DNA from: a virus
Lineage: Duplodnaviria; Caudoviricetes
Length of the DNA stretch: 64,000 nt
Strand: one strand, 5' to 3'
Virus record (IMG/VR): IMGVR_UViG_3300043009_000039
Coordinates: 1-64,000 of that record
Shown: positions 1 to 64,000 of the stretch, in pieces
Layout of the letters: the number at the start of each line of letters is the position of its first letter
Numbering within the stretch: position 1 is the first letter of the stretch
Program-made: the position numbers and the translations under genes
The notes under the pieces: generated by a model
Seen by the model: the letters and a program-made list of their open reading frames with translations, nothing else
Databases searched by the model: none
What the model was told of the DNA's origin: nothing

Positions 1-75
1 ATCCACTCCCTTTCTTTCTATTTCTTCTTTGAGCTGTTGTTTCTTGTCTATCAGCTCGTTTATAATCTCTTTCAT
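1..75 (-). CDS. 5' fragment of a tail-tip/adhesin-like protein, runs off the window (MKEIINELIDKKQQLKEEIERKGVD...)
   Basis: ATG at 75 overlaps the TGA of the preceding gene (ATGA); N-terminus resembles the ...ALKAKGA.. start of the adjacent LRR protein. Confidence 0.65.
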   Translation of the reverse strand, partial: MKEIINELIDKKQQLKEEIERKGVD

Positions 76-953
76 GCTATTGTAAACCCTTTCGCTGTTA
101 TAGCTGCTTTTTCTTCGTCGGTGAGGACGTTTTTAGTTGCTGTGGATAATGTAATTGTAAGCGCATCATATCCAGCCGCGGCTCTGTCAAAGCTGTAAGT
201 AATGAGCGAATCTATTAAAGACTGACGAGCTTCGTCGGAACCAGTGCCCCAAGGAACGGGCTGCGAATTGCTTCCAACAATTGCATTGCAAACTAAATCA
301 GGATATTCTCCAAATCCATTAAGCCACAAAGTCGTAAGCTGCGTACATCGCCAAGCTAACGCTTCCATATTTGATACTTTTGAAAGACTTATACTCCTTA
401 AATCCAAAGACTTTAAAGCGAATGTATCTGAGGCGAAAAGTCTTAGACTTGTAATATTTGTGGCATTGTTGCCAATAATAGAGATAGTTTCAATGCTTTT
501 AGCCATGTAAAAAGCCTGCTCCAACGACCCTATGTTGCTCCCAATATGCAATGTAGCTGCTTTAAGGTTTTTGCAATTATAAGCATAACGAATTAAGCTG
601 GACGCCTTGCTTAAATCTACATTTGGCGCATATACAAGTTTTGTATCTTCCGAAAACATAAACCCAGAATTTGTAATTCCGTCTTTACTCTTTTTAAGCC
701 CCAAACTATACTCCACATCCTCCTTAACCGTCGTCATGTCAATCTTCAAGTCTTTATAAATAGCCTCATCTTCCGAGGTATAGCCTAATTGGGCAAGTGG
801 GGACTTAAAGCTGTCCCAGACTGGAAGTCTGCTTGTTTTGTCAGCTAAATAAGACAAGGAAGCACCGTCAATAGATGCTCCCTTAGCTTTGAGCGCTGAC
901 TTGACGCTCACAACTGAGTCTGTAAGCGTTTTCAGTTTCTCGTATATTGCCAT
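72..953 (-). CDS. BspA/LRR-like surface (putative receptor-binding) protein, 293 aa
   Basis: Repeated xLxxLxL..F.xC..L motifs (YAYNCKNLKA, FYMAKSIETI, AWRCTQLTTLWL); lies in the tail-tip cluster. Confidence 0.65.
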   Translation of the reverse strand: MAIYEKLKTLTDSVVSVKSALKAKGASIDGASLSYLADKTSRLPVWDSFKSPLAQLGYTSEDEAIYKDLKIDMTTVKEDVEYSLGLKKSKDGITNSGFMFSEDTKLVYAPNVDLSKASSLIRYAYNCKNLKAATLHIGSNIGSLEQAFYMAKSIETISIIGNNATNITSLRLFASDTFALKSLDLRSISLSKVSNMEALAWRCTQLTTLWLNGFGEYPDLVCNAIVGSNSQPVPWGTGSDEARQSLIDSLITYSFDRAAAGYDALTITLSTATKNVLTDEEKAAITAKGFTIA

Positions 954-956
954 GTC

Positions 957-1799
957 TTATGCGTTGAGTTTATCTAATAAAGCCTCTATTTCGTCCAGAG
1001 AGCCACCAATTTGGTCTACATAATTCTTTGCCGCATCGGCTTGCTCTTTGGCTTCGTTCGCGATTGTGGTCGCCTCAGTTGCCGCAGAATTAGCCGCGGA
1101 AGCCGCGGAGTTTGCGTTGCTTACAGCGGTCTCGGTCGCGGTCTCGCGTTCTTTCTCGGCGTTTTGGCGAGCCGTTTCCGCTTCGACTCTTTCGTTTTCA
1201 GCGGAAACGCGCTTGGTTTCAGCTTCGACGCGGGAGTTTTCTGCCGACGCACGTTCTTCTTCCGCTTGTTTTACCTCATTCTCCAAATCGTCGAAGTCTT
1301 TAAGAGCCGCGTTAAGCGTAGGCTCGAACTTCGCGTAGAGATTGTCCGTCAGGTTCTGTTTGTCCTCGTCCGTGAGTGAAGAATAGAGCAGGTCGTCGCC
1401 TTTATCCCCTTTATCACCTTTGATAAACGGCAGGGTCTTTTCAATCTCTGCCGCCATAGGAGTGTCACCCAAGCCCGTGACGAGCTGAATCTCCAAGCCG
1501 AAAGGATAAACGGTCGCTTGTTTTCCGTCGGGGTAGATTTTATTCTCGGGGTCGAGCGTGACTTTCGCTTTAAGCGTGCCCGCTGAAAGTCGGTGATTAT
1601 CCATGACGATATGAAGTCGTCCCTCGTCGTCGAAGCAGTTTGTAAACACGTCGTCAACTCGTGAAGCGACGTAACAGCTTAGCCCTGTGGTCGTGAACAC
1701 AATCGTGAAATCACACGTCGGCACGCCAATGTCAACCCCCCGCGAGTCGACAAGCGAGAGGTAGAAGTCGAAGTCTGATTTGTAGTTTACTGTTGTCAT
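957..1799 (-). CDS. Baseplate/tail-fibre attachment protein (BppU-like N-domain, GDK triplets, coiled-coil stalk)
   Basis: N-terminal beta-rich domain, GDKGDKGD and AE..R heptad repeats; position in tail cluster. Confidence 0.55.
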   Translation of the reverse strand: MTTVNYKSDFDFYLSLVDSRGVDIGVPTCDFTIVFTTTGLSCYVASRVDDVFTNCFDDEGRLHIVMDNHRLSAGTLKAKVTLDPENKIYPDGKQATVYPFGLEIQLVTGLGDTPMAAEIEKTLPFIKGDKGDKGDDLLYSSLTDEDKQNLTDNLYAKFEPTLNAALKDFDDLENEVKQAEEERASAENSRVEAETKRVSAENERVEAETARQNAEKERETATETAVSNANSAASAANSAATEATTIANEAKEQADAAKNYVDQIGGSLDEIEALLDKLNA

Positions 1800-2227
1800 G
1801 CTAAAATATCTTGAAGTAAAATAATCGTTTTGACGTCGTAGTCATTCGAAGCGACAAACTTTTCAAACGCCTCCTCGCCGAGCCGCTTGTATTCCGGCTT
1901 GACCTCGCGAGAAAGTTCTTCGGACAAACACTTTTCGACACGCGAGCGATATTCTGTAAGGCGTCTGTTAACCTCTTCGCGTTCTTCAAGCGTCAGGCTT
2001 GTATTTTCGCCCTCTTTATACCACTGACGATACTTGGCTATAATCTCTTCGTGCCCGTCCTCTTTGAGTCGTTCCTCCGCGTCGCGTCTGAACTCGTCGA
2101 AATCCAATGCGATAGGTTTGATAGCCCGAGTCGCTTTGATAACCAAGAACTTGTCCTCGTCGTTCATCTTTGTGAGCTTTGCCGAGGCGATAACCTCGTA
2201 AGCCGCTTTAATGTCCGCCACTCTCAT
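1796..2227 (-). CDS. Hypothetical protein, tail-fibre cluster (possible assembly chaperone)
   Basis: 143-aa ORF, translationally coupled (ATGA) to the downstream gene. Confidence 0.6.
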   Translation of the reverse strand: MRVADIKAAYEVIASAKLTKMNDEDKFLVIKATRAIKPIALDFDEFRRDAEERLKEDGHEEIIAKYRQWYKEGENTSLTLEEREEVNRRLTEYRSRVEKCLSEELSREVKPEYKRLGEEAFEKFVASNDYDVKTIILLQDILA

Positions 2228-2230
2228 GTT

Positions 2231-2548
2231 TTACTCCTCCTTGTTTTCAACGTTCACGCTGATGCCGCCCGCTTGTTCTCTAACTGCGGCTACAAACTCT
2301 TTGACCGCTTCGAGAATGCCCGAAAAGTCCTCCGTGGCGGCTCCGTCAAAAGCGAGAGAGAGTTGTTCGTTTCGGTAAGTCGAGAAAGTCGCGAGGCGTT
2401 TGCCGTCCGAAGAAACCGAACCGCCGTCGATGTTGCCAACCGCACCGTCCTGCTGTTTTACCGCTACGTAAGCCGAGAGTGAATATTTGTCCGTTTCGCT
2501 TGTCACGTTTACCGTGGCGTTGCGCACTGAATTAAATGTAATGTTCAT
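2231..2548 (-). CDS. Hypothetical protein, tail-fibre cluster
   Basis: 105-aa ORF tightly packed in the operon. Confidence 0.6.
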   Translation of the reverse strand: MNITFNSVRNATVNVTSETDKYSLSAYVAVKQQDGAVGNIDGGSVSSDGKRLATFSTYRNEQLSLAFDGAATEDFSGILEAVKEFVAAVREQAGGISVNVENKEE

Positions 2549-2565
2549 ATGCTTCTGTTTTAAAG

Positions 2566-3801
2566 TTACATTTCAGTCCATCCGTCCGAGCCGACGTGAT
2601 AATTCAATTCACCGTCAAACAGCACGGTGCCTTGTCTGAAAACGGCAACTTCCACGGTGGTATTCACACTTGTTTCGTTGACCGTCGAGAATAAGTTCTC
2701 GAAGTACAAATATACATTAACCGTGCTGTTATTTGCTATAATTATCGAATTTTCGCTCGTCAGACCGTTAGGTTTGTTTGTGGATATAAGGCTTGAATAT
2801 CTCGTGACGGTGTTAACGCCGTCAAAGTATTGTGCCGCCGAGAAGTCGCTTGCGCTGAAAGTTCTGTCCTCGCCGCTTGTGTTTGTAAGACTCAGGCGGA
2901 CGAGCAAATCTTTCGTTGTGTTGCTCATTGCCGACGTGCCGCCGTACTCGTTGATGCAATACTGCGCCTCCTTATATTCGCTCTCGAAGTCGGGGGCAAA
3001 TGCCACGCCGCTCGCGGCGTCTTCCACACCGCCGCCGCCGCTTACAGCGTCGGACTTGACGACAAGTGTCATCGACGACGGGTTGTAACTGCTTTCAGCG
3101 GTTCTCGGGAAAGGTATATATTGCCACTTATCATCTTCCTTGTATGCAAGGCACATACAAATCGTATGGGTTGCGGCTGAAAGCGTGCTGACGTCAATAG
3201 ACAATTGAGAACCGTAAAACTCTCCGCTGTCCTCGTCGAGAATCGGGTTCTTCCCAATATAGGTCTTATTGCCGTCTATTGCCGCCACCGCATAAGTCTT
3301 GCGCAGGTCAAGCTCAGCTGTAAAGTCTGTGGCTTGCAGGTTTGTAGTGCTGTCGGCGGGGTCGCCGTTTATATTAACAACGAGCGTTTTTTGTTTTGCA
3401 TCGGAAATGTTCATCTCCCAACCCTCCGACGGATATACCACCTGCAACGGCGGTACGGCGTAATGGTCGTAACCGTTAAAGTCAAGCAACCTCGCAGGAC
3501 AGCTTTCAAGACCGTTTTCCAAGTAATACCATTTGTTGCCCGCGGCGTCCTCTATCGAGTCAGCGGATAAAGTTGTGCCTCCCGAAATTTTGTCGGGTAT
3601 CGAGATGCCGTGATTTGCCTCTTTGCGCTGTTCGTCCGTCAGCGGCAGAAGCGTATCCACCGCCAACGGCTTATATCGCGCAAAGGGATTTATTTTGCCG
3701 CTCTGACAAAGCGTGCGCAAGTCGTTCGAGGTTTCCCCCAAGCATTTCTTCACGTCGCCAATGCTGACGGGTGCGCCTATAATTCCGCTATCGTAGCTCA
3801 T
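2566..3801 (-). CDS. Tail-fibre-associated structural protein, 411 aa
   Basis: N-terminal APVSIGDVKKCLG...INPFARYKP motif typical of Bacteroidetes phage tail-fibre companion proteins; beta-rich C-terminus. Confidence 0.6.
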   Translation of the reverse strand: MSYDSGIIGAPVSIGDVKKCLGETSNDLRTLCQSGKINPFARYKPLAVDTLLPLTDEQRKEANHGISIPDKISGGTTLSADSIEDAAGNKWYYLENGLESCPARLLDFNGYDHYAVPPLQVVYPSEGWEMNISDAKQKTLVVNINGDPADSTTNLQATDFTAELDLRKTYAVAAIDGNKTYIGKNPILDEDSGEFYGSQLSIDVSTLSAATHTICMCLAYKEDDKWQYIPFPRTAESSYNPSSMTLVVKSDAVSGGGGVEDAASGVAFAPDFESEYKEAQYCINEYGGTSAMSNTTKDLLVRLSLTNTSGEDRTFSASDFSAAQYFDGVNTVTRYSSLISTNKPNGLTSENSIIIANNSTVNVYLYFENLFSTVNETSVNTTVEVAVFRQGTVLFDGELNYHVGSDGWTEM

Positions 3802-3803
3802 AC

Positions 3804-6800
3804 TTACTCTCCTTTCGCTATTACATCTTTACTTGAAACAATCGTCTTGTCGAAACATATCGTGTCGTTGTCCTCGTCGTAGGTTATCGTGCATCCTCCG
3901 AGCCGAATCGACTGCGTTGACGGGACATACAGCCCGGCGTTAAACGTTGCCGAACCGTCGGCGGTAATATCATTCGCCGCAAGCGGGAATATGCATCTCA
4001 CCTCGTCGGCTCGGTCGCCGCCTCCGTCGTCAAACGTTATCTGAAAAGCGTCTGTGCTACTGTAAGAGCTTCTCACATACAGTCCTTCACCGACGACAAA
4101 AACAAGCTCATTTTCGTTACGCTCGCCGTTTATGCTTGACGTGTATAAATCCTGCGCCTCCACCGAGTCAAATTCAACCGCGGCGGATATATCCAAGTTT
4201 TGGTCAATCGAGTCGAGGTAGGACTTGTTATCGTGCGTATGCTTCTTGTCCGCGGCATCAGCCCAATCTATAAAATCGTTGGCGTAGTAGGTTTTCAAGA
4301 CGCCGTTGTTGTAGATGCCGAGCCACTTGTAAATATAAGCACCGCCGATATAAGCGTATTGCCGTTCGAGATACAAATCACCTGAAAGCGACAAGTCACT
4401 CGCAATCTCGGTCAGTCGGGTGTCGCCCTGAATATCGTTATAATACCCGAAGCGAATCCAATAATCGTCCTCACTTGCATCCGTGACACACAGACTGCCC
4501 TTATCGTCGTTGCGGATAATCCATTCAAGCGGACTTATCCTTTCGTCAACCGTAGCCTTGTCGTAGACGTCCGTAATGCCGTAACCCGAAAGGGTCGTCG
4601 GTTTGCCCGTCAGCTCCGAGAAAGCGAGCGAGGACTTTACGGCAAACGACCCGAGTCCGCTTATTTCCGATGCCGTATAGCTTGGCTTTGTCGAAGCCTT
4701 TGCCCAAGCGTAGACGTCCGATGCGGGAAGCGTTGTCGGAATATCGGAAGCAAGCGCGAAGGTGGAGCCTTTCATAACGGTAATCGTAGTGCCTGACTTT
4801 ACGACTGACGTAACCGCATTCCCGTTCCCTGAATTTGCCACGGTCATGCCACCGCCCGATTCGAGTGTCGCAACGCGGGAGTTGAGATTCTGTCCCAATG
4901 CCGCCGACAATACCCAATCCGCTTTCGAGGAATCATACTCGCCCCACGCATCAAGTCGGTTGTAATCCGAACCGCCCGAAGAGTTTGACGAGTCAGCCCC
5001 CATTGCGCTCACGAAGCTGTCCGAATAGAAGCCGTATTTTGCACGTATGGCGTAGATAGGAGTATCTGCTGTACCGATGTTCACCTTTTCGAACAAATCG
5101 TCAAATACGCTCTTTTCAAGCTTTGTATTGATGCTGTCTGTAAGAGCGGTCGTTACGTGCCTTGTGTCATCCGAAATATGCGACGAAAGCGTAGCCGCAG
5201 AAGCGACGTCGTTGATGTCTATCGTACCGTCCTTGCTCGGATTGAACGTCCCGACAAGCGAACCGTTCTTGTTTACGGTCAACGTGTAGAGCGTTTGATG
5301 CGAGGTGAGATAATTCGAGTCGTTTGTCAGCTGGCTTGTTTTCGTCGGTATCTGTGAGGTAAGCGCAAACGTGGCATCCTTGGTCACAGTGACTTTCGTC
5401 CCCGACTTGCTGATTGACGTTACCGCGTTACCGCTTCCCGACGTGGAGAATGTCAGCGCACTGCCTCCTTCGAGGGATTTTACCCGGGTGTTCAAGTCCT
5501 GCCCCAACGCTGCGGAGAGAACCCAATCGGCTTTGGTCGAGTCGTATTCGCCCCAAGAGTCCAATCTACTGTAGTCGGAACCTCCCCCGCTTTCGTTATC
5601 CACTCCGAAGCCCAAAGCGCTGACTCCGCCCGTTGCGTAGAAATTAACGGCATCTCCGTCAAAGCGCGTAGCATAAAGTGCGTTGTTGTCGTTGTCCCAT
5701 TTCAGTATGGCGTTGCCCACTCTCACTTCCGATAAAGGTACACTTGCGGCTTGTCGTGCCGTAACCTCGTCCACTTCAATATAGGTCTGTCCGTTATCAC
5801 GCACCCCGAACATGCCGCCGCTGATACCCTCCAAAAACTCGCCCACCTCAAAGGCTTTATCCGAGGAAAGTTTGTACGGCGTTCTGTCGTTGGAAGTTTT
5901 ATTGAGATAGTCTTTGCTTACCGTGGCTGTCGTGGCAACTTTCGTGGTCACAGTGCTGTCTACCACAGCTTTTACAGCCTTGTCACTCGCCACCATATCA
6001 GCCGCCTGAGCCGCCGCGCTCTTTATAAAGCCCTCGCTGACTCTGAACTTATCTTCAAGCGTAAACTTGATTTCAGGAAGAGATTCATTTGCTTTGCATG
6101 AAACTTCAAAGGTTGTTATAAACAATTCATAAACTATTCCGTTATACACAACCTTAATCTTGGAATTTTCGTCAATTTCAGGCAAGATGTCCTGATTCTT
6201 GGCGAAGAATACACGAGAGCAGGAAATATCGAACGTGAACTGTTCCTCGTTGTTCTCGGCCATGTATTTGATTGCAAGCTCTTCGCCTTTCTTTTCTGCG
6301 GCATAGATATACTCGTTAGGCAGGGCAATGTCGATGATATTGAACTTATCGCCCACCGCTGGTTTGTAATTGTTCGCCTTGTTCGGGATAATCACGCCGA
6401 ACGTGTCAATATCCTTTTGCAAAACGAGCCAAACCGAATTGTTCTCGGTGTCCTGCTGTGAGTCGATAAACTTGCTTTCGCTAATCTTCTGAGATTGCGA
6501 CCCTGCTGCGATGTAACCGTTTTTATCCACCTGCACGGGGTTCTTGAATACCTGCACCCCGTTCTCCGCGGTCTCTACAATCTGCACTTTGAACTTACAG
6601 CCGTTACAAGCGCCGCTAATCATTTGGAGGGTCATTGCCCCCGTCTGAGCCGCCGCCTCAAAGAGATTGAAGCCGTATTCTCCGTCGAACTTCGGGATTC
6701 TCGCGTAAAAGTAAGAATGCTTGTAGTTGGAAACATCGGAGTCGTCGTCTGTATCGTTTTGAGTGTCGTCGTTGTCGTCCGAGTCATAGGCGATGTCGAC

Positions 6801-8531
6801 AAACTGCCCGAGCAACAGCCCCTGCGAATTTTTAACGCCCTCGATGGTAGGCATTACATCCTCGTCTGAGAGAATATACTCATAAGGTTTTCCGTCCTGA
6901 TACTCATTCTTGAACGTATAGTACTCATCGCTGTCCGGCTTCTTATAAGTGTTGTTCTTCGCGTTGTAGAAACGTTGCTTGCCGCCCGTCTGGCGGTAAA
7001 TGCTCGGCATGAGGTTCGACTGAATAACCAGCATGTCCTCATACGTCCAAGAGAGCGTTTCATTCAAGTCTATGTCACCTTCAAGCCCTAAGTCCGCCAA
7101 GCTGTTGTATCGTTTCGTTCCAACTTTGTAAAATGTTTTCTCGTGCTGTGAAACGGTAAGAGTCGGTTCTGCGATTACAGCCTCAGTGGTGTCGTCAACG
7201 ATTTTTTCAAGGTAACTCCCCCCGTAAATGTCGTATGATATATTCGGCCATGCAGTTTCTATATCTATGAAATAAGAGCCTTCTACGAGATTGCCGCAAA
7301 TTATCTTGCCGTCCTCAACCTCGGCCTCCCGAACCAAGTCACCGTTAATGTATTTAACTGAGATTACGGGTGTCGTTGCGTAAGGCTTGTTTCCCGAATT
7401 TATTTGAAGTGCAAGATTGTCGGTTCTTGTATAGCCTCCTTTTCGCCCCGTAAATGTGGCATAAACGCCGTCTACTACAACATAGCAATCTTCTTCTACG
7501 GTAATACCGAATGTGAGTCGAAGGTCGCCGCCGCCCGACCCCATAACGTATGAGTCGCCGAAATTAAGTTTGTAGCCGTTGATGTAGTTGTACGAGCCGC
7601 TTACGCTCGCATCGCCAACCATCTCGGATACCTTTACGATTGAAGCGGTACTGCTCAGACGTTTGTGAAACAGAGCCTCGTCAATGACCTTGATGTTTGA
7701 ATTGGAGAAGTTTATTTCGCCGTATTCCTCTTCGTTCGGGTAATAGTATGGAATATTGTCGGACGAACCGAGAAAGCTTACACGGTTGATTATACGCTCG
7801 TTTGAATTTGTCTTTGTAATGGAGAGCAATTCATTGTTCATACCGTACTTGAACTCGTGGTCAAGCACCTTCGGAGCGTCGCCGAATACAATCTTCTTTC
7901 CTCTGAACTCGAACGGAATCTCCGTGGTTTCATAAGAGGATTCGAGTACGTCCCAAATAAAAGAATCCTCAAAGCTGAACTCAAAGGATTCTTCATAATC
8001 GTAGTCACCGTCCTCTCCCACAACTGCGCAATAACCGTCGCCCGTCGGCTCATCTTCAAGCGTTAGATGCACTTTCTCGTTCAGGATGCTGTCGCCTACG
8101 CCCGCATATTTCAGGGCGCAGTTGAGGCGGTCTGCGAACTCGGAAATCGTACCGTAGAATGTAAAAGTAGTGTTGTTGCTGACGGGCTTGTTCACGTCGA
8201 GCACGCATCCGTCGACAATATCGTAGAAGTAAACGTTCGAGAGAATGTTGCGCTCCGATTCAAGCGTCAGCTCGTGTTTGTACCGTGTGTCGTCGTTTGA
8301 CTTTGAAGATGTCGGGACTTGACGAATGAAGTACTTCTCGCCTCTAAACTCGACATACTCATTGCCCGTCCAATAATCGTCAAGGCACTCTTTATACATC
8401 ACAGTCGCCGTGAGTGTGGGAATACTCATTCTCGTGGCGGAGTACGAGTATTCCCGAATAACGATACCCTTGAAGTCGGTACTGTTATTTTCATCTATAT
8501 ATGTCTTGACGGAAAGTACTTCTTTAACCAT
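3804..8531 (-). CDS. Large tail protein (baseplate hub/Tal-like N-half fused to a tail-fibre C-half), 1575 aa
   Basis: N-terminal prophage-tail-like region (GDYVEFRGEKY..., SITKTNSNERIINR); C-half with a duplicated SDY.RLD.WGEYDS.KADWVLSAALG module. Confidence 0.75.
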   Translation of the reverse strand: MVKEVLSVKTYIDENNSTDFKGIVIREYSYSATRMSIPTLTATVMYKECLDDYWTGNEYVEFRGEKYFIRQVPTSSKSNDDTRYKHELTLESERNILSNVYFYDIVDGCVLDVNKPVSNNTTFTFYGTISEFADRLNCALKYAGVGDSILNEKVHLTLEDEPTGDGYCAVVGEDGDYDYEESFEFSFEDSFIWDVLESSYETTEIPFEFRGKKIVFGDAPKVLDHEFKYGMNNELLSITKTNSNERIINRVSFLGSSDNIPYYYPNEEEYGEINFSNSNIKVIDEALFHKRLSSTASIVKVSEMVGDASVSGSYNYINGYKLNFGDSYVMGSGGGDLRLTFGITVEEDCYVVVDGVYATFTGRKGGYTRTDNLALQINSGNKPYATTPVISVKYINGDLVREAEVEDGKIICGNLVEGSYFIDIETAWPNISYDIYGGSYLEKIVDDTTEAVIAEPTLTVSQHEKTFYKVGTKRYNSLADLGLEGDIDLNETLSWTYEDMLVIQSNLMPSIYRQTGGKQRFYNAKNNTYKKPDSDEYYTFKNEYQDGKPYEYILSDEDVMPTIEGVKNSQGLLLGQFVDIAYDSDDNDDTQNDTDDDSDVSNYKHSYFYARIPKFDGEYGFNLFEAAAQTGAMTLQMISGACNGCKFKVQIVETAENGVQVFKNPVQVDKNGYIAAGSQSQKISESKFIDSQQDTENNSVWLVLQKDIDTFGVIIPNKANNYKPAVGDKFNIIDIALPNEYIYAAEKKGEELAIKYMAENNEEQFTFDISCSRVFFAKNQDILPEIDENSKIKVVYNGIVYELFITTFEVSCKANESLPEIKFTLEDKFRVSEGFIKSAAAQAADMVASDKAVKAVVDSTVTTKVATTATVSKDYLNKTSNDRTPYKLSSDKAFEVGEFLEGISGGMFGVRDNGQTYIEVDEVTARQAASVPLSEVRVGNAILKWDNDNNALYATRFDGDAVNFYATGGVSALGFGVDNESGGGSDYSRLDSWGEYDSTKADWVLSAALGQDLNTRVKSLEGGSALTFSTSGSGNAVTSISKSGTKVTVTKDATFALTSQIPTKTSQLTNDSNYLTSHQTLYTLTVNKNGSLVGTFNPSKDGTIDINDVASAATLSSHISDDTRHVTTALTDSINTKLEKSVFDDLFEKVNIGTADTPIYAIRAKYGFYSDSFVSAMGADSSNSSGGSDYNRLDAWGEYDSSKADWVLSAALGQNLNSRVATLESGGGMTVANSGNGNAVTSVVKSGTTITVMKGSTFALASDIPTTLPASDVYAWAKASTKPSYTASEISGLGSFAVKSSLAFSELTGKPTTLSGYGITDVYDKATVDERISPLEWIIRNDDKGSLCVTDASEDDYWIRFGYYNDIQGDTRLTEIASDLSLSGDLYLERQYAYIGGAYIYKWLGIYNNGVLKTYYANDFIDWADAADKKHTHDNKSYLDSIDQNLDISAAVEFDSVEAQDLYTSSINGERNENELVFVVGEGLYVRSSYSSTDAFQITFDDGGGDRADEVRCIFPLAANDITADGSATFNAGLYVPSTQSIRLGGCTITYDEDNDTICFDKTIVSSKDVIAKGE

Positions 8532-8536
8532 ATGAC

Positions 8537-10078
8537 TTATTCTATTACGTCAATAATCTCTTCGGAATTTGCGCTCGTCGTAGCTTGTGCGGTCTGTTCG
8601 ACAAGCTGTTTCTGCGCCTCTTCCGTTTCGCGTTTGATGCGGGCAAGCTCGTCAGGAGTGCTGAGCGTGTTCTTTTCAACGCCCGTCTGCTTAGACAAGA
8701 TACCTGCGCCCACCATTGTAGCCACCATCTGATTGTGACCTTCTTCGCTCTTCGGCTTCCAGACGGTGAACTTGTTGTTGATGGAAAGTTCCTGAAACTC
8801 AGTAACGGCGTTCTCGAATCCTTTCTCGCCTTTCGAAACAAGTTCCTTGGCAAGGCCCTCCACAAACAGACGCATCATCTTGTTCGATACGTTCTGCCAT
8901 TCGATAACACCGTCCTGCGCGGTGGCCATATCCAACTCCTGCGTAAGCTCCACGGCAAGCCCTGAAGTGTCGCCGCTAATCTTGATGTCTTTCGGGAGAA
9001 TGAACGTCGTGCCCGTCGCTTTCTGAATGGTGTACTCCATAAAGTCAAGGGTATCGGTCATATTGCTTGGAGCGGGAGGATTCAAAATCTTCGCGTCGGC
9101 TTCGGGCGCACCCGAGGTATCGTTCAGGATAACGTTGCCCGCAATACGGCGGGCATTGTCGTTGAACTTGCCCTTAATGTAGATAAGGCCCCACCCGTTG
9201 CGCTTCTGAATGACGATAAACGTGTTGAACAACGCTTCATAACTTTCGATTGTCGGCTGTCCCTTGTCCCATGCCACGGGGCCTCGTTTGGTGATAAGAG
9301 GGTTCTCGCTGAAACCGTGACGGACGGGAGGATAACGCTTCATGGAATACGAGATTGTGCCCGCATTCACGTTGATAATCGGCTCGTTGGTAAAGCGCGT
9401 GATATATTCGTCGTCATAGCAGTCGAGGTATTCAATGTCGTCGTTTTCATAATAGAGGCATTCGAGGATATGTTTCCCGTTGCCGTCCTTATGTGTGATA
9501 ATGACATACCCGTCGGCATAGTTGATGTTTCGGGTGCAAATCTTGTTGTTCCCGTCCATATAAAACAAAAGAGCCGCGTCGCCGTAGGATTTTTGGTCTT
9601 TGACGAACTGCGTCTTTGCGCCCTCCATGTTCTTCTTCAACCATTCCTGCTTTACCTTGACGAAGTTCTTCTGTTGCGCCTCCGTTGGATTCTGATTCTC
9701 CAAGGTCTGTTCCATCATGTTCACACACAGATGCCGAACCTGCTTTTCGAGAATAATCTGCTGAAACGGAATAGCCATGCGGTATTGCTCCATCTCAAGA
9801 TAGCCGCCGCCCGACGCCTTGATGGTGATAGACGGCACATTCTCGTCAAACAGAACCTTGTGGCTGTACACGTCAAGCTCGCGTATATAGTCGTCCTGCG
9901 TGACCACTTCAAGGTTCAGACGCGGCAATCTCGCTTCGACGGTATCCAACATCGTGGTGACACTGTTCTTGCCAAGACCGCCTACTTTTCGGACGCCTCG
10001 GAAGAATGGCTTCTTCTGTTTCAATTTGCCCGGGTCTGCCAATAATGCGTCTATCAATTGTCTTTCTGTCGCATTCAT
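8537..10078 (-). CDS. Portal protein (SPP1 gp6-like), 513 aa
   Basis: Size, helical composition and location downstream of terminase; motifs YGDAALLFY and SGDTSGLAVE resemble SPP1-type portals. Confidence 0.75.
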   Translation of the reverse strand: MNATERQLIDALLADPGKLKQKKPFFRGVRKVGGLGKNSVTTMLDTVEARLPRLNLEVVTQDDYIRELDVYSHKVLFDENVPSITIKASGGGYLEMEQYRMAIPFQQIILEKQVRHLCVNMMEQTLENQNPTEAQQKNFVKVKQEWLKKNMEGAKTQFVKDQKSYGDAALLFYMDGNNKICTRNINYADGYVIITHKDGNGKHILECLYYENDDIEYLDCYDDEYITRFTNEPIINVNAGTISYSMKRYPPVRHGFSENPLITKRGPVAWDKGQPTIESYEALFNTFIVIQKRNGWGLIYIKGKFNDNARRIAGNVILNDTSGAPEADAKILNPPAPSNMTDTLDFMEYTIQKATGTTFILPKDIKISGDTSGLAVELTQELDMATAQDGVIEWQNVSNKMMRLFVEGLAKELVSKGEKGFENAVTEFQELSINNKFTVWKPKSEEGHNQMVATMVGAGILSKQTGVEKNTLSTPDELARIKRETEEAQKQLVEQTAQATTSANSEEIIDVIE

Positions 10079-10464
10079 TTTAGATACTTTTTAATCAGCC
10101 ATAAAGCGGCCATTATAATTGCTAAAACGCTCACCCCTATTGACATCCCGCCTATATCCAACTTGAATTGCTGCCATTTGGTGAGGCTTTTCTCGACGGG
10201 ATAAGGTACGCTGATAGAGTCAATCTTGTTCACGTATGTCGTATCGACCCGCTCCGATATTTTGTAAACAAACTTGTATTTGTACTCTCGAACCGTATCG
10301 TTACGCACTTCTAAAAATACGCTATCTCTTTGGATAAGAGTATCTTTAGCAATTTTGTAATATATCACACTGTCAAGTCTGACGGACTCAACGGGAACAT
10401 ACTTCACGCTCCTGCACGAACACAAAAGCGTGAAGAATAAGAGGATATAGACAATTTTACGCAT
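10075..10464 (-). CDS. Lipoprotein, putative unimolecular spanin
   Basis: Signal peptide with lipobox LLCSC and a C-terminal hydrophobic helix (IGGMSIGVSVLAIIMAALWLI); close to the endolysin. Confidence 0.6.
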   Translation of the reverse strand: MRKIVYILLFFTLLCSCRSVKYVPVESVRLDSVIYYKIAKDTLIQRDSVFLEVRNDTVREYKYKFVYKISERVDTTYVNKIDSISVPYPVEKSLTKWQQFKLDIGGMSIGVSVLAIIMAALWLIKKYLK

Positions 10465-10786
10465 GACCGCAGACGAGAATTATAATGGTTATCAAAGCAA
10501 TAAAAACGAGCACTATGACGGCCAACGCTTTCTGCGCGGCGCAAACTTCAAAGGTTTCATCTTCCTCTTCGTCGTCCTTATAGCCCGTCTGCGCAAGTTC
10601 TTCCTTGTGTCTGATTGGCGAACAAACCAAGCCTTTCTTGAACTTGTAGTACGAGGTATGCACCACCTCGTCCGTGTCCTGAAATTCCACCAAGATGTTT
10701 TTACAGTTGGTGTATTCGATGATTCTCATTGTCAGGCCTTGGCAATTAGTGCCTGTTTCGCCCGTTCTGTCTATCTTCTGTGCCAT
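10457..10786 (-). CDS. Small protein: homing-endonuclease-type N-terminal repeat plus C-terminal TM helix
   Basis: RTGETGTNCQGLTMRIIEYTNCKNILVEFQD...SYYKFKKG resembles N-terminal repeats of phage HNH endonucleases; C-terminal ALAVIVLVFIALITIIILVC. Confidence 0.45.
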   Translation of the reverse strand: MAQKIDRTGETGTNCQGLTMRIIEYTNCKNILVEFQDTDEVVHTSYYKFKKGLVCSPIRHKEELAQTGYKDDEEEDETFEVCAAQKALAVIVLVFIALITIIILVCGHA

Positions 10787-10788
10787 AA

Positions 10789-11295
10789 TCAGGAGTATTT
10801 TAAAGCGTTGATACGATTAATCCAGCCGTTGAGATATTCCGCTTGCGTCGGGTCGTTTGCCGCAATATTACGCACGAACCGAAGCCGAGCTTCCTTTATT
10901 TGTTCGAACAACTCCTGCGGATTGGCGTTGTTGATTGCCGCGAGCGTGATATTGCCTACAATGCCGTCCTGCGCCGTCCCGAGAATCTTCTGTACCTGCT
11001 TGATTACGGTTTTTGTACCGCTGTTCCACGCCCAGTCCACACAAGCGTTGGCGACATTCTGATTCTTGATGTAGTCGCCTTTGAACGGGTACCAAAATCC
11101 TTTGTTGAAGATGTATTTCCACTGTTCGTCTGTGATATTCTTCAACTGCTCAATCGTGGCGTCCTGACCGTAATACTGTCTGAACGTCGCAATCGTAATG
11201 CCCTTGTTTGTCGCCTTGCCTTTGTCCGTCTTTCTGTTTACAAATCCACCTTCCCATTTCAGGATAAATGGAATAAGTTTGCTTGAATCTGCCAT
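10789..11295 (-). CDS. Endolysin, glycoside hydrolase family 108 with PG-binding domain
   Basis: ILKWEGGFVN..DKGKATNKGIT catalytic motif; DWAWNSG; DGIVGNITL; YLNGWINRI. Confidence 0.9.
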   Translation of the reverse strand: MADSSKLIPFILKWEGGFVNRKTDKGKATNKGITIATFRQYYGQDATIEQLKNITDEQWKYIFNKGFWYPFKGDYIKNQNVANACVDWAWNSGTKTVIKQVQKILGTAQDGIVGNITLAAINNANPQELFEQIKEARLRFVRNIAANDPTQAEYLNGWINRINALKYS

Positions 11296-11298
11296 AAA

Positions 11299-11910
11299 TT
11301 ATTCTTTAAAGTTTGGGTCTTTGATTAAATGCCAATGTTCCATAGCATACTTCTCGGTTTGCAACCAACACTCTTTGCGGGTATGCTCGCAAATTGTATT
11401 AAATTTAGGCTGTACAATAACATATTGTTCGCTTGTCTTGTCTGAAACGTTGAATTTATCGTTCAGCTTTACACGCAGGTCGGCTTCGGTCTTTTGAAGC
11501 AATGCCAATGTTCTCACATCCAAACCTTCCGTCTTTTTCAGCTCCAAGATTTCTTTCAACTGCATCTCGATACCCTGACGGTTCTCGTCGAAGGTGATAC
11601 CCTCGCTGTCGTCATCATTTTTGCGTTTAATCTGCGCCAAAGCGTTTTGCAGGTCTATGCCGCTGTCTTTCTTGGAACTTTCAAGCTTCTCGTCCTCGAA
11701 TCTTCGAATCAGGTATTTTACGTTTTCAAGCGACTCGTATGCGCTGATGTCGTTGTTCGCTTGCGGAGGCCCGAATACAACCGTGTAGGCTGTCAGTGAA
11801 TCTTCGAACTTCACGCGCAATACAGCGTAAGCAATATCTCTGATTCTCACGCTGTGCCCTCTAAGCTTGGCTTCTTCCGTAATCTGTTTTAAGATACTCT
11901 TATTTTCCAT
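11299..11910 (-). CDS. Hypothetical protein, possible terminase small subunit
   Basis: About 200-aa ORF directly adjacent to TerL; function inferred from position only. Confidence 0.4.
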   Translation of the reverse strand: MENKSILKQITEEAKLRGHSVRIRDIAYAVLRVKFEDSLTAYTVVFGPPQANNDISAYESLENVKYLIRRFEDEKLESSKKDSGIDLQNALAQIKRKNDDDSEGITFDENRQGIEMQLKEILELKKTEGLDVRTLALLQKTEADLRVKLNDKFNVSDKTSEQYVIVQPKFNTICEHTRKECWLQTEKYAMEHWHLIKDPNFKE

Positions 11911-11912
11911 AG

Positions 11913-13550
11913 TCAACACCAAAAAGTTTCGTCATAAATATTAGCGCCGCCGTTATTGCCATCTTCATAGTCGTCGTTTTGGGGCGCAACTTCAAGCTCC
12001 GTACCGTACTCGCAGAAGATATACTGCGACATGACCATATGAATGGCATCGCATAAGTCCATAGACTTGGAACCCGTCAGTCGACTGTTCATGGCTTTCT
12101 TCGTCAGGAGCTTCTTCTTACCCGAAAAGTCCTCTTCAAACTCCACAACGCCGCACTCTTCCGCGAACTCGTTCAGGATTGTGTACTGCTGTCCGCTACT
12201 GTGCTCGTATATGGAGTTTGCGACTTTCTCGTCAATGGAGAATCTTCCGCTATTGATTGCCTCGGCAAGACGCATATAGCACTCGTCCTTCATGCGCTTG
12301 AAGTTTCGCATATAGATGCCTCGCGCCGGGACAAACGAGATATACGAGATGGCTTCGGGGATGTAGTCAATCATGTATGCCGCACGCTGACCGTCGTATA
12401 TTATATGACTGTCCGCGATGCCGTGCTTCAATGCCATCCTCTTTATCCAATCGGCATTCTGCCTTGGGGTCGATTTAGGCAGAATCATATAGTCGAATAC
12501 ATGAAAACCGTCAATGGCTAAAATTACCGTGGCGTCCTTTCCCGTGTCTGCAAGGTCGGCGCATATATACTTCCTGCCATTCGTACACGGGCCGTTTTCT
12601 ACAACCAAACGCGCATTCTTTGGTTGTATGAGCTGATTCTCGGAAGAGTCCATATCCACGAGCCAATTACCGAGCAGGAGCGCTTCACCTTCTTTACCGC
12701 TGACGTTACCTACGTAGTCTCTGTTGGCTCCAAGGAGAGCTTTGTTTTCCGCAAGATTGCCGAGGATAAATGTAAAGGACTTGATAAGGTTCTCGTAAGT
12801 AATCGTATCATCCTTCATCATCTTTAATTTTCGGTCTATCGACGCCTTGGCTTTCCAATAAACTTCTTCTTTGGTTTCGCCCCAAACGTAATCATCAACC
12901 GAGTCGCCGTCGAGATAGACATACATAACCATGCCGCTCTTCTCGGGCGGTACAAAACCGTCCTCGCCGATGTAGTGTTTCAGCATTCGCCGAACCCAAT
13001 GACTTTTTGACGGGTTGGTTGTCGCTCTAACCTTCCCCGTCCATTTACCCGTACCTCGGGCGCGGGATGCAAGATAGTTCCAAGTGTAAAAACTAAACCC
13101 CGTCAACTCTTCGAAGAATATTGCGTCCGCTTGAAGCCCTTTGAAAGTTTCTCTCACCTTCTGCGGGTTCTCGTCGGCTATCTGTCGGCATTCAATCCAA
13201 GCACCCGTCTGTTTGAACGTGATGCGTGGATTCTCGGAAATCTTTATAGAGATGGAATCGCCGTATGCCATTTCAAAATCCGATACAATACCCCCCGCGC
13301 TTTTAAGTTCTCCGAGGGTTCTGCGGAAGAATACCGCGCGGTAGTTGCTGTCTAAAAATGGTTCAGAGTTCGCTAAAATTGCCCCAAATGACTTGCCACC
13401 GCCAAGGGTACCGCCAAAAATGGCTATATCAACGGAAGTTCTGACGAATTTCTCTTGCCCGCCCGCTTGTGGACTAATGATTTTTATTTTGCTTTCTTCT
13501 TGCGCCATAACTATTCCTTTATAGTTGCCGCTTCCCATTATATTCGACAC
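11913..13550 (-). CDS. terL: Terminase large subunit
   Basis: SPQAGGQ Q-motif, Walker A GGTLGGGKS, Walker B IFFEELT, coupling motif RATTNP, RNase H-like nuclease (ICADLADTGKD; SMDLCDA). Confidence 0.93.
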   Translation of the reverse strand: MSNIMGSGNYKGIVMAQEESKIKIISPQAGGQEKFVRTSVDIAIFGGTLGGGKSFGAILANSEPFLDSNYRAVFFRRTLGELKSAGGIVSDFEMAYGDSISIKISENPRITFKQTGAWIECRQIADENPQKVRETFKGLQADAIFFEELTGFSFYTWNYLASRARGTGKWTGKVRATTNPSKSHWVRRMLKHYIGEDGFVPPEKSGMVMYVYLDGDSVDDYVWGETKEEVYWKAKASIDRKLKMMKDDTITYENLIKSFTFILGNLAENKALLGANRDYVGNVSGKEGEALLLGNWLVDMDSSENQLIQPKNARLVVENGPCTNGRKYICADLADTGKDATVILAIDGFHVFDYMILPKSTPRQNADWIKRMALKHGIADSHIIYDGQRAAYMIDYIPEAISYISFVPARGIYMRNFKRMKDECYMRLAEAINSGRFSIDEKVANSIYEHSSGQQYTILNEFAEECGVVEFEEDFSGKKKLLTKKAMNSRLTGSKSMDLCDAIHMVMSQYIFCEYGTELEVAPQNDDYEDGNNGGANIYDETFWC

Positions 13551-13614
13551 ATCAAAATGCTATGCCGAACCCGCCCCGCGTGCAAGAGGACGTTACTTAT
13601 TTAGTTCTAATATA

Positions 13615-13622
13615 CAAATATA
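13615..13622 (-). promoter_or_regulatory. Putative -7 box (TATATTTG) for the leftward terminase/portal operon
   Basis: Matches TAnnTTTG; no clear -33 box. Confidence 0.45.
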
Positions 13623-13665
13623 CAAAGGACTGAATTGCAACTTCTTCAACATTTTGCGGAATCTT

Positions 13666-13729
13666 TATCACACTGACGGATTTGAAGTTAAATATTTTTG
13701 TTAGTTATAAAACAACCTTTATATTTTTG
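13666..13729 (+). promoter_or_regulatory. Late promoter for the head operon: TATCACACTGACG box, TTTG(-33)-N21-TATTTTTG(-7)
   Basis: Box 13666-13678, TTTG 13697-13700, -7 box 13722-13729. Confidence 0.6.
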
Positions 13730-13749
13730 TCAAAACATTTTTGTACGCT

Positions 13750-14403
13750 ATGAAATTTACTAAAGAACAAGCGGTTGAAAGCCTCAAACGCGAATTGACT
13801 AACAACGGCAAGAAAACCTTGCGCATGTCAGAGAGAACATTGGATTCGATAGTAGAAACCCTGCTGCCGAAGTTTGCGAACGAAGATACGGGGTTGCCTG
13901 ATTTTATCACGGAAGCACTCGTTATCCTGAACCCCGTTAACGACAATATCGGGAAGGATAAATCGGACTTTGCAAAGCAATGGGCAAAAGACCACCCGAC
14001 GGAACCTGAACCTACTCCCGACCCGAAGCCGAAACCTGCGGAACCAAACTCGGAATACGAGGCTTTGAAGAGGGAAATCGAAGCGATGAAAGCGGAAAGA
14101 GAGCAGGAAGCTCTCCAACGGAAATTATCGGACAAAAGAAACGAGCTTTTATCCGCTTGTAAGGAAAAGGGTATTAAAGACGACGAATGGTTGAACTCTT
14201 TTATTTCGGAGGTAAATATTACGGAAGAGCTTAACGTGAGCGAAAAGGCCGACTCTTGGCTCAAGCTTTACAACAAGTCAAAAGCACATGTCGAACCTGC
14301 TCCGACTCCGCTCCCACCGAACGGCGGCAAAATTGACTCGATTGACTCTCTGAAACGAGCCGCGGAGATGGCTAAGAAACAGAGAGAATCACAGAAGTTT
14401 TAA
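13750..14403 (+). CDS. Capsid scaffolding protein
   Basis: Charged coiled-coil with a PEPTPDPKPKP linker, upstream of the capsid genes; ATG at 13750. Confidence 0.7.
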   Translation: MKFTKEQAVESLKRELTNNGKKTLRMSERTLDSIVETLLPKFANEDTGLPDFITEALVILNPVNDNIGKDKSDFAKQWAKDHPTEPEPTPDPKPKPAEPNSEYEALKREIEAMKAEREQEALQRKLSDKRNELLSACKEKGIKDDEWLNSFISEVNITEELNVSEKADSWLKLYNKSKAHVEPAPTPLPPNGGKIDSIDSLKRAAEMAKKQRESQKF

Positions 14404-14421
14404 CTTATAAAATAAAATACG

Positions 14422-15183
14422 ATGGCGCAAGTTACGAAAGAGGCCGCTGGTACCTTCCTTGCAGGACGTACCCTCATTCAACAGAGCGGCAAAATTGGCG
14501 GTGCTAAACACGTTTTCGTCCGTTTCGACGATAACTACAGCGACCTGCTCCCATTCCCATTCGGCGGTAGAATCATGAACGCCCCGAAAGGCGCATTCCG
14601 ATTCTTCGCTGGCGACTTGTTCTATATGGAATATGACGCCAAAACAGAGAATCCGAAACTTTACATGCTCAAGACCTACGAAGTTGTTTCCGCTTCGGGT
14701 ACGACCGTAAATATCGTTCGCGACGGTTACAAGCACATTCCGTTTGTCGGTGACGTGCTTACAATCGCTCCCGCCACAATCGGCGGCAAGGGGGAAGCGC
14801 TTACGGTTATCGGCGTAACTGAAACGACCGTTACCGACAAGGGTAATGTTTGGGCTTTGACTTTGGCCAAGGCTCCGACTACCGCTCCGAAGGAAGGTGA
14901 CGTGCTTGTTGAAGCGGACACGGACGGCAATATGGTTGTGAAGAACATCAATGCTTGGGCAGACCAAGACTTGACATTCTCTTACAATCCGAGCGCAAGC
15001 GGAGATTCCATGACCGACTTTGAATCGGCCAAGTACTTCTACACGCCAGTTGTTGCGGCTACGGCATACATTCACAAGATGTCACCGCTTCCACAGTGTG
15101 TGCTTGATTTGAACTCCGCCAACGTGAACGGTTGGTTCAGAATCGACGCTCGGGTTAAGCCGACAGTTTTGGCTCAAAAGTGA
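14422..15183 (+). CDS. Head decoration/capsid accessory protein
   Basis: 253-aa beta-rich protein between scaffold and major capsid protein. Confidence 0.55.
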   Translation: MAQVTKEAAGTFLAGRTLIQQSGKIGGAKHVFVRFDDNYSDLLPFPFGGRIMNAPKGAFRFFAGDLFYMEYDAKTENPKLYMLKTYEVVSASGTTVNIVRDGYKHIPFVGDVLTIAPATIGGKGEALTVIGVTETTVTDKGNVWALTLAKAPTTAPKEGDVLVEADTDGNMVVKNINAWADQDLTFSYNPSASGDSMTDFESAKYFYTPVVAATAYIHKMSPLPQCVLDLNSANVNGWFRIDARVKPTVLAQK

Positions 15184-15210
15184 TTAATTAACTCCTAACA
15201 AACAAGACGT

Positions 15211-16395
15211 ATGAAATTTGACTTTTCCAATTCCAAATACGTTCAAATGTTCGAGAACTCGGTTGAAGGGCGCAACATCATCTCTTACATTCTGAACGAC
15301 CCAGACCTCATTCGTGCGAATTACGCTCTGTGGAAAACGTTCTTCCCGGTTGACCCGACACTCGTGGCAACAGCGAACGACGGTACAGCCGCAATCAAGA
15401 TTACGGCGCGTGAGCCTGAACACGCCACCATCGCCGACATGCGTGCTCCTCGCGGTATCGGTCGCCTCGGCGAAGAAGGGGCTTCGAGCTTCTACAACGC
15501 CACGTTTGCCGATATGATTTCGGTTTCATGGCAGGAACAAGCTATGGAACGCGAACAGAAGGAACGCATCTTTGCAGAGTTTGGCGACGATGCTCCGATT
15601 CTTCTCGGCTATGCAACCAACGTGCTTCAGCCGCGCCTCGACGGTATCGACATGGCACTCACGAACATGTCCATGCAAGCCATCTCCACGGGTCAGGTGC
15701 TTTACAACTTCGGTCAGGGTATTAAATCTCCGATTTATTCCGCTCCGATTCCAGAAGCCAACAAGACGACTGCGGGCACAAAGGTTTGGGCCGATGACGA
15801 CTGTATGCTTCTCGACCAAATCGTAGCTATCTCGAAGAAGTATCGCGAAGAAGTATGGGGTCGTGAAAGCATGGAACTTGAACTTGACATCACCTATGAA
15901 CAGTTCACTCAGGTATTCTTGAAGAACAAGCAGGTGATTGACACCATCAAGTTCAACTACCTCCTCGACAACGGTCAGCTCATTTCTCAGACGGATGCCG
16001 TTCCTGCGGCTCTCATCACCGAAGAAGCGTTCAACCGTTACGTTGCCGGGCGATTCCCTGAACTTCCGAAGATTCGCGTGATTTCGGAACATCAGAAAGA
16101 CGGCGACAAGATTATCCGCGGTTGGAAGTCGGGCGTTGCCGTTCTTCGTCCTGTAGGCATCGCAGGTCATACTTATCGCACGGAGATTATCGACAAGTAT
16201 CTCTACGACAAGTACGGCAACAACCAAATCGTGAAGGTGTTTGGCACTACGCTTGACGGCGTTGCAACTGTTATCAACACCACGGGCATCAACGGTATGT
16301 ACAAGTATTGGGCAACGGATGTTGTGGCAAGCGCCGCGCCGATGCTTGAAAACTACCTCTATCAGGTGCTTATCGACACGACTACTGCCGATTAA
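15211..16395 (+). CDS. Major capsid protein (HK97 fold)
   Basis: 394 aa after scaffold/decoration genes and followed by a strong terminator; ADMRAP..G motif. Confidence 0.8.
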   Translation: MKFDFSNSKYVQMFENSVEGRNIISYILNDPDLIRANYALWKTFFPVDPTLVATANDGTAAIKITAREPEHATIADMRAPRGIGRLGEEGASSFYNATFADMISVSWQEQAMEREQKERIFAEFGDDAPILLGYATNVLQPRLDGIDMALTNMSMQAISTGQVLYNFGQGIKSPIYSAPIPEANKTTAGTKVWADDDCMLLDQIVAISKKYREEVWGRESMELELDITYEQFTQVFLKNKQVIDTIKFNYLLDNGQLISQTDAVPAALITEEAFNRYVAGRFPELPKIRVISEHQKDGDKIIRGWKSGVAVLRPVGIAGHTYRTEIIDKYLYDKYGNNQIVKVFGTTLDGVATVINTTGINGMYKYWATDVVASAAPMLENYLYQVLIDTTTAD

Positions 16396-16432
16396 AGTGT
16401 GCAAAAATCATCATAGGTTCTAATAGAAGGTG

Positions 16433-16464
16433 AAAGGAGGGGGTTGTGAAATCTCCTCCTTTTT
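16433..16464 (+). terminator. Intrinsic terminator after the capsid gene
   Basis: AAAGGAGGGG-loop-CTCCTCCTTTTT. Confidence 0.75.
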
Positions 16465-16482
16465 CGGTTATATGCACTCGTT

Positions 16483-16546
16483 TGACACAGTGATAGTTTA
16501 ACGGATTTTGCAACTGAACCGAAAACGCTTTCACGACGTATTTTTA
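16483..16546 (+). promoter_or_regulatory. Late promoter candidate: TGACACAGTGATA box plus TATTTTTA -7-like box
   Basis: Same 56-nt box-to-(-7) offset as at 13666. Confidence 0.45.
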
Positions 16547-16561
16547 AAACAAAAAAAAGTC

Positions 16562-16783
16562 ATGGGTAAAGGACGTTTTAAGAAATGGGCACTCATACAC
16601 AGCGTTGCGCTTGTGTTCGCAATGGTGGGAGTATCATTTATATTGATGGGATTTTATGTTGACACGCGGGAATCGGTTTCACCTGCCACAATCGGAATCG
16701 TAGGTGAAATCATACTCTTCGCGGCTGCTCTGCCTCTGTGCGAGCGGCATGTGGTTAATAAAAGAGGAAGAAAGAGAGATTGA
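16562..16783 (+). CDS. Small two-TM membrane protein (holin/antiholin-like)
   Basis: Two hydrophobic helices and a basic C-terminus; ATG at 16562. Confidence 0.55.
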   Translation: MGKGRFKKWALIHSVALVFAMVGVSFILMGFYVDTRESVSPATIGIVGEIILFAAALPLCERHVVNKRGRKRD

Positions 16784-16786
16784 TTT

Positions 16787-17239
16787 ATGGAAAACTGCTG
16801 CTTTTCAGAATGGTTGACATCACATGTTGTTCCGCAAGTTACTGAGTTCTTTTCGTTCTTGGCGCCTTGGTTGCTGCTGACGCTTGTATCTACGATATGC
16901 GATTATCGCTTTGCCGTTCAAGCTTGGAAAGCGGACAGTAAAAGAGATAAGTCGAAGAAGCCGAAAGGGTCGAAGTACTTCAACAAGATAGTCAACTGTT
17001 TTTTGCTTGTACTCCTTGCAGGATGTTTCAGAATCACCGCCGACGTAGAGATGGGCGTTACGGCATTGTCTACCACCATGCTCGTCATATTCGCCGCGAT
17101 GGAGCTTATGAAAGCTTGGAACAGTTACCTGCGCATGGAGAACACGGGCAAACGTATAAATGTTTTGAAAGCTCTCACGGAGTTTTTCAAGTTGAAAGAT
17201 ATTGTTGAAGATGATAAAGACGAGAATTTATCACACTGA
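16787..17239 (+). CDS. Holin
   Basis: Three hydrophobic segments, CDYRFAV...SKYFNKIV pattern of Bacteroidetes phage holins, charged C-terminus. Confidence 0.7.
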   Translation: MENCCFSEWLTSHVVPQVTEFFSFLAPWLLLTLVSTICDYRFAVQAWKADSKRDKSKKPKGSKYFNKIVNCFLLVLLAGCFRITADVEMGVTALSTTMLVIFAAMELMKAWNSYLRMENTGKRINVLKALTEFFKLKDIVEDDKDENLSH

Positions 17240-17290
17240 TATGTAACTTTTTTAGACTTTTCTGATTTTTCTATAACAACTTTATTTTTG
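17229..17290 (+). promoter_or_regulatory. Late promoter: palindromic TATCACACTGATA box plus TATTTTTG -7 box
   Basis: Box 17229-17241, -7 box 17283-17290. Confidence 0.55.
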
Positions 17291-17314
17291 TATTAACTAA
17301 ACGCAACCTCTATT

Positions 17315-17695
17315 ATGATTGAAACAAAGTTTGACATCGTTGATTACGCCGCTAACGGTCTGACGGGCTACACGTTTGAACGCAAGCAGGTGGAGTATGC
17401 CGTAATGGCGAGAGGGTTGCAGGATGTAAACGATTTCAGCGAGCTTAGTCAGCAGGATATTGATTTATTGACCGCTGACCTTTTGAAAATAATATATACT
17501 ACGCCGACTCAAACGGCAAGTCAGACGGACAGTCACGGTGATTTCACCAAGACCCGAGGCAGTCAGTATATCTCGGACAAGAAGCAGATATACGAATGGA
17601 TGATGGCTCTGTATAAGAAATGGGGCGAGAATCCGTTCCCGACGGACGCCGAGCTTGAAGGAGGTTGCAGTTGGATTGATGAAAGGGATTGGTAA
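17315..17695 (+). CDS. Head-tail adaptor
   Basis: 126-aa helical protein, first gene of the neck cluster. Confidence 0.6.
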   Translation: MIETKFDIVDYAANGLTGYTFERKQVEYAVMARGLQDVNDFSELSQQDIDLLTADLLKIIYTTPTQTASQTDSHGDFTKTRGSQYISDKKQIYEWMMALYKKWGENPFPTDAELEGGCSWIDERDW

Positions 17696-18075
17696 TGCCT
17701 ATATACGATAATCCTAATATCAGCGAATATCCGTACTACGGTGCGTTTTATTCGATTGGCGTTGACGAGAGCAAGCCGCTTGATGAGCAAACTGAGGAAG
17801 AAGTATTGGTATATGAAACGGTCTGCGACATTCAGAGAACGTCCAAGCTTAACAGTGCGGGGCTTCTCGGCGCGGAATATACCATATACTTCCCTTTGTT
17901 TGAGAACCCCGATTCCACGGGCACTATTGACCTCTACAAGGATATAGTGATACGCCGAGGTATGACTTTCAGAGGGTCGTTTTACGGTTATCCCGTCGAA
18001 GGAATCGTCGAAGTGATAAGACCGTCGCAGGTGGGCGGTTGTTCGTGTGATATAAAAGTGAATACTGAAACTTAG
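17689..18075 (+). CDS. Head closure (stopper) protein
   Basis: Beta-rich 128 aa (VYETVCDIQ...YTIYFP...IRRGMTF); synteny. Confidence 0.6.
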   Translation: MVMPIYDNPNISEYPYYGAFYSIGVDESKPLDEQTEEEVLVYETVCDIQRTSKLNSAGLLGAEYTIYFPLFENPDSTGTIDLYKDIVIRRGMTFRGSFYGYPVEGIVEVIRPSQVGGCSCDIKVNTET

Positions 18076-18078
18076 CAT

Positions 18079-18558
18079 ATGCCTTGGACTCCCATACAAA
18101 AGACCATTCAGCAGTTGCAGATTACACAGCTTGCACGCGCGGGTCGAATACTTGCTTATAGGGCATACCACTTGCATAAAACGACCGACCAGTCGCACAA
18201 CCTCAGCGACTCAATCGGCTGGGCGGTCTACTTCAACGGCAGTCTTAAAGAGATGGGCTACGCCAACGATATAGAGGACTCGGATTCGACTCATAAAGGG
18301 TGGCGCAAACGAGGCATTCCGCCTAATACGGGTCGCGGTTGGTTGCAGGATTGGTGTCAGACCTATAAGCCGAAAGGCCGATACGTGCTTGTGGTTGTAG
18401 CCGCCGCGTTCTATGCCCGAATCTTGGAGGACGGGGCGCAGGTTCCCTCGGGCGGTACGAAATATAAAATCATAACCACGATTGTGGACGACATGGAGAG
18501 GGAAGCCGCCAAGGTTAAAGGCAGGGTATCAATAGTGTACGGTAATAAAAATGAGTAA
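18079..18558 (+). CDS. Neck/tail completion protein (HK97 gp10-like)
   Basis: TDQSHNLSDSIG and AAAFYARILE motifs; synteny. Confidence 0.6.
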   Translation: MPWTPIQKTIQQLQITQLARAGRILAYRAYHLHKTTDQSHNLSDSIGWAVYFNGSLKEMGYANDIEDSDSTHKGWRKRGIPPNTGRGWLQDWCQTYKPKGRYVLVVVAAAFYARILEDGAQVPSGGTKYKIITTIVDDMEREAAKVKGRVSIVYGNKNE

Positions 18559-18943
18559 CAGAAACGCAAACATATCGAAGATAGAAACTTACCTTGACAG
18601 CATCCTGAAAGGCAAGGTGAGCGACTTGTGTTACGCGGGCACTCTTCCGAGCACGTTGAACACCAATGCCACGGATATGGTGCTTATCGACTGCGGCATG
18701 GCGGTGAACGACTACAACTCGCACTGCAAGGGCGCGGTAAACATTTTTCTGTACGCCAAGCCGACGTCGACGGGCCGAAAGAACGTTACACTGCTCTCCA
18801 AGATGGAAAAAGCCTTCGACGAGGTTCTTGACAATCAGGAGAGCGAAATTTATAAGATTAGTGAGCTGTATCGCATGTCCGATTACGATACGGTCTATAA
18901 TATGCACTATATAATCATAGCTATTAACTTGATAATTATTTAG
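18551..18943 (+). CDS. Tail terminator protein
   Basis: 130 aa immediately upstream of the tail tube gene. Confidence 0.55.
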   Translation: MSNRNANISKIETYLDSILKGKVSDLCYAGTLPSTLNTNATDMVLIDCGMAVNDYNSHCKGAVNIFLYAKPTSTGRKNVTLLSKMEKAFDEVLDNQESEIYKISELYRMSDYDTVYNMHYIIIAINLIII

Positions 18944-18946
18944 ATT

Positions 18947-19495
18947 ATGGCAACAGCAACAAAGACTATTTACACCAAAGCGAAGGAAATCCTCGTAGGT
19001 GTGTGGACGGGCGACGACCACGAAACGGCTCCTACGAACGGTATTCAGCTTTCAAGCGTTATCGCCGACTCCTTGTCTATCACTCAGGACGACCCTGATA
19101 CCACCGACATCGACTGCGAAACTTCCGACGACCCAATCTTCACCGTGGCAACCGCCGGGGCGTATCAGGTAGAACTGAACAACGCCTCTATTGATGAAGA
19201 TTTCCTCACCTCGGTAATGGGTTGGACGAAAGACACTACGACGAACGCTGTCTGCGCTCCGTCTACGTATGAATCCCGCTACATTGCATTGCAGGTTAAG
19301 TTCGAAGGCAACAAGTGCGTACTTCTCCCGAAGGTGCTCATCGCTCCGAAGCTCGTGTTCGAATCCCTCTCGACCAACGTGGCATACGGTACGCTTACGG
19401 GTACTGCAACTTCGGCCAAGCTCGGCACGATGACAAGCGAAACTCCGATTGCATTGCTTACAACTCCGATTCTGACCGTGGCAGATTCAAAATAA
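18947..19495 (+). CDS. Major tail tube protein
   Basis: 182-aa T/S-rich beta protein followed by a terminator and the chaperone gene. Confidence 0.75.
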   Translation: MATATKTIYTKAKEILVGVWTGDDHETAPTNGIQLSSVIADSLSITQDDPDTTDIDCETSDDPIFTVATAGAYQVELNNASIDEDFLTSVMGWTKDTTTNAVCAPSTYESRYIALQVKFEGNKCVLLPKVLIAPKLVFESLSTNVAYGTLTGTATSAKLGTMTSETPIALLTTPILTVADSK

Positions 19496-19521
19496 CAAGA
19501 GTAAGGGTTTAGATAAAACAG

Positions 19522-19559
19522 AAAGGCGGTAGGCTCTGTGCCGCCGCCTTTTTTATTTT
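19522..19559 (+). terminator. Intrinsic terminator after the tail tube gene
   Basis: AAGGCGG-loop-CCGCCTT followed by a T-tract. Confidence 0.75.
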
Positions 19560-19565
19560 GCATAT

Positions 19566-20015
19566 ATGGAAAAGGAAGAAAAGAAATACAGCGATGTTGA
19601 CGTGCAGATGCTCATATCGAGTGTTATGGCTGATTTGCCCAAGCCGATAAAGATAGGAGAGCGGACGTACAACATTCGCGCATTGAGAGCCGGAACGCAG
19701 AATTTGATTGCTTTGGAGGCGTGCAAGATTGCCAAGAGCGGCGAATCGTTCGGTGACATCATCAAGCAGTTTGCCTCAAACGTGCCGTCAGTCATACGTG
19801 TTATCACGCTTGCCGTTCTGAATGACAAGGATAAGATTTTCGGGGAGGAATACCAACAGCTGTACGACTACATCGAGTGGGAGGTGTCGCCTCGTGAATA
19901 TCTGAATATTCTAATCGAAGTGTTCAAGATGCTGAACATCGACGCTTTTTTTTTGATTTGCAGTCAAATAGATTTGTTCCGAAATCAGCTGACGAAGAAG
20001 AGGACAGAAGCATAA
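19566..20015 (+). CDS. Tail assembly chaperone (lambda G-like)
   Basis: 149 aa between tail tube and tape measure genes; T9 slippery run near its 3' end. Confidence 0.75.
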   Translation: MEKEEKKYSDVDVQMLISSVMADLPKPIKIGERTYNIRALRAGTQNLIALEACKIAKSGESFGDIIKQFASNVPSVIRVITLAVLNDKDKIFGEEYQQLYDYIEWEVSPREYLNILIEVFKMLNIDAFFLICSQIDLFRNQLTKKRTEA

Positions 20016-20269
20016 TGGTTGAGTCGACTACGTGCATCGGCGATATGGCCGACTTTTTAAAGGCCTTTCCGCAGTTCACGGTCGATTATTATCTATGGGG
20101 CTTGTCACTTCCGATGATAAAGATTATGGGTATTGACGCCTCGCATACCTTGTATCTCTCCGAAAAGCAAGCGAAAGAGTACAGAACGTGGAAGTCGGCC
20201 CGTAACGCCAAATTGTACGACGACCCCGAAAAGTTTATGAATGATTTAGGATTGCCAATTTTTAAATAA
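19566..20269 (+). CDS. Tail assembly chaperone GT-like extension via -1 frameshift at T TTT TTT (19946-19952)
   Basis: The -1 frame is open from the T-run to 20269 (FFDLQSNRFVPK...LGLPIFK); conserved G/GT arrangement of long-tailed phages. Confidence 0.65.
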
Positions 20270-20277
20270 TTACAAAT

Positions 20278-23200
20278 ATGCCTGATAACTATGGTATAGG
20301 CGTGCAACTTGAGTTTGATATTGCCGCCGTGGAAGCGAAAGTCAAGGAGTTTGACAAGATTATCGACGGTATGCGTACCCGAACCGAGGAACAGACAAAA
20401 CTCATGGATGCGGCTTTCAGAAATATGGCCCAAAGCGGAAGCGGACTTGATGCGCTCATTAATAAAGTCAAGGAGGCTAAGGCGGCAATCGAGGACTTGG
20501 CCACCGAAAAGACAGTCACCATTACCGCCAATCTCTCGGGTATGGGGACTACGGCGCAAGCTACCGCCATGTCTTTGTCCGACGTGATTCAAGCGATGTC
20601 GCAACTCCGCACGAAGGACGTAGACCTGCTTAAATTCGACGTAAGCGCCGCGAGTGCCGAGGACTTGAGAAAACGTCTTGTCGAGATTGAAAAGACCATT
20701 GAAGAGCTTAAAAAGAAGCGTAAGGATGAAAACGGAACGGTTGTTTCAGACCAAGCATTAACGAATCAGATTCGAGCCTTGGAAGAATACGCCCGTGTCC
20801 TTAGAATGTCCGATGCGGAAAAGAACAAGCTCCTCTTGGATAAGGGCGCGGTCGTACAGCGTCGGGAAGAGAACAAGCTCCTGACCGAGCAGAACCGCCT
20901 CCTTAACGAGCGTGCCAAGCTGTCGAAGCAGATTAACAATCTCTTTGTTTTAAGCGAAAAGAACAGCATTCTCGACATAGAGCCTCTGACCAAAGAGCAA
21001 ACCAATCTGTATGCCGCGCTTCAAAACAGAATGAACCAAGTTAATGCCGCGTTGACTCAGCTTGCAGAGAAGTCGCAGAATGTTTCCACCGCCACAAAAG
21101 ATATGTTCGACACGCGAAACAGTCAGGACTATATTACGAAGGTGAAGCAAATCGCTGACTATCATGACAAGCTTAATAAAGAGCGAATCAAGGCGGAAGA
21201 GATTGTCAAGGCGCAGAACAAGAGTGCCCTGCAACCTACATCGGAAGAGTTATCGGTTCAACGACAACTCACGTCGCTTTATGCCGAAAAGCTTCGTTAC
21301 GAGAAAGAGCTGAAGAACATTCAGATGGATACCAAGATTCAAGGCTCGGCTACGGAGGCGCAGAAACAGTACATTCAATACCTGCTCACGAATATCGCGA
21401 GATTAAGGGCGGAGATTGATAATGTCGGCAACGGGTACAAGACTATCAGAACGGGCGTGGAAGAGGCGTACAAGCAGGACAGAAGCGACTTTATGGCAAA
21501 GAAGAATTATGAACTTGCCGAATCGCTCCGTCGGGTCGAAGAGGCTCGTAAAGCCGCGGAAGCAAAAGCCGCCGCCACAAAGCAAAACGTTTTCACTACA
21601 TACCTGCAGGACACCTCCGCTCTTCAAACCAAGCTTAACGAAATCAATCAGGACATCGACCGACTGAAAACGTCGGGAGCCGCAAATATCGAAGCGCTTA
21701 GAGCCAAGATGCAGGAAGCAACGAGTGCCGCGCAGGAGTTTGCCAGCGTGTTCGAGGTGGGCGGTCTTAAAAATGAAGCGTCGGGCCTGAAAACATCCAT
21801 CGCAAACTACGAGAATATGCGCACGGCTGGAACTGCATCCTACGCAGACCTTCAGACGCTCGACGATATGAAGAAGCGCTATGCGGATATAATGGCTGTC
21901 ATTGCCGAGTTTGACAGACTCCAAAACGAAGCCACCAATGCAACGAACAAATTCAACAGTGCCGTATCGAGTCAAAGAGGGAGCCTTGACTTTTTGCAGT
22001 ATTCAGCACAGCAGGTTGTCGAACAGATTCAGGGCATTGAGAAAGTAAACGCCTCCCTTAATGCTGAAATGGCAAAGGGAACGACGATTAAGGGCCTTGT
22101 TAACGAGTACAAGAACTTGGTGAACGAGGCTACGCGCATGAAACAGCTTATCGAAAGTGCGAGAAGTATCGGCATGGATACTTCCAATAACGCGGCATAC
22201 GATGCTGTTGTGGCTCAATACGGTCAGATTTACGGCAGAATAAGGCAGATAGAAGCGATGAACGTTGACGCAATCAATGAATATCGCGCACAGAAAGAGG
22301 CGGAAGCCAATCAGAAGTCTGTCGCAGATTATATCGTCGCCGTTCAGGAAAAGAGCAAAGCCGAAAGCGCCGCCCGAGAAGAAAACTACAAGAAGTACGT
22401 CACCTCCTACGAAGGGGTTATGCGTGCGGCACAGAAGCTTGAATCGGGCCGTACATCGGGCGACTACGCCAATACGTATGAGAATCGGGAGAGAGTTATC
22501 AAACAGCTGACAACGGCATTGTCGCAACTGTCCGACACAGAGGGGCGGAACAAGACAAAAGCCGAGTCGCTTAGAACGACCATCCAAAAACTCACGGAGG
22601 CGCAGAATCAATACAAGGCTGCATTAAAGGGCGTTCAAGCCGCACAAGGAAAGCAGGAAGTCACCGTTGATACTGCAATACGAGCTTACAGCATCGCAAA
22701 GCAGACGGGCGCTCTGAAAGATTTGAAAATCGCTTACGACCAACTTAAAACCGCCATGTCGGGCCTGAAATACGGTTCCGAGGACTGGTTTCGGTTGAAT
22801 GGTATGCTCTCCACGACGAAGGGAAAGATAGACCAAATCAAAACTGCGATGGGCGAGGTTGGTTCCAAATCAAAGAGCACTACAAATACATTGGAACAGC
22901 TTAAACGCGGACTCCTCGCGGCATTTTCCATTTCAGCCATCAGAGGGTATATCAACAAGATGGTGGAAGTTCGCGCTCAGTTTGAGCTGCAGAACGTCGC
23001 ATTGCGTGCCATCTTGCAGAATAAGGACGAGGCGGACAGAATCTTCCTTCAGGTGCAGAATATGGCCTTGCAATCACCGTTTACGATTATGCAGTTGACC
23101 ACTTACACCAAGCAGTTGGCGGCATACCGTATCGAAGCAAGCAAACTCGTTCAAACGACTAAGATGCTCGCCGACGTATCCGCCGGGCTTGGCGTGGATA

Positions 23201-26200
23201 TGCAGCGACTCATCTTGGCTTACGGTCAGGTGAAGTCGGCCAACTACCTTAGAGCAACGGAAGTAAGACAGTTTACCGAAGCTGGCTTGAACATCGCGGG
23301 CGAATTGGCGACATACTTCTCCGAGCTTAAAGGGCGCGTAATTTCCGTCGGTGACGTAATGGATATGATTACAAAGCGCATGGTGAAGTTCGAGGACGTG
23401 GAAGAAGTATTCCGTCGCGTAACGAGCGAGGGCGGTATCTTCTTCGATATGCAGAAGAAACAGTCCGAAACGCTTTACGGTCAGGTACAGCGTATCAAGG
23501 ATGCTTATAACATCATGCTCAACGACATCGGCAAGGATAATCAGTCGTTTGTTTCTCAGGCATTGCAACTCATCCGCATGCTCATTAATCATTGGCAACC
23601 TCTTGCGTCCGACCTGAAAGCGTTTCTCTATACTTTCGGGATAGGCAAACTGTTGAATATGTGGAGATTGCAAATTTTAGCAATAGGCGGAAGCCTAAAA
23701 AAACTTGGTCTTTTTTTAGCCGAAGCAACAAAAAAAACGTCTAAATTCGCAAACTCTCTTGCAAATATGAGCAATGTCATGCAGGTGGGCATCGGCCTCG
23801 GTATTACGTCCTTTATTGCAGGACTCTCCGTTTTGATTCACCTCTTGAACGTGGCAAACGACAAGGCAACAAAAGTAATGCAGGTTATGGCAAGCGCTGA
23901 CGCCGATGTTGAAGGCGACGCAAACAACGGTATCAACACATACGAACGTCTTGCCGCTACCATTGCGAGTGTTACGACTTCTTTTGAAGAGCGCACCAAG
24001 GCTATGGAGGAAATGAAGCGAACCTTCAACGACATTCTTCCTTCATATATGCTTGAACGCGAATGGGTGTCCGACCTGAAAGAGAACCTCCCAAAGGCTA
24101 CCGCGGCTTTGAGAGAATACTACGACGAGCGACGCAAGCAGAGAGAGCTGGAAGCGCTTCAGAGTGCTAAAACCAAGACCATCGACGAGTTGTTCACCAA
24201 AAACGGAATGAAGAACTTTGACGCCATCAAGGATATTTGGCCGCGTGCAACTCTTGATAAAGCCAAGGAAATCTATACGGAAACAATTAGCGAAGGGGTA
24301 AAGCAAGGCTATAAAGAGGGTTCGGATTTTGCCGAGCTGTTTGTCAACAAGATGAACGAGTATTACACCTCGGGCATCTACTCTTTGCTTGGCGGCACGA
24401 AGAAGCAGTTGAAGGACATCAAGGCGGTTACAGACGATATATTCGATACCAACTGGTGGGGTGACGACTTCAAGAGCGTCATGAACTACACCGAAGCTAT
24501 CAAGAAATTGGAAGAAGAAACGGGTCTTTCTCTTAAAACAAACACCGAGCACGAGCGGCAGACATTGTTGGTGCTTGAAAAGCAGAAAAAAGAGAGAGAA
24601 GAAACGCTTAACACGGTAGAAAATCTCTTCGATAAACTTTCAAAGCTTCAAAAGTCAGGCAAGCTGTCCGCAGACGGAGCGTTCACGAAGGAGGGCGAAG
24701 AGGGCTTCCAACAGCTTAATGACCTTTTGACCCAAATGGGAGCCAAGCCTATTTCCAACTTGGAAGAGCTTAACACCCTTCTCGGTTCCAACTTCAGGTT
24801 GCAGGAACGAATAAGAAACATCAAGTCAGACTATTGGATTCAGTGGGCGGACGATATAAAGAAGATGACGAACGCCGCAGACCCCGCCAATGCTCTCGTA
24901 GAAAAGTTCTCCCAAAATATCAAGGGCGTAGGTGAAGCCGCGAAAGGCACAAGCATCCAACGTGACATTTGGGCGGTAATGCAGAAAATATCCGAAGGTT
25001 CTCAGCTCGGCATCGACTCGTTCGTGAACTTTGAAGTTACCGCGCAGGACTCATTCGGTACTGCCGCTGAATCCGCTAAAAAGGCTGGCGAAGCTTTCGA
25101 ACAGCAAGCAAAGCAATACAAGCAGATTTCAGAGTCTATGGTTTGGGCAGACCCCGAAGCGCAAGCGCAGCTCATTACGGGCTTGACGAAAGAACAGTTC
25201 GAACAAGCTCCCGTAATTATCGAGTTTTTCAAAACGCTCGCCAAAGCGCTGGGTGCCTTGGATAAAAATTCGGGTAAGGGTAAAGATACTGTTTCCGAGC
25301 TGTGGAAGAATCGTCTTAAAGCTCTTCAGGACTACTACAAGAAGTACGAGGAAACGAACAAGCTTTACAGCGACACGGAATCATTGGAGAAATCCAAGGA
25401 AGCTTTCAGAAAATACTTTGAAGAGCTTGGTCTTGATATTGACGAGATTTCTAAGCTTGGTATGGGCAAAGAGGGTGCCGTGCTTAATCTTGAAAAGATG
25501 ATAGAAGAAGTGCGGAAGATACGTCCTGAACTTGTCGATGAATTTGAAAAGGTTGCCGCCGACTTTCGCGTTGAGATTGGCGTGAAGCTTCAAGAGGACG
25601 CTCTCGAAAAGGTGAAGAAAGAGATGGATGAGTTGCTTGATAACGTAGAGCTTACCAAGGAGCTTAAAAATCAGAATCTTCCTATCGACCTTATCTATAT
25701 GGTCGGAGGTAAGCCGATTGACCTTGACGGAGCGAAAGAGAACATCGAGAGCTTCTATAAAGACCTCCTTGTGGTACAGAAGAAGTACGGTGAAGAGGGC
25801 GTCAAGGCTTACAACGACATCGAGAAGAAGATTAAGGAAACCGAGCTTAAGGAGCTGAAAGACCGAATCAAGAGCTACACGAAGTACCTTTCTCACGCCT
25901 ACACGGAGCGAGTCAAGTATCAGCTTGACGCATACGCCGAAATGAAGCAGATGCAGGACGACCTTCGTAAGTCTATCAAAGACGCATGGGCGAAGATTGA
26001 TACGGGCGAGGTAAAGGGCGACGATGCCGAAAAACTCAAACAACGCATCAGCACTTGGGAGAGTATTCTCAAACAAGGCGTCGCTGGAATCAAGAAAGAG
26101 ATTGTCGACAAGATGGCTGAGTTTGACTTCAAGCAAATTATGGAGTCACCTTTGTTCTCCGAGATATTCCAAGACCTTGGCAATCTGACTTCGGGTGTTC

Positions 26201-27867
26201 TCGATACGATGTTGGAAAAGATTAAGGATATTCGTAATAATACCCAAAATCTTTCGCTCACGCAAATCAAACAGCTCGCCCAATACGAAGAGAAGATACG
26301 CAATGCAAAGTTCGATTCTGACGCATTTAAAGCCCCTATCGAGGCGATTAAGGAGGCGTATAAACTTCGCACAGAGGGCATCACCGCGACAACGGCAAGC
26401 GAGGACTTGGCGTCGAGTGAACAGCAACTTGCCAACCTTGAAAAAGAATTGGAGGACTTGCAACTTATTCAGGGATTGAAGCAGGGAGCGTTAAACATCG
26501 ACCAAAAGAATTTGAATCTTTCCGAGCGGCAGAAGAAGTACATGGAAATGACTCCCGATGCCATTAACATGGAGATAGCCGCAAGAACAAAAAATATCGA
26601 GACTACGAAGAGTCAGGTTTCAACGAATCAGCAGTATGTGCAGACGTTCAGTAACGCAAGGCTCGCCACCGAGAAACTTCAAACTCAGTTGCAGGAAGTC
26701 GGGAAGATAGGGAGCGGTGCTATCGACGTGATTACATCCGGACTTCAGCTGTTCGGCGAAGATATAAGCGAGTCGGATGCGGCATGGTTCGATTTTGCGA
26801 AGAATATGATAGACCAATGCGTTCAGCTCGGCATCATGTTCGTTGCGCTCGGCATTGAAATCAACTCCGCGTTGGGTATTATCGGTCTTATCGCCGAAGC
26901 GCTCACCTTGGTTGCGGGTCTGTTCAGCACCATCCTTAAAGCTCACGATGCGGGCGTTGAGAAGCAGATTGAGAAAGTCAAGGATAAGGTTGAAGAGCTG
27001 CAAAAAGCCTACGAGAAGCTTGAAAAAGCCATCGAGAACGCCTATTCGACCGAAGCTTATGAAACGGACTATACCAAGGCGCAGAACAACATTGAGAAGC
27101 AGATTGCGGCGTACAAGGAGATGATAAATCTCGAGTACAGCAAGAAGCAAACCGACAAGGATAAAATCAAGGAGTATCAGGATGCCATTGATGACTTGGA
27201 GGAACAGCTTGAAGATTTGAGAATAGCCCGCATTCAGGCTATGGGCGGTTTCGGGTCAGGCTCCGATTATCAGCAAGCCGCGGAGGATTTTGTTTCTGCA
27301 TGGTTGGACGCTTTCAAGGAAACGGGCGAAGGTCTTGACGCCTTGGACGACAAGTGGCAGGAGTTTGTAGAAAATCTGTTCGTGAAGCAAGCGGCCTACA
27401 AGAAAGCCGGCAAGCTCTACGAAGGGATATTCTCGATGATTGACGATGCCTTGGATAAGGGTATCTCGGGTGCGGGTCTTGAAGAAACTTTAAAGGCGGC
27501 GCAAGCACAAGTGGATTCGGCAAATGAACAGCTTGACGAGTACCTGAAAGCCTTGGCGCAGGTATTCAACATCTCGCCTGATTCGGAGTCTACGCTGTCC
27601 GATTTACAGAAGGGCATTCAGAACATCACCGAGGCTCAGGCGGCGGCGTTGGAGGCATATGTGAACAGTATCCGCTTCTACGTTGCCGAGCAGAACACGA
27701 TTCTGCGGGATTTGTCCGCTGCGATTAGAGAGCAGTATTCTTCCTCCGACAACCCCGTACTCTCGGTAATCAAGGAGATTCGGGATGCCGTGAACAATCT
27801 CTCGCAACGGTTCTTCTCGGTAACGGAAGTCAAGTCGGGACGAGGGTATATCTTAAAGGTCGGTTGA
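20278..27867 (+). CDS. Tape measure protein, 2529 aa
   Basis: Very long helical A/E/K/Q-rich ORF after the chaperones; tape-measure core AQFELQNVALRAIL...ALQSPFT. Confidence 0.92.
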   Translation: MPDNYGIGVQLEFDIAAVEAKVKEFDKIIDGMRTRTEEQTKLMDAAFRNMAQSGSGLDALINKVKEAKAAIEDLATEKTVTITANLSGMGTTAQATAMSLSDVIQAMSQLRTKDVDLLKFDVSAASAEDLRKRLVEIEKTIEELKKKRKDENGTVVSDQALTNQIRALEEYARVLRMSDAEKNKLLLDKGAVVQRREENKLLTEQNRLLNERAKLSKQINNLFVLSEKNSILDIEPLTKEQTNLYAALQNRMNQVNAALTQLAEKSQNVSTATKDMFDTRNSQDYITKVKQIADYHDKLNKERIKAEEIVKAQNKSALQPTSEELSVQRQLTSLYAEKLRYEKELKNIQMDTKIQGSATEAQKQYIQYLLTNIARLRAEIDNVGNGYKTIRTGVEEAYKQDRSDFMAKKNYELAESLRRVEEARKAAEAKAAATKQNVFTTYLQDTSALQTKLNEINQDIDRLKTSGAANIEALRAKMQEATSAAQEFASVFEVGGLKNEASGLKTSIANYENMRTAGTASYADLQTLDDMKKRYADIMAVIAEFDRLQNEATNATNKFNSAVSSQRGSLDFLQYSAQQVVEQIQGIEKVNASLNAEMAKGTTIKGLVNEYKNLVNEATRMKQLIESARSIGMDTSNNAAYDAVVAQYGQIYGRIRQIEAMNVDAINEYRAQKEAEANQKSVADYIVAVQEKSKAESAAREENYKKYVTSYEGVMRAAQKLESGRTSGDYANTYENRERVIKQLTTALSQLSDTEGRNKTKAESLRTTIQKLTEAQNQYKAALKGVQAAQGKQEVTVDTAIRAYSIAKQTGALKDLKIAYDQLKTAMSGLKYGSEDWFRLNGMLSTTKGKIDQIKTAMGEVGSKSKSTTNTLEQLKRGLLAAFSISAIRGYINKMVEVRAQFELQNVALRAILQNKDEADRIFLQVQNMALQSPFTIMQLTTYTKQLAAYRIEASKLVQTTKMLADVSAGLGVDMQRLILAYGQVKSANYLRATEVRQFTEAGLNIAGELATYFSELKGRVISVGDVMDMITKRMVKFEDVEEVFRRVTSEGGIFFDMQKKQSETLYGQVQRIKDAYNIMLNDIGKDNQSFVSQALQLIRMLINHWQPLASDLKAFLYTFGIGKLLNMWRLQILAIGGSLKKLGLFLAEATKKTSKFANSLANMSNVMQVGIGLGITSFIAGLSVLIHLLNVANDKATKVMQVMASADADVEGDANNGINTYERLAATIASVTTSFEERTKAMEEMKRTFNDILPSYMLEREWVSDLKENLPKATAALREYYDERRKQRELEALQSAKTKTIDELFTKNGMKNFDAIKDIWPRATLDKAKEIYTETISEGVKQGYKEGSDFAELFVNKMNEYYTSGIYSLLGGTKKQLKDIKAVTDDIFDTNWWGDDFKSVMNYTEAIKKLEEETGLSLKTNTEHERQTLLVLEKQKKEREETLNTVENLFDKLSKLQKSGKLSADGAFTKEGEEGFQQLNDLLTQMGAKPISNLEELNTLLGSNFRLQERIRNIKSDYWIQWADDIKKMTNAADPANALVEKFSQNIKGVGEAAKGTSIQRDIWAVMQKISEGSQLGIDSFVNFEVTAQDSFGTAAESAKKAGEAFEQQAKQYKQISESMVWADPEAQAQLITGLTKEQFEQAPVIIEFFKTLAKALGALDKNSGKGKDTVSELWKNRLKALQDYYKKYEETNKLYSDTESLEKSKEAFRKYFEELGLDIDEISKLGMGKEGAVLNLEKMIEEVRKIRPELVDEFEKVAADFRVEIGVKLQEDALEKVKKEMDELLDNVELTKELKNQNLPIDLIYMVGGKPIDLDGAKENIESFYKDLLVVQKKYGEEGVKAYNDIEKKIKETELKELKDRIKSYTKYLSHAYTERVKYQLDAYAEMKQMQDDLRKSIKDAWAKIDTGEVKGDDAEKLKQRISTWESILKQGVAGIKKEIVDKMAEFDFKQIMESPLFSEIFQDLGNLTSGVLDTMLEKIKDIRNNTQNLSLTQIKQLAQYEEKIRNAKFDSDAFKAPIEAIKEAYKLRTEGITATTASEDLASSEQQLANLEKELEDLQLIQGLKQGALNIDQKNLNLSERQKKYMEMTPDAINMEIAARTKNIETTKSQVSTNQQYVQTFSNARLATEKLQTQLQEVGKIGSGAIDVITSGLQLFGEDISESDAAWFDFAKNMIDQCVQLGIMFVALGIEINSALGIIGLIAEALTLVAGLFSTILKAHDAGVEKQIEKVKDKVEELQKAYEKLEKAIENAYSTEAYETDYTKAQNNIEKQIAAYKEMINLEYSKKQTDKDKIKEYQDAIDDLEEQLEDLRIARIQAMGGFGSGSDYQQAAEDFVSAWLDAFKETGEGLDALDDKWQEFVENLFVKQAAYKKAGKLYEGIFSMIDDALDKGISGAGLEETLKAAQAQVDSANEQLDEYLKALAQVFNISPDSESTLSDLQKGIQNITEAQAAALEAYVNSIRFYVAEQNTILRDLSAAIREQYSSSDNPVLSVIKEIRDAVNNLSQRFFSVTEVKSGRGYILKVG

Positions 27868-27890
27868 TTCTTTCTTTTCCATAACGATAG

Positions 27891-27922
27891 AGGCGGTGGT
27901 TCAGTCCATCGCCTTTATTTTT
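27891..27922. terminator. Terminator at the convergence of the TMP gene and the leftward operon
   Basis: AGGCGGTGG-TTCAGT-CCATCGCCT followed by TTATTTTT. Confidence 0.7.
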
Positions 27923-28188
27923 TCCACAATGCCGTCGTACAAGGCCCTGACGCGCTTGTCGTAGGTCATTTGGTTCTTGATAGTGGTAATGCCTCGGATG
28001 ATGTTTCGCTGTGTTCTGTCGAACTTTTTTGCTATTGCATTGTTACTTAATCCAACCTCGTAGTGCAGGTAGGAGTAAATCATGTAACGTGTGAGCCACA
28101 AATCGCCTTTTTGCTCGTAGCTCATTACTCTTCTCGGGTCTACGCCCATCTCGTCACAGAAAAAGAATACTACTTCGGATACTGTCAT
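27901..28188 (-). CDS. Stand-alone DnaA C-terminal-like HTH DNA-binding protein
   Basis: 95 aa; RYMIYSYLHYEVGLSNNAIAKKFDRTQRNIIRGITTI resembles the DnaA domain IV HTH. Confidence 0.6.
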   Translation of the reverse strand: MTVSEVVFFFCDEMGVDPRRVMSYEQKGDLWLTRYMIYSYLHYEVGLSNNAIAKKFDRTQRNIIRGITTIKNQMTYDKRVRALYDGIVEKIKAMD

Positions 28189-28217
28189 GGGTTTATGGAA
28201 TGTAAGGGTTTATGATA

Positions 28218-28247
28218 CAAAGGTATCAAAGGTTTATCACACTGTCA
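28218..28247 (-). promoter_or_regulatory. Promoter of the HTH gene (TACCTTTG -7 box) with an adjacent TATCACACTGTCA box
   Basis: -7 box at 28218-28225 on the minus strand; box at 28235-28247. Confidence 0.5.
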
Positions 28248-28249
28248 AG

Positions 28250-28277
28250 AAAAAAGCGGACTTTCACAAGCCCGCCT
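28250..28277 (-). terminator. Intrinsic terminator of the leftward operon
   Basis: Minus strand GGCGGGC-TTGTGAAA-GTCCGCTTTTTT. Confidence 0.7.
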
Positions 28278-28378
28278 AATACATCAGAACAAAAATCTTA
28301 ATTATTAACACATTAAACACAAAAATACTAATGAAAACACACAAATTTGAAAAGCTTCTAATATTCTCGCATATAGTA

Positions 28379-28984
28379 TCAAAGGTCAGCTGTAATTACA
28401 TCACCCGCTTTTCTGAGGTTGTCAAATTCCGCATTCTTTTTGTGGTCATCTTCTGTCTCTTCGAACTTGGTAGCTTCTTCCAAGATTCTTTGGCCTTCCT
28501 CGTTGGCGACCTCGATGCAGTTGTTGGCAATTTTGAAGAGCGCCAAGTCGCTTATACTTGCAAAGATAGGCGTTTGCATAATAACGGAGATGGCAGTTAA
28601 GAACTGACTTGCGGTGTCCTTTTCCTCTTCCGAAAGCGAATCGTATTGTTCGAGAATTTGGCAGTAGTTGTTTATCATTGCATAAACGCCGCCGCTCCCG
28701 ATGCCCGAATAAAACGCATAATCGAGGCTTTTTGTTTTCACGAGGAATCCTTTTTTCGTTTTTATAACATCCAACGACTCCCCCAGCTTATAGGTTTCAA
28801 TCACGTCCTTGGTCGGGACGATTAATTCAACCGATTCCACGTCGTTCTGCTTCTGTAAGGATGTAAGTTCGGAGAGCATCTTCTTGGCCCATTCCGCATC
28901 CTTCGAGTTGGCGACAATCTGACCTTTGAGGTCATTGATTTTCTGTGGAATTGTTTTTTGGCTTTCTGCCTCTTTTGTTGCCAT
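28379..28984 (-). CDS. Hypothetical protein, 201 aa
   Basis: Long ORF in the coupled operon. Confidence 0.7.
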   Translation of the reverse strand: MATKEAESQKTIPQKINDLKGQIVANSKDAEWAKKMLSELTSLQKQNDVESVELIVPTKDVIETYKLGESLDVIKTKKGFLVKTKSLDYAFYSGIGSGGVYAMINNYCQILEQYDSLSEEEKDTASQFLTAISVIMQTPIFASISDLALFKIANNCIEVANEEGQRILEEATKFEETEDDHKKNAEFDNLRKAGDVITADL

Positions 28985-29477
28985 TTATCTTAATCCTTTC
29001 GTTATAGTCGTTTAAAATCTTCTTGCATCTCTCATCCTCGGCTTCGTTTTCGCGCATACGCTGTTCCACCGCATCGTCGATATAGCCTTGAATAATGGCT
29101 TCGTCGCGTGCAATCTCTTCTGCCGTCTTGCCGTCGTGTTTCAACAGCTTGTACAATTTATTCGGGTCGTGACCGAACTTTGTGAGGTAGACGAGCTTTT
29201 CTTTCGGGTCGTTCGACGTGTACGCGACATTCGGGTCAATCTTCTCATACGGTCTGATTTCGATAATCTGCGAAATGCGTGAGATTGAGCCGAAGTCTTT
29301 CTTAATATGTACTTCACCTTTGTGACAATGCACAAGGCAGTAGTTCTTTGTGCCGTTCATCTTTGACACAAGGGCAATACCCTTGCGCCAATTTCGGTCT
29401 GTTTCAACGGGCGGCAGGGTACGAAGCCCCGCCGCTTCCAAACAGTATTGTAAGGTTTCTTCTTCAACCGTTAACAT
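28932..29477 (-). CDS. Hypothetical protein, 181 aa
   Basis: Long ORF overlapping its neighbours. Confidence 0.7.
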   Translation of the reverse strand: MLTVEEETLQYCLEAAGLRTLPPVETDRNWRKGIALVSKMNGTKNYCLVHCHKGEVHIKKDFGSISRISQIIEIRPYEKIDPNVAYTSNDPKEKLVYLTKFGHDPNKLYKLLKHDGKTAEEIARDEAIIQGYIDDAVEQRMRENEAEDERCKKILNDYNERIKINGNKRGRKPKNNSTENQ

Positions 29478-29842
29478 ACGCTGTGAATTAAGTCAAGAAT
29501 CTCTTCCCGAAGTTTTCCTTGGATTTTGAACTTGTTAAGTTCTTCGGCGTAGTGCCATGTGCCGCCCGATACGATGTAAATCTTGTGTCCGTCAGGGTCA
29601 ACGCTGATTGCGATAACCTTTTCATGCCGGAAAGTGTCGTCGACTTGGTCTATGCCAACATAGTCGCCGACCCGAATCACGTTGTCCGCCTTGTATGTAT
29701 CGTCCGCTTCCACGTCGAATCCGAGGAAGTCGCCCGGTTCGTTTTCTATTGATTGTGATTGTTTTGCCATATGTTCAACAAAAAAATTCACGAAATCGTT
29801 TAAGTCCTCGCTTTTGTTTTTCTTCTTTTTGTTCTTTCCCAT
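29471..29842 (-). CDS. Hypothetical protein, 123 aa
   Basis: ORF in operon. Confidence 0.6.
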   Translation of the reverse strand: MGKNKKKKNKSEDLNDFVNFFVEHMAKQSQSIENEPGDFLGFDVEADDTYKADNVIRVGDYVGIDQVDDTFRHEKVIAISVDPDGHKIYIVSGGTWHYAEELNKFKIQGKLREEILDLIHSVC

Positions 29843-29845
29843 AAA

Positions 29846-30337
29846 TCAGCTGATTTGAGATTCGGCAAACGATGTGCCGTAAATGTTCTTGAATGTGTAA
29901 GTAACCTCTCTGTATTGCTGCCCGCCGTAGAGCCTTTCAGCCACCATCTTGGGGGCGTCTATAAGAATAAGCTCGTAGAAGCGTTTTCTGAACGTATCCG
30001 AATACTCAATCATTCGTCCCTTGATGAAGTTGTAGAATGCGTTTTCGGCCTCAGATACGCTCTCGGCTATTGTGCCTGAAATTGAATCAGCCGTCCAAAG
30101 CAGCGTAAGAGCCGCGGTGGTTGATTCGTGCGCCAAGTCCTTCTGCTCGGGGATATACATAGCCGACTCCGTAGTTTCGGCGAAGTCCTCGATGTAGATG
30201 TTCTTGATTGCACCGCTCTCGGTAAGGCCCGTAAAGGAAACGTACTTGGCACCGAAGTCATGCTCCAAGTCATAAGCGTTGAGTGTCAGCCCATCCTCTT
30301 CGTTATTGTAGGGCCTTATGTAGAAATTATATTCCAT
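29846..30337 (-). CDS. Distal tail protein (Dit)-like
   Basis: DLEHDFGAKYVSFTGLTESGAIKNIYIEDFAE...YIP pattern resembles Bacteroidetes siphophage Dit proteins. Confidence 0.5.
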   Translation of the reverse strand: MEYNFYIRPYNNEEDGLTLNAYDLEHDFGAKYVSFTGLTESGAIKNIYIEDFAETTESAMYIPEQKDLAHESTTAALTLLWTADSISGTIAESVSEAENAFYNFIKGRMIEYSDTFRKRFYELILIDAPKMVAERLYGGQQYREVTYTFKNIYGTSFAESQIS

Positions 30338-30345
30338 ACTCGTCT

Positions 30346-30807
30346 TTATTTACGTTCCTTAATGATTGCCTTGCTGTCGCTCAGGTTGGTGACTTCCGAG
30401 TTGTATGCATATACCACGCAGTTGCTCGTGCCCGTTATTTTCACGGCGGAGTTGCAGAGGTATATCTCGCAGAGTCGGTTGACCTCTATTTCGCAATGGC
30501 TGTCAATAACCAGAACGACGGTAAATTCATTTTCAAAGTCATTCGTTCGGCAGTATATTGCAGAGGTGTAACCGTCTTTGTCGAAAACGCATCTGCCGTT
30601 TAGGAACTGTCCGAACTCTTTTTCTATGTAGTTCGAAGTTAGTCCCCATCCGTTGTAGATAGACTCCGCAATATACTGCAAGCCGCGAATGTTACAAGCC
30701 AAATCGAAGAGTTGCTTCTTCGACTTGGCCTTATCCCACTCTTCGCGCATGGAACAAATCCCGTGAAGAGCGGCTTTATGTCTGAAATCACGCAATTCGT
30801 CGTTCAT
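30346..30807 (-). CDS. Conserved Bacteroidetes phage protein usually found next to TMP/Dit
   Basis: MNDELRDFRHKAALHGIC..REEW N-terminus; a TAAGTTTG box (30812-30819) lies just upstream of the ATG. Confidence 0.5.
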   Translation of the reverse strand: MNDELRDFRHKAALHGICSMREEWDKAKSKKQLFDLACNIRGLQYIAESIYNGWGLTSNYIEKEFGQFLNGRCVFDKDGYTSAIYCRTNDFENEFTVVLVIDSHCEIEVNRLCEIYLCNSAVKITGTSNCVVYAYNSEVTNLSDSKAIIKERK

Positions 30808-30837
30808 GACACAAACTTACAAAATGTTTTTTAATTT

Positions 30838-31608
30838 TCAAATAGTATCTTCTTTTTCTACCGATTCAAAATCAGAGGAATGCGGAGCGACGTGTTCATC
30901 TTTCGGTCTGTTCTCTACGTGAGGTACTGACGCCCAATGCGTGAAGTGCGACGGAATCACGATGTCGTCGGCTTTAACGTCCAGCATCTCGGGTTCGCTC
31001 GTTTCGCTGTTGAAGAGAAAGACGTATTTCTCTTTGAACATGTTAAGTCTGCAAAAGTTAAGGATACGGCCCTCTTTATCTCTGTTAATCGGGTACCAGT
31101 TAACCTCTGTCGTTAAAGGGTTCGTGCTTGCACTTCTAATCCCGTTAAAACGAGGCTTCCAATGTGTGTAGCCCGAGTACTTCGTGTCCCCGTTCTTGAG
31201 TGCTGTTTCAGAGATAAAGGAATAGTCGGGACAAACATCCATTGTAGTGTTAATCCCTTCTTCGTCGGTGAGGATAACATGTCCTGCTTTATACATATCC
31301 TCCGCTGATTTTCTCGTTATTAAACCCTTCTCATTTCGTTCGATTGGCATCCAATCGTTTGACATCTTTTGTTTTTCCATACAGATTTGTTTTAATTTTA
31401 CTTCTTGATTGTACAATATGCAAGCCAAAATAAAGATGCAAGCTTCAATTATTACGAATTTTACCGAGCCTATATCGTTGTGTCCGGCTTTCTTTTCCAC
31501 GAAGTAGATATTCAGGCCCATTAAAGCCGAATAAAAGCTAAGGAACATGATTATGGCTAAAACCATTCTTGCATCATGATGGTTCATTGCCAAATATACG
31601 TTATTCAT
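30838..31608 (-). CDS. Hypothetical protein: N-terminal TM segments plus two W.PI..Y/FTHW (DUF551-like) repeats
   Basis: DWMPIER...YTHWKP and NWYPINR...FTHWAS repeats. Confidence 0.55.
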   Translation of the reverse strand: MNNVYLAMNHHDARMVLAIIMFLSFYSALMGLNIYFVEKKAGHNDIGSVKFVIIEACIFILACILYNQEVKLKQICMEKQKMSNDWMPIERNEKGLITRKSAEDMYKAGHVILTDEEGINTTMDVCPDYSFISETALKNGDTKYSGYTHWKPRFNGIRSASTNPLTTEVNWYPINRDKEGRILNFCRLNMFKEKYVFLFNSETSEPEMLDVKADDIVIPSHFTHWASVPHVENRPKDEHVAPHSSDFESVEKEDTI

Positions 31609-31609
31609 T

Positions 31610-31948
31610 TCATTTAGAATACAACGGCGACTTCATAACAAACGTATCGCCCTTATCGAATCGGTAGTATGTGTCGTCGCTTACTTCGGCTCTGAAAATA
31701 CGCCCCGTCCCGAGGTCTTTTACGACCATCACGTTGCGCGATTCCGTCTTATATCCGTTCGTCCACCAATTGTAGCCGCTGGATATTTCGGTAGTTTTCT
31801 CCACAACCTGATAGCGGTAGGTTCGGTCAGGCTGTCTGTAAGCGTAAACGCCTACTGCAATCGACGAAATTACCGCCGCTACCAAGTAAAACTTTTCGAA
31901 TTTATCCATATCAATGTCTTTTATGCCTTTCATTCCTTTTTTCTGCAC
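31610..31948 (-). CDS. Membrane-anchored hypothetical protein
   Basis: One N-terminal TM helix and a small beta domain. Confidence 0.6.
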   Translation of the reverse strand: MQKKGMKGIKDIDMDKFEKFYLVAAVISSIAVGVYAYRQPDRTYRYQVVEKTTEISSGYNWWTNGYKTESRNVMVVKDLGTGRIFRAEVSDDTYYRFDKGDTFVMKSPLYSK

Positions 31949-32129
31949 GCAATTCCTTCCAAATCTGCACTAAATTATATAAGCTGTATAAGCTCAATAG
32001 CGTAAAAAGCGAATAATAAGCCGCGCACAACGGAAAGGGCACATGACCCGCATAAATAAAGACGATGCAAAGAATGCACAGCACCGTGCAAATAGCACCA
32101 AGCAGAAAAACTACATCTAACCTTCTCAT
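31911..32129 (-). CDS. Small membrane protein
   Basis: 72 aa with two hydrophobic helices. Confidence 0.55.
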   Translation of the reverse strand: MRRLDVVFLLGAICTVLCILCIVFIYAGHVPFPLCAAYYSLFTLLSLYSLYNLVQIWKELRAEKRNERHKRH

Positions 32130-32392
32130 TTCTCTTCTGTTGTTTTAATATTGTCACTCATCCTTTTCAAGATTTCTTTATACGCTTTGTCACGACGCCT
32201 AATCGACCGTTTCATCTCATCGAATGTCATGCCGGGTCTTTCCAATTCCTCGACAAGCATTGCTTTTGCTCTTCGGACGAACCATTGCATCAAATCTCTC
32301 TTTTTGAGGTTGTATTCGATTACATCGTCAACTATTGTACTGAATATGCAGTACATTCCGTTTGGTTGTTTTACTACGAATATCGACATCAT
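32126..32392 (-). CDS. Hypothetical protein
   Basis: 88 aa, coupled ORF. Confidence 0.65.
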   Translation of the reverse strand: MMSIFVVKQPNGMYCIFSTIVDDVIEYNLKKRDLMQWFVRRAKAMLVEELERPGMTFDEMKRSIRRRDKAYKEILKRMSDNIKTTEEK

Positions 32393-32722
32393 TCACCTCC
32401 TTTTCGGTCTGTCGGGTAAAGGCATCCAATACAACACATCCTCGAAAATTGTAGATAATTCGTCGTCATTGGTATCCCAATAAACCTCACCTTCTTCGTT
32501 GCAGTAGTAGGCAACCGCTCTTGTGCCATACTTGTCAAACACAAGTACGTCTATGTGCTCCTGCGGTAGTTCATCTTTCACACTTATCCAAGTGCGATTG
32601 TCGTCCGCCCATTTTGCACCGTCGCAGAATCCTGCGCAATAAGCAGGTCTTAGCGAGCCGCCCCCTGCATTCAAATAGCCGTAATCAGTTGCGGCATCTT
32701 TAATTTGTTCTTCTCGTATCAT
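32393..32722 (-). CDS. DUF551-family protein
   Basis: WISVKDELP...VLYWMPLP motif. Confidence 0.75.
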   Translation of the reverse strand: MIREEQIKDAATDYGYLNAGGGSLRPAYCAGFCDGAKWADDNRTWISVKDELPQEHIDVLVFDKYGTRAVAYYCNEEGEVYWDTNDDELSTIFEDVLYWMPLPDRPKRR

Positions 32723-33131
32723 TGTTCTTTATTTTTATCGTCCTACTAATTGCTGAACACGCAGCCTCAAACGGGGTCGAACCGCGTCCGATTATTAGAC
32801 GTTGAGAACTGCCCCAATATGCAGCACAAGTCCAAACGCCCGAATCGCATTGCAGTTTTGGATTTTCCAACAGCCCAAGCAACGCCTCCAAGCTCCATGC
32901 GGAAATATACCCGTCCCATAACGCATCGAACACCTTTTCGGGATTACTGTTCAGTGTGTTCTTTAAACTCATTCGAATATCACTTAACAACATGGGCTTC
33001 TTGGCTATCAATTCATACCTCTTATCAGTATCAGAGCCGTATGGCTTGTAGTACATATCCGCCGTTTCGTGAGCCACGCCCAATTCAATCAGGCGTTGGC
33101 TCTGTTCGATTGTAGTTGCTATCTGTGTCAT
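32700..33131 (-). CDS. Hypothetical phage protein
   Basis: TTIEQSQRLIELGV..ETADMYY...AWSLEALLGLL pattern common in Bacteroidetes phages. Confidence 0.7.
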   Translation of the reverse strand: MTQIATTIEQSQRLIELGVAHETADMYYKPYGSDTDKRYELIAKKPMLLSDIRMSLKNTLNSNPEKVFDALWDGYISAWSLEALLGLLENPKLQCDSGVWTCAAYWGSSQRLIIGRGSTPFEAACSAISRTIKIKNNDTRRTN

Positions 33132-33137
33132 TGTCCT

Positions 33138-33446
33138 TTATTTATTTGCCATTTCATCCGCGACATCTCGTGCGACTTGCATTGCTTTCTCAATGTATTC
33201 GGGTGAGAATTTGACCATTGCATATGCAAGCGCATGTTGGAGAATCGAATCGGCAATATCTTCATCCTGCATCATCAGGTCACGAACACAAGCGCCTACT
33301 TCCAATAATTTGCCGCCATAACTTGTTGTTACGATTTTTGACTGCAAGTCGCGGAAAACGGCGATTACTGTACGGTTCTGAGCATCTTTTTTACTCCATG
33401 CCTCTATTTTATTGACAATAGGCTGAATTTCAGATGGTTCTCTCAT
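33138..33446 (-). CDS. Hypothetical protein
   Basis: 102 aa, coupled ORF. Confidence 0.6.
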   Translation of the reverse strand: MREPSEIQPIVNKIEAWSKKDAQNRTVIAVFRDLQSKIVTTSYGGKLLEVGACVRDLMMQDEDIADSILQHALAYAMVKFSPEYIEKAMQVARDVADEMANK

Positions 33447-33999
33447 TGCTTTGTTCTTTATTTAGTTTATTCATTGGCTCGCCATATATGGCAACAAACT
33501 CCTCGACGTCCATGTAGTCGATGCCGAAGTTCTGCGCGGTCTTTAAGTCCGTGTCCGAATACTGCCCCTCCTTGCCCGAAGCATCGCAAATCATCAGGCA
33601 TTCCGACTTGGCAAGAGGCTTGCCGATGTAAGGGCCGCCAAAGACTTTGTATAGCTCCTCGAGCATCCTCGTGTTCGGCTTTCGGTACGGATTGCTTGGA
33701 TATTCATTGTCGCAGTATCTGTAACAAACCATACCGAATATGTCGAGATAGTCCTCCAATGCGGCTTCAACGTAGTCTATCTTATGGTTGAAATACGTTT
33801 GCCTGACGTATCCTGCCTGAATGCCGCCTTGGTTTGATACGATGCCCACAAAGTCGGGGTTGAATCGTTTGATTGCCTCGAATACTTCAAGTCTCAACTC
33901 CATGTCCCATACTCCTTTCGGGAATGTCTTGCCGCTTCGGGTCTTGATAAGTGTTCCGTCGAGGTCGCAGAACAGCAACTTATAATGTCTCATATCCAT
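33430..33999 (-). CDS. HAD-IIIA phosphatase, polynucleotide 3'-phosphatase-like
   Basis: DLDGTLIKT..SGKTF motif I, RKPNTRML motif III, MICDASG...SDTD motif IV. Confidence 0.8.
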   Translation of the reverse strand: MDMRHYKLLFCDLDGTLIKTRSGKTFPKGVWDMELRLEVFEAIKRFNPDFVGIVSNQGGIQAGYVRQTYFNHKIDYVEAALEDYLDIFGMVCYRYCDNEYPSNPYRKPNTRMLEELYKVFGGPYIGKPLAKSECLMICDASGKEGQYSDTDLKTAQNFGIDYMDVEEFVAIYGEPMNKLNKEQSNERTI

Positions 34000-34189
34000 T
34001 TAATGTTTCAGGCCAACAGCCTTCAATTAATACTCCATCTTCGTCATTAAGATGGAAAGGTCTTACTTTCTTCACCTCTTCGTAAAATTCGAATGAAGAA
34101 GTCATAACCTTTACATCTGTGTCTATCCCTTTGCTCTTGAGTTCATCGCGTATCTCTTCGAGCTTGGCGATTAGTTCGTTCAGTGTCAT
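33980..34189 (-). CDS. Hypothetical protein
   Basis: 69 aa, coupled ORF. Confidence 0.6.
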   Translation of the reverse strand: MTLNELIAKLEEIRDELKSKGIDTDVKVMTSSFEFYEEVKKVRPFHLNDEDGVLIEGCWPETLNGYETL

Positions 34190-34650
34190 TCGTCGTCGTC
34201 CTCCAATATCAGTTTCATCCTGCGCGGGCTGTTTTCAAATGTCAGGTTGGGGAAAAAGAAACCGTATTCCTCGAGCACCCCGGTCGCCCCGCTCTCGGGG
34301 GAGTACCACGATTCATCGTCGGTGTCCTCGCAATACCTGCCGTACTGCGGGCGGTCTTCCGACAAAAGGAGCACCCCGTCCTTTCCCCTCGCCGCCCACA
34401 CTTCAACGGCGTGCTTCTCGTACACTCTCTCGGCGTACTCCACGCCGTCGAGGAACGCTTCGTTGATACGACCACGCCACTTGTAGCGGGTGGGGACGGT
34501 AGGGTCGGCGAGCATTTCTTTAATTTCGAGTTCTTTCATTTGAAACCTCCTTTCAGCGTCTATTTTGTTGTACTTAACTTCATCATCTGCTTCGTTAAGA
34601 CTGTAGGCATTAAGGGCTTCCACCCATTTAATAAATTCTTCTACTTTCAT
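34186..34650 (-). CDS. Hypothetical protein
   Basis: Likely start MKVEEFIKW at 34650. Confidence 0.6.
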   Translation of the reverse strand: MKVEEFIKWVEALNAYSLNEADDEVKYNKIDAERRFQMKELEIKEMLADPTVPTRYKWRGRINEAFLDGVEYAERVYEKHAVEVWAARGKDGVLLLSEDRPQYGRYCEDTDDESWYSPESGATGVLEEYGFFFPNLTFENSPRRMKLILEDDDE

Positions 34651-34682
34651 ATTATTCCGTTCATTATCTTCTTCTTCACGTC

Positions 34683-35216
34683 TTAGTCTATCAGTTCGGG
34701 ACTGTCGTGAATGTTGCCGATGACATACGGTGTCAAGAAATGATTCCACGTCAGATACGGGTATTTGTCTTGTATGTCTTTATAGTTGTCATCCCATAGC
34801 TCCCAAAAAAGTTCCTCCATGTTGTCGGAATGAATACCGTTCGAGTCTGGCTCCCATAAGTCTTTAAACGCAAGGGGAAAGTGGTCTTTGTCAGTATTAA
34901 AAGAGCCATAGCTAAACTCTACTACAGACGCGGTTCGCTCTATGTCGTATTCTTCGACTTCCACATTAGGCGGCGGGTAATTACCGACTTGTCGGTTTGA
35001 CTGGGAAATCGAGAACGTTTCGACTATATCGCCCTCGTAAATCTCGTAGCCGTAGACGTCATGAAGCCCCGTGAATTGGCCGACGGTTTCAGGATAGACA
35101 GTACATGGCCGACCGTTGGGCGATGAAATAATATTGCAACCACCATTGTACGTTACGAGGCTTCCCTTTATCCATTTGCCGTACTTATTCTTGCCCCTAA
35201 ACTTAATCTGTCTCAT
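34683..35216 (-). CDS. YopX-family protein (copy 2)
   Basis: MRQIKFRGK...VYPETVGQFTGLHD.YG.EIYEGDIV...VIGNIHD. Confidence 0.85.
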   Translation of the reverse strand: MRQIKFRGKNKYGKWIKGSLVTYNGGCNIISSPNGRPCTVYPETVGQFTGLHDVYGYEIYEGDIVETFSISQSNRQVGNYPPPNVEVEEYDIERTASVVEFSYGSFNTDKDHFPLAFKDLWEPDSNGIHSDNMEELFWELWDDNYKDIQDKYPYLTWNHFLTPYVIGNIHDSPELID

Positions 35217-35640
35217 TTTCTTCCTCCTCTTCTTTCTGATAGTCGGTGCTGTCAAGTCCGTACCCAACCTCTCTGAATCTCGGATTGTCGTGGATGTTGC
35301 CGACTACTTTATACGGCCATGAGTTTAACTCAACGCTAAGTATATCTATGCAATTGATTGATTGGTCGGATGGGTCAACAAGACGGTACGCAGCGTCTTT
35401 ATCATCCCAATAAACCATCATTCTTGAATTAGGATAGTCCTTGGAAAATAGCACATCACCCTCATAAATCTCCTTACCGTCGATGTCGTATAATCCCGTG
35501 AACATACCTACCGTTTCGGAATAGACCGGATGAAACTCGGTTGGTCTTGTCACGATTGAAGATGTCGTCTTGAATGTAAAGAGGCTTCCGTAAAACCATT
35601 GTCCGTCAATGCCTTTCCCTCTAAATTTAATTTCTCTCAT
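35203..35640 (-). CDS. YopX-family protein (copy 1)
   Basis: MREIKFRGK...ETVGMFTGLYDIDGKEIYEGD...VVGNIHDNP. Confidence 0.85.
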   Translation of the reverse strand: MREIKFRGKGIDGQWFYGSLFTFKTTSSIVTRPTEFHPVYSETVGMFTGLYDIDGKEIYEGDVLFSKDYPNSRMMVYWDDKDAAYRLVDPSDQSINCIDILSVELNSWPYKVVGNIHDNPRFREVGYGLDSTDYQKEEEEENETD

Positions 35641-35995
35641 TGCTCTCGTTTTTAGCGTTCTTTTTTGCTTGTACTCTTGCCGTAATTATATCTCCCAATA
35701 AGGTAGCCGTAGACTTTTTTATCCGCTTGTGAAAACCCCTGACGGGATTAATTTCTATCGCTGACCGCTTGATAAGGTTGATAATTATTGCTGCGGCTTC
35801 TTCGTTGCTTCTCATCAGCCCAATAATCAATGCGGCTGTACTCTCGGGTGTGCCGTCTGTGAGTGTGGCAACCATTTTTGATTCCATATCGATAACTGCG
35901 GCGACGGCATATAGGTTCTCATCAGGCTTGGTGCGTTTTTCGATGTCGGCGATTATTTCCTTTGCCGTTTCAAGTGACGTTTTTGTTTCTTCCAT
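35627..35995 (-). CDS. Hypothetical protein
   Basis: 122 aa, coupled ORF. Confidence 0.6.
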   Translation of the reverse strand: MEETKTSLETAKEIIADIEKRTKPDENLYAVAAVIDMESKMVATLTDGTPESTAALIIGLMRSNEEAAAIIINLIKRSAIEINPVRGFHKRIKKSTATLLGDIITARVQAKKNAKNESNERN

Positions 35996-35998
35996 AGC

Positions 35999-36259
35999 TT
36001 ATAATGTTTCAAGTTCCTTTTCAATTGCGAGTTTTCTCTGCTCGAACATCTTCTTAATCTCGGGAATAAACTCGTGGTATGCTTCCCATTCAATGTCGGA
36101 ATAACTGTCTTTCGCCGTACGTCCGTTTAAGTCCCATACACCTCTGACAGCCGTTGTGACGGCGCACTTGTCGTTGACATTGAACACTTTGATTATACGT
36201 TCTACCTTATTCAACTCGGCTATCAGATTTTTTACCTTTTCAATGTTGTCTAAATTCAT
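35999..36259 (-). CDS. Hypothetical protein
   Basis: 86 aa. Confidence 0.6.
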   Translation of the reverse strand: MNLDNIEKVKNLIAELNKVERIIKVFNVNDKCAVTTAVRGVWDLNGRTAKDSYSDIEWEAYHEFIPEIKKMFEQRKLAIEKELETL

Positions 36260-36271
36260 TTTCTTTGCGTT

Positions 36272-36451
36272 TTATTCATCATCATGCTTTGCTTTCAAGA
36301 CCAGCGATGCGGGCGTCACGGTGTAGAATCCGTCAAACGTTGCCTCCTCGCGGTCAATCTCGATGTCGTGGAGCATTCCGTCCTCTCCGAGTACGAATAC
36401 CTCCTCTTCCTCCTCATTCAACAGTGCGTCGATTAATTCCTGCTTGTTCAT
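36272..36451 (-). CDS. Small acidic protein (59 aa, MNKQELIDALLNEEEEEVF...), below the ORF-track cutoff
   Basis: Translated by hand; fills the gap between two coupled genes. Confidence 0.6.
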   Translation of the reverse strand: MNKQELIDALLNEEEEEVFVLGEDGMLHDIEIDREEATFDGFYTVTPASLVLKAKHDDE

Positions 36452-36452
36452 A

Positions 36453-36740
36453 TCATTTGGTTCTAAGAATAGTTCCTCTCGCTTGTTTTATCTCTTCGAA
36501 GCTCATTCTCTGCAAGTCCGTCAACGACCCCTCGCCTACCGTTCCTTTCGGGTCGGGCATGACGAGAAGATACATCTCGTGGTACTTGTCAAGCTCGTCG
36601 TCGTGCTTGTAAATCAGGTAGACCGTGCAGGGGCCTACGTGACCGATTGTTTCCAAGAAGCGCACCTTTGACTTGAATCTTTTCAGGCAGAAGTCCTGCA
36701 ACTGTTTGTCGCCCTCAATCCATAGGAAGCTGTAAAACAT
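36453..36740 (-). CDS. Hypothetical protein
   Basis: 95 aa. Confidence 0.55.
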   Translation of the reverse strand: MFYSFLWIEGDKQLQDFCLKRFKSKVRFLETIGHVGPCTVYLIYKHDDELDKYHEMYLLVMPDPKGTVGEGSLTDLQRMSFEEIKQARGTILRTK

Positions 36741-37041
36741 TGTCTTTGAGTTTTTCGTTTATAATCTTTTTCATATCGCTCGGGGAGCTTATATAGTATG
36801 CAAAAGCCGCGATAACTTGAAGAAACTTTTCTCGTCCGAGCTTTTTGTACAGCGGTATAAAGCGCTCGTCAATCAAATCGTGCGGCTCTGATTCGGCTAC
36901 ACCCAAGACTTTTTTACCGTTCTTGTCTACGAGCGTGTAAACTTTGCCGTTGATTTTAACCGAGCCGTAGTATCGGGCCAACGAGAGATGGCCGTTTGAC
37001 CACAGCTCTTTAGGGTAGAGTATGTTCACTGTTTGTGCCAT
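36715..37041 (-). CDS. Hypothetical protein
   Basis: 108 aa; WSNGHLSLARYYGSVKING motif seen in Bacteroidetes phages. Confidence 0.65.
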   Translation of the reverse strand: MAQTVNILYPKELWSNGHLSLARYYGSVKINGKVYTLVDKNGKKVLGVAESEPHDLIDERFIPLYKKLGREKFLQVIAAFAYYISSPSDMKKIINEKLKDNVLQLPMD

Positions 37042-37270
37042 TTTGTTTAAAGATTAACTGTTCCAATTGTTCATCGTGTTTTTGACTCGACTGATAGATG
37101 CCTATGCAAGCCGCTGTAAGGCCGAAGAGCCATATCAGGACTATGCCTATTAGGAATGTGTGAGTAACGCAGTAGCGGGCGAGTCCGCCGTACATTCCCA
37201 CTTCATCTTTTTCAATCATGGCTTGGGCCATATAGTCGGCCAATAACTCTTCATTGTTTCTCTCTTTCAT
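37010..37270 (-). CDS. Small membrane protein
   Basis: One long hydrophobic segment. Confidence 0.55.
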   Translation of the reverse strand: MKERNNEELLADYMAQAMIEKDEVGMYGGLARYCVTHTFLIGIVLIWLFGLTAACIGIYQSSQKHDEQLEQLIFKQNGTNSEHTLP

Positions 37271-37274
37271 GACG

Positions 37275-37514
37275 TTAATTCGGGTTCTTCTTTATGTTTA
37301 CAAATTTTACGGGTACGCGGTCGGCTCTAAGATGTGCCGCGCACAGATATGGTGCTGTTTTAGGGTTACATGCATCCATGCTCGACGCTTCACGATTGAA
37401 GAAGTGGCATCCGATACATGATTCGCTGTGATATACGACAGCGGGTTTAACTTTCAATTTTGTACCGTCGGGATGTTCGATAATCTCCCCGATGGCGTAA
37501 TAAGGTTGGCTCAT
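37275..37514 (-). CDS. Small Cys-containing (possible Zn-binding) protein
   Basis: CIGCHF...C.....C motif. Confidence 0.55.
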   Translation of the reverse strand: MSQPYYAIGEIIEHPDGTKLKVKPAVVYHSESCIGCHFFNREASSMDACNPKTAPYLCAAHLRADRVPVKFVNIKKNPN

Positions 37515-38185
37515 GCTTTTGGTAAATCAAGTTCATATTCTTTCTCCACGGCGTCGATTACGGGCATTACGTACTCGGGATTGGTCATCTTCGAGGCAAC
37601 CGCTTTGATTGCTTCCACCACCTTGGGGTCGTTCGGCAAATCGGGGCAGATGCCTATCTGCGGAATCAGCTCGTCGCGTAGAAAGCCGTACTGCGTCATG
37701 ATTCCCTGCGGTGCAATCAGTTGGGCGTCCTTGCACATCGGCATGACTCTCTCGGCAATCGCACAAGCCGCACAGCCGAAAACGGCTGTTGTTTCAATCA
37801 GCACGTGCAGGTCGACGTATTGCGCCTTGCTCTCCACGAGATATGTCCTGATAGAATCCTCGAGGTGTTTCACCTCCTCTTCAAGCATGTCCTCTATCCC
37901 CGAAGCGGCATCTGCGAAAGCCGAGCAGTTGTACAGCGACTTGTTCAGTACCTTTTGAAGGAATGCAACCTGCTCCTTGACTTTCTTGGCGAGCAGCTTC
38001 ACCTTGTGGCGGTAGAGGTTCTTGTCGGCTTCAAGGGCCGCAAAAACGTCGCATATGTGCGAGAAGAAGATGTCGGTGCAGAATGCCGCAATGGTCATGT
38101 ACTCGTAATCGTTCCGTGGCTTTGCCTGCAACATCGCGGCGTAGTTGCGCGGTCGCATGGCATTTATCATTTGTTTTGCTTCCAT
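37511..38185 (-). CDS. Hypothetical protein, 224 aa
   Basis: Long ORF coupled to the initiator gene. Confidence 0.7.
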   Translation of the reverse strand: MEAKQMINAMRPRNYAAMLQAKPRNDYEYMTIAAFCTDIFFSHICDVFAALEADKNLYRHKVKLLAKKVKEQVAFLQKVLNKSLYNCSAFADAASGIEDMLEEEVKHLEDSIRTYLVESKAQYVDLHVLIETTAVFGCAACAIAERVMPMCKDAQLIAPQGIMTQYGFLRDELIPQIGICPDLPNDPKVVEAIKAVASKMTNPEYVMPVIDAVEKEYELDLPKA

Positions 38186-38874
38186 TACTTGTAAATATCG
38201 TCTTGTTGATTGGAACCGCCAACTTCGGTCGTTGTCCCTTTCATGATGTTATCGTATGCCTGACGTTCGAAGAAGTCCTTGCAGTAGTGACCTTCGAGAA
38301 CCTTCGTCACGTTGTTTGCGTCGCGGCAGAGCCAATCGAAGGTGCAAGACCAGTTCGTTGTGCGTCCCTGAAGGAAACCGCTCGCGGCGATAATCTTAAA
38401 CGCCTTTATAAGCCCGTCTACGGAGATGTCTGCGTTGGCCATCATAGTTCTAAGCTTCTGCTTTCTCTTGGGCGTAAAGCGTGTGATAGGCGGCAAATTC
38501 GGGTTGATTAAGCCCCACTGTTCGGCGATGTAATCGTAGTCGACCGTGAACTTCGGCTTCTCTTCGATTTTCGCCGCTTTGCCCGAGCCTGAATAAGACT
38601 CCTTGTAAAGCAGCGCTTTCATGACAACCTGCCCGTTCTCGTTGTACGAGGTTTCAATGGCTCCTTTCTCTTGGAGCGATACGATAAGTTCTTTTGCCTC
38701 CTTGTCCGTCACGCCCATTGAAAGTGCAAGCATGTGCGGCGTCATGACAACGCCCGTCGGGTCGGGAGAATAGCTGTCTATCTCGACAAGAGCAAACTTT
38801 TCGGGGATGGTCAGCTCCGTGGTATTCTCCCACAAAGAAAGCGGGATAACGATAAATTGGTGATTTCTTTTCAT
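38185..38874 (-). CDS. Replication initiator (replisome organiser-like)
   Basis: N-terminal winged-helix-like region and C-terminal FLQG...WSCTFDWL...KVLEGHY domain; next to the beta clamp. Confidence 0.65.
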   Translation of the reverse strand: MKRNHQFIVIPLSLWENTTELTIPEKFALVEIDSYSPDPTGVVMTPHMLALSMGVTDKEAKELIVSLQEKGAIETSYNENGQVVMKALLYKESYSGSGKAAKIEEKPKFTVDYDYIAEQWGLINPNLPPITRFTPKRKQKLRTMMANADISVDGLIKAFKIIAASGFLQGRTTNWSCTFDWLCRDANNVTKVLEGHYCKDFFERQAYDNIMKGTTTEVGGSNQQDDIYK

Positions 38875-38892
38875 TTCAGATATTTATTGGTT

Positions 38893-39993
38893 TTATTCTT
38901 GAAGCATCATAGGCATGACAAGCAGTACGGCGCCCGTATCGCCCTCGCCTCGAATTACGGCGGGTTTTTGAGGCGACATCATCTTCATGTCAATCTTTTC
39001 GGTGTCGAATGCCTTCAGCGCCTGAACGAGGTATTCGGCTTTGACTCCGATACGGATTCTTCCGTTCGTGGTGCATTCGAGTCTTTCCGTCGACTTCTTG
39101 GAGTTTTCGAAGTTGTCGGCGCTTATTTTCACCCCGGTCGGAGAGAAGTCAAGCTCGATAAGGTTCGTTACGGGGCAGAGAAGCGATGTACGCTGAACCG
39201 ATTCGATAAACTTCACTCGGTTTATGGTGCAGACCTGCGCGAAGTTCTGCGGAATGATAGACCTGAAATTCGGGTATCTCCCCTCGGTCATGCGGGAGAA
39301 GAGAACCGTATTGCCCGCTCTGAACGATACAATCTTCTCAGAAACGCGAACCACGGCTTCGTCCTTGTCGCTCGTGACCTTTTCAAGCAGTTTGCTCGTC
39401 GGGGCGTCGATGTAGAACACCGTCTTGTCGTATGATTCGGGAATATCAATCGTGTCGGTTGCAAGACGCGAAGAGTCGGTCGCGCAGAAAGTGAACTTGT
39501 TGCCGTCCACCTCGCAGTAGATTGCCATGAGAGCCTTGCGAAGCTCTTCCGTACCAAGAAAAGGGCTGCCCGTTTTCGCGGCGTATTTCAGAGTCGACAA
39601 AGGAACTGTCAGCATGGTCGCCGTATCAGGCTCTTCCACTTCGGGAAACTCGTCGGCATTTGCGGTTGGAATCTCCATGACGCCCTTGTCGTGAATCACC
39701 TTCATAAGATTAAGCTCTGTTTCAAGCGTGACAACCGCGTCGCCGATGCTGTTTATAATCTTCGAGAACAACGCGCATTCAAGACAGAAGCTCCCGTCAT
39801 CCCCGAGCACCTCAATGGCTCGGATATACTTTCGGATGGTTGATTGTCCGTCGGTCGTCTGCAAGCGCAGTCTTTCACCTTTTACCACGATTTTTACGTC
39901 GTTTAAAATGGGGAGCAGTTTATTCTTCCCCGCAAGAGGCGACACTTCCGCAAGCGCCTCCCTCAATACGATTCTTTCAATTTGTATCTTCAT
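38893..39993 (-). CDS. dnaN: DNA polymerase III beta sliding clamp
   Basis: 366 aa; LPILNDV, ATDSSRL, EGRYPNFRSIIP, IGVKAEYL and VLLVMPM motifs. Confidence 0.92.
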   Translation of the reverse strand: MKIQIERIVLREALAEVSPLAGKNKLLPILNDVKIVVKGERLRLQTTDGQSTIRKYIRAIEVLGDDGSFCLECALFSKIINSIGDAVVTLETELNLMKVIHDKGVMEIPTANADEFPEVEEPDTATMLTVPLSTLKYAAKTGSPFLGTEELRKALMAIYCEVDGNKFTFCATDSSRLATDTIDIPESYDKTVFYIDAPTSKLLEKVTSDKDEAVVRVSEKIVSFRAGNTVLFSRMTEGRYPNFRSIIPQNFAQVCTINRVKFIESVQRTSLLCPVTNLIELDFSPTGVKISADNFENSKKSTERLECTTNGRIRIGVKAEYLVQALKAFDTEKIDMKMMSPQKPAVIRGEGDTGAVLLVMPMMLQE

Positions 39994-40237
39994 CTGCTTT
40001 TACCAATTTGATTTTAAGTCCGAGTACTTCGAGGACATACAACAGCGTGGTGAGCATGATGTATCCGTCCCCGTCGAAGAGTCTGCGCACGGTCATTGCC
40101 GAAATATTGCCGCAGGAATCCTTGACAATGCGGTACCTAGTCGTGCCGATTTCAGCCAGCCGCTCGTCAAGCTTTCGTTGAATGTCTGACAGAATTTCAG
40201 CCTGATAGGGCGTAATCTCCTTTCTGATATTTCCCAT
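39977..40237 (-). CDS. XRE/Cro-like HTH regulator
   Basis: TRYRIVKD..ISAMTVRRLFDG...TTLLYVLEVLG. Confidence 0.65.
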   Translation of the reverse strand: MGNIRKEITPYQAEILSDIQRKLDERLAEIGTTRYRIVKDSCGNISAMTVRRLFDGDGYIMLTTLLYVLEVLGLKIKLVKADEDTN

Positions 40238-40310
40238 ATTGTTTTACTGATTAATACTATACAAATATACATATTCTTTTTATTATCTACAAAAGAATTG
40301 CATCATTTTT

Positions 40311-41054
40311 TTAATATATAGCGCGAATTTTTTTCAGCATGGAGTAGAAGCGCGGCTTGTCGAACGACATGCCCGTGGAGGTCTTGTACCCGAGGGCGTT
40401 CAAATCGTCGATAATCTCGATTATGTCGCTGTTTCTATCCACCCGTCCGTTCTTGCTTTCGTAGCGGCAGATGTAACGGTAGAACCGCTGATTGCTCGCG
40501 TTGTTCTTGGCCGTTTCGCGTCTTGAAGCGGCGGATGCGGCATTGGCGGTGCTCAGGTCTGCGCCCTTATCACGGCCCAAATGCGTAATCGTCCGTCCCT
40601 TTCTCGACACGTGATGCCCGTTTGCCTTGATGTGCTCCTTAATCGACTCCAAGCCCGCTTTCGTCTGCAAGCTGATAGACAATGCTTCACGTTCGGCGAT
40701 GGCGAAGAGAATCGTGATGGTGAACTTATCCGAGGAGGGTGCGTCGCAGAAGTAGATGTGCCCCTCCATCTTTTCCCATATAGACAACGCTTCGGCACAG
40801 TTTCTGAAACGGTTGCTCTTGGCTATCATCAAGGTGGCGCCCGTGCGTTTGCAATGCTCTATGGCTTTCTGCAACTGTACGCATTCGTTAAGCTCCGTCC
40901 CCGTGTAGACCTCTTCGTAGTCCGCGAGAAGTTCGCCGTTTTCAAATTCGACGAAAGCCTTGACGGTTCGAAGCTGTGCGTCAAGACCCAAGCCCGTTTC
41001 CCCCTGACGCCACGTGGATACACGACGCCAAGAGATGAATTTTTTCTTTTCCAT
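40311..41054 (-). CDS. Serine recombinase (resolvase/invertase family)
   Basis: WRRVSTWRQ..GLGLDAQ with catalytic Ser, YEEVYTG, LMIAKSNRFRN; short C-terminal DNA-binding region. Confidence 0.85.
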   Translation of the reverse strand: MEKKKFISWRRVSTWRQGETGLGLDAQLRTVKAFVEFENGELLADYEEVYTGTELNECVQLQKAIEHCKRTGATLMIAKSNRFRNCAEALSIWEKMEGHIYFCDAPSSDKFTITILFAIAEREALSISLQTKAGLESIKEHIKANGHHVSRKGRTITHLGRDKGADLSTANAASAASRRETAKNNASNQRFYRYICRYESKNGRVDRNSDIIEIIDDLNALGYKTSTGMSFDKPRFYSMLKKIRAIY

Positions 41055-41106
41055 TTTCTCCGTTTTGTTGGTTTAAAGCAGGAGGCTTGATAAAACCTCC
41101 CGTATT

Positions 41107-41340
41107 TCATTCGTAAGGATAAAGCTCGCAAGCCCTTTCAACAAGCTTTACACGGCATTCGCTGTCAAGGTTCGAATAAAGTTGCATGGTTCTGTCGTGA
41201 AAGTAATCCAAGCCGTAGGTTATCCATTTCTCGAATATGTGATTCCCCAAGTCCTTCCCGAATATTTTCACCGCCTCGTCGCGCGACCATCGGTTGAACA
41301 TATAGTACATAAAACTGCTTACTTGATTTTCCCGTTTCAT
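41107..41340 (-). CDS. Hypothetical protein
   Basis: 77 aa. Confidence 0.6.
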   Translation of the reverse strand: MKRENQVSSFMYYMFNRWSRDEAVKIFGKDLGNHIFEKWITYGLDYFHDRTMQLYSNLDSECRVKLVERACELYPYE

Positions 41341-41352
41341 GGCCGAAGAGTA

Positions 41353-41577
41353 TTAAAGTTCGATTCTTGAAGCGTTGACACAAAGCGACTGCTTGCCGAT
41401 GTGTCGCTGATACACGAGCGAGTCGGAGAGTCCGTTCTCCACGTCTGCAACGATGATTTCGCTGACGAACGAGCCTTTTCTATCCATGTCCGTGTAGATT
41501 TCAATCTCCATGCCGTATTCGTCCATCAACTGAATCAGGTCATGCTTGAATTGTTTGAATTTTTCTGAAAGTTCCAT
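41353..41577 (-). CDS. Hypothetical protein
   Basis: 74 aa. Confidence 0.6.
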   Translation of the reverse strand: MELSEKFKQFKHDLIQLMDEYGMEIEIYTDMDRKGSFVSEIIVADVENGLSDSLVYQRHIGKQSLCVNASRIEL

Positions 41578-41580
41578 AGC

Positions 41581-42000
41581 TTATTTGATATTGAATGTTA
41601 GTACGTCAAGCTGCTGAACCAGCGTCGCTTCACGTGTTTTGTTGCTCAGGTTGATTAGCATCGGTTTCAGCTTCTCTTTTCTGTGGCCCATCGCCCAGTG
41701 ATACTCGTTGTAGATGTTCACATCAAAGTCCTTGTCGTAGAAGTCGATTATCATGCCCAATGCCGGGATGTAGATGTCGGCGTACATCGTGTAGGGCCGC
41801 TTGTAAAGGTAAGACCAAAAATGTATCGCCCAATAAAGATGATATTCAATTCCCTTTTTCTGAAAGTATTCTTCGAGGAACTGAACTTTCTTCGAACGTT
41901 TGTGGAATTTTTTCAAGCCCTCACGGTAGGCTAAGATGGCTTGCTTCTCCCTTAAATCACCCACCCAATCAGGATGGTCTTGTCGTCTTATAGGAATCAT
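41581..42000 (-). CDS. DUF559/Vsr-like endonuclease-fold protein (degenerate)
   Basis: YADIYIPALGMIIDFYD aligns with the DFY..EIDG motif of its neighbour. Confidence 0.5.
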   Translation of the reverse strand: MIPIRRQDHPDWVGDLREKQAILAYREGLKKFHKRSKKVQFLEEYFQKKGIEYHLYWAIHFWSYLYKRPYTMYADIYIPALGMIIDFYDKDFDVNIYNEYHWAMGHRKEKLKPMLINLSNKTREATLVQQLDVLTFNIK

Positions 42001-42001
42001 A

Positions 42002-42703
42002 TCAATAATAGGTTTTTGAAACGTTTATCTCGCAGTTGGCCAACGTCCAACCAAACACGAATCTTCTGCTTGAAGATTTAATGTAGTCATAGTCGAGAAG
42101 CTTCAGGATGTCGGGCGCGGCAAGCTGTGTGTTAATCTTCGCCTCGAACACATCCTTAAACTCAAAGTACGAACCGATTCTGTTGTCATAAAGCCATATC
42201 GGGCCTTTGTGAATGTCCGGGCCTACCGCTTTAAGACAGTCCTCTTCCGCTTGCTTCAAGTTGCGGTCGAAGGTTGCCGAGTAGATTCTTCGGCGGTTTT
42301 TTCTTTTCTCGCCTTTACGGTTCTCCAAAGACCGAACGATGATTGTTTCAATGTCAATCTCTTCCATTTCGAGGACTTCCTCGTTCGTGAAGCGTGCGAT
42401 GTACTCGAATCCGTTTTTGACGTAGGTGTCTTTTCGGCGGTCTTTTTCTTTTTGTTCTTCTCGCTGATGGCTTTCGCCGTCAATTTCGATGTACATGCGG
42501 TAGTAGGGAATGTAGAAGTCATAATAGACCCACTCTGTACCGATTCTGTAATTGCCTTTTTCGCGACGGTAATAGAAGTTTGCCTTTTTGAGAAGTTTTT
42601 CAAAATGTGCTTCTGCGTCACTGTGTTTTGTCAAAAGTTTATTTTGAATTGGAGTAAATCTCTTTTGAACAAACTTCATGTCTGAATAATTCTCGACTTT
42701 CAT
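42002..42703 (-). CDS. DUF559 very-short-patch-repair-like endonuclease with a C-terminal HTH-like domain
   Basis: YDFYIPYYRMYIEIDGESH...DRRKD...IARFTNEEV. Confidence 0.75.
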   Translation of the reverse strand: MKVENYSDMKFVQKRFTPIQNKLLTKHSDAEAHFEKLLKKANFYYRREKGNYRIGTEWVYYDFYIPYYRMYIEIDGESHQREEQKEKDRRKDTYVKNGFEYIARFTNEEVLEMEEIDIETIIVRSLENRKGEKRKNRRRIYSATFDRNLKQAEEDCLKAVGPDIHKGPIWLYDNRIGSYFEFKDVFEAKINTQLAAPDILKLLDYDYIKSSSRRFVFGWTLANCEINVSKTYY

Positions 42704-43409
42704 ACTTTACTTTTTTAGTTTTGGCTTTATATATAATATATTACTTGTTATATTATATATTATTACTTGCTTCTCTTATCTCATCAGCTAACTGCGGAAA
42801 CCTGAGACCCCGAGCGAGGAGGCGCAAAATTTCCCTTAGCGCTGTTAAACGCTTCGAGAAATCGCGTAAAAAAGTTCCTGCGTATAACCGTCGCCCGTCG
42901 CTTTTCAACGCCCATAGCCGTTGGTACAAATGCTATGACCAAGAGTTCCGCAGTGTCCCCTGCGCCGTCTTTTTGTGCTCTTGCACCCATTGCTGCTCGT
43001 GAAACAATGAGCATCTCCTCACATAGCGCTGTTGACGGTTCCTTTTAGCGCAGATGTCCTTTCAAGCCAAACGTACACAGCCGCCTCCAGCCTCACCGAT
43101 AAACTTGAAAGTAAGTATTGGCGGTTATCAGACTTTATTCCCGTTCTCAGTTCGCTCGATAGGGGCAATAAAAAAATCCATACCGTCAACGATTTTAAGG
43201 CACCTGACTTGCAAAACAAGTCAACGAACTGGTACTAAAAAAGACGATATGGATATATAAAATAAAATCCTTGTGTTACGTATTATAACAGTTCGTTTTG
43301 TGCCTTTTTATATCGTTTCCAATACGTAACAAAAGTAGGGGCTATTTTTATAACCTCCAAGATATTTTTCAACTTTGTGAGCGGAAAATTTAAATCCGCC
43401 CAAAACAGA

Positions 43410-44353
43410 CTAATTAAACAGCTCGTTTCGCTCGTCGGGTAAAGTTTTGTTACATCTTGCGAGCACTTTTCTAACAGCTTCACGGAAAGTCACGCCGTTG
43501 TTTGTGTAGTTCATGACCATGTTGTAGAGCTTGGGGTAGGTTTTATAGAGCAGGTCGAACTTGTCCTCGAACTGAATCGAGAATCCGCATCCTACGCATC
43601 CCGTTCTGTTTGCACCCTGATGGTAGACTTCGGCTATTTCGAGGTTGTAACGTTCGACATATTCGAGGATGTCTTTCTCCGTCCAAACAGAGAGAGGATT
43701 CGACATGCTCCGTTCGCCGTAGTAGTTACAGCCCTGATGTCTGAGCCACGTACCCGCACGCATCTGACTCTCGCTTGCCATCATCCCGAGGATTGGCGAG
43801 CGACCCGTCTGATGTTCGAATTTCTTGAAAGGGTCTTTTTTGAGTTTGTCACAGCATCGGTTGGTGCAGTCGTAAGGTTCGTCTATCAGGTACCGCCATT
43901 TCAGCGGCAGGATGTAGCAGCCTTTGCGGGCCATAAACTTTTGAGAGGTGGCGGTGTTCGGGTCGTGACGTATTCGTCGAATCTTGTCCGATGTTTCCTT
44001 GCTTACGAGAGGGAATCCGTATTCTTCCCAAACTTGCTTCGGGGTCAGTTTCGGGTAGATGGTCAGGATGTTATACCCCCCCTATGTTTAAGTTTGTTAA
44101 CAAGGCTGACCACCGACGGGTTCTCATTTCGGGTGTTGCAGAACACGGCGAGAATGTCGGGGTAGATTCGTCGGCAGAGGTCTAAGAGTACCGTACTGTC
44201 GCGACCGCCCGAGAAGCCGACATAGACTTTATCCAATCCTCCCATTCGGGTAACGAACGAGGATATGACGTCGAGGCTGTGTTGAATCTTCTGCTCGAGC
44301 GACCATTGCTGTCTTTCTTCGAGGTCTTTGTAATCCAATTTCATAGGTTCCAT
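43410..44353 (-). pseudogene. PAPS-reductase-family gene interrupted by a frameshift at a G7 tract (phase-variable or programmed)
   Basis: N-part has VGFSGGRDSTVLLDL (PP-loop); the C-part (CCDKLKKDP...SNPLSVW...RTGCVGC) is in the -1 frame; one extra G at 44076-44082 gives a 314-aa protein. Confidence 0.8.
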
Positions 44354-44392
44354 GTTTTGGTGAGTGTGAGCGGCGTCGTGCCGCCCGTAATG

Positions 44393-44668
44393 TCATTTGT
44401 TTTTCAATTCATCGCGAATCTCGGTAAGCAAGCGGACAATCTTGGTAAGTCCTACCCAGAAACCCGTGCCGACCACCGTAAAGCCCAAGACTATGAGACC
44501 ATGTATGAACCCATCGGCTTTCCACAGAATCGCTTTGCAGAGCGCCGCCGCGGTTCCAAACGAGATGATGCCGGACAAGACCGCAACTATGTAGAGGAAT
44601 GTTTCGGCTCCGCTTTTCGAGATTGCTACGTTTTCTTTTGCTTCGTTGTTTACTTCATTTGTGTTCAT
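44393..44668 (-). CDS. Early cassette 33: two-TM membrane protein
   Basis: Hairpin plus leader; start MNTNEVN. Confidence 0.65.
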   Translation of the reverse strand: MNTNEVNNEAKENVAISKSGAETFLYIVAVLSGIISFGTAAALCKAILWKADGFIHGLIVLGFTVVGTGFWVGLTKIVRLLTEIRDELKNK

Positions 44669-44792
44669 AACCGTAAGTTTTAGTTTCTGCAACATTGCAT
44701 TGCGGACGGTCTGCTTTGACCGCCCTGAACCAACAAAACTTAAATTACGCCGCCATAGGCGGAGAGTGGGAGGCGGGTGAACCTCCCGTGTT

Positions 44793-45200
44793 TTAGTAGG
44801 TGTAGACAATCTCGTTGAAGAGAATTATCTGCCACAAGACGCTTGCATCGCTGACGTCAAACTCGCCCGATTTGAACAATGTAAACGCGCCGTAAGCCGC
44901 TATCAAATCTTCCTCGCCGTTAGCCTTAAAATTGCCGTCTAACGCATTTTTAAGCCCTCGTTGGATGTCCTCTAAGGAAACGAAGTAAACGCGGTCTCCG
45001 AGGCGATTTATGGCGTTTCTGAGCGTGCCGTATATTTCGATGTCATTATCGGTCGCCACCTTGATTGTGCCGCCCTCTTGGAAGAGCCGATGCGGGTCTG
45101 TATCTCCGTCGAAATACAAGTCCTCGTTGCCGTAAAGCGTGAGAATCAAATCTTCAAGGTCTGCTGCCGTAAGCTTTTCAATAAATTGTTTGTCGTTCAT
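44793..45200 (-). CDS. Early cassette 32, hypothetical acidic protein
   Basis: ORF with hairpin/leader. Confidence 0.75.
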   Translation of the reverse strand: MNDKQFIEKLTAADLEDLILTLYGNEDLYFDGDTDPHRLFQEGGTIKVATDNDIEIYGTLRNAINRLGDRVYFVSLEDIQRGLKNALDGNFKANGEEDLIAAYGAFTLFKSGEFDVSDASVLWQIILFNEIVYTY

Positions 45201-45251
45201 AACTAAAAGTATTTGGTGAGTGAAAAGCGGGCGGCTCTCACCGCCCCGAAA

Positions 45252-45614
45252 TCAGGACAGCTCATGGAATACTTTTTCGACAGCCTCCTCTAAACGGATA
45301 TACGCCTGCGAGGACGTTTTGTAGTCGCCGACGTACATCTCAACCATGATTTCGCCGTGTTTGGTCATGATGATTTCGCCCGAGCGGTCGTCCTCTTCGC
45401 CCACTTCACTCGGGTAGAAGCCCATGTAGAGTGACTTGTTCCGTCCTATCTCGCAGGTGATAACCATTGACTTCCTCCCTTTCTGCCACTTTACGTCGCT
45501 GAAGAATGCGTGAGGAATGTAAGGCTCTTCGCACCAGTCCTTGATGCCGAGCTTGTCAATTACTTCTTTCAGCACATCGTATGCCGAGCATTTCGTTAAA
45601 TCGAACTGTTTCAT
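45252..45614 (-). CDS. Early cassette 31, hypothetical
   Basis: ORF with hairpin/leader. Confidence 0.75.
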   Translation of the reverse strand: MKQFDLTKCSAYDVLKEVIDKLGIKDWCEEPYIPHAFFSDVKWQKGRKSMVITCEIGRNKSLYMGFYPSEVGEEDDRSGEIIMTKHGEIMVEMYVGDYKTSSQAYIRLEEAVEKVFHELS

Positions 45615-45751
45615 AGATTACGTTTGTTTGGTGAGAAAATAGAAGGAGGGTCTTGTTCAAACCCTCCCTGCCTTGCATATCCGTCGCGGATGGCTCGGCT
45701 TCTGAAATACTTAAACAATTATGAATCAGCGGGAGGTTTTCACCTCCCTTT

Positions 45752-45829
45752 TTAGTCCGCCCTGCCGTTTGTGAGGTCTGCGAACACATTCAAAATCTCA
45801 ACGGCAAGAACAATGATGAAAAGCAACAT
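45752..45829 (-). CDS. 25-aa hydrophobic peptide MLLFIIVLAVEILNVFADLTNGRAD
   Basis: Translated by hand; ATG 13 nt after the previous stop, stop directly before a hairpin. Confidence 0.5.
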   Translation of the reverse strand: MLLFIIVLAVEILNVFADLTNGRAD

Positions 45830-45842
45830 AAAGGTAAGGTTT

Positions 45843-46031
45843 TTATCGGTTTGACAATTCTGATTCGATTAATTTTTTCAACCCCTGACGGGTATCCGCT
45901 TTCACGAACGTATAATATTTGCCGCCCGTGTCGAAGAATGCCTCGAACATTCCCTGCGGTGTCATTCTTATAGAACCGATGTAGTTGCCGTCACGTTCAA
46001 TGTTTCCGTTTCTTTTAAATACAATTTTCAT
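45843..46031 (-). CDS. Early cassette 30, hypothetical
   Basis: ORF with hairpin/leader. Confidence 0.7.
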   Translation of the reverse strand: MKIVFKRNGNIERDGNYIGSIRMTPQGMFEAFFDTGGKYYTFVKADTRQGLKKLIESELSNR

Positions 46032-46076
46032 AACTTGTAGTTTTTAATTGGTTTGTGCAGTCGGGTTGCCCCGACT

Positions 46077-46454
46077 TTATTCATTAGACATAATCTCATC
46101 AAGAAGCTTTTCCAATTTAAGCCCAATCTCTTCCAACGTTTTTTCCGAGCCGAGTCTTATTGCACTTTTAAAGATGTAAAACAAATCCTGCGTCCGAAAC
46201 TCTCCGTAATCGCAGACCGTTTCACTTCCGTCCGTTTCATTGCATATGTAATCTGCTATTTCGTTTTTATAGAACGTTGAAAAATTGATGTAATCGTTTA
46301 CACAAGCAAGATAAAAGTTGGCGAGCCAGCTCTTACCCAAATAATCTCTTTCGGGATAATTCTCGTTTTGGCTTTCCAAACTGAAATGCTTCTTGCACAC
46401 TTTTACCACGATGACGTTAAATTCTCTTACTCCGAGTTCTTTAAATGTAATCAT
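46077..46454 (-). CDS. Early cassette 29, hypothetical
   Basis: ORF with hairpin/leader. Confidence 0.75.
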   Translation of the reverse strand: MITFKELGVREFNVIVVKVCKKHFSLESQNENYPERDYLGKSWLANFYLACVNDYINFSTFYKNEIADYICNETDGSETVCDYGEFRTQDLFYIFKSAIRLGSEKTLEEIGLKLEKLLDEIMSNE

Positions 46455-46511
46455 AATTCTAAGTTTTAATCGGTTAATAATTGGCGAGCGGTCTTGTCGA
46501 CCGCTTTAAGG

Positions 46512-46751
46512 CTAAACATAGCGCACTGCCCGGCCTTTACTTTTCGACAGCTGTTGGCGCAACAATTTTTTGTAGCCTCTTATATTGCATTCCATATTTC
46601 TGACGCATTCGTATGCCTCCGCTTTAGTCCAGAAGTAATATGTGTATTGCCAATACAAATCATATACAAACCACATTTTACCGCCTGAAACATCACACAG
46701 CCCTGCAAATCCAATGTTTTTACCTTTGTTGAATGATTCTAATAGTGCCAT
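46512..46751 (-). CDS. Early cassette 28, hypothetical
   Basis: ORF with hairpin/leader. Confidence 0.7.
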   Translation of the reverse strand: MALLESFNKGKNIGFAGLCDVSGGKMWFVYDLYWQYTYYFWTKAEAYECVRNMECNIRGYKKLLRQQLSKSKGRAVRYV

Positions 46752-46814
46752 AATATCTGAGTTTTATTGGTTGAACATGGTGAGCGGTCGTAAGTCCTAC
46801 AACCGCTCTTTAAG

Positions 46815-47360
46815 TTACAGCTCGCAGATGCCGATAACGTAATTGTGAGAGTCATAGCTGAACTCGACGGGCTGTTGCTTGACGGTATCGTAAAGCTCGC
46901 CGTTACAGATAATCAGCATCTCATCATCGTTTTTATCGTAAGCCGCGTCGCAGATTTTTTCGAATTGCTCTACCGCATCTTTTACTTCTTCGATGCTGTC
47001 GGCGTTTTCAAGCATCTCCATAAGATTGCCTTTATTCTCTTTGAAATACTGTTGCCCCGTACCGTAAAACGTAATGCAGTCGTCAGACAGATAACGCTCT
47101 ACGTCTATACCGTCACACATCCAATCGCGGAGTCTTGTGTAGAAATGATGCCCGTCGGGTCTGTCAAGCTCGAAGATGCATGTCTTTTTGAAGTACTTCT
47201 CTGCGACTTCGTTTGCAACGTCCATGTCCCTGAAGCCTATCAAAGCTTCTCTGACACCGTGAGGAAAATCGCTTTTGTCGTCGTTGGTTTCAACAATTCT
47301 AAGACTCGGGTAAACGTCCACAATGTGCTGTAACTTTTCGGAATATTCTTCTCGTGTCAT
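46815..47360 (-). CDS. Early cassette 27, acidic hypothetical
   Basis: 181 aa, D/E-rich. Confidence 0.8.
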   Translation of the reverse strand: MTREEYSEKLQHIVDVYPSLRIVETNDDKSDFPHGVREALIGFRDMDVANEVAEKYFKKTCIFELDRPDGHHFYTRLRDWMCDGIDVERYLSDDCITFYGTGQQYFKENKGNLMEMLENADSIEEVKDAVEQFEKICDAAYDKNDDEMLIICNGELYDTVKQQPVEFSYDSHNYVIGICEL

Positions 47361-47415
47361 AATGTATAAGTTTTATTGGTTAGTAGTAGCGGGCGGGACG
47401 TCCCACCCTTAAAGG

Positions 47416-47799
47416 TTAGAATTGAATGACCGAGCGTTTGTATTCCCAATGCCTTGCGTCCATAATCCTTGTCCGTTTCAGCTGACACAACGTGTATATC
47501 TTGTGAATATACTGAATGATTGCGGCTGTCGGGCGGGCGTCCTTTATGCAGTCCGCATTCTCTTCCGCAAACTTTCTCTCGTCAAACTCGGCGGAGTCTA
47601 CGATTCTCTTTATGCCCGTGTTTACCATATCTCCGTCGTCATACAATACGTAGCAATAGACTTCGGAATAATTATCGGACAAAGAGCGCAGGGCGTTTTT
47701 CTGATATGTTTTCTCGTTTTGTTTCGCCGTTTTCTTTTCAGCTCCCTCGGGATTAATGTTGAGTAACGGCAGTCTGTCATAATACATATTCTTTTTCAT
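47416..47799 (-). CDS. Early cassette 26, hypothetical
   Basis: ORF with hairpin/leader. Confidence 0.75.
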   Translation of the reverse strand: MKKNMYYDRLPLLNINPEGAEKKTAKQNEKTYQKNALRSLSDNYSEVYCYVLYDDGDMVNTGIKRIVDSAEFDERKFAEENADCIKDARPTAAIIQYIHKIYTLCQLKRTRIMDARHWEYKRSVIQF

Positions 47800-47848
47800 A
47801 ATCGTAAGTTTTGTTAGTACTCGTAGTCGGCCCGCAGACCGACTTTGG

Positions 47849-48190
47849 TCAATAAACGCTCTGTGGGTAATTTTTTAACGCCCAATCAATCGCTGATTGG
47901 CACTCTTTACGGGTTTTCCACTTAACGCCCACGCCGTTTAATTTTTGCGGTATGCCATGAAGATAGTCATATACCACCCACCATATTTTGCCGTCCAACG
48001 CTTCGCGTTTGATTGGCCTGAATCTGCCGAACAGTGCGCAGGAGCATTCAGCGAGTGTTCCTTTGCATTTAAATTCTCCGTTCAGATACGCGGTGTAGTA
48101 CATATCGCCCATACAGTTCCAATGGCGGTCAATTTCTCCGTATTTACCGCGATATTCATTCTTGGTGAACCATTGTGCATAATTTTCCAT
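47849..48190 (-). CDS. Early cassette 25, hypothetical
   Basis: ORF with hairpin/leader. Confidence 0.75.
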   Translation of the reverse strand: MENYAQWFTKNEYRGKYGEIDRHWNCMGDMYYTAYLNGEFKCKGTLAECSCALFGRFRPIKREALDGKIWWVVYDYLHGIPQKLNGVGVKWKTRKECQSAIDWALKNYPQSVY

Positions 48191-48242
48191 AATCGTAGCT
48201 TTATTGGTTAGATATTGTGGGCGGCTCTCGCACGCCCTTTGT

Positions 48243-48527
48243 TTAGAGTCTGCTGTAATATTTCAACAACGCGGCACAAATGTAGTAGTCATTGTAGTAT
48301 CGCATCCATCCGCCGCTTATGAGCATATCGTTTATCTCGCTGTCACGGAGCTTTCTTGTTTCCCGCTCTTCGATATACGATACTTTCATTGTTTCCTCAT
48401 CAACCGCCTCGATTTTGAACAACCCGTGACACAAACGGTCGTCGTCATCATCCGTGAGTTGTTTGAGGGCGTCATAAACATCTTCTGCACTGTATGCAAA
48501 TTCTACGGTTTTTTCTTTTGTTTCCAT
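48243..48527 (-). CDS. Early cassette 24, hypothetical (start METKEK)
   Basis: The leader motif fixes the start at 48527. Confidence 0.75.
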   Translation of the reverse strand: METKEKTVEFAYSAEDVYDALKQLTDDDDDRLCHGLFKIEAVDEETMKVSYIEERETRKLRDSEINDMLISGGWMRYYNDYYICAALLKYYSRL

Positions 48528-48574
48528 AATTCTTGTTTTTATTGGTTGGTTGCGGGCGGCATTAACCGCCACAA

Positions 48575-48859
48575 TTAAGGCAATGTTACGTAATAAAATC
48601 CGCACCCCTCTTTGATAAAATTAAAACCGTTCTGTCTAACCCAGTCAGCAAAGCCGATAAAATATTTACCGTTTACCTCCAAATACTCCCCGTAAATGGT
48701 TTTCCCGATTTTCGCGTCCGGTCTATCGAGGTAAAGATATTGAAATTCAATCCGTACACGAGTTTTTCCTTTCATAAAGAGTTCTGTGAGGTACTTTTCG
48801 ATTTGGCTGTAATCCAAATCTTTCGTCAAATCTGCTTTAATCTTTTGTGCTAAGTTCAT
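48575..48859 (-). CDS. Early cassette 23, hypothetical
   Basis: ORF with hairpin/leader. Confidence 0.75.
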   Translation of the reverse strand: MNLAQKIKADLTKDLDYSQIEKYLTELFMKGKTRVRIEFQYLYLDRPDAKIGKTIYGEYLEVNGKYFIGFADWVRQNGFNFIKEGCGFYYVTLP

Positions 48860-48909
48860 AATATGTAAGTTTTAGTTGGCAATTGTTAGCGGTCTGTGAC
48901 CGCTATCTT

Positions 48910-49238
48910 TCAATCGGTTAAAAAAACGTGATTCATCAATTGTTTCGGCACGCTTAACAGAACCGGGACAACCCACACGCCCCCGAAGGATTCATTATCA
49001 TTCAGCGCTTCGGCAAGCTCTTCGTATGAAAAAATCCAAGCTCTTCTTCGGAATAAATCTCTTCCTCGGTAAGATTGAATGTTTTTTCCATCAATTCAAG
49101 CGCGTCAATATTGTCATCGAACTTCTCCAAGTAGAACGCTTCAACGAATTTGCTTCTTTCGATTTCTTTACCGTTAACCGATATAGGACATACGAGAAAG
49201 AACGGTTCGTAACCGTCATGAGTCATAGTAATCTTCAT
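48910..49238 (-). pseudogene. Early cassette 22, frameshifted at a T6 tract (49029-49034)
   Basis: Frame 0 stops at 49002; the -1 frame continues SYEELAEALNDNESFGGVWVV... to a TGA at 48910 next to the following hairpin. Confidence 0.6.
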
Positions 49239-49292
49239 AATTATAAATTTTAGTTGGTTAATAATGTGGCCGGCCCGAAAGCCAGCCAATGT

Positions 49293-49577
49293 TTATGAAA
49301 GAGTGAAGTTGCCACGGTATAGCTTGAACACCATCGCTTGCGCTGTGTCGTACAATTTATCAAGGACTTGATTCTGCTCCTTTCGATGAGCCTTGTATTG
49401 CTCTTCGCTTGTAATCACTCCTTCAGCGATGAGCCTTTTTGTCTCGGCAACCTGCTTGGAGATAATCGCAATCTCGAGTCGTCTGTACTGGTCTCTGATT
49501 TCGAATATCGACTTGCCATTCGGCTGTAACTTCACCCATGAGGCTAATTTTTTGCCTACATTGAATCTCTGTTTCAT
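49293..49577 (-). CDS. Early cassette 21, hypothetical
   Basis: ORF with hairpin/leader. Confidence 0.75.
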   Translation of the reverse strand: MKQRFNVGKKLASWVKLQPNGKSIFEIRDQYRRLEIAIISKQVAETKRLIAEGVITSEEQYKAHRKEQNQVLDKLYDTAQAMVFKLYRGNFTLS

Positions 49578-49629
49578 AATTTCTATTTTATTGGTTAAAC
49601 ATTGGCGAGCGGAGTAATCCGCTCATTGA

Positions 49630-50040
49630 TTACCACTTAACTTGTTCTACCTCGTCAAGCTCTTTGCGAATCGTGTCTATCAGCTTTCGAGTCAAAGTAA
49701 CATCTTCGCACCCATACTCTATAACGGACGGACATTGGTTAATCAGCGATATTACGCCTTGTGTAACCATTAAGACCATGTAATCTTCAGGGTCGTCAAA
49801 CGGGTCTGTATAAGGGCCGCTGAGAACATCCCTTTCAAATTTCCAATAAGCCGACGCATCGGCACGCCATTCGCACAAGTATTCCAAGGCAAGCTCTTCG
49901 GACTCGGTGAGCGTGCCGTTGTAGTTTATGTCGTCCATAATGTAATCGCCTATATCACTTGCTTTGACTTCCATATCTTCTTTCCAAGGCAACTGCATTT
50001 TAGCCATTTCGCGGCAGTAATCAGTGAAATTCTTTTTCAT
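49630..50040 (-). CDS. Early cassette 20, acidic hypothetical
   Basis: 136 aa, D/E-rich. Confidence 0.75.
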   Translation of the reverse strand: MKKNFTDYCREMAKMQLPWKEDMEVKASDIGDYIMDDINYNGTLTESEELALEYLCEWRADASAYWKFERDVLSGPYTDPFDDPEDYMVLMVTQGVISLINQCPSVIEYGCEDVTLTRKLIDTIRKELDEVEQVKW

Positions 50041-50089
50041 AATTGTAAAGTTTTAAGTTTAGTTGTGAGCGGTAATAACCGCTCATTGA

Positions 50090-50632
50090 TTAGAAAGTGA
50101 GCACAAATTTATCATACGTATCCGAGTCCGCCACCTGCTCCATCTTCCCGCCAAGAAAGACGGCAACACCATAGTAGCAGCTCATCCCGCAACCGCTTTC
50201 AAAGTATGGTCGGAATCCGCCGTTACCGTAGTGTGCGCCAAGCGGGGCTTTTTTAGCTTTTCTTCTGCAACGCCACAACATTCCGCGGCATAACTGATTC
50301 ATTACGTCGGCTACCACGGTGGATTTTTTGTCGTAGCCCCAACCGCTGCAAGTGGCAGAGGCTTGCTTCCAATGTCCGTCGGAATACTGCGCCCATGCGG
50401 TGGCGTGCGGGTTGTAGCCCCAAGTTTTGTTGCGCTTCCATTCGATGTCGATTTCAAGCCGCTTTACGGGAAGCTCTTTATCCATCTGCTCAAATTCATC
50501 GTTTGCTCTCTTCAGCTCACCTCGTATGCCTCGCATCGTGGCTTTCTTTGAGTACTTTACGATATGTTCGATACACTTTACGGTAAGGTACGGATAGTCG
50601 TTTCTCAGGCTCTTTAATTCTTTGCGTGTCAT
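50090..50632 (-). CDS. Early cassette 19, hypothetical
   Basis: 180 aa; EWKRNKTWGYNP...SGWGYDK.S motif. Confidence 0.8.
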   Translation of the reverse strand: MTRKELKSLRNDYPYLTVKCIEHIVKYSKKATMRGIRGELKRANDEFEQMDKELPVKRLEIDIEWKRNKTWGYNPHATAWAQYSDGHWKQASATCSGWGYDKKSTVVADVMNQLCRGMLWRCRRKAKKAPLGAHYGNGGFRPYFESGCGMSCYYGVAVFLGGKMEQVADSDTYDKFVLTF

Positions 50633-50686
50633 AATTTCAAGTTTTTAATTGGTTAGTAATGGGTGTCGGGTCGCCCCGACAAATAA

Positions 50687-51031
50687 TCAAAACGTTTCGG
50701 AATGAACCCAAACGTTCCGTATTTCTATACGGATATACATTTCTCCGTTCTGATTAAAAACGTACATGTCGGTAAACTCATTCCATAGGTGAGTCCCATC
50801 GTGCCCGTTATGCACGGCTGTTATTTTAGTTATGTCGCCCCACGTCAGACGCTCTGCGATTTTACTATTCATAAAGTCACGCGCAAGCGCTTCGGTCTTG
50901 AAAGTGAAGCTGTCGATATTCGGCATGCGGGTTATTTTCGACGGTGTGTAATTTCCGCACATTTCGCCCAATCCTGAATAAGTTTCTTCAATGATACTTA
51001 CCACATAAACGTATTCTCTTTTATTTTCCAT
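50687..51031 (-). CDS. Early cassette 18, hypothetical
   Basis: ORF with hairpin/leader. Confidence 0.75.
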   Translation of the reverse strand: MENKREYVYVVSIIEETYSGLGEMCGNYTPSKITRMPNIDSFTFKTEALARDFMNSKIAERLTWGDITKITAVHNGHDGTHLWNEFTDMYVFNQNGEMYIRIEIRNVWVHSETF

Positions 51032-51065
51032 AATTTAAAAGTTTAATTGGTTGATTGCAAGGGGA

Positions 51066-51386
51066 TTACTCCCCTTTTTTGAACAGCTTGATTAAGACTT
51101 TGTCGCCTCTCTTGTAATAGCAGTGTTCGATTTCAAAGTGACTGTTCAACCGCCACTCCATTTCACCGAACGCTTTTGCGTATTCATTGTTGTCGTCGGC
51201 TTTCGAATAGTAGAAGAGAAGCTCGTCCGAGCCGTATTCCCATCCGAGAATTACGGGCGTTCGGCATATAAAGCCAACTGCACGGCATTCTTCGAAAATA
51301 TACTTGTCGTCGAATACCAAATTGCAAATCTTCTTCACTAACTTGTCGTCGTAGTCAAATACTGCGGGATTCAATTCTTCTTTCAT
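51066..51386 (-). CDS. Early cassette 17, hypothetical
   Basis: ORF with hairpin/leader. Confidence 0.75.
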   Translation of the reverse strand: MKEELNPAVFDYDDKLVKKICNLVFDDKYIFEECRAVGFICRTPVILGWEYGSDELLFYYSKADDNNEYAKAFGEMEWRLNSHFEIEHCYYKRGDKVLIKLFKKGE

Positions 51387-51432
51387 AATCTTTAAGTTTA
51401 ATGTTGGTTGCGGGCGGAATACTCCGCCCTTT

Positions 51433-51759
51433 TCAATCTTTGTGGTAAAAGGTTAGAAAGTAATTGTAGCTCGTTTTCCGAGTGTCTACGTAAATATCTT
51501 CGGGTAACGACTGTTTGACCGCCTCGATTCTGTCCTCCAACCGTTTCATGGAAGCCACGCTGATTGGCGATTCGGCCACGCATATCTTCAGGCGGTTGGT
51601 CGTTACGGCGTATGTGGCGCAGATTGGGACATTTGCGGCATAGCCGACCGACATTTCCTGCGACACTACTCTTGTGTCGAGGCGGCGGCCCTCGTCGAAC
51701 AACTCATCATAGATTTCACTTACCGAGATTGATTTTCCGTTTAATAATGCTCTCATCAT
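51433..51759 (-). CDS. Early cassette 16, hypothetical
   Basis: ORF with hairpin/leader. Confidence 0.75.
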   Translation of the reverse strand: MMRALLNGKSISVSEIYDELFDEGRRLDTRVVSQEMSVGYAANVPICATYAVTTNRLKICVAESPISVASMKRLEDRIEAVKQSLPEDIYVDTRKTSYNYFLTFYHKD

Positions 51760-51809
51760 AATTCAAAAGTTTTTAGGTGTGCGGTAGGCAAAGATAGCCT
51801 ACCTTTTGT

Positions 51810-52454
51810 TTAATACGGCGTCCCATCTTCAAGAAACTCGTATTCGTTCAAATTCAGTTCTTCTTCGACCGCCTCGTCCGAATAGCCCCAATCCACGTCG
51901 TCACCGTAGGCATCGGCCAAGGCGTCCACGCTTTTCTGTATCAAATCCTCCATCGTCGTATCGTTGTCGGGATGCTTCATGTAATCGACAATCGGCTGTA
52001 TCACCTCATAGTCGCAGCATACGCCCGTGAGCGGATAACTTGCCTCGGCGTCGTCGTACATTATTCGGCTCTTGCGCTGTTTCTTGTAGTCGCCCCGATA
52101 GAATGTACGCGGCTTGACCAAATACGGCATGATGTTGTTGCGTATGTACCGTTGAAGCAGTTTGCCGGACAACTCTTCAAGGCAGAGGTATTCGCTACCG
52201 TCCTCGGTGTCTATCATGTAGCACCAAGAGTCGTCGTTGAACTTCGGGCTGAACCATGTGCGTCCGCGGTCGTCTTTCACGTCGATACGTATGTCAAGCA
52301 GCTTCTCGAAAGCCTTGAGCGTTCCGATATAGTCGTCGGCGATACATTCTTCGTGATATGCGGCGCATTCGCCTCGCTTTGATTCAATCGCTTTTTTCTT
52401 TGCTTCTTCGGAAAGTTCGTCGTACTTGTAAAGTTTTACTTCTAAGGTTCTCAT
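51810..52454 (-). CDS. Early cassette 15, acidic protein of the widespread Y.YDELSEEAK.KAIE family
   Basis: 214 aa; LYKYDELSEEAKKKAIE start, NEYEFLEDG end. Confidence 0.8.
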   Translation of the reverse strand: MRTLEVKLYKYDELSEEAKKKAIESKRGECAAYHEECIADDYIGTLKAFEKLLDIRIDVKDDRGRTWFSPKFNDDSWCYMIDTEDGSEYLCLEELSGKLLQRYIRNNIMPYLVKPRTFYRGDYKKQRKSRIMYDDAEASYPLTGVCCDYEVIQPIVDYMKHPDNDTTMEDLIQKSVDALADAYGDDVDWGYSDEAVEEELNLNEYEFLEDGTPY

Positions 52455-52501
52455 AATTTCAAGTTTTAAGTTGGTTAATCGCGAGGGGCGAACCCCTCAA
52501 T

Positions 52502-52729
52502 TTACAAGACCTCGTGAGGCAGAACAGTGTCACGCGATACAACGTCGAACTCATGTGTGGAGCCGTTCAATTTAAGCCCGTAAATGTGCGCGTATTGGAT
52601 TTCTCTCGCCCACATGGATAGATTATCCAACTGCATCCTAAAACGCCTTAGAGCGGCATTTTTAGAGGTAAATATGGCTTTATAGCCGCAGGTCTGTCTG
52701 TCGAAAATTCTCAATTCATAAATTATCAT
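52502..52729 (-). CDS. Early cassette 14, hypothetical
   Basis: ORF with hairpin/leader. Confidence 0.7.
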   Translation of the reverse strand: MIIYELRIFDRQTCGYKAIFTSKNAALRRFRMQLDNLSMWAREIQYAHIYGLKLNGSTHEFDVVSRDTVLPHEVL

Positions 52730-52778
52730 AGCTTCTAAGTTTTATTGGTTGGTTGCAGACGGATTGCTCCGTCTTGAT

Positions 52779-52970
52779 TCAATATCCCTGCAGGTACGAC
52801 GGGGCTTCGTCGTCCTCGGTTTCACAAGCTCTGTGACGTTCCACAATTTCACAGTTGCAACCGTAGTTCATGAGCAGTTCTTCGCGCACGTCCGACGCTT
52901 CTTCGTATGTGTCGAAACAATCTTCAATGCATCCCGCGGCTTTATTCCAAAGTTCAAATTCAGTGTACAT
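52779..52970 (-). CDS. Early cassette 13, small acidic protein
   Basis: The leader fixes the ATG at 52970. Confidence 0.7.
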   Translation of the reverse strand: MYTEFELWNKAAGCIEDCFDTYEEASDVREELLMNYGCNCEIVERHRACETEDDEAPSYLQGY

Positions 52971-53013
52971 AATCAATTAGTTTTAGTTGTGAGCGGATTG
53001 CTCCGCCCGTGAT

Positions 53014-53532
53014 TCATTGTTGACCCCAATAAGTCCATGTTTTAACCTTTGACATTCCGTAGCGTTTGAGGTACGTCCGAAGTCGTTTCTCGAACTTGTC
53101 GCGTTCTTCGCGAACAAATCGTTCAAGCGGCTCGTAATCCTCTTCTTTCGGTTCGATACAGCTGTCGTAGTTGTGCCCCGAAATTCCGTAGATGTTCGCC
53201 TCTTTATAGGCGGTCATTTCGTAATGGTAGAGGTAGACTTCGCGTTTGGCGATACACTCGAGCATCCAGTCGTATTCGCGAAGATTCTCTTTCATGAAGT
53301 AGTCTTCGCTTGTACGCGCGTATTCAGCTTGTTCGACCGCTCTGTTATAATCGAAGCTGTCGTCAAAGCAGAACTTTGTCTCAATGCGCGGCTTGCCTAT
53401 AATTACGATTTTACCGTCGTCAAGTTTGATTGCATTCGAGAATCCCCGCATCATATATTCGGGGTTAAGGCCCATCTTTTCATATTCGCGCATGATTTCA
53501 TCCTGCAATTCATGTTGCTTGATATTCTTCAT
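53014..53532 (-). CDS. Early cassette 12, hypothetical
   Basis: 172 aa. Confidence 0.8.
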   Translation of the reverse strand: MKNIKQHELQDEIMREYEKMGLNPEYMMRGFSNAIKLDDGKIVIIGKPRIETKFCFDDSFDYNRAVEQAEYARTSEDYFMKENLREYDWMLECIAKREVYLYHYEMTAYKEANIYGISGHNYDSCIEPKEEDYEPLERFVREERDKFEKRLRTYLKRYGMSKVKTWTYWGQQ

Positions 53533-53633
53533 AATTCTAAGTTTTAGTTGGTTAAACAGTACGCGGCAACAGCTCGGGCCGCCGCCGCGTTTTTTAAGGC
53601 TGTACTATACAGCCCTCGCCAAATACCTCTCGG

Positions 53634-53969
53634 TTAATTCTTATACACCCTTTGGTTAATTCTTTTCACATACAGCGACCACGTTGTAAAGTGATTGGTT
53701 TCAAGGCATTGGCACGTCACACGGCCTATCAGGTCGCAATAGCCCTTTGTTTCGGGCGTGTTCATGTAGGATTCCGTGATTCGGTAAGTTCTTTCGGGTT
53801 CGCCGGGCGCTCTGTAAAACCACGAGCCGCAGCGCACACCGTATTCGATTTCCCGCATCTGTTCCTTTGCTTTCTTCAAACTTGTAAATGCAAATGTCGG
53901 AATGGAGCATGATTGCCACGTACTGCCTTCAGTCCACTGATGTTCGTTGATAATATAAATATAATCCAT
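53634..53969 (-). CDS. Early cassette 11, hypothetical
   Basis: ORF with hairpin/leader. Confidence 0.75.
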   Translation of the reverse strand: MDYIYIINEHQWTEGSTWQSCSIPTFAFTSLKKAKEQMREIEYGVRCGSWFYRAPGEPERTYRITESYMNTPETKGYCDLIGRVTCQCLETNHFTTWSLYVKRINQRVYKN

Positions 53970-54030
53970 AATGATAAGTTTTATTGGTTTAACACGGCAG
54001 ACGGTCTTTCAACCGTCTTTTTGCGGATAA

Positions 54031-54402
54031 TTACTCATCTTCGTCGTCGTAGCTCATCTCGATACAGTCGTGCCAATCGCCGTCGGCGTATATTTCGTCG
54101 GAGTAATAATCCGCCTCCCACTCCACGTCCTCTTCACTTGCAGACACAAATCTTCCGTTGGCGTCCTGCAGGATATAGCGGTCGGCGAGGTTCACTTGTC
54201 CGCCCCGCAGGTCGCGCACGAGTTCCATCGGATTGTCTTTGTATCGCTGAATATTAAAGAAATCTTCGTTCAGCTCATGCCACACACAATCGTAGTATCT
54301 CTGATTCTCGAAATATCGGTTCAGCAGGGCCAATCGTTGGCCATGTGTCAGACTCTTAAATTTTTCTTTCCATGCTTCGCGGCGAGAATATTCTTTTTCC
54401 AT
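54031..54402 (-). CDS. Early cassette 10, acidic hypothetical
   Basis: 123 aa, D/E-rich C-terminus. Confidence 0.75.
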   Translation of the reverse strand: MEKEYSRREAWKEKFKSLTHGQRLALLNRYFENQRYYDCVWHELNEDFFNIQRYKDNPMELVRDLRGGQVNLADRYILQDANGRFVSASEEDVEWEADYYSDEIYADGDWHDCIEMSYDDEDE

Positions 54403-54464
54403 AATTCATAAGTTTAATCGGTTAATAATTGCAAGAGGTCGGTCGGGAAACCAACCTCTTCGGC

Positions 54465-54770
54465 TCAGACAAGTTCAATGTCGATTCCATACGGAAGCGA
54501 TTCGCTATTTTCGTAATAGTCGAATTTATACGTAGGTCTAAGGCCCAGTTCGCGTTTACATAAGCGTTTTTCTATCACCTGCTTTATCTTCCCCTCGTCG
54601 ATTACTTTCGTAAGTTCGACTTCGTAATGTGGCGTAGACGTACCGATTGTTTCGTGCGTGATTCGTGCAATTGCAACAAGTCCGTGGAACTTGTCATAAA
54701 AATAGATGCCGCTCGCCGCGAACACTACGTACATTTCAACTCCGTAATTCTTGGTTCTTAAAAATTCCAT
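54465..54770 (-). CDS. Early cassette 9, hypothetical (start MEFLRTK)
   Basis: The leader fixes the ATG at 54770. Confidence 0.7.
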   Translation of the reverse strand: MEFLRTKNYGVEMYVVFAASGIYFYDKFHGLVAIARITHETIGTSTPHYEVELTKVIDEGKIKQVIEKRLCKRELGLRPTYKFDYYENSESLPYGIDIELV

Positions 54771-54832
54771 AACTGTAAATTTATTGGTTAGCTGTAAGAG
54801 GTCGCGTGACGACACACAACCTCCGATTCGTT

Positions 54833-55102
54833 TCATTTGTCAAGCGTGCAAGTCGCATAGTAAGGCGAAAAGCAACCGTCTTTATAAAGCGACGCCGCAT
54901 AGCCCCGACGGGTCTTGTAGACTTTCACGCAGCCCGATTCATACGAGCTTCGTTCTTTGCACACAAAGCCCCCTACCGCCTTGTAGGTTTTCGGCTTCTT
55001 TTCTTTCGGTTTGATTGAACCCGCGTAATGCATTGTCACGCCCGTAAACAGTTCGCCGTTTACCTTAAAAGGCTTTTCAGAGGTAAGTTTGTAAGTTTTC
55101 AT
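54833..55102 (-). CDS. Early cassette 8, basic hypothetical
   Basis: ORF with hairpin/leader. Confidence 0.7.
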   Translation of the reverse strand: MKTYKLTSEKPFKVNGELFTGVTMHYAGSIKPKEKKPKTYKAVGGFVCKERSSYESGCVKVYKTRRGYAASLYKDGCFSPYYATCTLDK

Positions 55103-55162
55103 AATTCAGTAGTTTTATTGGTTCGTGGAAGAGGGCGTGTTTTCGGGCACACCCTCCGTAAT

Positions 55163-55288
55163 TCAGTCGATTTCGACCGTCGAATCGTTCAAATCCACGT
55201 GCGCGTATAAATCTTCGGCAAAGTCGGGTTCTATAAACTCTTCAAATACGCGCAATTCGCCTTGGAAATAAATAGTTCCGTCAAGCAT
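55163..55288 (-). CDS. 41-aa acidic peptide coupled to cassette 7
   Basis: MLDGTIYFQGELRVFEEFIEPDFAEDLYAHVDLNDSTVEID; stop abuts the next hairpin. Confidence 0.6.
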   Translation of the reverse strand: MLDGTIYFQGELRVFEEFIEPDFAEDLYAHVDLNDSTVEID

Positions 55289-55466
55289 TTTTGTTTCCTC
55301 CCTTCTTTTCGTCGGTCGGGTCTATTATTTCCCCTATCGGAAACACGCCCATAAGGCCCGACAGAAACGCCAAATAGCAAACATCCGTGCCCATAAAGTT
55401 GTAGAACACAAACACGGCGAAAGCTTCAAAGAATACAAACAGAAGAAACAGATAAATCGTTCTCAT
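55281..55466 (-). CDS. Early cassette 7, small membrane protein
   Basis: 61 aa, two hydrophobic helices. Confidence 0.7.
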   Translation of the reverse strand: MRTIYLFLLFVFFEAFAVFVFYNFMGTDVCYLAFLSGLMGVFPIGEIIDPTDEKKGGNKNA

Positions 55467-55529
55467 AATTCATAAAGTTTTATTGGTTGGTAACAGTAAG
55501 CGGTTCGACCCCGAAAGAGCCAAACCGCC

Positions 55530-55790
55530 TTAATTCATTCCCATCCCCACGGACACAGCTCGCCCGCGGGGGGTAATCTGCCACGACAGTTCGTTCCTGC
55601 CGTCGTAGATAGTCCATCCGATGCCGTTGTCGCCCCTTTTATGCAGGGCGATATGCAGACAGCGGCGCACGATTCGCTTCAGTTCGGTTGAGTGTAAAGT
55701 CTTACAGAAACTTTCACTCGCGATAATTGCGGAAAACTCACCCTTTCGGGCAAAGTTCGTCCATGCGATTTCATCGTAAAAGGTTTTCAT
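55530..55790 (-). CDS. Early cassette 6, hypothetical (start MKTFYDE)
   Basis: The leader fixes the ATG at 55790. Confidence 0.7.
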   Translation of the reverse strand: MKTFYDEIAWTNFARKGEFSAIIASESFCKTLHSTELKRIVRRCLHIALHKRGDNGIGWTIYDGRNELSWQITPRGRAVSVGMGMN

Positions 55791-55851
55791 AAATAGTTTT
55801 ATTGGTTGGTTCGGAGAGGGTTCGCCCCGATACGGTTTGAACCCCCTGATT

Positions 55852-56037
55852 TCAGGCGAACATATCGTACAGTTCTTCAAGGCGTGCCTTTGCGTCCTCG
55901 ATTCGGGCGAATAGAGTCGTTCGGTTCCAGTACTCGAAGTGATTCTTTTCACCTACTGTTTCAAACGAAATTTCGGCTACTTGTCCGTCGTGTTCGTAGC
56001 TGTTCCATGCCACGTAATAGTAAGTTTTTGCTTTCAT
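55852..56037 (-). CDS. Early cassette 5, hypothetical
   Basis: ORF with hairpin/leader. Confidence 0.7.
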   Translation of the reverse strand: MKAKTYYYVAWNSYEHDGQVAEISFETVGEKNHFEYWNRTTLFARIEDAKARLEELYDMFA

Positions 56038-56105
56038 AATTTATTAAGTTTTATTGGTTGGTTAATTCGCAGACGGTTCGACCCCGAAGAATCGAACCCC
56101 CTGAT

Positions 56106-56543
56106 TCAGATTTGGTCCAGAAAGTCGGCCAAGTCTTTTTCCGTAGCTTTCAGTCCGAGCGCACGTTTGCGCATCAGATATTCTTTGATTCCGAATCGGG
56201 ATATAAGAACATCCCGATTTGATTCGTCCTGAAAGAGTCGGTCGATAAGTTCGTCTTGCATAGCAAGCTCGTACTTCAGATTTTCGGCCTCCTGCTTCGA
56301 CGCTTCCAGTTCTTTGCGAGCGTCCTCCAACGCTTTCGCAGTCCCTTTGAGGTCTGCGATAATCGCATAGTTCTTCCGCGCTTCGTTTACCGCGGACACA
56401 AACAAACCCTTTGTGTTTTCAGGGAGTTTGCTCCAAATTTCACAGAACATATTTTTATCTAACTCGCAGAACATATAGATATAGTTCGCAACTTTGTACT
56501 CTTCGGCCTTGCAGCCTCTTTCGATAAATTCATTAAGTAACAT
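56106..56543 (-). CDS. Early cassette 4, coiled-coil hypothetical
   Basis: 145 aa; YMFCELDKNMFCEIW motif followed by heptads. Confidence 0.75.
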   Translation of the reverse strand: MLLNEFIERGCKAEEYKVANYIYMFCELDKNMFCEIWSKLPENTKGLFVSAVNEARKNYAIIADLKGTAKALEDARKELEASKQEAENLKYELAMQDELIDRLFQDESNRDVLISRFGIKEYLMRKRALGLKATEKDLADFLDQI

Positions 56544-56608
56544 AACAGTAAGTTTTATTGGTTAAACGTGGAAAGAGGCTTCAGGATTAAGCCCGAAACC
56601 TCTCTAAT

Positions 56609-56794
56609 TTAAAATTCGAAGTCTGTAAATACCTTGAATGTTCCTTTATGAAACGATTCGTAGTTCGTGTCGTCAAATTTGTAGACGGAATACATTTTGG
56701 TCGCACGGTCGTATTCGCCGCGCACCCAAACAACGGCGGACGATTCTTTCATTTTAAAGAGTTCGCCCTTTTTAAGTTCTGATAATTTTTTCAT
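56609..56794 (-). CDS. Early cassette 3, small hypothetical
   Basis: 61 aa (LSELKKGELF...VWVRGEYDR). Confidence 0.75.
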   Translation of the reverse strand: MKKLSELKKGELFKMKESSAVVWVRGEYDRATKMYSVYKFDDTNYESFHKGTFKVFTDFEF

Positions 56795-56839
56795 AATTCG
56801 TTTGATTGATTCGTAAAGGGTCGAATTGCCCCGACCCGA

Positions 56840-57193
56840 TTAAGCAAAGTAATTCTTTACAGTTTGGTAGTCCAGTCCGTAACGCTTACGTATTCGCGCA
56901 ATTTCGGCGTTAAATTCGCGTGCTGAGTCGAAACAGCACAGTTCGAGGGCTTTAATCAATTCAAGCCCGTAAAGGCTCGGATTATTCACCTCGATAGCTC
57001 GCAGTTCGCCCCGACGGTTTCGGGCGCAATTATCCACGAATTTTATCGTTTCTTTGTACCCTTTGCCCGCCCCTTTCTTTTTTCGGCTCGATACGACGTA
57101 TTTGCCCCGATTTTTCGGTTCAGGCTCGCACGGTTCAGGCTCGCACGCTTTTTTAGCTTTATAAAGCCCTTCATAGTACTCTAATAAGTTCAT
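56840..57193 (-). CDS. Early cassette 2, hypothetical (downstream of the hammerhead)
   Basis: 117 aa. Confidence 0.7.
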   Translation of the reverse strand: MNLLEYYEGLYKAKKACEPEPCEPEPKNRGKYVVSSRKKKGAGKGYKETIKFVDNCARNRRGELRAIEVNNPSLYGLELIKALELCCFDSAREFNAEIARIRKRYGLDYQTVKNYFA

Positions 57194-57214
57194 AATTGTT
57201 TAAGTTTGGTTCAT

Positions 57215-57273
57215 AGTCCGACGCCCAGTAGTAAGGGCGTTTCGTCGCAATTCTCAGCGACTCTTCAGGGACT
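57215..57273 (-). ncRNA. Type I hammerhead ribozyme; predicted cleavage after GUC, between 57220 and 57219
   Basis: Minus strand: AGUCC CUGAAGA GUCGC-UGAGAAUU-GCGAC GAA ACGCCC-UUACUACU-GGGCGU C GGACU; all core nucleotides and three stems present. Confidence 0.88.
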
Positions 57274-57531
57274 TTAAAACTGCATCGTTTCAAAAGATAC
57301 AATTTCAAAGTAATTCAAATTCACCTCGATTTTCGGGCACAGTTTTTCCCCGAAAAAGTACAGTTTAACGCCAGTAAAGCGCATGAAACGGTTTATAAGC
57401 CGCTCAGGCGTGTCTTGATAACGGTCGTTGAAATACGATACGACGAACCCGTTTTCAACTCTTAATCTCGGTTCAATCAGGGCAAATTCAAGCCCTGATT
57501 CTTTTTCGCGTAATACGATTTTGTAGTTCAT
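57274..57531 (-). CDS. Early cassette 1, hypothetical (downstream of mini-tRNA C)
   Basis: 85 aa; its stop abuts the hammerhead. Confidence 0.7.
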   Translation of the reverse strand: MNYKIVLREKESGLEFALIEPRLRVENGFVVSYFNDRYQDTPERLINRFMRFTGVKLYFFGEKLCPKIEVNLNYFEIVSFETMQF

Positions 57532-57558
57532 AACAGTAAGTATTTTAGTTCAACATAG

Positions 57559-57606
57559 TAAGGGCGCGGGGGTTCGAACCCCGTAAAAATTCCACAATTC
57601 GCCCCT
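57559..57606 (-). ncRNA. Anticodon-less tRNA-like element C (48 nt)
   Basis: AGGGGCG / 16-nt linker containing GG / CGGGG-TTCGAAC-CCCCG / CGCCCTT-A: 7-bp acceptor stem plus 5-bp T-stem with a canonical T-loop. Confidence 0.7.
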
Positions 57607-58140
57607 GCATCGGTTTACGTCAACGATGCACTTTGACGTTTGCCCCTTAATTCAGGGGCTTAATAACCAAAAACTTAATTATGTTTTGCCGCTACCTTGT
57701 TACGTGCTCGGCACGCCTCCTGCATTTACTTTCATAGTTCGTCCAGTACATAGGACGGACGGCCAACTAAGCGCAATTATATTAGCGCAATTCGTTGACG
57801 TTTGGATAATTCATTCACTGCAGTTGTCAAGACGGCTCAAATATTTTTATCGTTAAATCCTAAAAACGTCCTGCATCAACCGCTAAGCCGGAGCGACTTT
57901 TTTGCTCGAAAAAAGCGCAATTTTTCCCCTTTCAAGATTTTACCCTTGTCCAGTTCGGTTTTTTAATTCTCTTAACAATTTGACCCTCTTCCTTAACAAA
58001 ACGTTACACTTGGTAACTTCGATTAACTCTTTTACAACCCGATTTAAACTTTTTTATGATTTCGGGCGTCCTACTTGAGGAAAAGTCTCTTTTTTGTTAA
58101 TTTGGATAGTCAAATTATTAAAATTTGCCAAAGAACTCCG

Positions 58141-58197
58141 TTAGAGTTCTGACCAACTCTAACGCTACAAAAGTAGGTATAATCGATTATATGCAAA
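58141..58197 (-). promoter_or_regulatory. Early promoter TTTG-N18-TACTTTTG followed by an 8-bp 5' hairpin (58141-58162)
   Basis: -33 at 58194-58197 and -7 at 58168-58175 on the minus strand; TTAGAGTT/AACTCTAA hairpin. Confidence 0.55.
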
Positions 58198-58483
58198 GGT
58201 CAATTTTCCCACAAAGTTAGCTAATTTGTCGGTAATTACTTATCTTGTTGAATATCAATAAGTTAGGTTATTAAGATAGTTGTAGTTAGTTATTACCTAT
58301 TATATACAACTGTAGTAAGTACAATTACAGATTACGGATTAATCGACGCCGTATAATTGCCACAATTGCGACGCCTCAAGATGCAATTATAGTAGCACAC
58401 TAATAATTACAGTTGGTACACTTTACCCCCTTGAGTTGATGCATCAACTTTGCCCCGCCCCTTTGTTTCGTCGACGTCGTGAA

Positions 58484-58545
58484 ACTACCTACTACCTACT
58501 ACCTACTACCTACTACCTACTATCTATATAAGTAAGTAGTAGGTA
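58484..58545. repeat. Tandem (ACTACCT)x5 plus one degenerate copy and an inverted partial copy
   Basis: 58484-58525 tandem; AGTAGTAGGTA at 58535-58545. Confidence 0.9.
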
Positions 58546-58744
58546 CTTTGCGAGCGGACGACGCACCACCGCGTTTTTTGGTCAAAAATAGAAGAAAATT
58601 AGCTATTTTGGCGTAAAAGTCACTTTCCGAAAAACAGAATAATTTTAAGGGAAAAAAGAGTATATAGGTATAATAGAAACTACCTACATTTGTGCTGTAG
58701 AATGAAACAAGCCCCTGCAGGGGCAAACTTAAATACTTACAATT

Positions 58745-59512
58745 ATGAAAAAAGAAACAAAGAAAGCTACAAAGGGGGCAAAGAAAGCCACGGCAAAGAA
58801 AGCCGAAAGCGAAAGCACGGCGTTAACCGTTATTGCCGAAACAAACAATAACGCCGAAACTGAAACAGTCGACGCCGAAACAGTCGAATGCACGACGTTG
58901 GTACTTTGCACGGCAAAGAAAGCAAAAAAGGAAAGCGAAAGCGAAAAAAAGGAAAGCGCAAACTTTCGAAAAGCTTTCAAGACTGAAGCAAACAGTTACG
59001 GCGCGGCTATCCGTAACATGCAGGCAATTGCAAGCAAAGGAAATAAGCGGGCGCAAAAGATATTAGCCGCTTTCGGCTTGTCGACAAAATCGAGCGCAAA
59101 GGAAATTAGCACGGCCCGCGCCGCTATCTTTGCCGCGTATCCTTTTGCAACGGCTGAAGGTACTCTTTGCCGTTTTCGCTTACTGAATACTGAAGAAAGC
59201 GTTTTTTGTGGCCTGAACAAAAAGCTTTTCGGCGTTTTTGAGGCGGCGAAAAGTTGGGGCGAAATTCTTGATGAAAGCTACATTAGCACGGTTAAGGGCC
59301 GCGCGCAAGCTATTATCGAGCCGCTAACCGTCGAAAGGGAAAGGGGGGTTATTTCCTTTGTATACGCGCCTTTATATTGCATCGACGGCGCGAAAGTAGG
59401 CAAAGATTATAGCCGCGAATATACGGCGTATCTTTGCGCGAAAAGCGACGCTAATAAAGCGGCAAAGAATGCACGCGCGAAAGCTTTCGAAGAAAGCACG
59501 ACAAACGAATAA
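58745..59512 (+). CDS. K/A-rich hypothetical protein (histone-like basic N-terminus)
   Basis: 255-aa ORF with an A-rich leader and a TACATTTG box at 58685-58692. Confidence 0.65.
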   Translation: MKKETKKATKGAKKATAKKAESESTALTVIAETNNNAETETVDAETVECTTLVLCTAKKAKKESESEKKESANFRKAFKTEANSYGAAIRNMQAIASKGNKRAQKILAAFGLSTKSSAKEISTARAAIFAAYPFATAEGTLCRFRLLNTEESVFCGLNKKLFGVFEAAKSWGEILDESYISTVKGRAQAIIEPLTVERERGVISFVYAPLYCIDGAKVGKDYSREYTAYLCAKSDANKAAKNARAKAFEESTTNE

Positions 59513-59724
59513 AGCACGATACAACACACACAAAGGGGGCAAAGATGCAATATTCTTTGCCCCTTTTCTTTTGCCCTTATACTACCTATTACGACGCCTC
59601 GAGCGCTCGAAAGCACGTACTACCTACATACTCTATCTTTTCAACCACTACAAAAGGGGGGCTTAATCCTTACTTTTCATCATGATGAAACAATAGATAC
59701 CTACTTACTTTCTCTATTGATATT

Positions 59725-59763
59725 CTCTTTACTCTTTACTCTTTACTCTTACTCTTACTCTTT
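59725..59763. repeat. Tandem (CTCTTTA)x3 (CTCTTA)x2
   Basis: Read directly. Confidence 0.85.
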
Positions 59764-60242
59764 TCGCTTTACTCTATCTATCTATCTATATATATACGTT
59801 TGTACTCTTTATTCTCGACAATAGGATATTAGCTTATATGTTTCCGTTTGTTTCGGTTGGTATGTTTTCGGAAAATGTTTTTTGCAAGCTGTTTTTTTCG
59901 ACGCCTTGAGGCCCTTTGCTTACTTTCTCTTTGCCGTCTAATTACCCCCCTTTCAACGTCTATTTTCACGCAATTACGCCCCTTTATTGTCTACCTACTT
60001 ACTACCTACTTTTGCCCCTTTGCGCCCCCTTTTCGGCTTAATAACGCCTACAATACGACCGCTTCAGCCGCGTTTTACGCCCTTTTCAATGCAAGGGGGG
60101 GGGCGGCAAAGCCAGGACAAACAGGGGGGGCTACCTTCTCTCAAATTTTTTTCTGTTTTTTTTATTTTCAGGACTATCTATATGCTTCTTTCTTTACTGC
60201 TTACCTTTCTTGCAGATTTTTTTATTTTATTTTTTCATTACA

Positions 60243-60373
60243 GCTAATCCCCCTTCTTTCTATGCTAATTCCCCTTCTTTTCTTCTGAATTTCTGCGACA
60301 TGATTTCTCGGATGCTTTGTTCTCGCTTGGGATTTTCTTGCAATGATACGCCTTGTTCAAATTTCTGCGACAT
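60243..60373. repeat. 21-bp imperfect tandem (60243-60283) and direct repeat AATTTCTGCGACAT (60288-60301, 60360-60373)
   Basis: Read directly. Confidence 0.75.
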
Positions 60374-61048
60374 TGCATCGGCGACAAGGGACTGCTGCGA
60401 TTTTGGAACGAAAAAAGCGATTGTACTTAGGATAGATAAAGCTATTAAGCAAGATTGAATAAATTTCAATAAAATTAACGCCAATCTATGATAGGGACGA
60501 CGCGGCTGCGACATTGGGAGGCTGATACTATGGCGCAGAGCGAAGCAACGAGAGCAAGGACGCTGAAAAACGATTCAGGGCGCGATTTCAGACGTTTGGC
60601 TGAACAACCGTCCGACTTAGACGCGATAAGCGATTCTGCGCGATTTTAGGGGGCTTTTCAGGGCATATTCGCGTCTGCGTCCGACTCTGCCGTCTGAATC
60701 GCTTGACGGGAACGAAAAAGAGGGCGCAAGGACGACCCGCCGAAGGAGGAGGAGCGACTGCCCGAAGAGCGAACGAATTGACGCAGGAGCGGAGGCGACG
60801 AGGCGGGGAGGGAACATAACGGGCGCGAAGCGGGCAAGCAAAAGAGGCGGAGCTTTTCTTTTTAGATGCGAAGCATCTTTTTCTTTATATAATATATATA
60901 TTAATACAGAAGTATATGATTAAGTATAGAGAACTCTATATAGGAGAGTTTAATTCTTTCTTTTTTAGGGGGATGTAGGGGGACATTTTTCTTTCTTATT
61001 AGAGAACCTGTCAGCAAGCGTGTTTTTTTGTCGCTGTTTTCCGAGTGG

Positions 61049-61254
61049 AACTTTTAGGAAAAGTTGGTCTTTATCTTATCCGACCGCTGTTTTTCGGTTT
61101 CCTCCTCTTCTGTCGTGTTCCAAGCGCTTCATTGTCAGCCAATTATAACTTTTTCCAAAAGTTCGGTTCGTGTTTTTACCCCTCTTCTCCCGTTAGATTT
61201 TTCGCGTTTCATACGTTGCTGATTGTCAAGCAATTGTAACTTTTCCCAAAAGTT
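61049..61254. promoter_or_regulatory. Three perfect 17-bp palindromes AACTTTT-N3-AAAAGTT (operator-like)
   Basis: 61049-61065, 61147-61163, 61238-61254; a one-mismatch copy at 62008-62024. Confidence 0.75.
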
Positions 61255-61310
61255 GGTCTTATTCTGTTGTCGTTGTTTTGAAAATCGCAATATATTTTTT
61301 CTTCTTCGGC

Positions 61311-61341
61311 GTTGCTGTTTTAAAAAATCCGATTACATTTG
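61311..61341 (+). promoter_or_regulatory. Promoter GTTG-N19-TACATTTG for the KilA-N gene
   Basis: -7 box at 61334-61341. Confidence 0.55.
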
Positions 61342-61368
61342 TGGCATAACCAAAACCGTTTTGAACCT

Positions 61369-61989
61369 ATGGAAATAATCAAGAGAGAGATGTTCGGCGC
61401 CGAGCTTCGTCAGCGGGCCGACAATGATTTTCTTTGTGTGACCGATTTGGTCAAGGTGTGCAACAGTCGTCGACTTGCCCGCGGAGGCGGATACGCGACC
61501 GTGCATCAATGGATAGCCAGCAAACAGACTTCCGAATACCGTGCCCTGCTCCGCCCGATTTACGGAGAAACCTATACCGCCGAACTTGGGCGCGGCAAGA
61601 CCTCGTGGGCGCATCCCCTGCTCTTCATCCGACTCGTCATGATGTTTGAACCGAGATTCAGAGTCGAGGAATACCCTTGGCTTCTTGAATGCCTCGTGAA
61701 ATACCGCCTCGCCGGGTCTGTCGAGGAGCGCGGATTTATCGGTGCGCTCTATGCGAACTCCACCTCGCAGTCGGCTTTTATCCGCGAGTACACATACTTC
61801 GATGCGTTGATTCTGAATGTAGTGGGCGCTCTGAATTGGCACGAAGCCACACCGTCGCAGACCGAATACCGCTTCGTCATATACGACTACATCACCCAAT
61901 ACTGCGGCGTGTTTTACAAAAACAACATGGAGGCGGTGCGATTGGGGCTTCTGAAAGCGAAGGAATGGAAACTTTCTCTTACGGATTAG
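61369..61989 (+). CDS. KilA-N domain DNA-binding protein
   Basis: LRQRADNDFLCVTDL...QWIASKQTSEY...GRGKTSWAHPLLF; ATG at 61369. Confidence 0.75.
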   Translation: MEIIKREMFGAELRQRADNDFLCVTDLVKVCNSRRLARGGGYATVHQWIASKQTSEYRALLRPIYGETYTAELGRGKTSWAHPLLFIRLVMMFEPRFRVEEYPWLLECLVKYRLAGSVEERGFIGALYANSTSQSAFIREYTYFDALILNVVGALNWHEATPSQTEYRFVIYDYITQYCGVFYKNNMEAVRLGLLKAKEWKLSLTD

Positions 61990-62037
61990 CCATTTTTACC
62001 TTACTGAAACTTTTTCTAAAACTTTTCCTACATTTTC

Positions 62038-62068
62038 TTTGAATTTGAGAAAAGTGTCTTTATATTTG
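62038..62068 (+). promoter_or_regulatory. Consensus Bacteroidetes promoter TTTG-N19-TATATTTG
   Basis: TTTG 62038-62041, TATATTTG 62061-62068. Confidence 0.7.
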
Positions 62069-62235
62069 TATCACCATTTGTAAGGATTGATTTGTTTCTC
62101 CCCGACGAGAACGCGGGGGGTGCCCGTAAAAGGGCGCAAAGTCATGAATCTGTGAAGATTATAAAGTTCTCTGCAATTTTTCTCCGATTTTGCCATGCGG
62201 TGCCGTTTTTTGATTAGGATTTTTAGGCATCGCGA

Positions 62236-62286
62236 GGGTGCGGCGCAGTCGGGCGCTTATCGGGTTCGAATCCCGCGCATCCACCA
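62236..62286 (+). ncRNA. Anticodon-less tRNA-like element A (51 nt) with G3.U70, A73 and encoded CCA
   Basis: GGGTGCG / GCGC-AGTCGG-GCGC TTAT / CGGG-TTCGAAT-CCCG / CGCATCC-A-CCA. Confidence 0.75.
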
Positions 62287-62394
62287 TGCGGCGACTTAGA
62301 CCTTCAAGTTTGTTAAGTGTTTAATTAAATGGGTGTTAGTATGCTTATCTTGATTACTTGGAGTATTTTGGCAATGGTCGAAGTTGTCGCAGAC

Positions 62395-62443
62395 GGGAGC
62401 GCCGCGCGGGCGGTCGTCGAAGGTTCGAGTCCTTCCGCTCCCA
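62395..62443 (+). ncRNA. Anticodon-less tRNA-like element B (49 nt)
   Basis: GGGAGCG / CCGC-GCGG-GCGG TCGTC / GAAGG-TTCGAGT-CCTTC / CGCTCCC-A. Confidence 0.75.
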
Positions 62444-62501
62444 CTTGGAATCAGGACATATCTCGACTGTCCTCTCGGTAAAGATGAAGAAACTCTATGT
62501 G

Positions 62502-62551
62502 AGAATCGTCTGGCGCGTGTAGTCGAGAACCGCGTTGGGCGATTCTTTTTT
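62502..62551 (+). terminator. 16-bp hairpin terminator with T6
   Basis: AGAATCGTCTGGCGCG / CGCGTTGGGCGATTCT followed by TTTTT. Confidence 0.7.
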
Positions 62552-62753
62552 AAGCGGAAGTTTCAAGGCTGTCCCTTTTTATGAGGTGGTTTCAAACCAC
62601 CCCATCCCAGAGAGGGGGGCGTCGTTTTACAGACCCCCATGAGTATCAGCGAACTAAATAAACAACCACATAAAAAAGGGCCGCTTTTGGGTGACTCCTT
62701 CTTTAAAACAAACGTCCGCAAGGGCAATGTATTAACTTTTAAAATTACAAATT

Positions 62754-63620
62754 ATGGAATTAACGAAATTCAAAGGACAGTTTGGCGACGTGAGAGTCGT
62801 CGTTGAAAATGAAGAACCGTGGTTTTGCTTAAAGGATGTCTGTGAATCCCTCGGATTGACCTCTAAGGGGGTGGCTCAACGCCTCGGAGATGGGGTAATT
62901 TCAAATTACCCCATCGTTGACTCCCTTGGAAGAGAGCAGGTTGCCTCTTTCGTAAACGAAGATGGGCTTTATGATGTAATTCTTGAAAGTCGCAAGCCTG
63001 AAGCAAAAGCTTTCCGTAAGTGGGTGACATCCGAGGTTCTCCCGTCCATCCGTAAGAACGGACTCTATGCAACCGACGACCTTCTCAAAAAGACGTTGGA
63101 CGACCCCGACTTCCTTATCAACATCCTCGTAAAGGTTAGAGATGAGCGTCAGGCCCGCATCGAAGCTGAAAAGATTGCCGCCGAGCAGAAAGAACATATC
63201 AACGAGCTTTCCGCCGCCGTTTCGGAGATGCAGGTTAAGTGTGACTACGTAGAACAGATTCTCAACTCCAAGGAAGCAATCACGGTGACACAGCTCGCAG
63301 CCGACTACGGCATGTCGGCAAAAGCCATGAACAAGCTCCTTGCCCACATGAAGATTCAGCGCAAGGTAAACGGTCAGTGGGTACTCTACTCGAAATATGT
63401 GTCATATCAATATGTCGACTCCAAGACGTATTCGATTAAGGACTCGAAGGGCGGTCAGCACGCCGCGGTAAACACGCTTTGGCGTCAGAGAGGGCGACTG
63501 TTTCTTTACGAGGAATTGAAGAAGATTGGCGTACTGCCTATCCTCGAACGCGGTCTTGACTACAAGCTCGACCTCGACGCAATCCTGAACCGCGAAGTCG
63601 AAGATGCCCAATACCTCTAA
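62754..63620 (+). CDS. BRO-N + ANT/KilA-C phage antirepressor
   Basis: FGDVRVVVENEEPWFCLKDVC...FVNEDGLYDVILESRKPEAKAFRKWVTSEVLPSIRKNG; TVTQLAADYGMSA...WRQRGRLF. Confidence 0.92.
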   Translation: MELTKFKGQFGDVRVVVENEEPWFCLKDVCESLGLTSKGVAQRLGDGVISNYPIVDSLGREQVASFVNEDGLYDVILESRKPEAKAFRKWVTSEVLPSIRKNGLYATDDLLKKTLDDPDFLINILVKVRDERQARIEAEKIAAEQKEHINELSAAVSEMQVKCDYVEQILNSKEAITVTQLAADYGMSAKAMNKLLAHMKIQRKVNGQWVLYSKYVSYQYVDSKTYSIKDSKGGQHAAVNTLWRQRGRLFLYEELKKIGVLPILERGLDYKLDLDAILNREVEDAQYL

Positions 63621-63658
63621 CCCGAACCGAACAATCATTCATTAACCGAAACACTAAT

Positions 63659-64000
63659 ATGTACTATCCAAACGATGTGGTCAGCCGCGAGCTGGCCAAG
63701 GAGCTTAAATCAATAGGTTTTAAAGATACCGTTCGTTTCATCTACGACGATGATATTGTCGACCCTGACGAAGCCATTGTCAGCAGCAAGACTTTCGGCG
63801 ACGACTACAATTCGAAGAGCGACGCCCTCACCTCGGCTCCGACCCTTTACGAGGCGCAGATGTGGTTTATCCGCGAGCACGGGATTTCTCCCGAAGTTTT
63901 CTACGCATTCGACAAATGGCAGGGGGATGCAATCAGCATGAGCACCTGCGACTCCTACACCAACGAGTCCGGCATTTTCCCGACTTACCAAGAGGCGATG
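63659..64000 (+). CDS. Partial hypothetical phage protein (MYYPNDVVSRELAKELKSIGF...SAPTLYEAQMWFIREHGI...)
   Basis: Translated by hand; open to the window end. Confidence 0.7.
   Translation, partial: MYYPNDVVSRELAKELKSIGFKDTVRFIYDDDIVDPDEAIVSSKTFGDDYNSKSDALTSAPTLYEAQMWFIREHGISPEVFYAFDKWQGDAISMSTCDSYTNESGIFPTYQEAM

Follow-up and report, generated by a model that had tools for sequence, protein, structure and literature searches.

Several described systems use folded RNA elements to divide long transcripts. In MEN-beta RNA, a cut by RNase P makes the 3′ end of the upstream RNA, and a small tRNA-like fold, mascRNA, is released and given CCA. In phage T7, RNase III cuts the long early RNA at intercistronic structures and leaves single-gene mRNAs with a 3′ hairpin. 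The t-elements of plant mitochondria, which are tRNA-like folds with the motif GGTTCRANYCC, lie at the ends of mRNAs and are interpreted as signals for RNase P and RNase Z (Forner et al. 2007, PMC1920247). RNase P also cleaves the phage M3 and C4 RNAs and some mRNAs (PMC11143913). Hammerhead ribozymes flank genes in prophages. One proposal is that they divide long phage transcripts into mRNAs of gene length, and in a halovirus, where a hammerhead precedes the first ORF of an early transcript by 13 nt, the mapped 5′ end of that RNA agrees with cleavage at the ribozyme (Perreault et al. 2011, PMC3088659).

The locus described here combines tRNA-like folds, a hammerhead motif, and hairpins. It lies in a 64,000-nt stretch of DNA (the window) from an uncultured tailed phage with an 85.8-kb genome and, probably, a Bacteroidota host; the expression signals of the genome are of the Bacteroidota type. 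All of the RNA elements that a first-pass annotation had proposed were found where it had placed them (Table 1), and a chance origin was ruled out. The intervening control region, which the same annotation had taken to be non-coding, holds two protein genes, a 255-aa ORF and a KilA-N gene. Iteron-like repeats and the minimum of the cumulative GC skew are also seen there. The available strain copies are 100% identical across this region. All promoters named below, as well as the ‘early’ timing of the transcripts, are predictions; the promoters were called solely by match to the consensus, and across the genome the -7 motif by itself occurs no more often than expected by chance.

Table 1. Features of the locus, in order of position in the window
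Feature	Position	Strand	Evidence or remark
Array of ~32 small genes	44696-56839	-	
ORF2, 117 aa	56840-57193	-	
Type I hammerhead motif	57215-57273	-	Descriptor search, minimum-energy fold, Rfam scores
ORF1, 85 aa	57274-57531	-	
Mini-tRNA C	57559-57606	-	mascRNA model 27.8 bits (threshold 42.5); B-only model 25.9 bits, E 4e-4
Structured leader directly upstream of mini-tRNA C	57607-57660	-	Sequence reading; fold z -3.0
Candidate leftward Bacteroidota-type promoter: TTTG, 18 nt, TACTTTTG	58168-58197	-	Motif scan, consensus match
255-aa ORF	58745-59512		Between leftward and rightward sides
KilA-N gene	61369-61989		Between leftward and rightward sides
Candidate promoter of A/B unit: TTTG, 19 nt, TATATTTG	62039-62068 (promoter-like site 62061-62068)	+	Consensus match
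Structured leader, ~163 nt, several hairpins	62073-62235	+	
Mini-tRNA A	62236-62286 (fold to 62283, CCA to 62286)	+	B-only model 29.5 bits, E 4e-5
Self-paired 108-nt spacer	62287-62394	+	z -3.85; 0/200 shuffles as stable
Mini-tRNA B	62395-62443	+	RF00005 20.7 bits (threshold 29), 33 model positions deleted
Intrinsic terminator, long GC stem then U6	62501-62551	+	

Three tRNA-like folds without an anticodon arm

Three elements of 48-49 bases, here called mini-tRNAs A, B, and C, adopt tRNA-like folds that lack an anticodon arm. In each, a 7-bp acceptor stem is followed without a gap by a 4-bp hairpin, whose loop ends in GG, and a linker of 4-5 nt leads to a T arm with the sequence GGTTCGAnnCC; the discriminator is A, and all three carry a motif of the GGTTCRANYCC type. 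Mini-tRNA A has the acceptor stem GGGUGCG/CGCAUCC with a G3.U70 pair, the hairpin GCGC-AGUCGG-GCGC, a discriminator A, and an encoded CCA. Mini-tRNA B (acceptor GGGAGCG/CGCUCCC, hairpin CCGC-GCGG-GCGG, linker UCGUC) and mini-tRNA C (acceptor AGGGGCG/CGCCCUU, hairpin AAUU-GUGG-AAUU, linker UUUA, T arm CGGGG-UUCGAAC-CCCCG) likewise end in a discriminator A and are encoded without CCA. The T stem is 5 bp long in B and C. In A it has 4 bp and a mismatch, as in the element of the related phage L014 (see below), so that the stacked acceptor and T stems span 11 bp in these two elements rather than 12 bp.

Covariance modelling bears out the three elements. A covariance model built from B only recovered A and C (scores in Table 1) and no further copy on either strand of the 85.8-kb genome. 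Pairing among A, B, and C is 100%, with double changes at 9 of the 16 pairs. Across five distinct mini-tRNA sequences, pairing is 97% and double changes occur at 12 of 16 pairs, while shifted controls pair at ∼50%. Sequence comparison thus supports the view that the RNA elements are real, structured, and under selection.

The mini-tRNAs do not belong to a described RNA family at accepted thresholds. ARAGORN called no canonical tRNA in the window, RF00005 had no match in the genome, and Rfam made no call on the mini-tRNAs at its gathering thresholds. A relaxed Rfam search matched them to the mascRNA, tRNA, and tmRNA models, in each case with the anticodon arm deleted. Assignment as canonical tRNAs (RF00005) was rejected: the 7-bp acceptor stem, the T loop of the GTTCRANYC type, and the discriminator base are all present, but the scores are below threshold and the cloverleaf with its anticodon arm is missing. 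Membership in mascRNA-menRNA (RF01684) was likewise rejected (27.8 bits for C and 18.1 bits for A against a threshold of 42.5), and the score of C therefore indicates resemblance only. As tmRNA they fail as well, with 12 bits against 47 for RF00023 and no tmRNA called by ARAGORN.

On the right, the order given by the first-pass annotation (hairpin, A, long hairpin, B, and terminator) was reproduced, with several hairpins ahead of A and a long hairpin of 108 nt. An 11-bp stem at the base of this 108-nt spacer links the 3′ end of A with the 5′ end of B. The same annotation had placed A and B at the head of an early transcript; they do not head a coding transcript but occupy a unit of their own, ∼480 nt long, that has a predicted promoter and ends in a terminator. 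On the left, the sole full-consensus leftward promoter-like site lies ∼555 nt upstream of mini-tRNA C, and the 3′ end of C lies 27 nt ahead of the ORF1 AUG. Directly upstream of C, the leader forms hairpins at 57660-57641 and 57639-57617. A pseudoknot between the loop GCAUCG (57629-57624) and CGAUGC (57612-57607), abutting the acceptor stem of C, is possible from the sequence.

A hammerhead motif within a leftward cassette array

Coordinates bear out the proposed order at the head of the array, with mini-tRNA C ahead of ORF1 and a hammerhead ahead of ORF2. ORF1 has neither a recognizable family nor relatives, and no family was found for ORF2. The hammerhead motif comprises stem I (AGUCC/GGACU), CUGAAGA, stem II (GUCGC/GCGAC), GAAA, stem III (ACGCCC/GGGCGU), and the cleavage triplet GUC. 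The core residues of a type I hammerhead (C3 U4 G5 A6 N7 G8 A9, then G12 A13 A14, then NUH) occur in order. Stems I, II, and III have 5, 5, and 6 bp, respectively, with stem I open and with the closing pairs G10.1-C11.1 and A15.1-U16.1. Minimum-energy folding returns the three-way junction (z -3.7).

This site is the sole descriptor match in the phage genome. Random genomes (n = 200) gave 0.01 loose matches per genome and none with stems this long. The complete core, three stems, and single genomic site confirm it as a motif. The RF00163 score is 17.3 bits against a threshold of 34, and Rfam scans of 8.5 kb and 13.8 kb did not report it. All Rfam hammerhead models are below threshold, stem I is short, and its contact with loop II is putative. 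Assignment to RAGATH-1 (RF03152) was rejected at 18.7 bits against 56.3, even though the 5′ hairpin aligns. A possible extension of stem I (AGUUU/AAACU) and an upstream hairpin are seen in the surrounding sequence. In our assessment the site looks like a genuine hammerhead motif, with self-cleavage predicted 3′ of C57220; such a cut would leave ORF2 with a 26-nt 5′-OH leader.

The rest of the array follows a regular layout. Each cassette consists of a structured RNA element, a conserved A-rich leader, and an AUG. The element is mini-tRNA C in the first cassette, the hammerhead in the second, and a plain GC hairpin in most of the others, where it precedes the conserved leader AACCAAUAAAACUU..AUUAUG. 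The equivalent positions of mini-tRNA, hammerhead, and hairpin fit a common role at gene boundaries. A hairpin had been reported ahead of each of about 31 further ORFs. This holds broadly but not in its count: a GC hairpin of -11 kcal/mol or better occurs in 27 of 33 gaps between 44.4 and 57.2 kb. These hairpins are 7-10 bp long and show no feature that marks a cleavage site, and the array matches no Rfam family at E<2.

Comparison with related phages and described systems

The cassette layout recurs in the relatives L029 and L012, with hairpin sequences that differ between phages. In L014/L029 (51% SbcC-like identity), a 48-nt element stops 23 nt short of the first ORF in the array; in L012 (56%), a 79-nt tRNA-like element with an acceptor stem, a T arm, and ACCA precedes the first gene of the array. 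The expectation that related phages would carry the same elements in the same positions is thus borne out for a tRNA-like element ahead of the array in two relatives, but neither the hammerhead nor an A/B-like pair occurs in any relative examined. Mini-tRNA C and the elements of L014, L012, L035, and L036 all lie in gene gaps just upstream of start codons. The anticodon-less architecture also occurs in two unrelated viral contigs, each time in a gap between genes of the same orientation. The L014 lineage has four substitutions within the element, against none in ∼850 flanking bases, a pattern that resembles rapid change more than simple purifying selection.

Real tRNA genes sit in variable places in this phage group. 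In L014, a tRNA-Met gene follows a TAnnTTTG box at a distance of 3 to 10 nt and precedes a KilA-N/ANT gene. The sequence supports a rightward transcript in L014 that begins with a genuine tRNA directly behind its predicted promoter.

Among described systems, t-elements and mitochondrial tRNA punctuation (PMC1920247) resemble this locus in having non-canonical tRNA-like folds in mRNA precursors beside coding regions; in mitochondria real tRNAs serve other genes in this way, as the L014 tRNA-Met may in phages. Mini-tRNA C in particular is a tRNA-like fold that carries the motif on the coding strand between a promoter-like site and ORF1. Unlike t-elements, the phage elements belong to a bacterial virus, are uniform, minimal, and devoid of an anticodon arm, stack a D-like hairpin directly on the acceptor stem, and share cassette slots with a hammerhead and hairpins; their ends are predicted from the sequence. 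mascRNA is also a small tRNA-like fold, and RF01684 is the top-scoring Rfam model for both C and the L014 element, but mascRNA is a eukaryotic nuclear lncRNA element that keeps a small anticodon-like stem. The tRNA-like domain of tmRNA resembles the mini-tRNAs in its acceptor stem with G3.U70 (in A), T arm, reduced D region, and lack of an anticodon arm; the mini-tRNAs differ in having neither a tag reading frame nor a pseudoknot series. As in prophages and phages (PMC3088659), the hammerhead lies in an intergenic gap of a polycistronic unit and matches the consensus, but here it is a single sub-threshold copy with a mini-tRNA in the neighbouring slot. T7 differs in relying on one host enzyme and long double-stranded sites, and the array hairpins, at only 7-10 bp, are too short for typical RNase III substrates.

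The combination of elements appears to be new, as the first-pass annotation had suggested, and our literature search found no paper describing mini-tRNAs of this type in phages. Its individual parts have precedents in print: hammerheads that flank prophage genes (PMC3088659) and tRNA-like signals for mRNA processing (PMC1920247).

A proposed processing model and its alternatives

Plant mitochondrial t-elements and prophage hammerheads provide an analogy from which we infer that the phage may cut its own transcripts, with mini-tRNAs marking cuts by RNase P and a 3′ endonuclease and the hammerhead cleaving itself; we give this model, in which every cleavage, its timing, and its purpose are read from that analogy, about an even chance. 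On the leftward transcript, host RNase P would recognize mini-tRNA C at its 5′ side, and RNase Z or an equivalent tRNA 3′ pathway would cut after the discriminator. These cuts together would strip off the structured leader of ∼555 nt and leave ORF1 with one of 27 nt, and hammerhead self-cleavage would give ORF2 its 26-nt leader. The plain hairpins more likely serve in 3′-end protection or transcription attenuation than as cut sites. A and B would form a separate small non-coding transcription unit cut by the same enzymes as C, yielding a leader, two tRNA mimics (A with CCA and G3.U70), a 108-nt hairpin RNA, and a terminator piece. A ‘punctuation’ role is weak for A and B because their unit contains no coding sequence.

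That unit, with its own promoter-like site and terminator, is one argument for a different and, in our view, rather unlikely account, in which the mini-tRNAs, at least A and B, are themselves the products: stable mimics of tRNA with targets in the machinery of the host. AlaRS charges minihelices that carry G3.U70, and A, with its alanine identity set (G3.U70, A73, and CCA), could be a substrate; the RNAs could also titrate or divert tRNA-binding enzymes or act as decoys for tRNA-directed anti-phage systems that read the acceptor end. An element in an unrelated viral contig has the acceptor stem and discriminator of A, at bases that were fixed by the search pattern, and the clustering of L014-lineage substitutions inside the element is as expected in an arms race. 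Against stable mimics as the purpose, B and C lack G3.U70 and CCA, no tRNA-related enzyme gene was found among the phage genes, and the positions of C and the L014, L012, L035, and L036 elements upstream of start codons in gene gaps fit a role in cis. Also improbable is that A and B serve to excise the RNAs between them (the 108-nt hairpin, perhaps with the 163-nt leader) as regulatory small RNAs, much like the tRNA-linked microRNA precursors of murine gammaherpesvirus 68 or engineered tRNA-guide RNA arrays. The spacer is far more stable than its shuffles (z -3.85), its basal stem abuts both mini-tRNAs exactly, and the unit is non-coding and terminated; however, complementarity of spacer and leader to phage transcripts is at chance (11-12-mers; ∼3.5 expected), and the pair has no counterpart in any relative. 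VIPR guide-RNA arrays (bioRxiv 10.64898/2026.04.26.720920) were considered separately and rejected, the genome having one run of three GGY/NN units, inside a gene.

We give very little credence to the idea that the elements are decaying phage tRNA genes or DNA-level sites (attP or parts of an origin) and that the hammerhead is a chance look-alike. Real tRNA genes in variable places, the iteron-like repeats and skew minimum of the region, and sub-threshold Rfam scores for every element would all suit it. Yet five elements of the same precise design, with compensatory changes, are not what independent decay would leave behind. For an attP core the 3′ part of a tRNA would suffice, and the phage has no integrase gene. 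By chance, only ∼0.01 hammerheads are expected per genome.

Returning to RNA processing, we conjecture, tentatively and at somewhat below even probability, that unrelated tailed-phage lineages share a modular RNA punctuation. Swappable boundary modules (mini-tRNA, tRNA, hammerhead, or hairpin) would precede a standard leader, and host tRNA-maturation enzymes together with self-cleavage would produce single-gene mRNAs with short leaders; the released mimics might possibly act as decoys. If the cuts occur, early phage expression has a processing layer that is invisible to annotation; tRNA finders and Rfam are both silent at this locus. tRNA punctuation, a feature of organelles and of a few eukaryotic RNAs, would then reach bacterial viruses, and small phage RNAs of a class found repeatedly across metagenomes would gain a biological role. 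The alanine identity set on A raises the question of whether phages make chargeable minihelices. If the model is true, these elements of 48 to 59 nt would also be compact natural devices for dividing polycistronic RNA in Bacteroidota, for which few expression tools exist.

Mini-tRNAs A, B and C and their counterparts in other phages

Mini-tRNAs A, B and C, the three anticodon-less tRNA-like folds described by the first-pass annotation, are real. They share a 7-bp acceptor stem, an abutting 4-bp hairpin with a loop ending in GG, a 4–5-nt linker, a T arm with GGTTCGAnnCC, and a discriminator A; a G3.U70 wobble and an encoded CCA are found in A only. Neither ARAGORN nor Rfam at gathering thresholds gave a match at these sites, and under relaxed settings the Rfam mascRNA, tRNA and tmRNA models matched all three only with the anticodon arm deleted. 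An unfiltered search of both strands of the whole genome, using a covariance model with B as its only input sequence, recovered A (29.5 bits, E 4e-5) and C (25.9 bits, E 4e-4); the best match after these had an E-value of 0.9. Because MAFFT misaligned the three sequences, we used a model-based alignment, in which all cells are paired and nine of 16 pairs show double-sided changes. With two related-phage elements added, pairing is 97% and double changes occur in 12 of 16 pairs, whereas displacing the partners by 1–3 columns gives ∼50% pairing; fitting an alignment to a structure biases it towards pairing, a bias that the displaced controls carry equally. Across the region, the sequence recurs unchanged (100% identity) in four more contigs of this phage, which therefore contribute no covariation. 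Adjoining C is a hairpin (ACGUCAA...UUGACGU) whose loop, GCAUCG, is complementary to CGAUGC directly 5′ of the acceptor stem; this pairing could form a pseudoknot next to the tRNA-like fold.

The window covers positions 1–64000 of the IMG/VR virus record (85,821 bp; rated complete by CheckV). Genes for a large terminase, a 2,529-aa tape-measure protein, a sliding clamp, an SbcC-like ATPase, a primase-helicase, RecT and methyltransferases show that this is a tailed phage. Its gene starts lack Shine-Dalgarno sequences, with AUUAUG preceded by an A-rich leader; TAnnTTTG boxes lie upstream of several genes, and the closest named relative of its antirepressor is of Prevotellaceae MAG origin. Taken together, these features suggest a Bacteroidota host. 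The phage has no integrase gene, and an attP reading was dropped for that reason.

A blastn search of the phage collection returned no close DNA relatives, and locus searches with one protein at a time (KilA-N, ORF1 or the SbcC-like protein) gave no matches. The closest KilA-N relative lies on an 886-bp contig, and homologues of the antirepressor pointed to an unrelated mobile element. Only the SbcC-like protein yielded a graded series of relatives, among which contigs L012 and L014 (56% and 51% identity in this protein) have the divergent layout of the window. Profile scans with the SbcC-like alignment over viral and metagenome contigs added only distant phages, none with this layout; a weak model match in one distant phage is an ordinary tRNA-Cys.

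In these two relatives, a kind of genome that the first-pass annotation proposed to search with covariance models, tRNA-like elements were found in the slot of C. The L014 element is 48 nt long (GGUGUGG...CCACACC, T loop UUCGAAU; top Rfam model, mascRNA), and 23 nt separate its end from the start of the leftward array's first ORF. Its L012 counterpart in this slot is 79 nt long and has a T arm, ACCA and an acceptor stem of 7 bp; we grade it as probably tRNA-like because the match is weaker (16 bits). L012 and L014 share homologous first ORFs, which have no visible homology to ORF1 of the window, so the element is tied to position rather than to a gene; no further homologues of the relatives' ORF1 were found. 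The rightward side of L014 has no mini-tRNA and carries a true tRNA-Met a few bases behind a TATGTTTG box, upstream of the KilA-N/ANT gene.

Pattern scans of IMG/VR, combining the anticodon-less spacing with the acceptor stem of A or of B, gave one match for each stem, in unrelated contigs, where a rough estimate predicts ∼0.03 chance matches. Each has a D-like hairpin, a feature not specified in the pattern, and each occupies a gap flanked by co-oriented small genes in a phage with Shine-Dalgarno sites.

Features of the window, its genome (G000) and other contigs
Feature	Position	Strand	Remark
Mini-tRNA A	62236-62283	+	
Mini-tRNA B	62395-62443	+	
Mini-tRNA C	57606-57559	-	
Predicted hammerhead	57273-57215	-	between ORF1 (85 aa) and ORF2 (117 aa)
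Leftward array	44.4-57.2 kb	-	
Hairpin adjoining C	57607-57639	-	
Inverted cassette head	57641-57735	+	
Six exact ACTACCT heptads, 7-8 CTCTTTA repeats, TCTA run	58484-58526, 59725-59793, 59513-61368		
Repeat-rich non-coding region	59513-61368		
Promoter-like site of A/B unit	62061-62068	+	predicted; full consensus: TTTG, 19 nt, TATATTTG
Strong terminator 3′ of A/B unit	62501-62551	+	predicted
50-codon ORF	62329-62481	+	
Sole AACCAATAAAACTT on this strand of the genome	G000 83312-83325 (L002:312-325)	+	outside window
GAACTATG copies	L014 1800-2330; L012 2180-3780	-	five; three
48-nt element, L014 lineage	L033:123-170; L029:4931-4978		
Mini-tRNAs, acceptor stems as in A and B	L036:3642-3691; L035:10115-10162	-	pattern fixed these stems; IMGVR_UViG_2088090015_000089, IMGVR_UViG_3300002460_000135

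The cassette array and its predicted hammerhead

In the leftward array, 27 of 33 gaps contain a GC hairpin (7–10 bp, short loop) followed by AACCAAUAAAACUU, a few bases and AUUAUG. The hairpins claimed before each of about 31 further ORFs are thus present, but in fewer gaps than stated. They have no U tract and matched no Rfam family, and a search of the gaps for other ribozyme classes found none at E<2. Contigs L029 (of the L014 lineage) and L012 keep the cassette layout with different hairpin sequences, so it is the form that is conserved. C and the hammerhead, 27 and 26 nt before their AUGs, occupy the hairpin slot of the other cassettes; among the internal arguments that all three elements may have a common boundary role, this shared position is the strongest.

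A full cassette head (hairpin, TAATAACCAAAAACTTAATTATG) is also present in inverted, rightward orientation, ∼35 nt from C, where it opens only a 17-codon ORF. The inverted module also occurs in L012 and L014, where its ORF has 8 and 2 codons, respectively. As these ORFs are so short, the leader motif may have a role other than translation, or may pair in antisense with array leaders. Elsewhere in the genome, the sole plus-strand AACCAATAAAACTT lies between two minus-strand genes, and a minus-strand transcript there would be the exact antisense of the array leader (an exact 14-mer in six cassettes). Near the array heads of L014 and L012, GAACTATG recurs on one strand (∼0.3 copies expected) and does not occur on the other.

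Along the minus strand, the 80-nt ORF1–ORF2 gap contains, in order, stem I, CUGAAGA, stem II, GAAA, stem III, GUC, stem I. Our own hammerhead descriptor, which requires the core, the UH step and minimal stems, matched exactly one site in the genome, this gap; 200 first-order Markov genomes gave 0.01 loose matches each and none with 5-, 5- and 6-bp stems. The unconstrained minimum-energy fold of 86 nt is a three-way junction plus an upstream hairpin (z −3.7). Cleavage, predicted after C57220, would leave ORF2 a 26-nt leader. Rfam detects a hammerhead only in a 181-nt search stretch and well below threshold (RF00163, 17.3 bits; RF03152, 18.7 bits), and in the relatives none was found with a type I descriptor and relaxed Rfam, types II and III having been searched via Rfam alone. 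The motif annotated before ORF2 is therefore present, with a complete core at a single site, yet sub-threshold in Rfam and absent from relatives; we regard it as probably genuine.

The A/B unit and the intervening region

The region between the two sides is not the non-coding control region originally described: a KilA-N gene and a 255-aa ORF for which no relatives were found lie there, together with 1.85 kb of non-coding DNA rich in repeats. The repeat-rich stretch holds no credible gene. The minimum of cumulative GC skew falls near 58–60 kb, and the repeat region is possibly a replication origin.

Promoter-like sites do occur on both sides, but rather than heading a coding transcript, A and B lie in their own terminated unit of ∼480 nt, non-coding and possibly also reached by KilA-N read-through. 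Leftward, a single promoter-like site has both boxes, and it precedes C by ∼555 nt. The A–B spacer is a stable 108-nt hairpin with a basal stem adjoining both mini-tRNAs. Complementarity between the RNAs of the unit and phage transcripts is at chance level, and VIPR-type guide arrays were searched for and are absent. A 50-codon ORF with a hydrophobic start, running from the spacer through B (46 aa in the JGI gene call), is probably spurious.

Proposed transcript processing and RNA products

RNase P requires an acceptor/T-arm stack and a T-loop/D-loop corner; 3′ ends without CCA, as in B and C, suit RNase Z, and an encoded CCA, as in A, suits exonucleolytic trimming. Most likely, by analogy with the published systems cited below, a cut at C would release ORF1 from a long structured leader, self-cleavage of the hammerhead would part ORF1 from ORF2, and cutting of the A/B unit would give five pieces. 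Searches of the phage genome for RtcB, CCA-adding enzyme and peptidyl-tRNA hydrolase genes found none, and we therefore propose that host enzymes would perform the processing.

Each component has a published counterpart. RNase P also accepts substrates other than tRNA, some mRNAs and the M3 and C4 RNAs of phages among them (PMC11143913). In plant mitochondria, t-elements that have the same T-arm motif as the window mini-tRNAs mark the ends of mRNAs (PMC1920247). For hammerheads, which occur next to prophage genes, a role in cutting long phage transcripts has been proposed; an early transcript of haloviruses HF1 and HF2 has a mapped 5′ end that agrees with the hammerhead cleavage site (PMC3088659). 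Literature searches found no description of phage anticodon-less tRNA-like elements, phage t-elements, or RNase P/Z processing of phage mRNA. Phage mini-tRNAs are thus apparently undescribed, and the claimed novelty holds for the combination but not for its parts (PMC1920247, PMC3088659).

The paired stack of A and of the L014 element is 11 bp, not 12 bp, which counts against the processing reading. So does variation within the L014 lineage, where two copies of the 48-nt element have ∼850 identical flanking bases and four differences (one U-A to U.G, two in the D-like region, one in a T-stem mismatch). These would reflect either fast evolution or a recombination patch. All four differences are confined to the element, whereas a sequence that only marks a cut should not outpace the flanking DNA in its rate of change. 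This favours the rival view that the mini-tRNAs are products rather than punctuation: the released RNA would itself be active, interacting with an evolving partner.

Follow-up and report, generated by a model that had tools for sequence, protein, structure and literature searches.

A type I hammerhead ribozyme motif at an early-gene junction of a probable Bacteroidota phage

Between ORF1 and ORF2, two small early genes that open a long operon of an uncultured phage, we find a 59-nt motif that, judged by its letters and predicted fold, is a genuine and canonical type I hammerhead ribozyme on the coding strand. The source record comprises 85,821 nt and is rated complete by CheckV; the window analyzed here is its first 64 kb. 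Our preferred reading, to which we assign a probability of about 0.7, is that this ribozyme would act within a leftward polycistronic early mRNA, its self-cleavage separating the ORF1 and ORF2 cistrons. The window copy belongs, as an ordinary member, to a ribozyme class widespread in phages, and only the slot it occupies is unusual. The locus provides a clean natural comparison. In one operon, and next to one conserved start region, the same slot is taken by a hairpin, a hammerhead or a tRNA-like element; this equivalence of three kinds of element makes the function of junction elements testable.

The hammerhead motif and its predicted fold

The core strand C3 U4 G5 A6 N7 G8 A9 is complete in the window copy, the GAA strand is followed by the A15.1-U16.1 pair (A57240 with U57221), and the cleavage triplet obeys the NUH rule, H17 not being G. 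Stems I, II and III span 5, 5 and 6 bp, with stem I open and stems II and III closed by loops, and there is no mispair beside the core, G1.1-C2.1 and G10.1-C11.1 both being paired. The predicted cut falls between C57220 and G57219 on the minus strand. Folding an 81-nt context returned exactly this three-way junction as the minimum free energy (MFE) structure (-26 kcal/mol, z -3.45), an energy that none of 200 shuffles matched, and the MFE fold was the hammerhead junction in contexts of 59–141 nt. The sequence read and the MFE junction thereby bear out the original prediction of a canonical hammerhead on the coding strand, with the stems, core and GUC triplet it had described. Its placement also stood: the motif begins at the base directly after the ORF1 stop codon, and the predicted cut leaves ORF2 a 26-nt leader (57219-57194). 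Within this leader, an upstream AUG opens a four-codon mini-ORF (AUG AAC CAA ACU UAA, 57199-57213, minus strand) that is out of the ORF2 frame.

Table 1. Positions of the ribozyme motif, its neighbors and related elements. Window positions unless a locus is named.
Feature	Position	Strand	Basis or remark
Type I hammerhead ribozyme motif, 59 nt	57273..57215	minus	Sequence read, MFE fold, class model R1
Stem I 5' strand, AGUCC	57273-57269	minus	Sequence read
Core strand C3-A9, CUGAAGA	57268-57262	minus	Fits CUGANGA consensus; columns invariant in 49-sequence class alignment (among the matches listed)
Stem II, GUCGC with GCGAC, 5 bp	57261-57257; partner 57248-57244	minus	Sequence read
Loop II, UGAGAAUU, 8 nt, closing 5-bp stem II	57256-57249	minus	Same loop in many phage hammerheads with covarying stem II
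Core G12 A13 A14 (GAA)	57243-57241	minus	Sequence read; invariant in class (among the matches listed)
Stem III, ACGCCC with GGGCGU, 6 bp; loop UUACUACU	57240-57235 with 57226-57221; loop 57234-57227	minus	Sequence read
C17 of cleavage triplet GUC	57220	minus	Triplet G57222 U57221 C57220
Stem I 3' strand, GGACU	57219-57215	minus	Sequence read
Competing 10-bp pairing, three pairs G-U	57346-57355 with 57262-57271	minus	Fold prediction
ORF1, 85 aa	57274..57531	minus	ORF list; stop TAA 57276-57274 abuts ribozyme
ORF2, 117 aa, downstream of predicted cut	56840..57193	minus	ORF list; ATG 57193-57191
ORF2 leader: AUG then AACCAAACUUAAACAAUU, local copy of the array's start-region motif	57194..57214	minus	Junction comparison
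Array of small genes	45843..57193	minus	Junction folds and motif scan
tRNA-like element without anticodon arm	57560..57606	minus	Rfam mascRNA model, 27.8 bits (gathering 42.5)
Candidate Bacteroidota-type promoter: TTTG, ~21 nt, TACTTTTG	58168..58205	minus	Consensus scan only
G015 hammerhead-like element	L305 1040-1107; L178 1512-1579	plus (L305)	Stop-ribozyme-leader-ATG slot
Pistol and Twister-P5 ribozymes	L277 2749-2816, 3724-3785; L290 8600-8667, 6027-6088		Rfam above threshold; within a few kb of a hammerhead

With our own hammerhead descriptor, we found one site in the whole 85.8-kb genome. Across 300 dinucleotide shuffles of that genome, the descriptor gave four loose matches and none with equally good stems, which makes a chance origin unlikely; extrapolating from the loose shuffle rate, we estimate about 6e-5 motifs with stems this good per genome.

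One further detail of the original prediction, an extension of stem I across an internal loop, found no support: 5-bp distal pairing arises in ~19% of shuffled flanks and is not enriched in 57 relatives among the matches listed, and the 3' partner of the proposed extension is part of the leader motif common to all units. For fast cleavage at cellular Mg2+, a hammerhead needs stem I and loop II to be joined by a tertiary contact. We looked for a partner for this contact in the window copy and found none; class-wide conservation of loop II, UGAGAAUU, hints at such a contact. When at least 90 nt of upstream ORF1 sequence are included, ORF1 codons are predicted to pair at equilibrium with the core and the 5' strand of stem I; this structure is ~2 kcal/mol better than the active fold and lowers the probability of stem I to ~0.04. 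This competing pairing may reflect slow or translation-dependent cleavage, or an error of the energy model.

A phage class of hammerheads with a UGAGA loop II

Using a search pattern derived from two copies, that in the window and one in the related phage G015 (CTGANGAG-N3-8-TGAGA-N4-10-CGAAACG), we scanned viral contigs and obtained at least 119 stretches, with 80 loci among the matches listed. About three quarters of the 88 pattern matches in these 80 listed loci are complete type I hammerheads, and at least 57 distinct ones, all with a UGAGA loop II, were extracted. Among the matches listed, stem I has 4–6 bp (5 bp in 44 of 57), the 5-bp stem II carries the loop UGAGAAUU or UGAGAYY, GUC or GUA forms the cleavage site, and a 20–45-nt leader is followed by ATG; in 36 of 57 of them the first base of stem I directly adjoins a preceding stop triplet, mostly TAA. 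The window copy shares with this class the core, the 5-bp stem II with loop UGAGAAUU, the 5-bp stem I, GUC, the abutting stop and the short leader to ATG. It differs in having a loop III of 8 nt, compared with mostly 4–6 nt among the matches listed, and in its downstream leader, which, unlike those of the class, has no Shine-Dalgarno sequence and bears the AACCAA motif of the array instead.

Alignment of 49 members among the matches listed (alignment A2) showed 99.3% of cells paired and 174 double-sided changes, and none of 500 shuffles reached the observed number of paired cells, double-sided changes or covariation score. Stems I and III were demanded at extraction, so their pairing is partly selected; stem II, constrained by neither the pattern nor the extraction, has 100% of its cells paired and four covarying pairs. 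In stem III, the A15.1-U16.1, C-G and G-C pairs are invariant across the 49 members (among the matches listed). This covariation is a property of the class, the window copy itself being without orthologues.

An unrelated 76.6-kb phage record (G020) is identical to the window copy across the 31 nt of core, stem II and loop II; its stems I and III differ. The type I hammerheads closest to the window copy among the matches listed lie on L277 and L290, where Pistol and Twister-P5 ribozymes adjoin them above Rfam thresholds. On these matches, both loci are mixed-class ribozyme arrays, and because these ribozymes adjoin the two closest copies, the class falls in recognized ribozyme neighborhoods.

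The general Rfam hammerhead model, Hammerhead_1 (RF00163), describes the same topology, with stem I open and the same core, and the stem-proximal pairs of the window copy match its consensus (GUC/GAC in stem II, ACG/CGU in stem III). A search with this model had been suggested as a check of the original prediction, and here the outcome went against it: the window copy scored 17.3 bits against a gathering score of 34, below threshold, with E-values of 0.51 (901 nt searched) and 0.0115 (whole genome searched). RF00163 penalizes the 8-nt loops and the 5-bp stem I. At its gathering score, it failed to call any clear type I hammerhead in 11 phage loci of the class (L239, L245, L253, L277, L290, L296, L298, L301, L305, L317 and L269, the last with a copy cut by the locus end), and because the same threshold misses these class members, the sub-threshold score says little about the window copy. 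The class thus seems to escape standard annotation; by missing a large class of phage hammerheads, RF00163 leaves such elements unannotated in viral genomes. A covariance model built from the 49 phage hammerheads with the window copy left out (R1) scored the window copy at 63.8 bits (E 2.6e-20), the next match in the window reaching 10 bits; this score is partly circular, as the relatives were retrieved with a pattern taken from the window copy, and the E-value is rough.

The junction slot and the relatives of the phage

The hammerhead adjoins an array of small genes with a near-universal junction order: stop codon, a few bases, a GC hairpin of 7–14 bp, a AACCAAUAAAACUU-type leader, a few bases, AUU and ATG. 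About two dozen array junctions carry a plain hairpin, and junction folds place the GC hairpins of these other units in the slot that the hammerhead fills, as had been predicted; at the hammerhead junction the leader motif AACCAAACUUAAACAAUU is kept and the ribozyme replaces the hairpin. From this slot equivalence it is reasonable to infer that the hairpins may be processing or stabilizing signals. The array hairpins are not followed by U-tracts in the junction folds, and an Rfam scan of the array at E-values up to 2 gave no match. Searching viral contigs for the 14-nt leader motif returned scattered single chance matches only.

A third kind of element holds the slot 28 nt before the ORF1 ATG, where a tRNA-like element has a 7-bp acceptor stem, a short D-like hairpin and a GGGGUUCGAACCCC T arm. 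Its E-value against the mascRNA model was 0.0025 when 901 nt were searched and 0.015 over 5.5 kb, and ARAGORN called no tRNA at this position.

Scanning with TTTG/TAnnTTTG, which we take to be the Bacteroidota promoter consensus, we found candidate promoters at the heads of arrays both here and in a related phage (G009), and few within the array. The candidate listed in Table 1 could head a leftward transcript, and one long transcript fits a pattern in which candidate promoters head the arrays with few inside. The consensus had no match in the leaders, and we rejected the leader motif as a promoter on this ground. We likewise rejected the idea that the hairpins are N4-like promoters served by a virion RNA polymerase, since the 2529-aa protein considered for that role matches tape-measure-type families. 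The host is probably a member of Bacteroidota, which fits the starts without Shine-Dalgarno sequences and the TTTG/TAnnTTTG-type promoter matches that head operons.

The phage terminase is ~25% identical to terminases of Bacteroides and Phocaeicola phages and 50–68% identical to many metagenomic proteins; the terminase alignment supplied 49 IMG/VR loci. The comparison within the family covered 19 related phage records, 8 of them complete. Many of the terminase homologs (P0016, P0017, P0020 and others) are ~880 aa long with homing-endonuclease/LAGLIDADG domains (PF05204, PF14528), which suggests inteins; the terminase of the window phage has 545 aa and lacks these domains.

Among the relatives, G009 (L175, minus strand; terminase 51% identical) has the same hairpin and leader array under a promoter-like site, and the module is also present on the 1.26-kb contig L003, which carries the one distant homolog of ORF2 that we found (P0002, 41% identity). 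In the L003 gap upstream of P0002 there are two plain hairpins and the leader motif, with no hammerhead. Because G009 has the same array, the hairpin and leader module is a family trait, with the hammerhead a sporadic substitute. The other ORF2-bearing contigs come from the same phage (100% identity across 6354 nt) and therefore yield no covariation. A near-identity DNA search of phage isolates gave no match, single-protein searches of viral contigs with ORF1, ORF2 and terminase returned no relatives, ORF1 had no homolog in viral contigs, and a homolog search with the neighboring 255-aa gene returned only itself. The flanking genes are common to no other retrieved hammerhead locus, tBLASTn of ORF1-ORF4 against all retrieved loci being without a match.

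Viral contigs held no exact copy of the hammerhead. Searches of the 19 related records with RF00163, RF02276 and RF00008, the last two of which also took in the phage's own record, produced a single sub-threshold match, in G015, and R1 detected no further strong copy over 1.03 Mb of relatives. Hammerhead-like elements are thus found in 2 of 20 records of the phage family (the window phage and G015), with 18 of the 19 related records having none; on this comparison the window copy is not conserved. The G015 element runs from a stop codon through GUGAA and CUGACGA to a stem II that is interrupted and capped by loop UGAGAU, continues with GAAA, a long stem III, GUA and UUCAC, and leads into GAAACCAAUUAAAA and ATG, with all core bases present. 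Its stem I is AU-rich, weak and absent from the MFE fold; for that reason, we count it only as a probable second hammerhead in the family.

Proposed transcript processing and alternative readings

The coding-strand orientation of the ribozyme and its exact position between a stop codon and a conserved leader support a role in cistron separation. Transcription of the whole array as a single RNA would start at a head promoter near 58175. As soon as stem I has gained its 3' strand, the three-way junction would fold and, as known hammerhead chemistry leads one to expect, self-cleavage would follow at C57220/G57219. The upstream piece, comprising leader and ORF1, would then terminate in the hairpin of stem III and carry a 2',3'-cyclic phosphate, leaving a structured 3' end on the upstream message, and the downstream piece would begin with a 5'-OH and a 26-nt leader that retains the array's start-region motif ahead of ORF2. 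On its own, the ribozyme would do what the GC hairpins may do elsewhere with host nucleases, splitting neighboring cistrons.

In phage T7 early RNA, host RNase III cuts long imperfect hairpins between early genes. At these sites, as in the synthetic RiboJ insulator, the cistron is freed, a 3' hairpin is kept upstream and a defined 5' end is created downstream. In contrast to T7, the RNA here would cut itself, and the neighboring 7–14-bp hairpins are short for RNase III. The layout of an intergenic phage hammerhead was already published in 2011, when consensus hammerheads of phages and prophages were described that lie, on the coding strand, in the gaps separating small phage genes (Perreault et al. 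2011, PMC3088659; for a review see PMC6765202). Their proposed role, the cutting of long phage transcripts into gene-length mRNAs, is the one we propose here, and what hammerheads do biologically in bacteria and phages is still called unsettled (PMC6765202). Unlike the clustered hammerheads of that study (PMC3088659), the window has a single copy, in an array with about two dozen hairpin and leader junctions and one tRNA-like junction. The PeSL cassettes of T4-type phages (PMC2839356, PMC4122927) likewise place a repeated stem-loop and conserved sequence around small, fast-changing early genes. A PeSL combines an early promoter with a terminator-like stem-loop, whereas the leaders here have no match to the TTTG/TAnnTTTG consensus, the hairpins have no U-tracts after them and one module is a ribozyme; we rejected a promoter/terminator cassette of the PeSL type on the absence of both signals.

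A chance match without evolved ribozyme function is very improbable. The sub-threshold Rfam score, the single copy and the missing orthologue leave room for it, as do the some 250,000 windows scanned, which could give a few chance matches, with the extrapolated rate for stems this good being far smaller (~6e-5 per genome). Against chance stand the shuffled genomes, in which nothing as good arose, the match to a large natural class, which reaches past the core into the stem-proximal pairs and the 8-nt loop II, and the exact coding-strand placement from stop to leader, as in 36 of 57 class members among the matches listed. A weightier reading, one we nevertheless hold to be unlikely, is a hammerhead by descent that is slow or inactive here and serves only as a double hairpin in the same role as the single GC hairpins of the other junctions, for example as a barrier to 3' exonucleases or as a spacer insulating the start region. 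The hammerhead does replace a hairpin in an otherwise uniform array, the ORF2 homolog on L003 has two plain hairpins in the slot, the core is sequestered once upstream sequence is included in the fold, and the copy shows neither a tertiary contact nor distal stem I pairing better than chance. A decaying copy, however, would be expected to lose some of the 11 fixed bases, and all core bases are intact and match a class under clear purifying selection; moreover, the 2 kcal/mol gap lies within the error of an energy model that ignores co-transcriptional folding and ribosomes on ORF1.

It is less probable again that the ribozyme is active with a main role other than routine cistron separation, either as a switch, in which translation of ORF1 would release the core from the competing pairing and so tie cleavage to translation, or as the marker of a horizontally moving cassette, for which the PeSLs of T4-type phages offer a precedent in mobile junction modules (PMC2839356, PMC4122927). 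The alternative pairing does use ORF1 codons, but its helix contains three G-U pairs and may be a prediction artifact. The sporadic occurrence in 2 of 20 records of the family and the G020 element, identical over 31 nt with differing stems I and III, would suit such a role; the flanking genes, however, are absent from all other retrieved hammerhead loci, and a single copy cannot excise or circularize a cassette. Self-cleavage that separates the two cistrons remains the reading we prefer.

We tentatively extend cistron separation to the array as a whole, a proposal that is more doubtful than the ribozyme itself: three interchangeable devices might punctuate the early transcripts, namely the tRNA-like element (through RNase P/Z), the hammerhead, and the GC hairpins, some two dozen in number, by guiding a host nuclease or blocking an exonuclease. 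Were this true, the hammerhead unit would show the purpose of the hairpins, and the array would be a natural bacterial-virus parallel to mitochondrial tRNA punctuation.

Elsewhere in the window, by sequence reading, two further anticodon-less tRNA-like elements (62236-62286 and ~62393-62450, plus strand) flank a long self-paired spacer; Rfam gave no match for either at E-values up to 1. The first has a G3-U70 pair, a discriminator A and an encoded CCA, and a good promoter match at 62061 lies upstream of both. Finally, the ~1.1-kb non-coding region between the divergent early operons contains about six CTACCTA-type heptamer repeats (58488-58530, plus strand), which may be iterons or an origin.

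Follow-up and report, generated by a model that had tools for sequence, protein, structure and literature searches.

An uncultured phage was found to carry, directly before the first gene of its leftward early array, a 48-nt element (mini-tRNA C) with the top half of a tRNA and no anticodon arm. We propose that this element is probably a cis-acting processing signal of the t-element type, at which the host RNase P and RNase Z would sever a leader of approximately 550 nt from the first early mRNA. The element has a defined tRNA-like structure, is rarely expected by chance, is conserved in position among diverged relatives and is interchangeable with self-cleaving ribozymes. The window, i.e., the whole stretch of DNA that was analysed, covers positions 1 to 64,000 of an IMG/VR phage record with a length of 85,821 bp.

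Architecture and rarity of the tRNA-like element

Direct reading of the minus strand from 57606 to 57559 gave AGGGGCG / AATTGTGGAATTTTTA / CGGGG / TTCGAAC / CCCCG / CGCCCTT / A, in exact agreement with the coordinates and architecture given in the initial annotation for a mini-tRNA in the first spacer of the early array. The acceptor strands (57606..57600 and 57566..57560) form seven pairs, A1-U72 and G2.U71 followed by five G-C or C-G pairs (G3-C70 included). The T arm comprises a stem of five G-C pairs (57583..57579 with 57571..57567), closed by G53-C61, and a 7-nt loop (57578..57572), UUCGAAC, which matches TTCRANY with U54 and A58 in place. The GGTTCRANYCC motif is present as GGTTCGAACCC (57580..57570), alongside the 7-bp acceptor stem. 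The discriminator is A57559; no CCA is encoded, and CUA comes next. The acceptor and T stems are separated by a 16-nt linker (57599..57584) containing the GG that had been assigned to an unpaired, stemless D-loop analogue. The GG is there, but the stemless character of the linker was not established, because a weak 4-bp D-like hairpin (AAUU-GUGG-AAUU) can form in it, as in the sibling elements A and B, which have GC-rich counterparts (GCGC-AGUCGG-GCGC and CCGC-GCGG-GCGG, respectively). No ORFs of at least 40 aa overlapping C were found on either strand.

The rarity of this architecture was evaluated with a strict descriptor (7/7 acceptor pairs, linker of 8-26 nt, 5-bp T stem, TTCRANN loop and a 3' acceptor strand abutting the T stem). 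The 85,821-bp genome contained two such sites (B and C), in comparison to a mean of 0.03 per dinucleotide shuffle, and none of the 300 shuffles reached two. Across approximately 1 Mb of other phage loci, the sole match outside copies of the same phage lay inside a genuine tRNA-Cys. Thermodynamic folding of C was unremarkable (z = -1.3), with the acceptor stem kept and a shifted T hairpin preferred; the case for C was therefore built on architecture and comparison and not on thermodynamics.

In total, the genome carries three mini-tRNAs. Mini-tRNA A (62236..62286, plus strand) has a 4-bp T stem and combines G3.U70, A73 and an encoded CCA, which together make up the alanine identity set. Mini-tRNA B (62395..62443, plus strand) has a perfect 7-bp acceptor stem, a 5-bp T stem and no encoded CCA; its score against the Rfam tRNA model was below the threshold (20.7 bits). 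Both elements lie in the rightward early leader, at least 310 nt upstream of the Ant gene, and A is not located beside a start codon. The relative L089 has a real tRNA-Met (5550-5624), with its own promoter-like motif and without an encoded CCA, upstream of a KilA-N/ANT gene. Because this tRNA fills the A/B slot, A and B may descend from, or replace, a tRNA gene.

Genome and transcript context

The genome sequence suggests a phage of the Bacteroidota type. The large terminase was nearest to those of Bacteroides and Phocaeicola phages, with an identity of only ~25%. Many of the homologues of the terminase (window 11913-13550) at 50-65% identity were ~880 aa long and carried homing-endonuclease/LAGLIDADG domains (PF05204, PF14528); these longer homologues probably contain inteins, whereas the window copy is intein-free.

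A leftward early promoter was predicted on the minus strand at 58168..58197 (TTTG-N18-TACTTTTG, corresponding to the Bacteroidota-type TTTG...TAnnTTTG), with a start near 58160. The promoter pattern matched five times in the window (1.29 expected), and the only other intergenic match among these (62038-62068) faced the rightward early genes. From the predicted start to C extends an early leader of ~550 nt (57607..58160, minus strand) with no minus-strand ORF of at least 40 aa. A look-up of sequencing runs containing this sequence listed no RNA run. A 10-bp hairpin (window 58139-58164, minus strand), only a few nucleotides from the predicted start, would fold at the 5' terminus of the primary leader. 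In the non-coding control region (window 58485-58520, minus strand), GTAGGTA was also observed in five tandem copies. Two assembly contigs of the same phage end in this area, L002 within the repeat and L003 ~130 nt off; the repeat could be an iteron-like or origin feature, or a mere assembly break point.

Immediately before C, a hairpin (57607..57639, minus strand; GCAUCG-N11-CGAUGC) abuts the 5' end of the element without any gap. The complementarities for which a hairpin and a possible pseudoknot had been proposed at this site were present as written, GCATCG/CGATGC within 57629..57607 and ACGTCAA (57639..57633) against TTGACGT (57623..57617), forming an alternative or pseudoknotted helix. 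The pseudoknot geometry is conceivable (S1, ACGUCAA/UUGACGU; S2, GCAUCG/CGAUGC; loops of 3, 0 and 4 nt), but the structure belongs to a single sequence and showed no conservation. In most relatives, some hairpin precedes the element, with a sequence differing from that of the window. Strong hairpins followed by a U run, resembling intrinsic terminators, were observed directly before the tRNA-like elements of L118 (~1030-1060) and L125 (~983-1022); leader transcription may be attenuated just upstream of these two elements.

Downstream of C, the 27-nt distance to the ATG of ORF1 reported previously proved exact (spacer 57558..57532, ATG at 57531). This remainder (57532..57558, minus strand), left after the predicted cut, is akin to the AACCAATAAAAC...ATG leader of the array, and the 3' flank of C, ACTATGTTGAACTAAAAT, parallels ACTATGTTTAACCAATAAAT downstream of the L118 element. 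ORF1 (57274..57531, minus strand, 85 aa) is the first of about 33 small genes in the leftward early array, and no protein family was found for it. ORF2 (56840..57193, minus strand, 117 aa) belongs to a small conserved early-gene family and served as the anchor for the comparison of slots. The array is built of units consisting of a plain GC-rich hairpin, ~8 nt, a AACCAATAAAAC-type (AACCAAT) leader and an ATG, and C holds the hairpin position of the first unit. The other array hairpins are simple stems of 7-14 bp with small loops. The bulged 7+5 geometry and the 7-nt TTCRANY loop are absent from all of them, so C is more than another array hairpin. The sequence GAAYTAYG was considered as a repeated operator overlapping the linker and was dropped, as it proved to be nothing more than the usual GAATTATG context around the starts of the array genes.

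Counterparts in diverged relatives

Close relatives were not found in the phage collection or IMG/VR, either by DNA or by exact peptides. The homologues of the neighbouring 255-aa protein were only identical copies of the same phage from other samples and offered no variation. A metagenome scan with an SbcC-like alignment returned only distant relatives (23-29% identity) without C-like elements, and the IMG/VR relatives G003 and G004 either had no control region or were themselves too distant. A covariance model built on the single sequence (R1) was too sequence-specific, recovering only partial T-arm matches and the L007 homologue. Diverged relatives were fetched via the conserved SbcC-like gene and then via the ORF2 family, and the stems of nine elements were compared by means of a structural descriptor and a pair table, both of them scripted.

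The early-array slot was occupied by tRNA-like elements of differing sequence in at least seven other lineages, 22-31 nt before the ORF, and all of them were on the same strand as the downstream genes. Before the first ORF, L089 carries GGTGTGG-16 nt-AGGGG TTCGAAT CCCCA-CCACACC-A (2052..2005, 22 nt away) and L008 carries GGTCACT-47 nt-GTGGG TTCGACT CCTAC-AGTGACC-ACCA (3675..3594), with a 10-bp hairpin in the linker. In the same position, AGCCACA-37 nt-GCGAG TTCAATT CTCGC-GGTGGCT-A was found in L118/L119 (28 nt away), TGGAGGT-28 nt-CGCGG TTCGACT CCGCG-ACCTCTA-C in L121/L123 (31 nt away), GGGTGTG-...-GTTAG TTCGACT CTAAC-GACACCC-ACCA in L125 and GGCTCG-...-CTGGG TTCGATT CCCAG-CGAGCT-A in L126. 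A second, 41-nt element of L121/L123, also present in L122, is located in the second spacer, 25 nt before the next ATG (AGGCGTG-AATGGTTTA-GGCGG TTCGACT CCGCC-CACGCCT-C). None of the relatives' elements was called by ARAGORN.

Elements of the C type range from 41 to 82 nt, their linkers and stems are unrelated, and their conservation is limited to the T loop. Across the nine elements, the acceptor strands of one element paired at 6.9 of 7 positions on average, in comparison to 3.7 of 7 with foreign strands. Each stem position was represented by two to four pair types, except for the unchanging G53-C61, and the T loop together with G53-C61 was kept in eight of the nine elements while the surroundings changed. 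Two loci departed from this pattern. The L007 homologue has a 7-bp outer stem, a UGGAA linker, a 4-bp inner stem and a 6-nt GUCGAG loop without a T loop, and in L120 a motif resembling the T loop occurs, but the acceptor stem is not clean. Some lineages thus dispense with the T loop, and for this slot a bulged hairpin of a plain kind may suffice. CCA comes after the discriminator in L008 and L125. Real tRNAs of the relatives lack an encoded CCA (tRNA-Met in L089 and L007, tRNA-Gln in G004), which implies that the hosts must have endonucleolytic 3' processing and CCA addition.

Further T-arm elements that ARAGORN did not call, followed by CCAACCAAT and an ATG, were observed in IMG/VR at L195 (~1269-1340, plus strand), L138 (~1640-1584, minus strand), L176 and L128/L198, and the mini-tRNA class may extend past the present phage group. 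An IMG/VR scan for a T arm combined with the CCAACCAAT leader returned mostly ordinary tRNAs, in which the CCA merges with the motif, along with a handful of non-tRNA candidates.

Positional equivalence with self-cleaving ribozymes

The spacer between ORF1 and ORF2 contains a type I hammerhead (57215..57273, minus strand) with a predicted cut at 57220/57219, which would leave a 26-nt leader on ORF2. All three stems and the core were identified (CUGAAGA, stem II GUCGC/GCGAC, GAA, stem III ACGCCC/GGGCGU, A15.1-U16.1 and GUC). In a homologous hammerhead of L126 (779-845, plus strand), stems I-III covary with those of the window, and the loop of stem II is identical (UGAGAAUU). The scores against Rfam Hammerhead_1 were 17.3 bits (window) and 19.8 bits (L126), under the cut-off of 34, so standard annotation would miss both. 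Pistol ribozymes were identified in L118 (1402-1475), L121 (1415-1487), L122 (566-638), L125 (1410-1479) and L126 (1061-1132), with Rfam scores of 63-71 bits against a cut-off of 34.5. An early gene follows each of the five directly, and it belongs to the ORF2 family in every locus but L126.

The ORF2 family, which comprised 29 representatives in a profile search, allowed the slots to be aligned; BLASTP of ORF2 retrieved the L118 member P0206 over its full length (E=7e-8) and ORF1 of L089 (E=1e-5). The spacer before the ORF2-family gene is occupied by a hammerhead in the window, by a Pistol ribozyme in L118, L121, L122 and L125, by a mini-tRNA in L089 and by a tRNA-like element in L008. In L126, the order is tRNA-like element, ORF, hammerhead, ORF, Pistol ribozyme, ORF. 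The leaders are 18-26 nt long behind the hammerhead and Pistol ribozymes (predicted cuts near the 3' side), in comparison to 22-31 nt behind the mini-tRNAs. Three mechanistically unrelated devices thus occupy equivalent positions with the same polarity, and their common denominator would be RNA cleavage just 5' of a start codon. We regard this equivalence as the decisive evidence for the proposal that C acts as a processing signal. No known ribozymes were found in the other ~31 array spacers, which carry ordinary hairpins; cutting is therefore evidently unnecessary ahead of every gene.

These positions are in line with published evidence on phage ribozymes. Hammerhead (PMC3088659) as well as Pistol and twister ribozymes (reviewed in PMC6765202) flank phage and prophage genes, and the finding that unrelated ribozymes share a location has been taken to mean that the cut matters and not the exact motif (PMC6765202). 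Phage hammerheads have been proposed to cut long polycistronic transcripts into gene-length mRNAs, and in the HF1/HF2 haloviruses a hammerhead lies 13 nt before the first early ORF, with a mapped 5' end at the cut site (PMC3088659).

Comparison with known RNA families

ARAGORN predicted no tRNA and no tmRNA in the window or the remaining genome, and C did not reach the gathering score of any Rfam family. Its best match was mascRNA-menRNA (RF01684), at 27.8 bits (E=0.017), below the cut-off of 42.5; the L089 and L126 elements also matched this family below the threshold (23.5 and 23.2 bits). The canonical tRNA model (RF00005) gave no match at E<=10. With respect to the canonical tRNA features, C has the acceptor/T stack, the TTCRANY loop, G53-C61 and the discriminator, and it is without the cloverleaf and the anticodon arm.

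The resemblance to tmRNA emphasized in the initial annotation turned out to be superficial. C and the tRNA-like domain of tmRNA share an acceptor stem, a T arm, a GG-containing D-loop analogue and the absence of an anticodon arm, which amounts to generic mimicry of the tRNA top half. The features that define tmRNA, i.e., G3:U70, an encoded CCA, the P2 helix, the pseudoknot domain and the tag ORF, are all missing from C, and the tmRNA model (RF00023) scored 12 bits against a cut-off of 47, aligning at the two ends of the model only.

Rfam 15 has no family covering the mini-tRNA elements, and we found no published description of anticodon-less tRNA mimics in phage operons. The class is missing from phage annotation because neither the tRNA finders nor Rfam 15 report its members.

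Discussion

With regard to the enzymes, the cleavages and the benefit to the phage, we infer the following course of events. Transcription from the promoter near 58160 would yield one long transcript with the ~550-nt leader, C and the about 33 small genes. At 57606, the first nucleotide of C, cleavage would fall to the host RNase P, and the leader RNA would then end in the abutting hairpin; behind the discriminator A57559, cleavage would fall to a 3' tRNA-processing nuclease. RNase Z is the likeliest nuclease for this step, because C encodes no CCA. The GG linker would stand in for the D loop. The ORF1 mRNA would be released with a standard 27-nt leader, and the 48-nt mini-tRNA would be a by-product that receives CCA. 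The benefit may consist in the removal of a structured leader or in uncoupled mRNA stabilities. RNase P, RNase Z and the CCA-adding enzyme all accept minihelices that consist of just an acceptor stem and a T arm. The earlier proposal, in which the first early mRNA would receive its 5' end through maturation of a tRNA mimic, gained comparative support from the slot, the compensatory stem changes and the equivalence with ribozymes.

Several observations count against processing. An A1-U72 pair, a C at position -1 and a 5' hairpin abutting without a spacer are not ideal for bacterial RNase P, and C carries all three. In model bacteria, CCA after the discriminator is an anti-determinant for RNase Z, and this is the arrangement of the L008 and L125 elements. 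The departures in L007 and L120, the z value of -1.3 and the spacers with hairpins only point in the same direction.

Other explanations were weighed against the same data. C might mainly encode a small, stable tRNA-like RNA which, once excised and tailed with CCA, works in trans, e.g., as a decoy or sponge, its position merely reflecting co-transcription. Its targets might be host proteins that bind the tRNA elbow or the acceptor end; candidates are a defence nuclease, a CCA-targeting toxin and RNase P. The presence of three such elements in one phage, the alanine identity set of A and its location away from a start codon speak for this reading, as does the real tRNA-Met in the A/B slot of L089, and it is compatible with processing, since the released RNA could do both. 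We nevertheless consider it unlikely: lengths of 41-82 nt, unrelated linkers and stems and conservation of the T loop alone are more readily reconciled with a cleavage signal than with a specific ligand, ribozymes that release no tRNA-like RNA fill the same slots, and C has no recognisable aminoacylation identity. It is also rather improbable that C is a structural hairpin module in which tRNA enzymes are not involved and the T loop is a legacy of a tRNA ancestor. Such a module could shield the leader RNA from 3' exonucleases, serve as an RNase III-type site or act as an insulator before the AACCAAT leader. C does take the place of the hairpin in the unit of hairpin, ~8 nt, AACCAAT leader and ATG, and L007 and L120 retain a stem without a proper T loop or acceptor stem. 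The array hairpins, however, have neither the 7+5 geometry nor a TTCRANY loop, the T loop and G53-C61 persist in eight of nine elements amid changing surroundings, and the equivalence with self-cleaving ribozymes points to cleavage over mere structure.

Two further explanations concern the origin of the sequence. Decay of a phage tRNA gene, with loss of the anticodon arm and of function, would be in keeping with the real tRNA genes found nearby in relatives and with the 3' half of C, which is nearly identical to the 3' end of bacterial tRNA-Lys. We regard such decay as very unlikely, given three independent elements in this genome, the same slot and orientation with compensatory stem changes in at least seven lineages, and 7/7 acceptor pairing that would not survive decay. 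A T arm together with a 3' acceptor strand, both copied from a tRNA, is common in phage attachment sites; that C serves integration as an attP-like duplicate of the 3' end of a host tRNA gene is nonetheless hardly credible. C also has the complementary 5' acceptor strand, for which an attP has no use, it is situated within an early transcription unit, and a partial scan of the proteins revealed no integrase. The reading is also disfavoured because the 21-mer of T arm and 3' strand occurred in only one of ~185,000 species genomes, in an unrelated Opitutia tRNA-Lys.

If C is a processing signal, one slot that accommodates a hammerhead, a Pistol ribozyme or a tRNA top half suggests selection for a defined RNA cut just 5' of an early gene. 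It further suggests that phages have two ways to this cut, a self-contained one and one that relies on the RNase P and RNase Z of the host. The logic that has been applied to the location of ribozymes (PMC6765202) would be extended to a module that depends on protein enzymes, and the tRNA-like punctuation seen in organelles and at MALAT1 would be extended into bacteriophages. The role of most self-cleaving ribozymes of bacteria and phages is still called elusive (PMC6765202), and the location of Pistol upstream of early genes provides a clear genomic context for a ribozyme class without an assigned role. A more speculative view, to which we attach little likelihood, treats the tRNA-maturation enzymes and the two unrelated ribozyme classes as interchangeable 'cut here' modules and additionally has the excised mini-tRNA act in trans. 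If this were true, the CCA-tailed mini-tRNA might, for example, occupy a host factor for the elbow or acceptor end while the phage takes over the cell, or the sibling A might be charged with alanine, and a single element would couple mRNA maturation with manipulation of the host.

Among known systems, the small tRNA-like folds at the 3' ends of MALAT1 and NEAT1 (mascRNA and MEN-beta RNAs) resemble C. There, the RNase P cut forms the 3' end of the upstream RNA, and the RNase Z cut frees a small RNA that is tailed with CCA. In contrast to C, mascRNA is a vertebrate nuclear RNA that keeps a short anticodon stem, and the two have no evolutionary link. In animal mitochondria and in tRNA-mRNA co-transcripts of bacteria and phages, tRNA-shaped units between genes direct the host tRNA enzymes to cut polycistronic RNA; this punctuation uses working tRNAs with anticodons, whereas C cannot decode. 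Plant mitochondrial t-elements, with mascRNA the nearest described counterparts of C, are non-canonical tRNA-like folds around GGTTCRANYCC, the motif by which they were discovered, and are located beside mRNA ends (Forner et al. 2007, PMC1920247). They have been interpreted as signals that direct RNase P and RNase Z in cis, their ends coincide with mRNA ends, and once released they can gain non-encoded C residues (PMC1920247). C shares with them the GGTTCRANYCC fold with an acceptor-like stem and the location at a transcript-internal boundary, on the coding strand and beside an ORF. The t-elements are organellar and usually cloverleaf-like, with experimentally mapped ends, whereas C is a 48-nt phage element with ends predicted from its sequence. 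They also differ from the phage mini-tRNAs (41-82 nt in relatives) in that the latter alternate with self-cleaving ribozymes. The phage ribozymes, in turn, share with the mini-tRNAs the slots, the orientation, a cut near the downstream gene and a proposed part in transcript processing. The ribozymes cut themselves and leave a 5'-OH and a 2',3'-cyclic phosphate, whereas cleavage at the mini-tRNA would depend on host enzymes and yield a 5'-phosphate and a 3'-OH.

Follow-up and report, generated by a model that had tools for sequence, protein, structure and literature searches.

Three mini-tRNAs without an anticodon arm in the early region of a bacteriophage genome, possible cutting signals for host tRNA-maturation enzymes

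Results

We found that the 51-nt tRNA look-alike first reported in this phage DNA is real, and that it has two paralogues in the same genome. The three elements (El1, El2 and El3) keep the acceptor and the T-arm of a tRNA, with a short D-like hairpin and a linker in between. They may be modules that are excised by host RNase P and 3'-end enzymes, by which the early transcripts would be cut, a reading that in our judgement has about an even chance of being right. The window, the whole stretch of DNA that was analysed, comprises bases 1-64000 of an 85,821-bp IMG/VR virus record rated complete by CheckV. The phage encodes a terminase, a portal protein, a major head protein, a sliding clamp, a DnaB-like helicase, RecT and DNA methylases. 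The features discussed below are collected in Table 1.

Table 1. Position and basis of the mini-tRNAs, the features around them and two phage proteins of interest. Coordinates are those of the window unless the genome is named.
Feature	Position	Strand	Basis and remarks
El1, mini-tRNA without anticodon arm	62236-62286	+	51 nt; structure read and covariance model
El2, paralogous mini-tRNA	62395-62446	+	structural scan and covariance model; proposed fold is the MFE
El3, paralogous mini-tRNA	57556-57606	-	structural scan and covariance model
Bacteroidota-type promoter match, TTTG-N19-TATATTTG	62038-62068	+	pattern scan, with which a sigma-70-type scan agrees; ~170 nt upstream of El1
Bacteroidota-type promoter match, leftward	58168-58197	-	pattern scan; ~560 nt upstream of El3
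El1-El2 spacer, 108 nt	62287-62394	+	ends pair into a long hairpin, from directly after the El1 CCA to 4 nt before El2
Terminator-like long GC-rich hairpin with six-U run	62501-62551	+	sequence and fold
Array of 34 small genes	44229-57531	-	ORFs; GC-rich hairpin and leader AACCAATAAAACTTAnnATT before the ATG of nearly every gene
Type I hammerhead core, ORF1-ORF2 gap	57215-57273	-	core complete by eye: CUGAAGA, GAAA, GUC triplet, three stems
189-aa protein with polynucleotide kinase 3'-phosphatase domain	33430-33999	-	PF08645, 69.9 bits
MBL-fold metal-dependent hydrolase	79307-80020 of the genome (L002:15307-16020)	+	phrog_392, E 4e-47

Anatomy of the mini-tRNA El1

The sequence was re-read, and the 51-nt coordinates and the anatomy given in the first-pass annotation proved exact. 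El1 consists, in order, of GGGTGCG / GCGC-AGTCGG-GCGC / TTAT / CGGG-TTCGAAT-CCCG / CGCATCC / A / CCA. The acceptor has 7 bp (G1-C72, G2-C71, G3.U70, U4-A69, G5-C68, C6-G67 and G7-C66), the hairpin has 4 bp with the loop AGUCGG, and a linker of 4 nt leads to a T-stem of 4 bp with the loop UUCGAAU, followed by A73 and an encoded CCA. Compared with a canonical tRNA, each of the three elements retains the 7-bp acceptor, the T-loop consensus, the G53-C61 pair and the discriminator. With 4 bp and not 5, the T-stem of El1 shows a departure already flagged as non-canonical, while both paralogues have 5 bp; the acceptor/T stack of El1 is 11 bp, in comparison with the usual 12 bp. The canonical anticodon arm with its 7-nt loop is absent: the D-like hairpin is separated from the T-arm by no more than 4-5 nt in the three elements, and in El1, for which the absence of this arm had been claimed, by the 4-nt linker.

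The proposed fold of El1 has a free energy of -21.9 kcal/mol as against an MFE of -22.4, a difference of 0.5, with z = -1.6, and thermodynamics alone therefore cannot single it out. ARAGORN was expected to miss El1 and indeed reported 0 genes, neither tRNA nor tmRNA, across the whole 85.8-kb genome; Rfam at gathering scores gave no match for El1. Because tRNA finders and Rfam miss them, mini-tRNAs of this kind go unannotated. In E-value mode the Rfam tmRNA model RF00023 reached 21.6 bits on El1 against a gathering score of 47, skipping 328 model positions and matching the two ends only. The other two elements gave 17.0 and 12.0 bits, and in all three the acceptor and T-arm alone align. A permuted or two-piece tmRNA was rejected, as ARAGORN finds none.

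Two paralogues and their covariation

El2 and El3 were found by a structural scan over the entire genome. El2 has the acceptor GGGAGCG/CGCTCCC (G3-C70), the hairpin CCGC-GCGG-GCGG, a linker of 5 nt and a T-arm with a 5-bp stem and the loop UUCGAGU, and its A73 is followed by CUU. El3 has the acceptor AGGGGCG/CGCCCTT (G2.U71, G3-C70), the hairpin AATT-GTGG-AATT, a linker of 4 nt and a T-arm with a 5-bp stem and the loop UUCGAAC, with CUA after A73. In the three elements the hairpin is joined to the acceptor with 0 nt between them, the hairpin loop ends in GG at its 3' side, and the T-arm consensus GGTTCRANYCC, G53-C61 and A73 are kept. The combination of G3.U70 and CCA belongs to El1 alone; El2 presents G3-C70 and ACUU, El3 presents G3-C70 and ACUA. 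As El2 and El3 have neither G3.U70 nor CCA, the shared feature under selection is the top half and elbow of a tRNA and not the alanine identity.

With El2 as its only input sequence, a covariance model recovered El1 and El3 with E ~7e-6 in a search of the whole genome with filters off, the next match having an E of 0.7. Sequence identity among the paralogues is ~60%, and all 47 scored cells are standard pairs. An Infernal search for homologues with compensatory changes had been suggested as a check on El1, and it was answered within the same genome: 9 of the 16 pairs show two-sided compensatory changes, spread across all three helices. The covariation values were reached by none of 500 shuffles and the signal collapsed when the partners were slid by 1-3 columns, for a comparison of three sequences only, in an alignment fitted to the model.

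The frequency of such structures was estimated with a strict pattern (7/7 acceptor pairs, a T-stem of 4-5 bp closed by G53-C61, a TTCRANN loop and 12-25 nt in between). The real genome contains 4 matches to this pattern, whereas 300 simulations from a first-order Markov model gave 0.043 on average and none of them reached 3. The three elements are thus beyond chance in this genome. The fourth match, 56075-56127 (-), is weak, spans a stop codon, has three G.U acceptor pairs and is given no score by the covariance models; it is more likely an ordinary hairpin of the gene array than a mini-tRNA.

Promoters, strand and host

The full Bacteroidota promoter pattern TTTG-N17-23-TAnnTTTG is matched only 5 times in the window, both strands counted, and two of these five point into mini-tRNAs. 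The phage genes have no Shine-Dalgarno sequence and their leaders are A-rich. Judging from the promoter type and from such leaders, the host is probably a member of the Bacteroidota. The G.U pairs (G3.U70 in El1 and G2.U71 in El3) make the folds strand-specific, and for all three elements the strand that folds is the strand read from the nearest Bacteroidota-type promoter.

The divergent control region contains an array of six ACTACCT repeats and their inverted partner at 58484-58549 (iterons 58484-58526) and many GCAAAG/CTTTGC repeats at 58760-60300, which may constitute a replication origin or regulator-binding sites. The minimum of the cumulative GC skew lies close to these repeats. Four 33-nt repeats with the palindrome AACTTTT-N3-AAAAGTT were also observed (61033-61065, 61131-61163, 61222-61254 and 61992-62024), one degenerate copy being immediately upstream of the El1/El2 promoter; by their sequence they look like operators.

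The rightward unit

El1 and El2 belong to a unit of ~480 nt, which presents in order a promoter, hairpins, El1, a self-paired spacer, El2, a hairpin and a terminator-like hairpin. A 491-nt stretch containing both elements folds better than all of 100 shuffles (z = -3.4). We found no convincing gene in this unit. An ORF of 50 codons, 62329-62481 (+), covers the spacer and El2, and gene callers predict a 46-aa version of it; its N-terminus is hydrophobic, it has no family match and it is probably not a real gene.

Searches for other RNA functions of the unit were negative. Within 61900-62800, Rfam gave no match indicating a FopS/GibS-like small RNA, even with E values of up to 10 allowed, and the leader, spacer and trailer have no antisense targets in the phage genome. 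A perfect 16-nt inverted repeat connects the El2 trailer (62450-62465) with the inside of a minus-strand gene (37837-37852); the two RNAs have the same sense and so cannot pair.

The leftward transcript

A gap of 24 nt separates the 3' end of El3 from the ATG (57531) of ORF1, the gene that heads the leftward array. The slot before ORF1 is occupied by El3, the one before ORF2 by a hammerhead core, and the one before at least 30 downstream genes by a GC hairpin. The hammerhead core, on the same predicted transcript as El3, reached 17.3 bits with the Rfam model Hammerhead_1 (gathering 34) and 18.7 bits with the RAGATH-1 hammerhead, also below gathering. The array genes tested against Pfam and PHROG gave no family match, and the neighbouring early-region proteins of 206/216 aa and 255 aa have no homologues beyond this phage.

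Relatives and similar elements elsewhere

Three other contigs, from three other JGI samples, carry the region with 100% identity. The INPHARED phage collection gave no DNA match, and a single-sequence search of IMG/VR with TerL found no close relative; with a TerL alignment, 374 relatives were obtained. No intein is present in this phage's TerL, and many of the relatives (P0015, P0016, P0019 and others) have a TerL of ~880 aa with Hint and LAGLIDADG (intein) domains.

We applied a covariance model (R2) to 60 TerL-relative records. It found mini-tRNAs in one of them and ordinary tRNAs in three others, with a prefilter that may miss weak copies; on the first loci the short matches were mostly partial alignments of real tRNAs. 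The positive record (L206; 74.6 kb, TerL 44% identical) has two clear mini-tRNAs and one weaker one, at 1397-1460, 1501-1555 and 1852-1903 (+), in an ORF-poor stretch of 850 nt at a divergent gene junction. Their middles are A-rich D-loop-like loops, not hairpins, and they have no CCA and no G3.U70.

Pattern scans gave isolated examples. A scan for a short G3.U70 acceptor with CCA returned mostly tRNA-Ala, plus a handful of short TLD-like RNAs. The GGCG...CGCC scan matched mostly parts of long-arm tRNAs and yielded one clear mini-tRNA, on a viral contig (L244:9910-9960, +). The acceptor pattern of El1 had no match in bacterial genomes and one in an unrelated high-GC metagenome contig (L271:8070-8117, +), where an element with GGGTGCG/CGCATCC and G3.U70, and no CCA, sits in an intergenic gap. 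Another unrelated contig (L010) contains a single mini-tRNA.

Phage-encoded partners were also sought. Among the phage genes examined there is no aminoacyl-tRNA synthetase, SmpB, CCA enzyme, RNA ligase or clear RNase Z, and the genes next to the phosphatase gene listed in Table 1 include no recognisable kinase or RNA ligase. The MBL-fold hydrolase, encoded near the RecT and methylase genes, has a weak match to Pfam Lactamase_B_2, a family that includes RNase Z, and no PDB sequence match.

Discussion

Cutting signals for host enzymes

We infer transcription, cleavage and purpose as follows. El1, El2 and El3 would be transcribed as tRNA-shaped modules, in which the acceptor stacked on the T-arm would form an elbow with the D-like hairpin. 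The top half and the elbow of tRNAs are what RNase P and RNase Z recognise, as do the CCA-adding enzyme and the enzymes that modify the T-loop. The host machinery would treat the modules as pre-tRNAs, with RNase P cutting 5' of position 1 and, 3' of A73, the CCA-adding enzyme acting along with RNase Z or exonucleases. Excision would sever both primary transcripts of the early region, which diverge from each other, at defined sites: that of El3 would split a leader of ~550 nt from the opening cistron of the 34-gene array read leftward, and that of El1 and El2 would cut the rightward transcript of ~480 nt into hairpin RNAs. The freed mini-tRNAs would perhaps be by-products, and El1 alone would also have what alanylation needs.

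This reading is the best supported one, because the elements head both early transcripts and lie beside the hammerhead core and the hairpin-punctuated array. The 11-bp stack of El1 counts against it, as do the products of the El1-El2 unit, which would be only hairpin RNAs, and the presence of such elements in just one of the 60 TerL-relative records with the model used here. Nor did the searches yield orthologous copies by which a conserved position could be recognised. Punctuation of mRNA does not apply to the El1-El2 unit, since it has no convincing gene. If cleavage does take place, one early region would hold three RNA-end-forming devices, namely tRNA mimics, a hammerhead core and hairpins, and the phage would offer a bacterial-virus counterpart to mitochondrial tRNA punctuation. 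Our literature search found no paper on anticodon-less mini-tRNAs as processing elements of phages.

Alanine identity and other explanations

The main alanine identity set of bacteria is A73, G2-C71, G3.U70 and G4-C69 (PMC9976931). Of the alanine identity first proposed for El1, G3.U70, A73 and the encoded CCA are present, and so is G2-C71; the fourth pair differs, U4-A69 replacing G4-C69, and the stack has 11 bp. By the established identity rules (PMC9976931), it is plausible that a processed El1 would be a substrate of AlaRS. The encoded CCA stands out because the real tRNAs of related phages, which end in ACGA or ACAA, do not encode it, and by a rough estimate the chance of finding CCA and G3.U70 together is ~1 in 1000 per element, so that El1 is perhaps more than a cutting signal. 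El1 might thus act in trans, charged by host AlaRS and titrating AlaRS, EF-Tu or SmpB by imitating either the tmRNA TLD or an alanine minihelix, and would then damp ribosome rescue or host translation, with El2 and El3 serving otherwise; we regard this as unlikely. Sequence-specific minihelices are reported to inhibit growth (Hipps and Schimmel 1995), which would favour it, and so would the recorded TLD-only tmRNA of phage DS6A, a similar molecule being an inhibitor of tmRNA (PMC4131195). The suggested TLD mimicry has G3.U70 and CCA on its side in El1 only, and is weakened by the absence of the stemless D-loop and P2a, by the score of 21.6 versus 47 bits with the tmRNA model and by paralogues, like the elements of L206, that have neither G3.U70 nor CCA. 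Moreover, the genomic setting (heads of early transcripts, hammerhead, hairpin array) points to RNA processing, and SmpB, synthetases and aminoacyl-transferases are all missing among the phage genes examined. Drift could explain the G3.U70 of El1, since the copies have G.U at two different acceptor positions. A mixed scheme seems to us quite doubtful, in which El1 would be excised, matured to its encoded CCA, charged by host AlaRS and would compete early for AlaRS, EF-Tu or SmpB, the uncharged El2 and El3 being cutting signals. If it were true, one RNA design would be both a processing signal and an inhibitor of translation or ribosome rescue. El1 offers a simple test case for whether a natural anticodon-less RNA is alanylated in a cell.

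The three elements could instead be stable elbow decoys acting in trans, which would soak up a host factor with affinity for the acceptor, T-arm or elbow of tRNAs, for example a tRNA-directed defence nuclease or a tRNA-processing or -modifying enzyme, a role that we hold to be improbable. Having no anticodon loop, such decoys could not be disabled there. Against this, most known tRNA-directed defence nucleases recognise the anticodon loop, which is absent here. Elbow features are conserved in the three copies and the elements are placed early, behind promoters. The PNK3P-type 3'-phosphatase domain is known from phage RNA end-healing, and its presence hints at a conflict over RNA ends, yet no RNA ligase or kinase was found beside it and no partner or target was identified. 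With three copies only, and El3 at 24 nt from a start codon, the layout fits a role in cis better. The lack of the elements in most relatives, together with the ordinary tRNA arrays that related phages carry and that make an origin from tRNA plausible, would suit decaying tRNA genes that have lost the anticodon arm, or chance look-alikes, without function. This reading is disfavoured, and we consider it very unlikely: the sequences have diverged with 47 of 47 scored pairs intact and compensatory changes in every helix, one architecture appears three times compared with ~0.04 per genome by chance, and all three copies are oriented with local transcription. That the mini-tRNAs act as DNA, being tRNA-derived attachment sites or origin-associated structures, can hardly be believed. 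They do flank the repeat-rich control region with its iterons, and a small serine recombinase gene is present at 40311-41054. However, attachment sites copy just the 3' part of a tRNA and match a host gene, whereas here both acceptor strands are present and covary, the El1 pattern matched no bacterial genome, and the G.U pairs would be C.A mismatches on the opposite strand.

Comparison with known systems

For the cutting-signal reading, the plant-mitochondrial t-elements offer a parallel, as these tRNA-like folds with a T-arm motif are considered to guide cleavage by RNase P and RNase Z at mRNA ends (Forner et al. 2007, PMC1920247). The two kinds of element have in common a tRNA-like fold that does not decode and a GGTTCRANYCC motif, and both sit inside longer transcripts and near mRNA ends, El3 preceding a start codon and all three phage elements being downstream of same-strand promoter matches. 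The t-elements are organellar and the mini-tRNAs belong to a bacteriophage, in which the fold is uniform (51-52 nt), the anticodon arm is wholly gone and the 4-bp D-like hairpin sits directly on the acceptor. For the phage elements, processing is a prediction.

The mascRNA/menRNA molecules are cut out by RNase P, which thereby sets where the RNA upstream of them ends. These are likewise small tRNA-like folds of ~50-60 nt, and the corresponding model (RF01684) scored 27.8 bits over the full length of El3 and 18.1 bits on El1, the gathering score of 42.5 not being reached. They derive from nuclear lncRNAs of vertebrates and retain a short anticodon stem, and the relation to the phage elements is analogy, not homology.

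G3.U70 and A73 in alanine minihelices (Francklyn and Schimmel 1989, cited in PMC9976931) are reported to be enough for AlaRS in vitro. El1 resembles them in its acceptor/T-arm helix with G3.U70 and A73. The minihelices are laboratory constructs with a 12-bp helix, whereas El1 is natural, has 11 bp and U4-A69, and bears an extra D-like hairpin.

The nearest published phage case is a tmRNA of mycobacteriophage DS6A that has the TLD only (tmID 11587 of the tmRNA Website; Hudson, Lau and Williams 2014, PMC4131195). With tmRNA in general as the yardstick, El1 stands apart in having no stemless D-loop and no P2a, and two of the three copies have no alanine identity. Like the DS6A molecule, the mini-tRNAs are phage-encoded and have an acceptor and a T-arm with no decoding or tag part, and El1, by the same yardstick, shares G3.U70, A73 and CCA.
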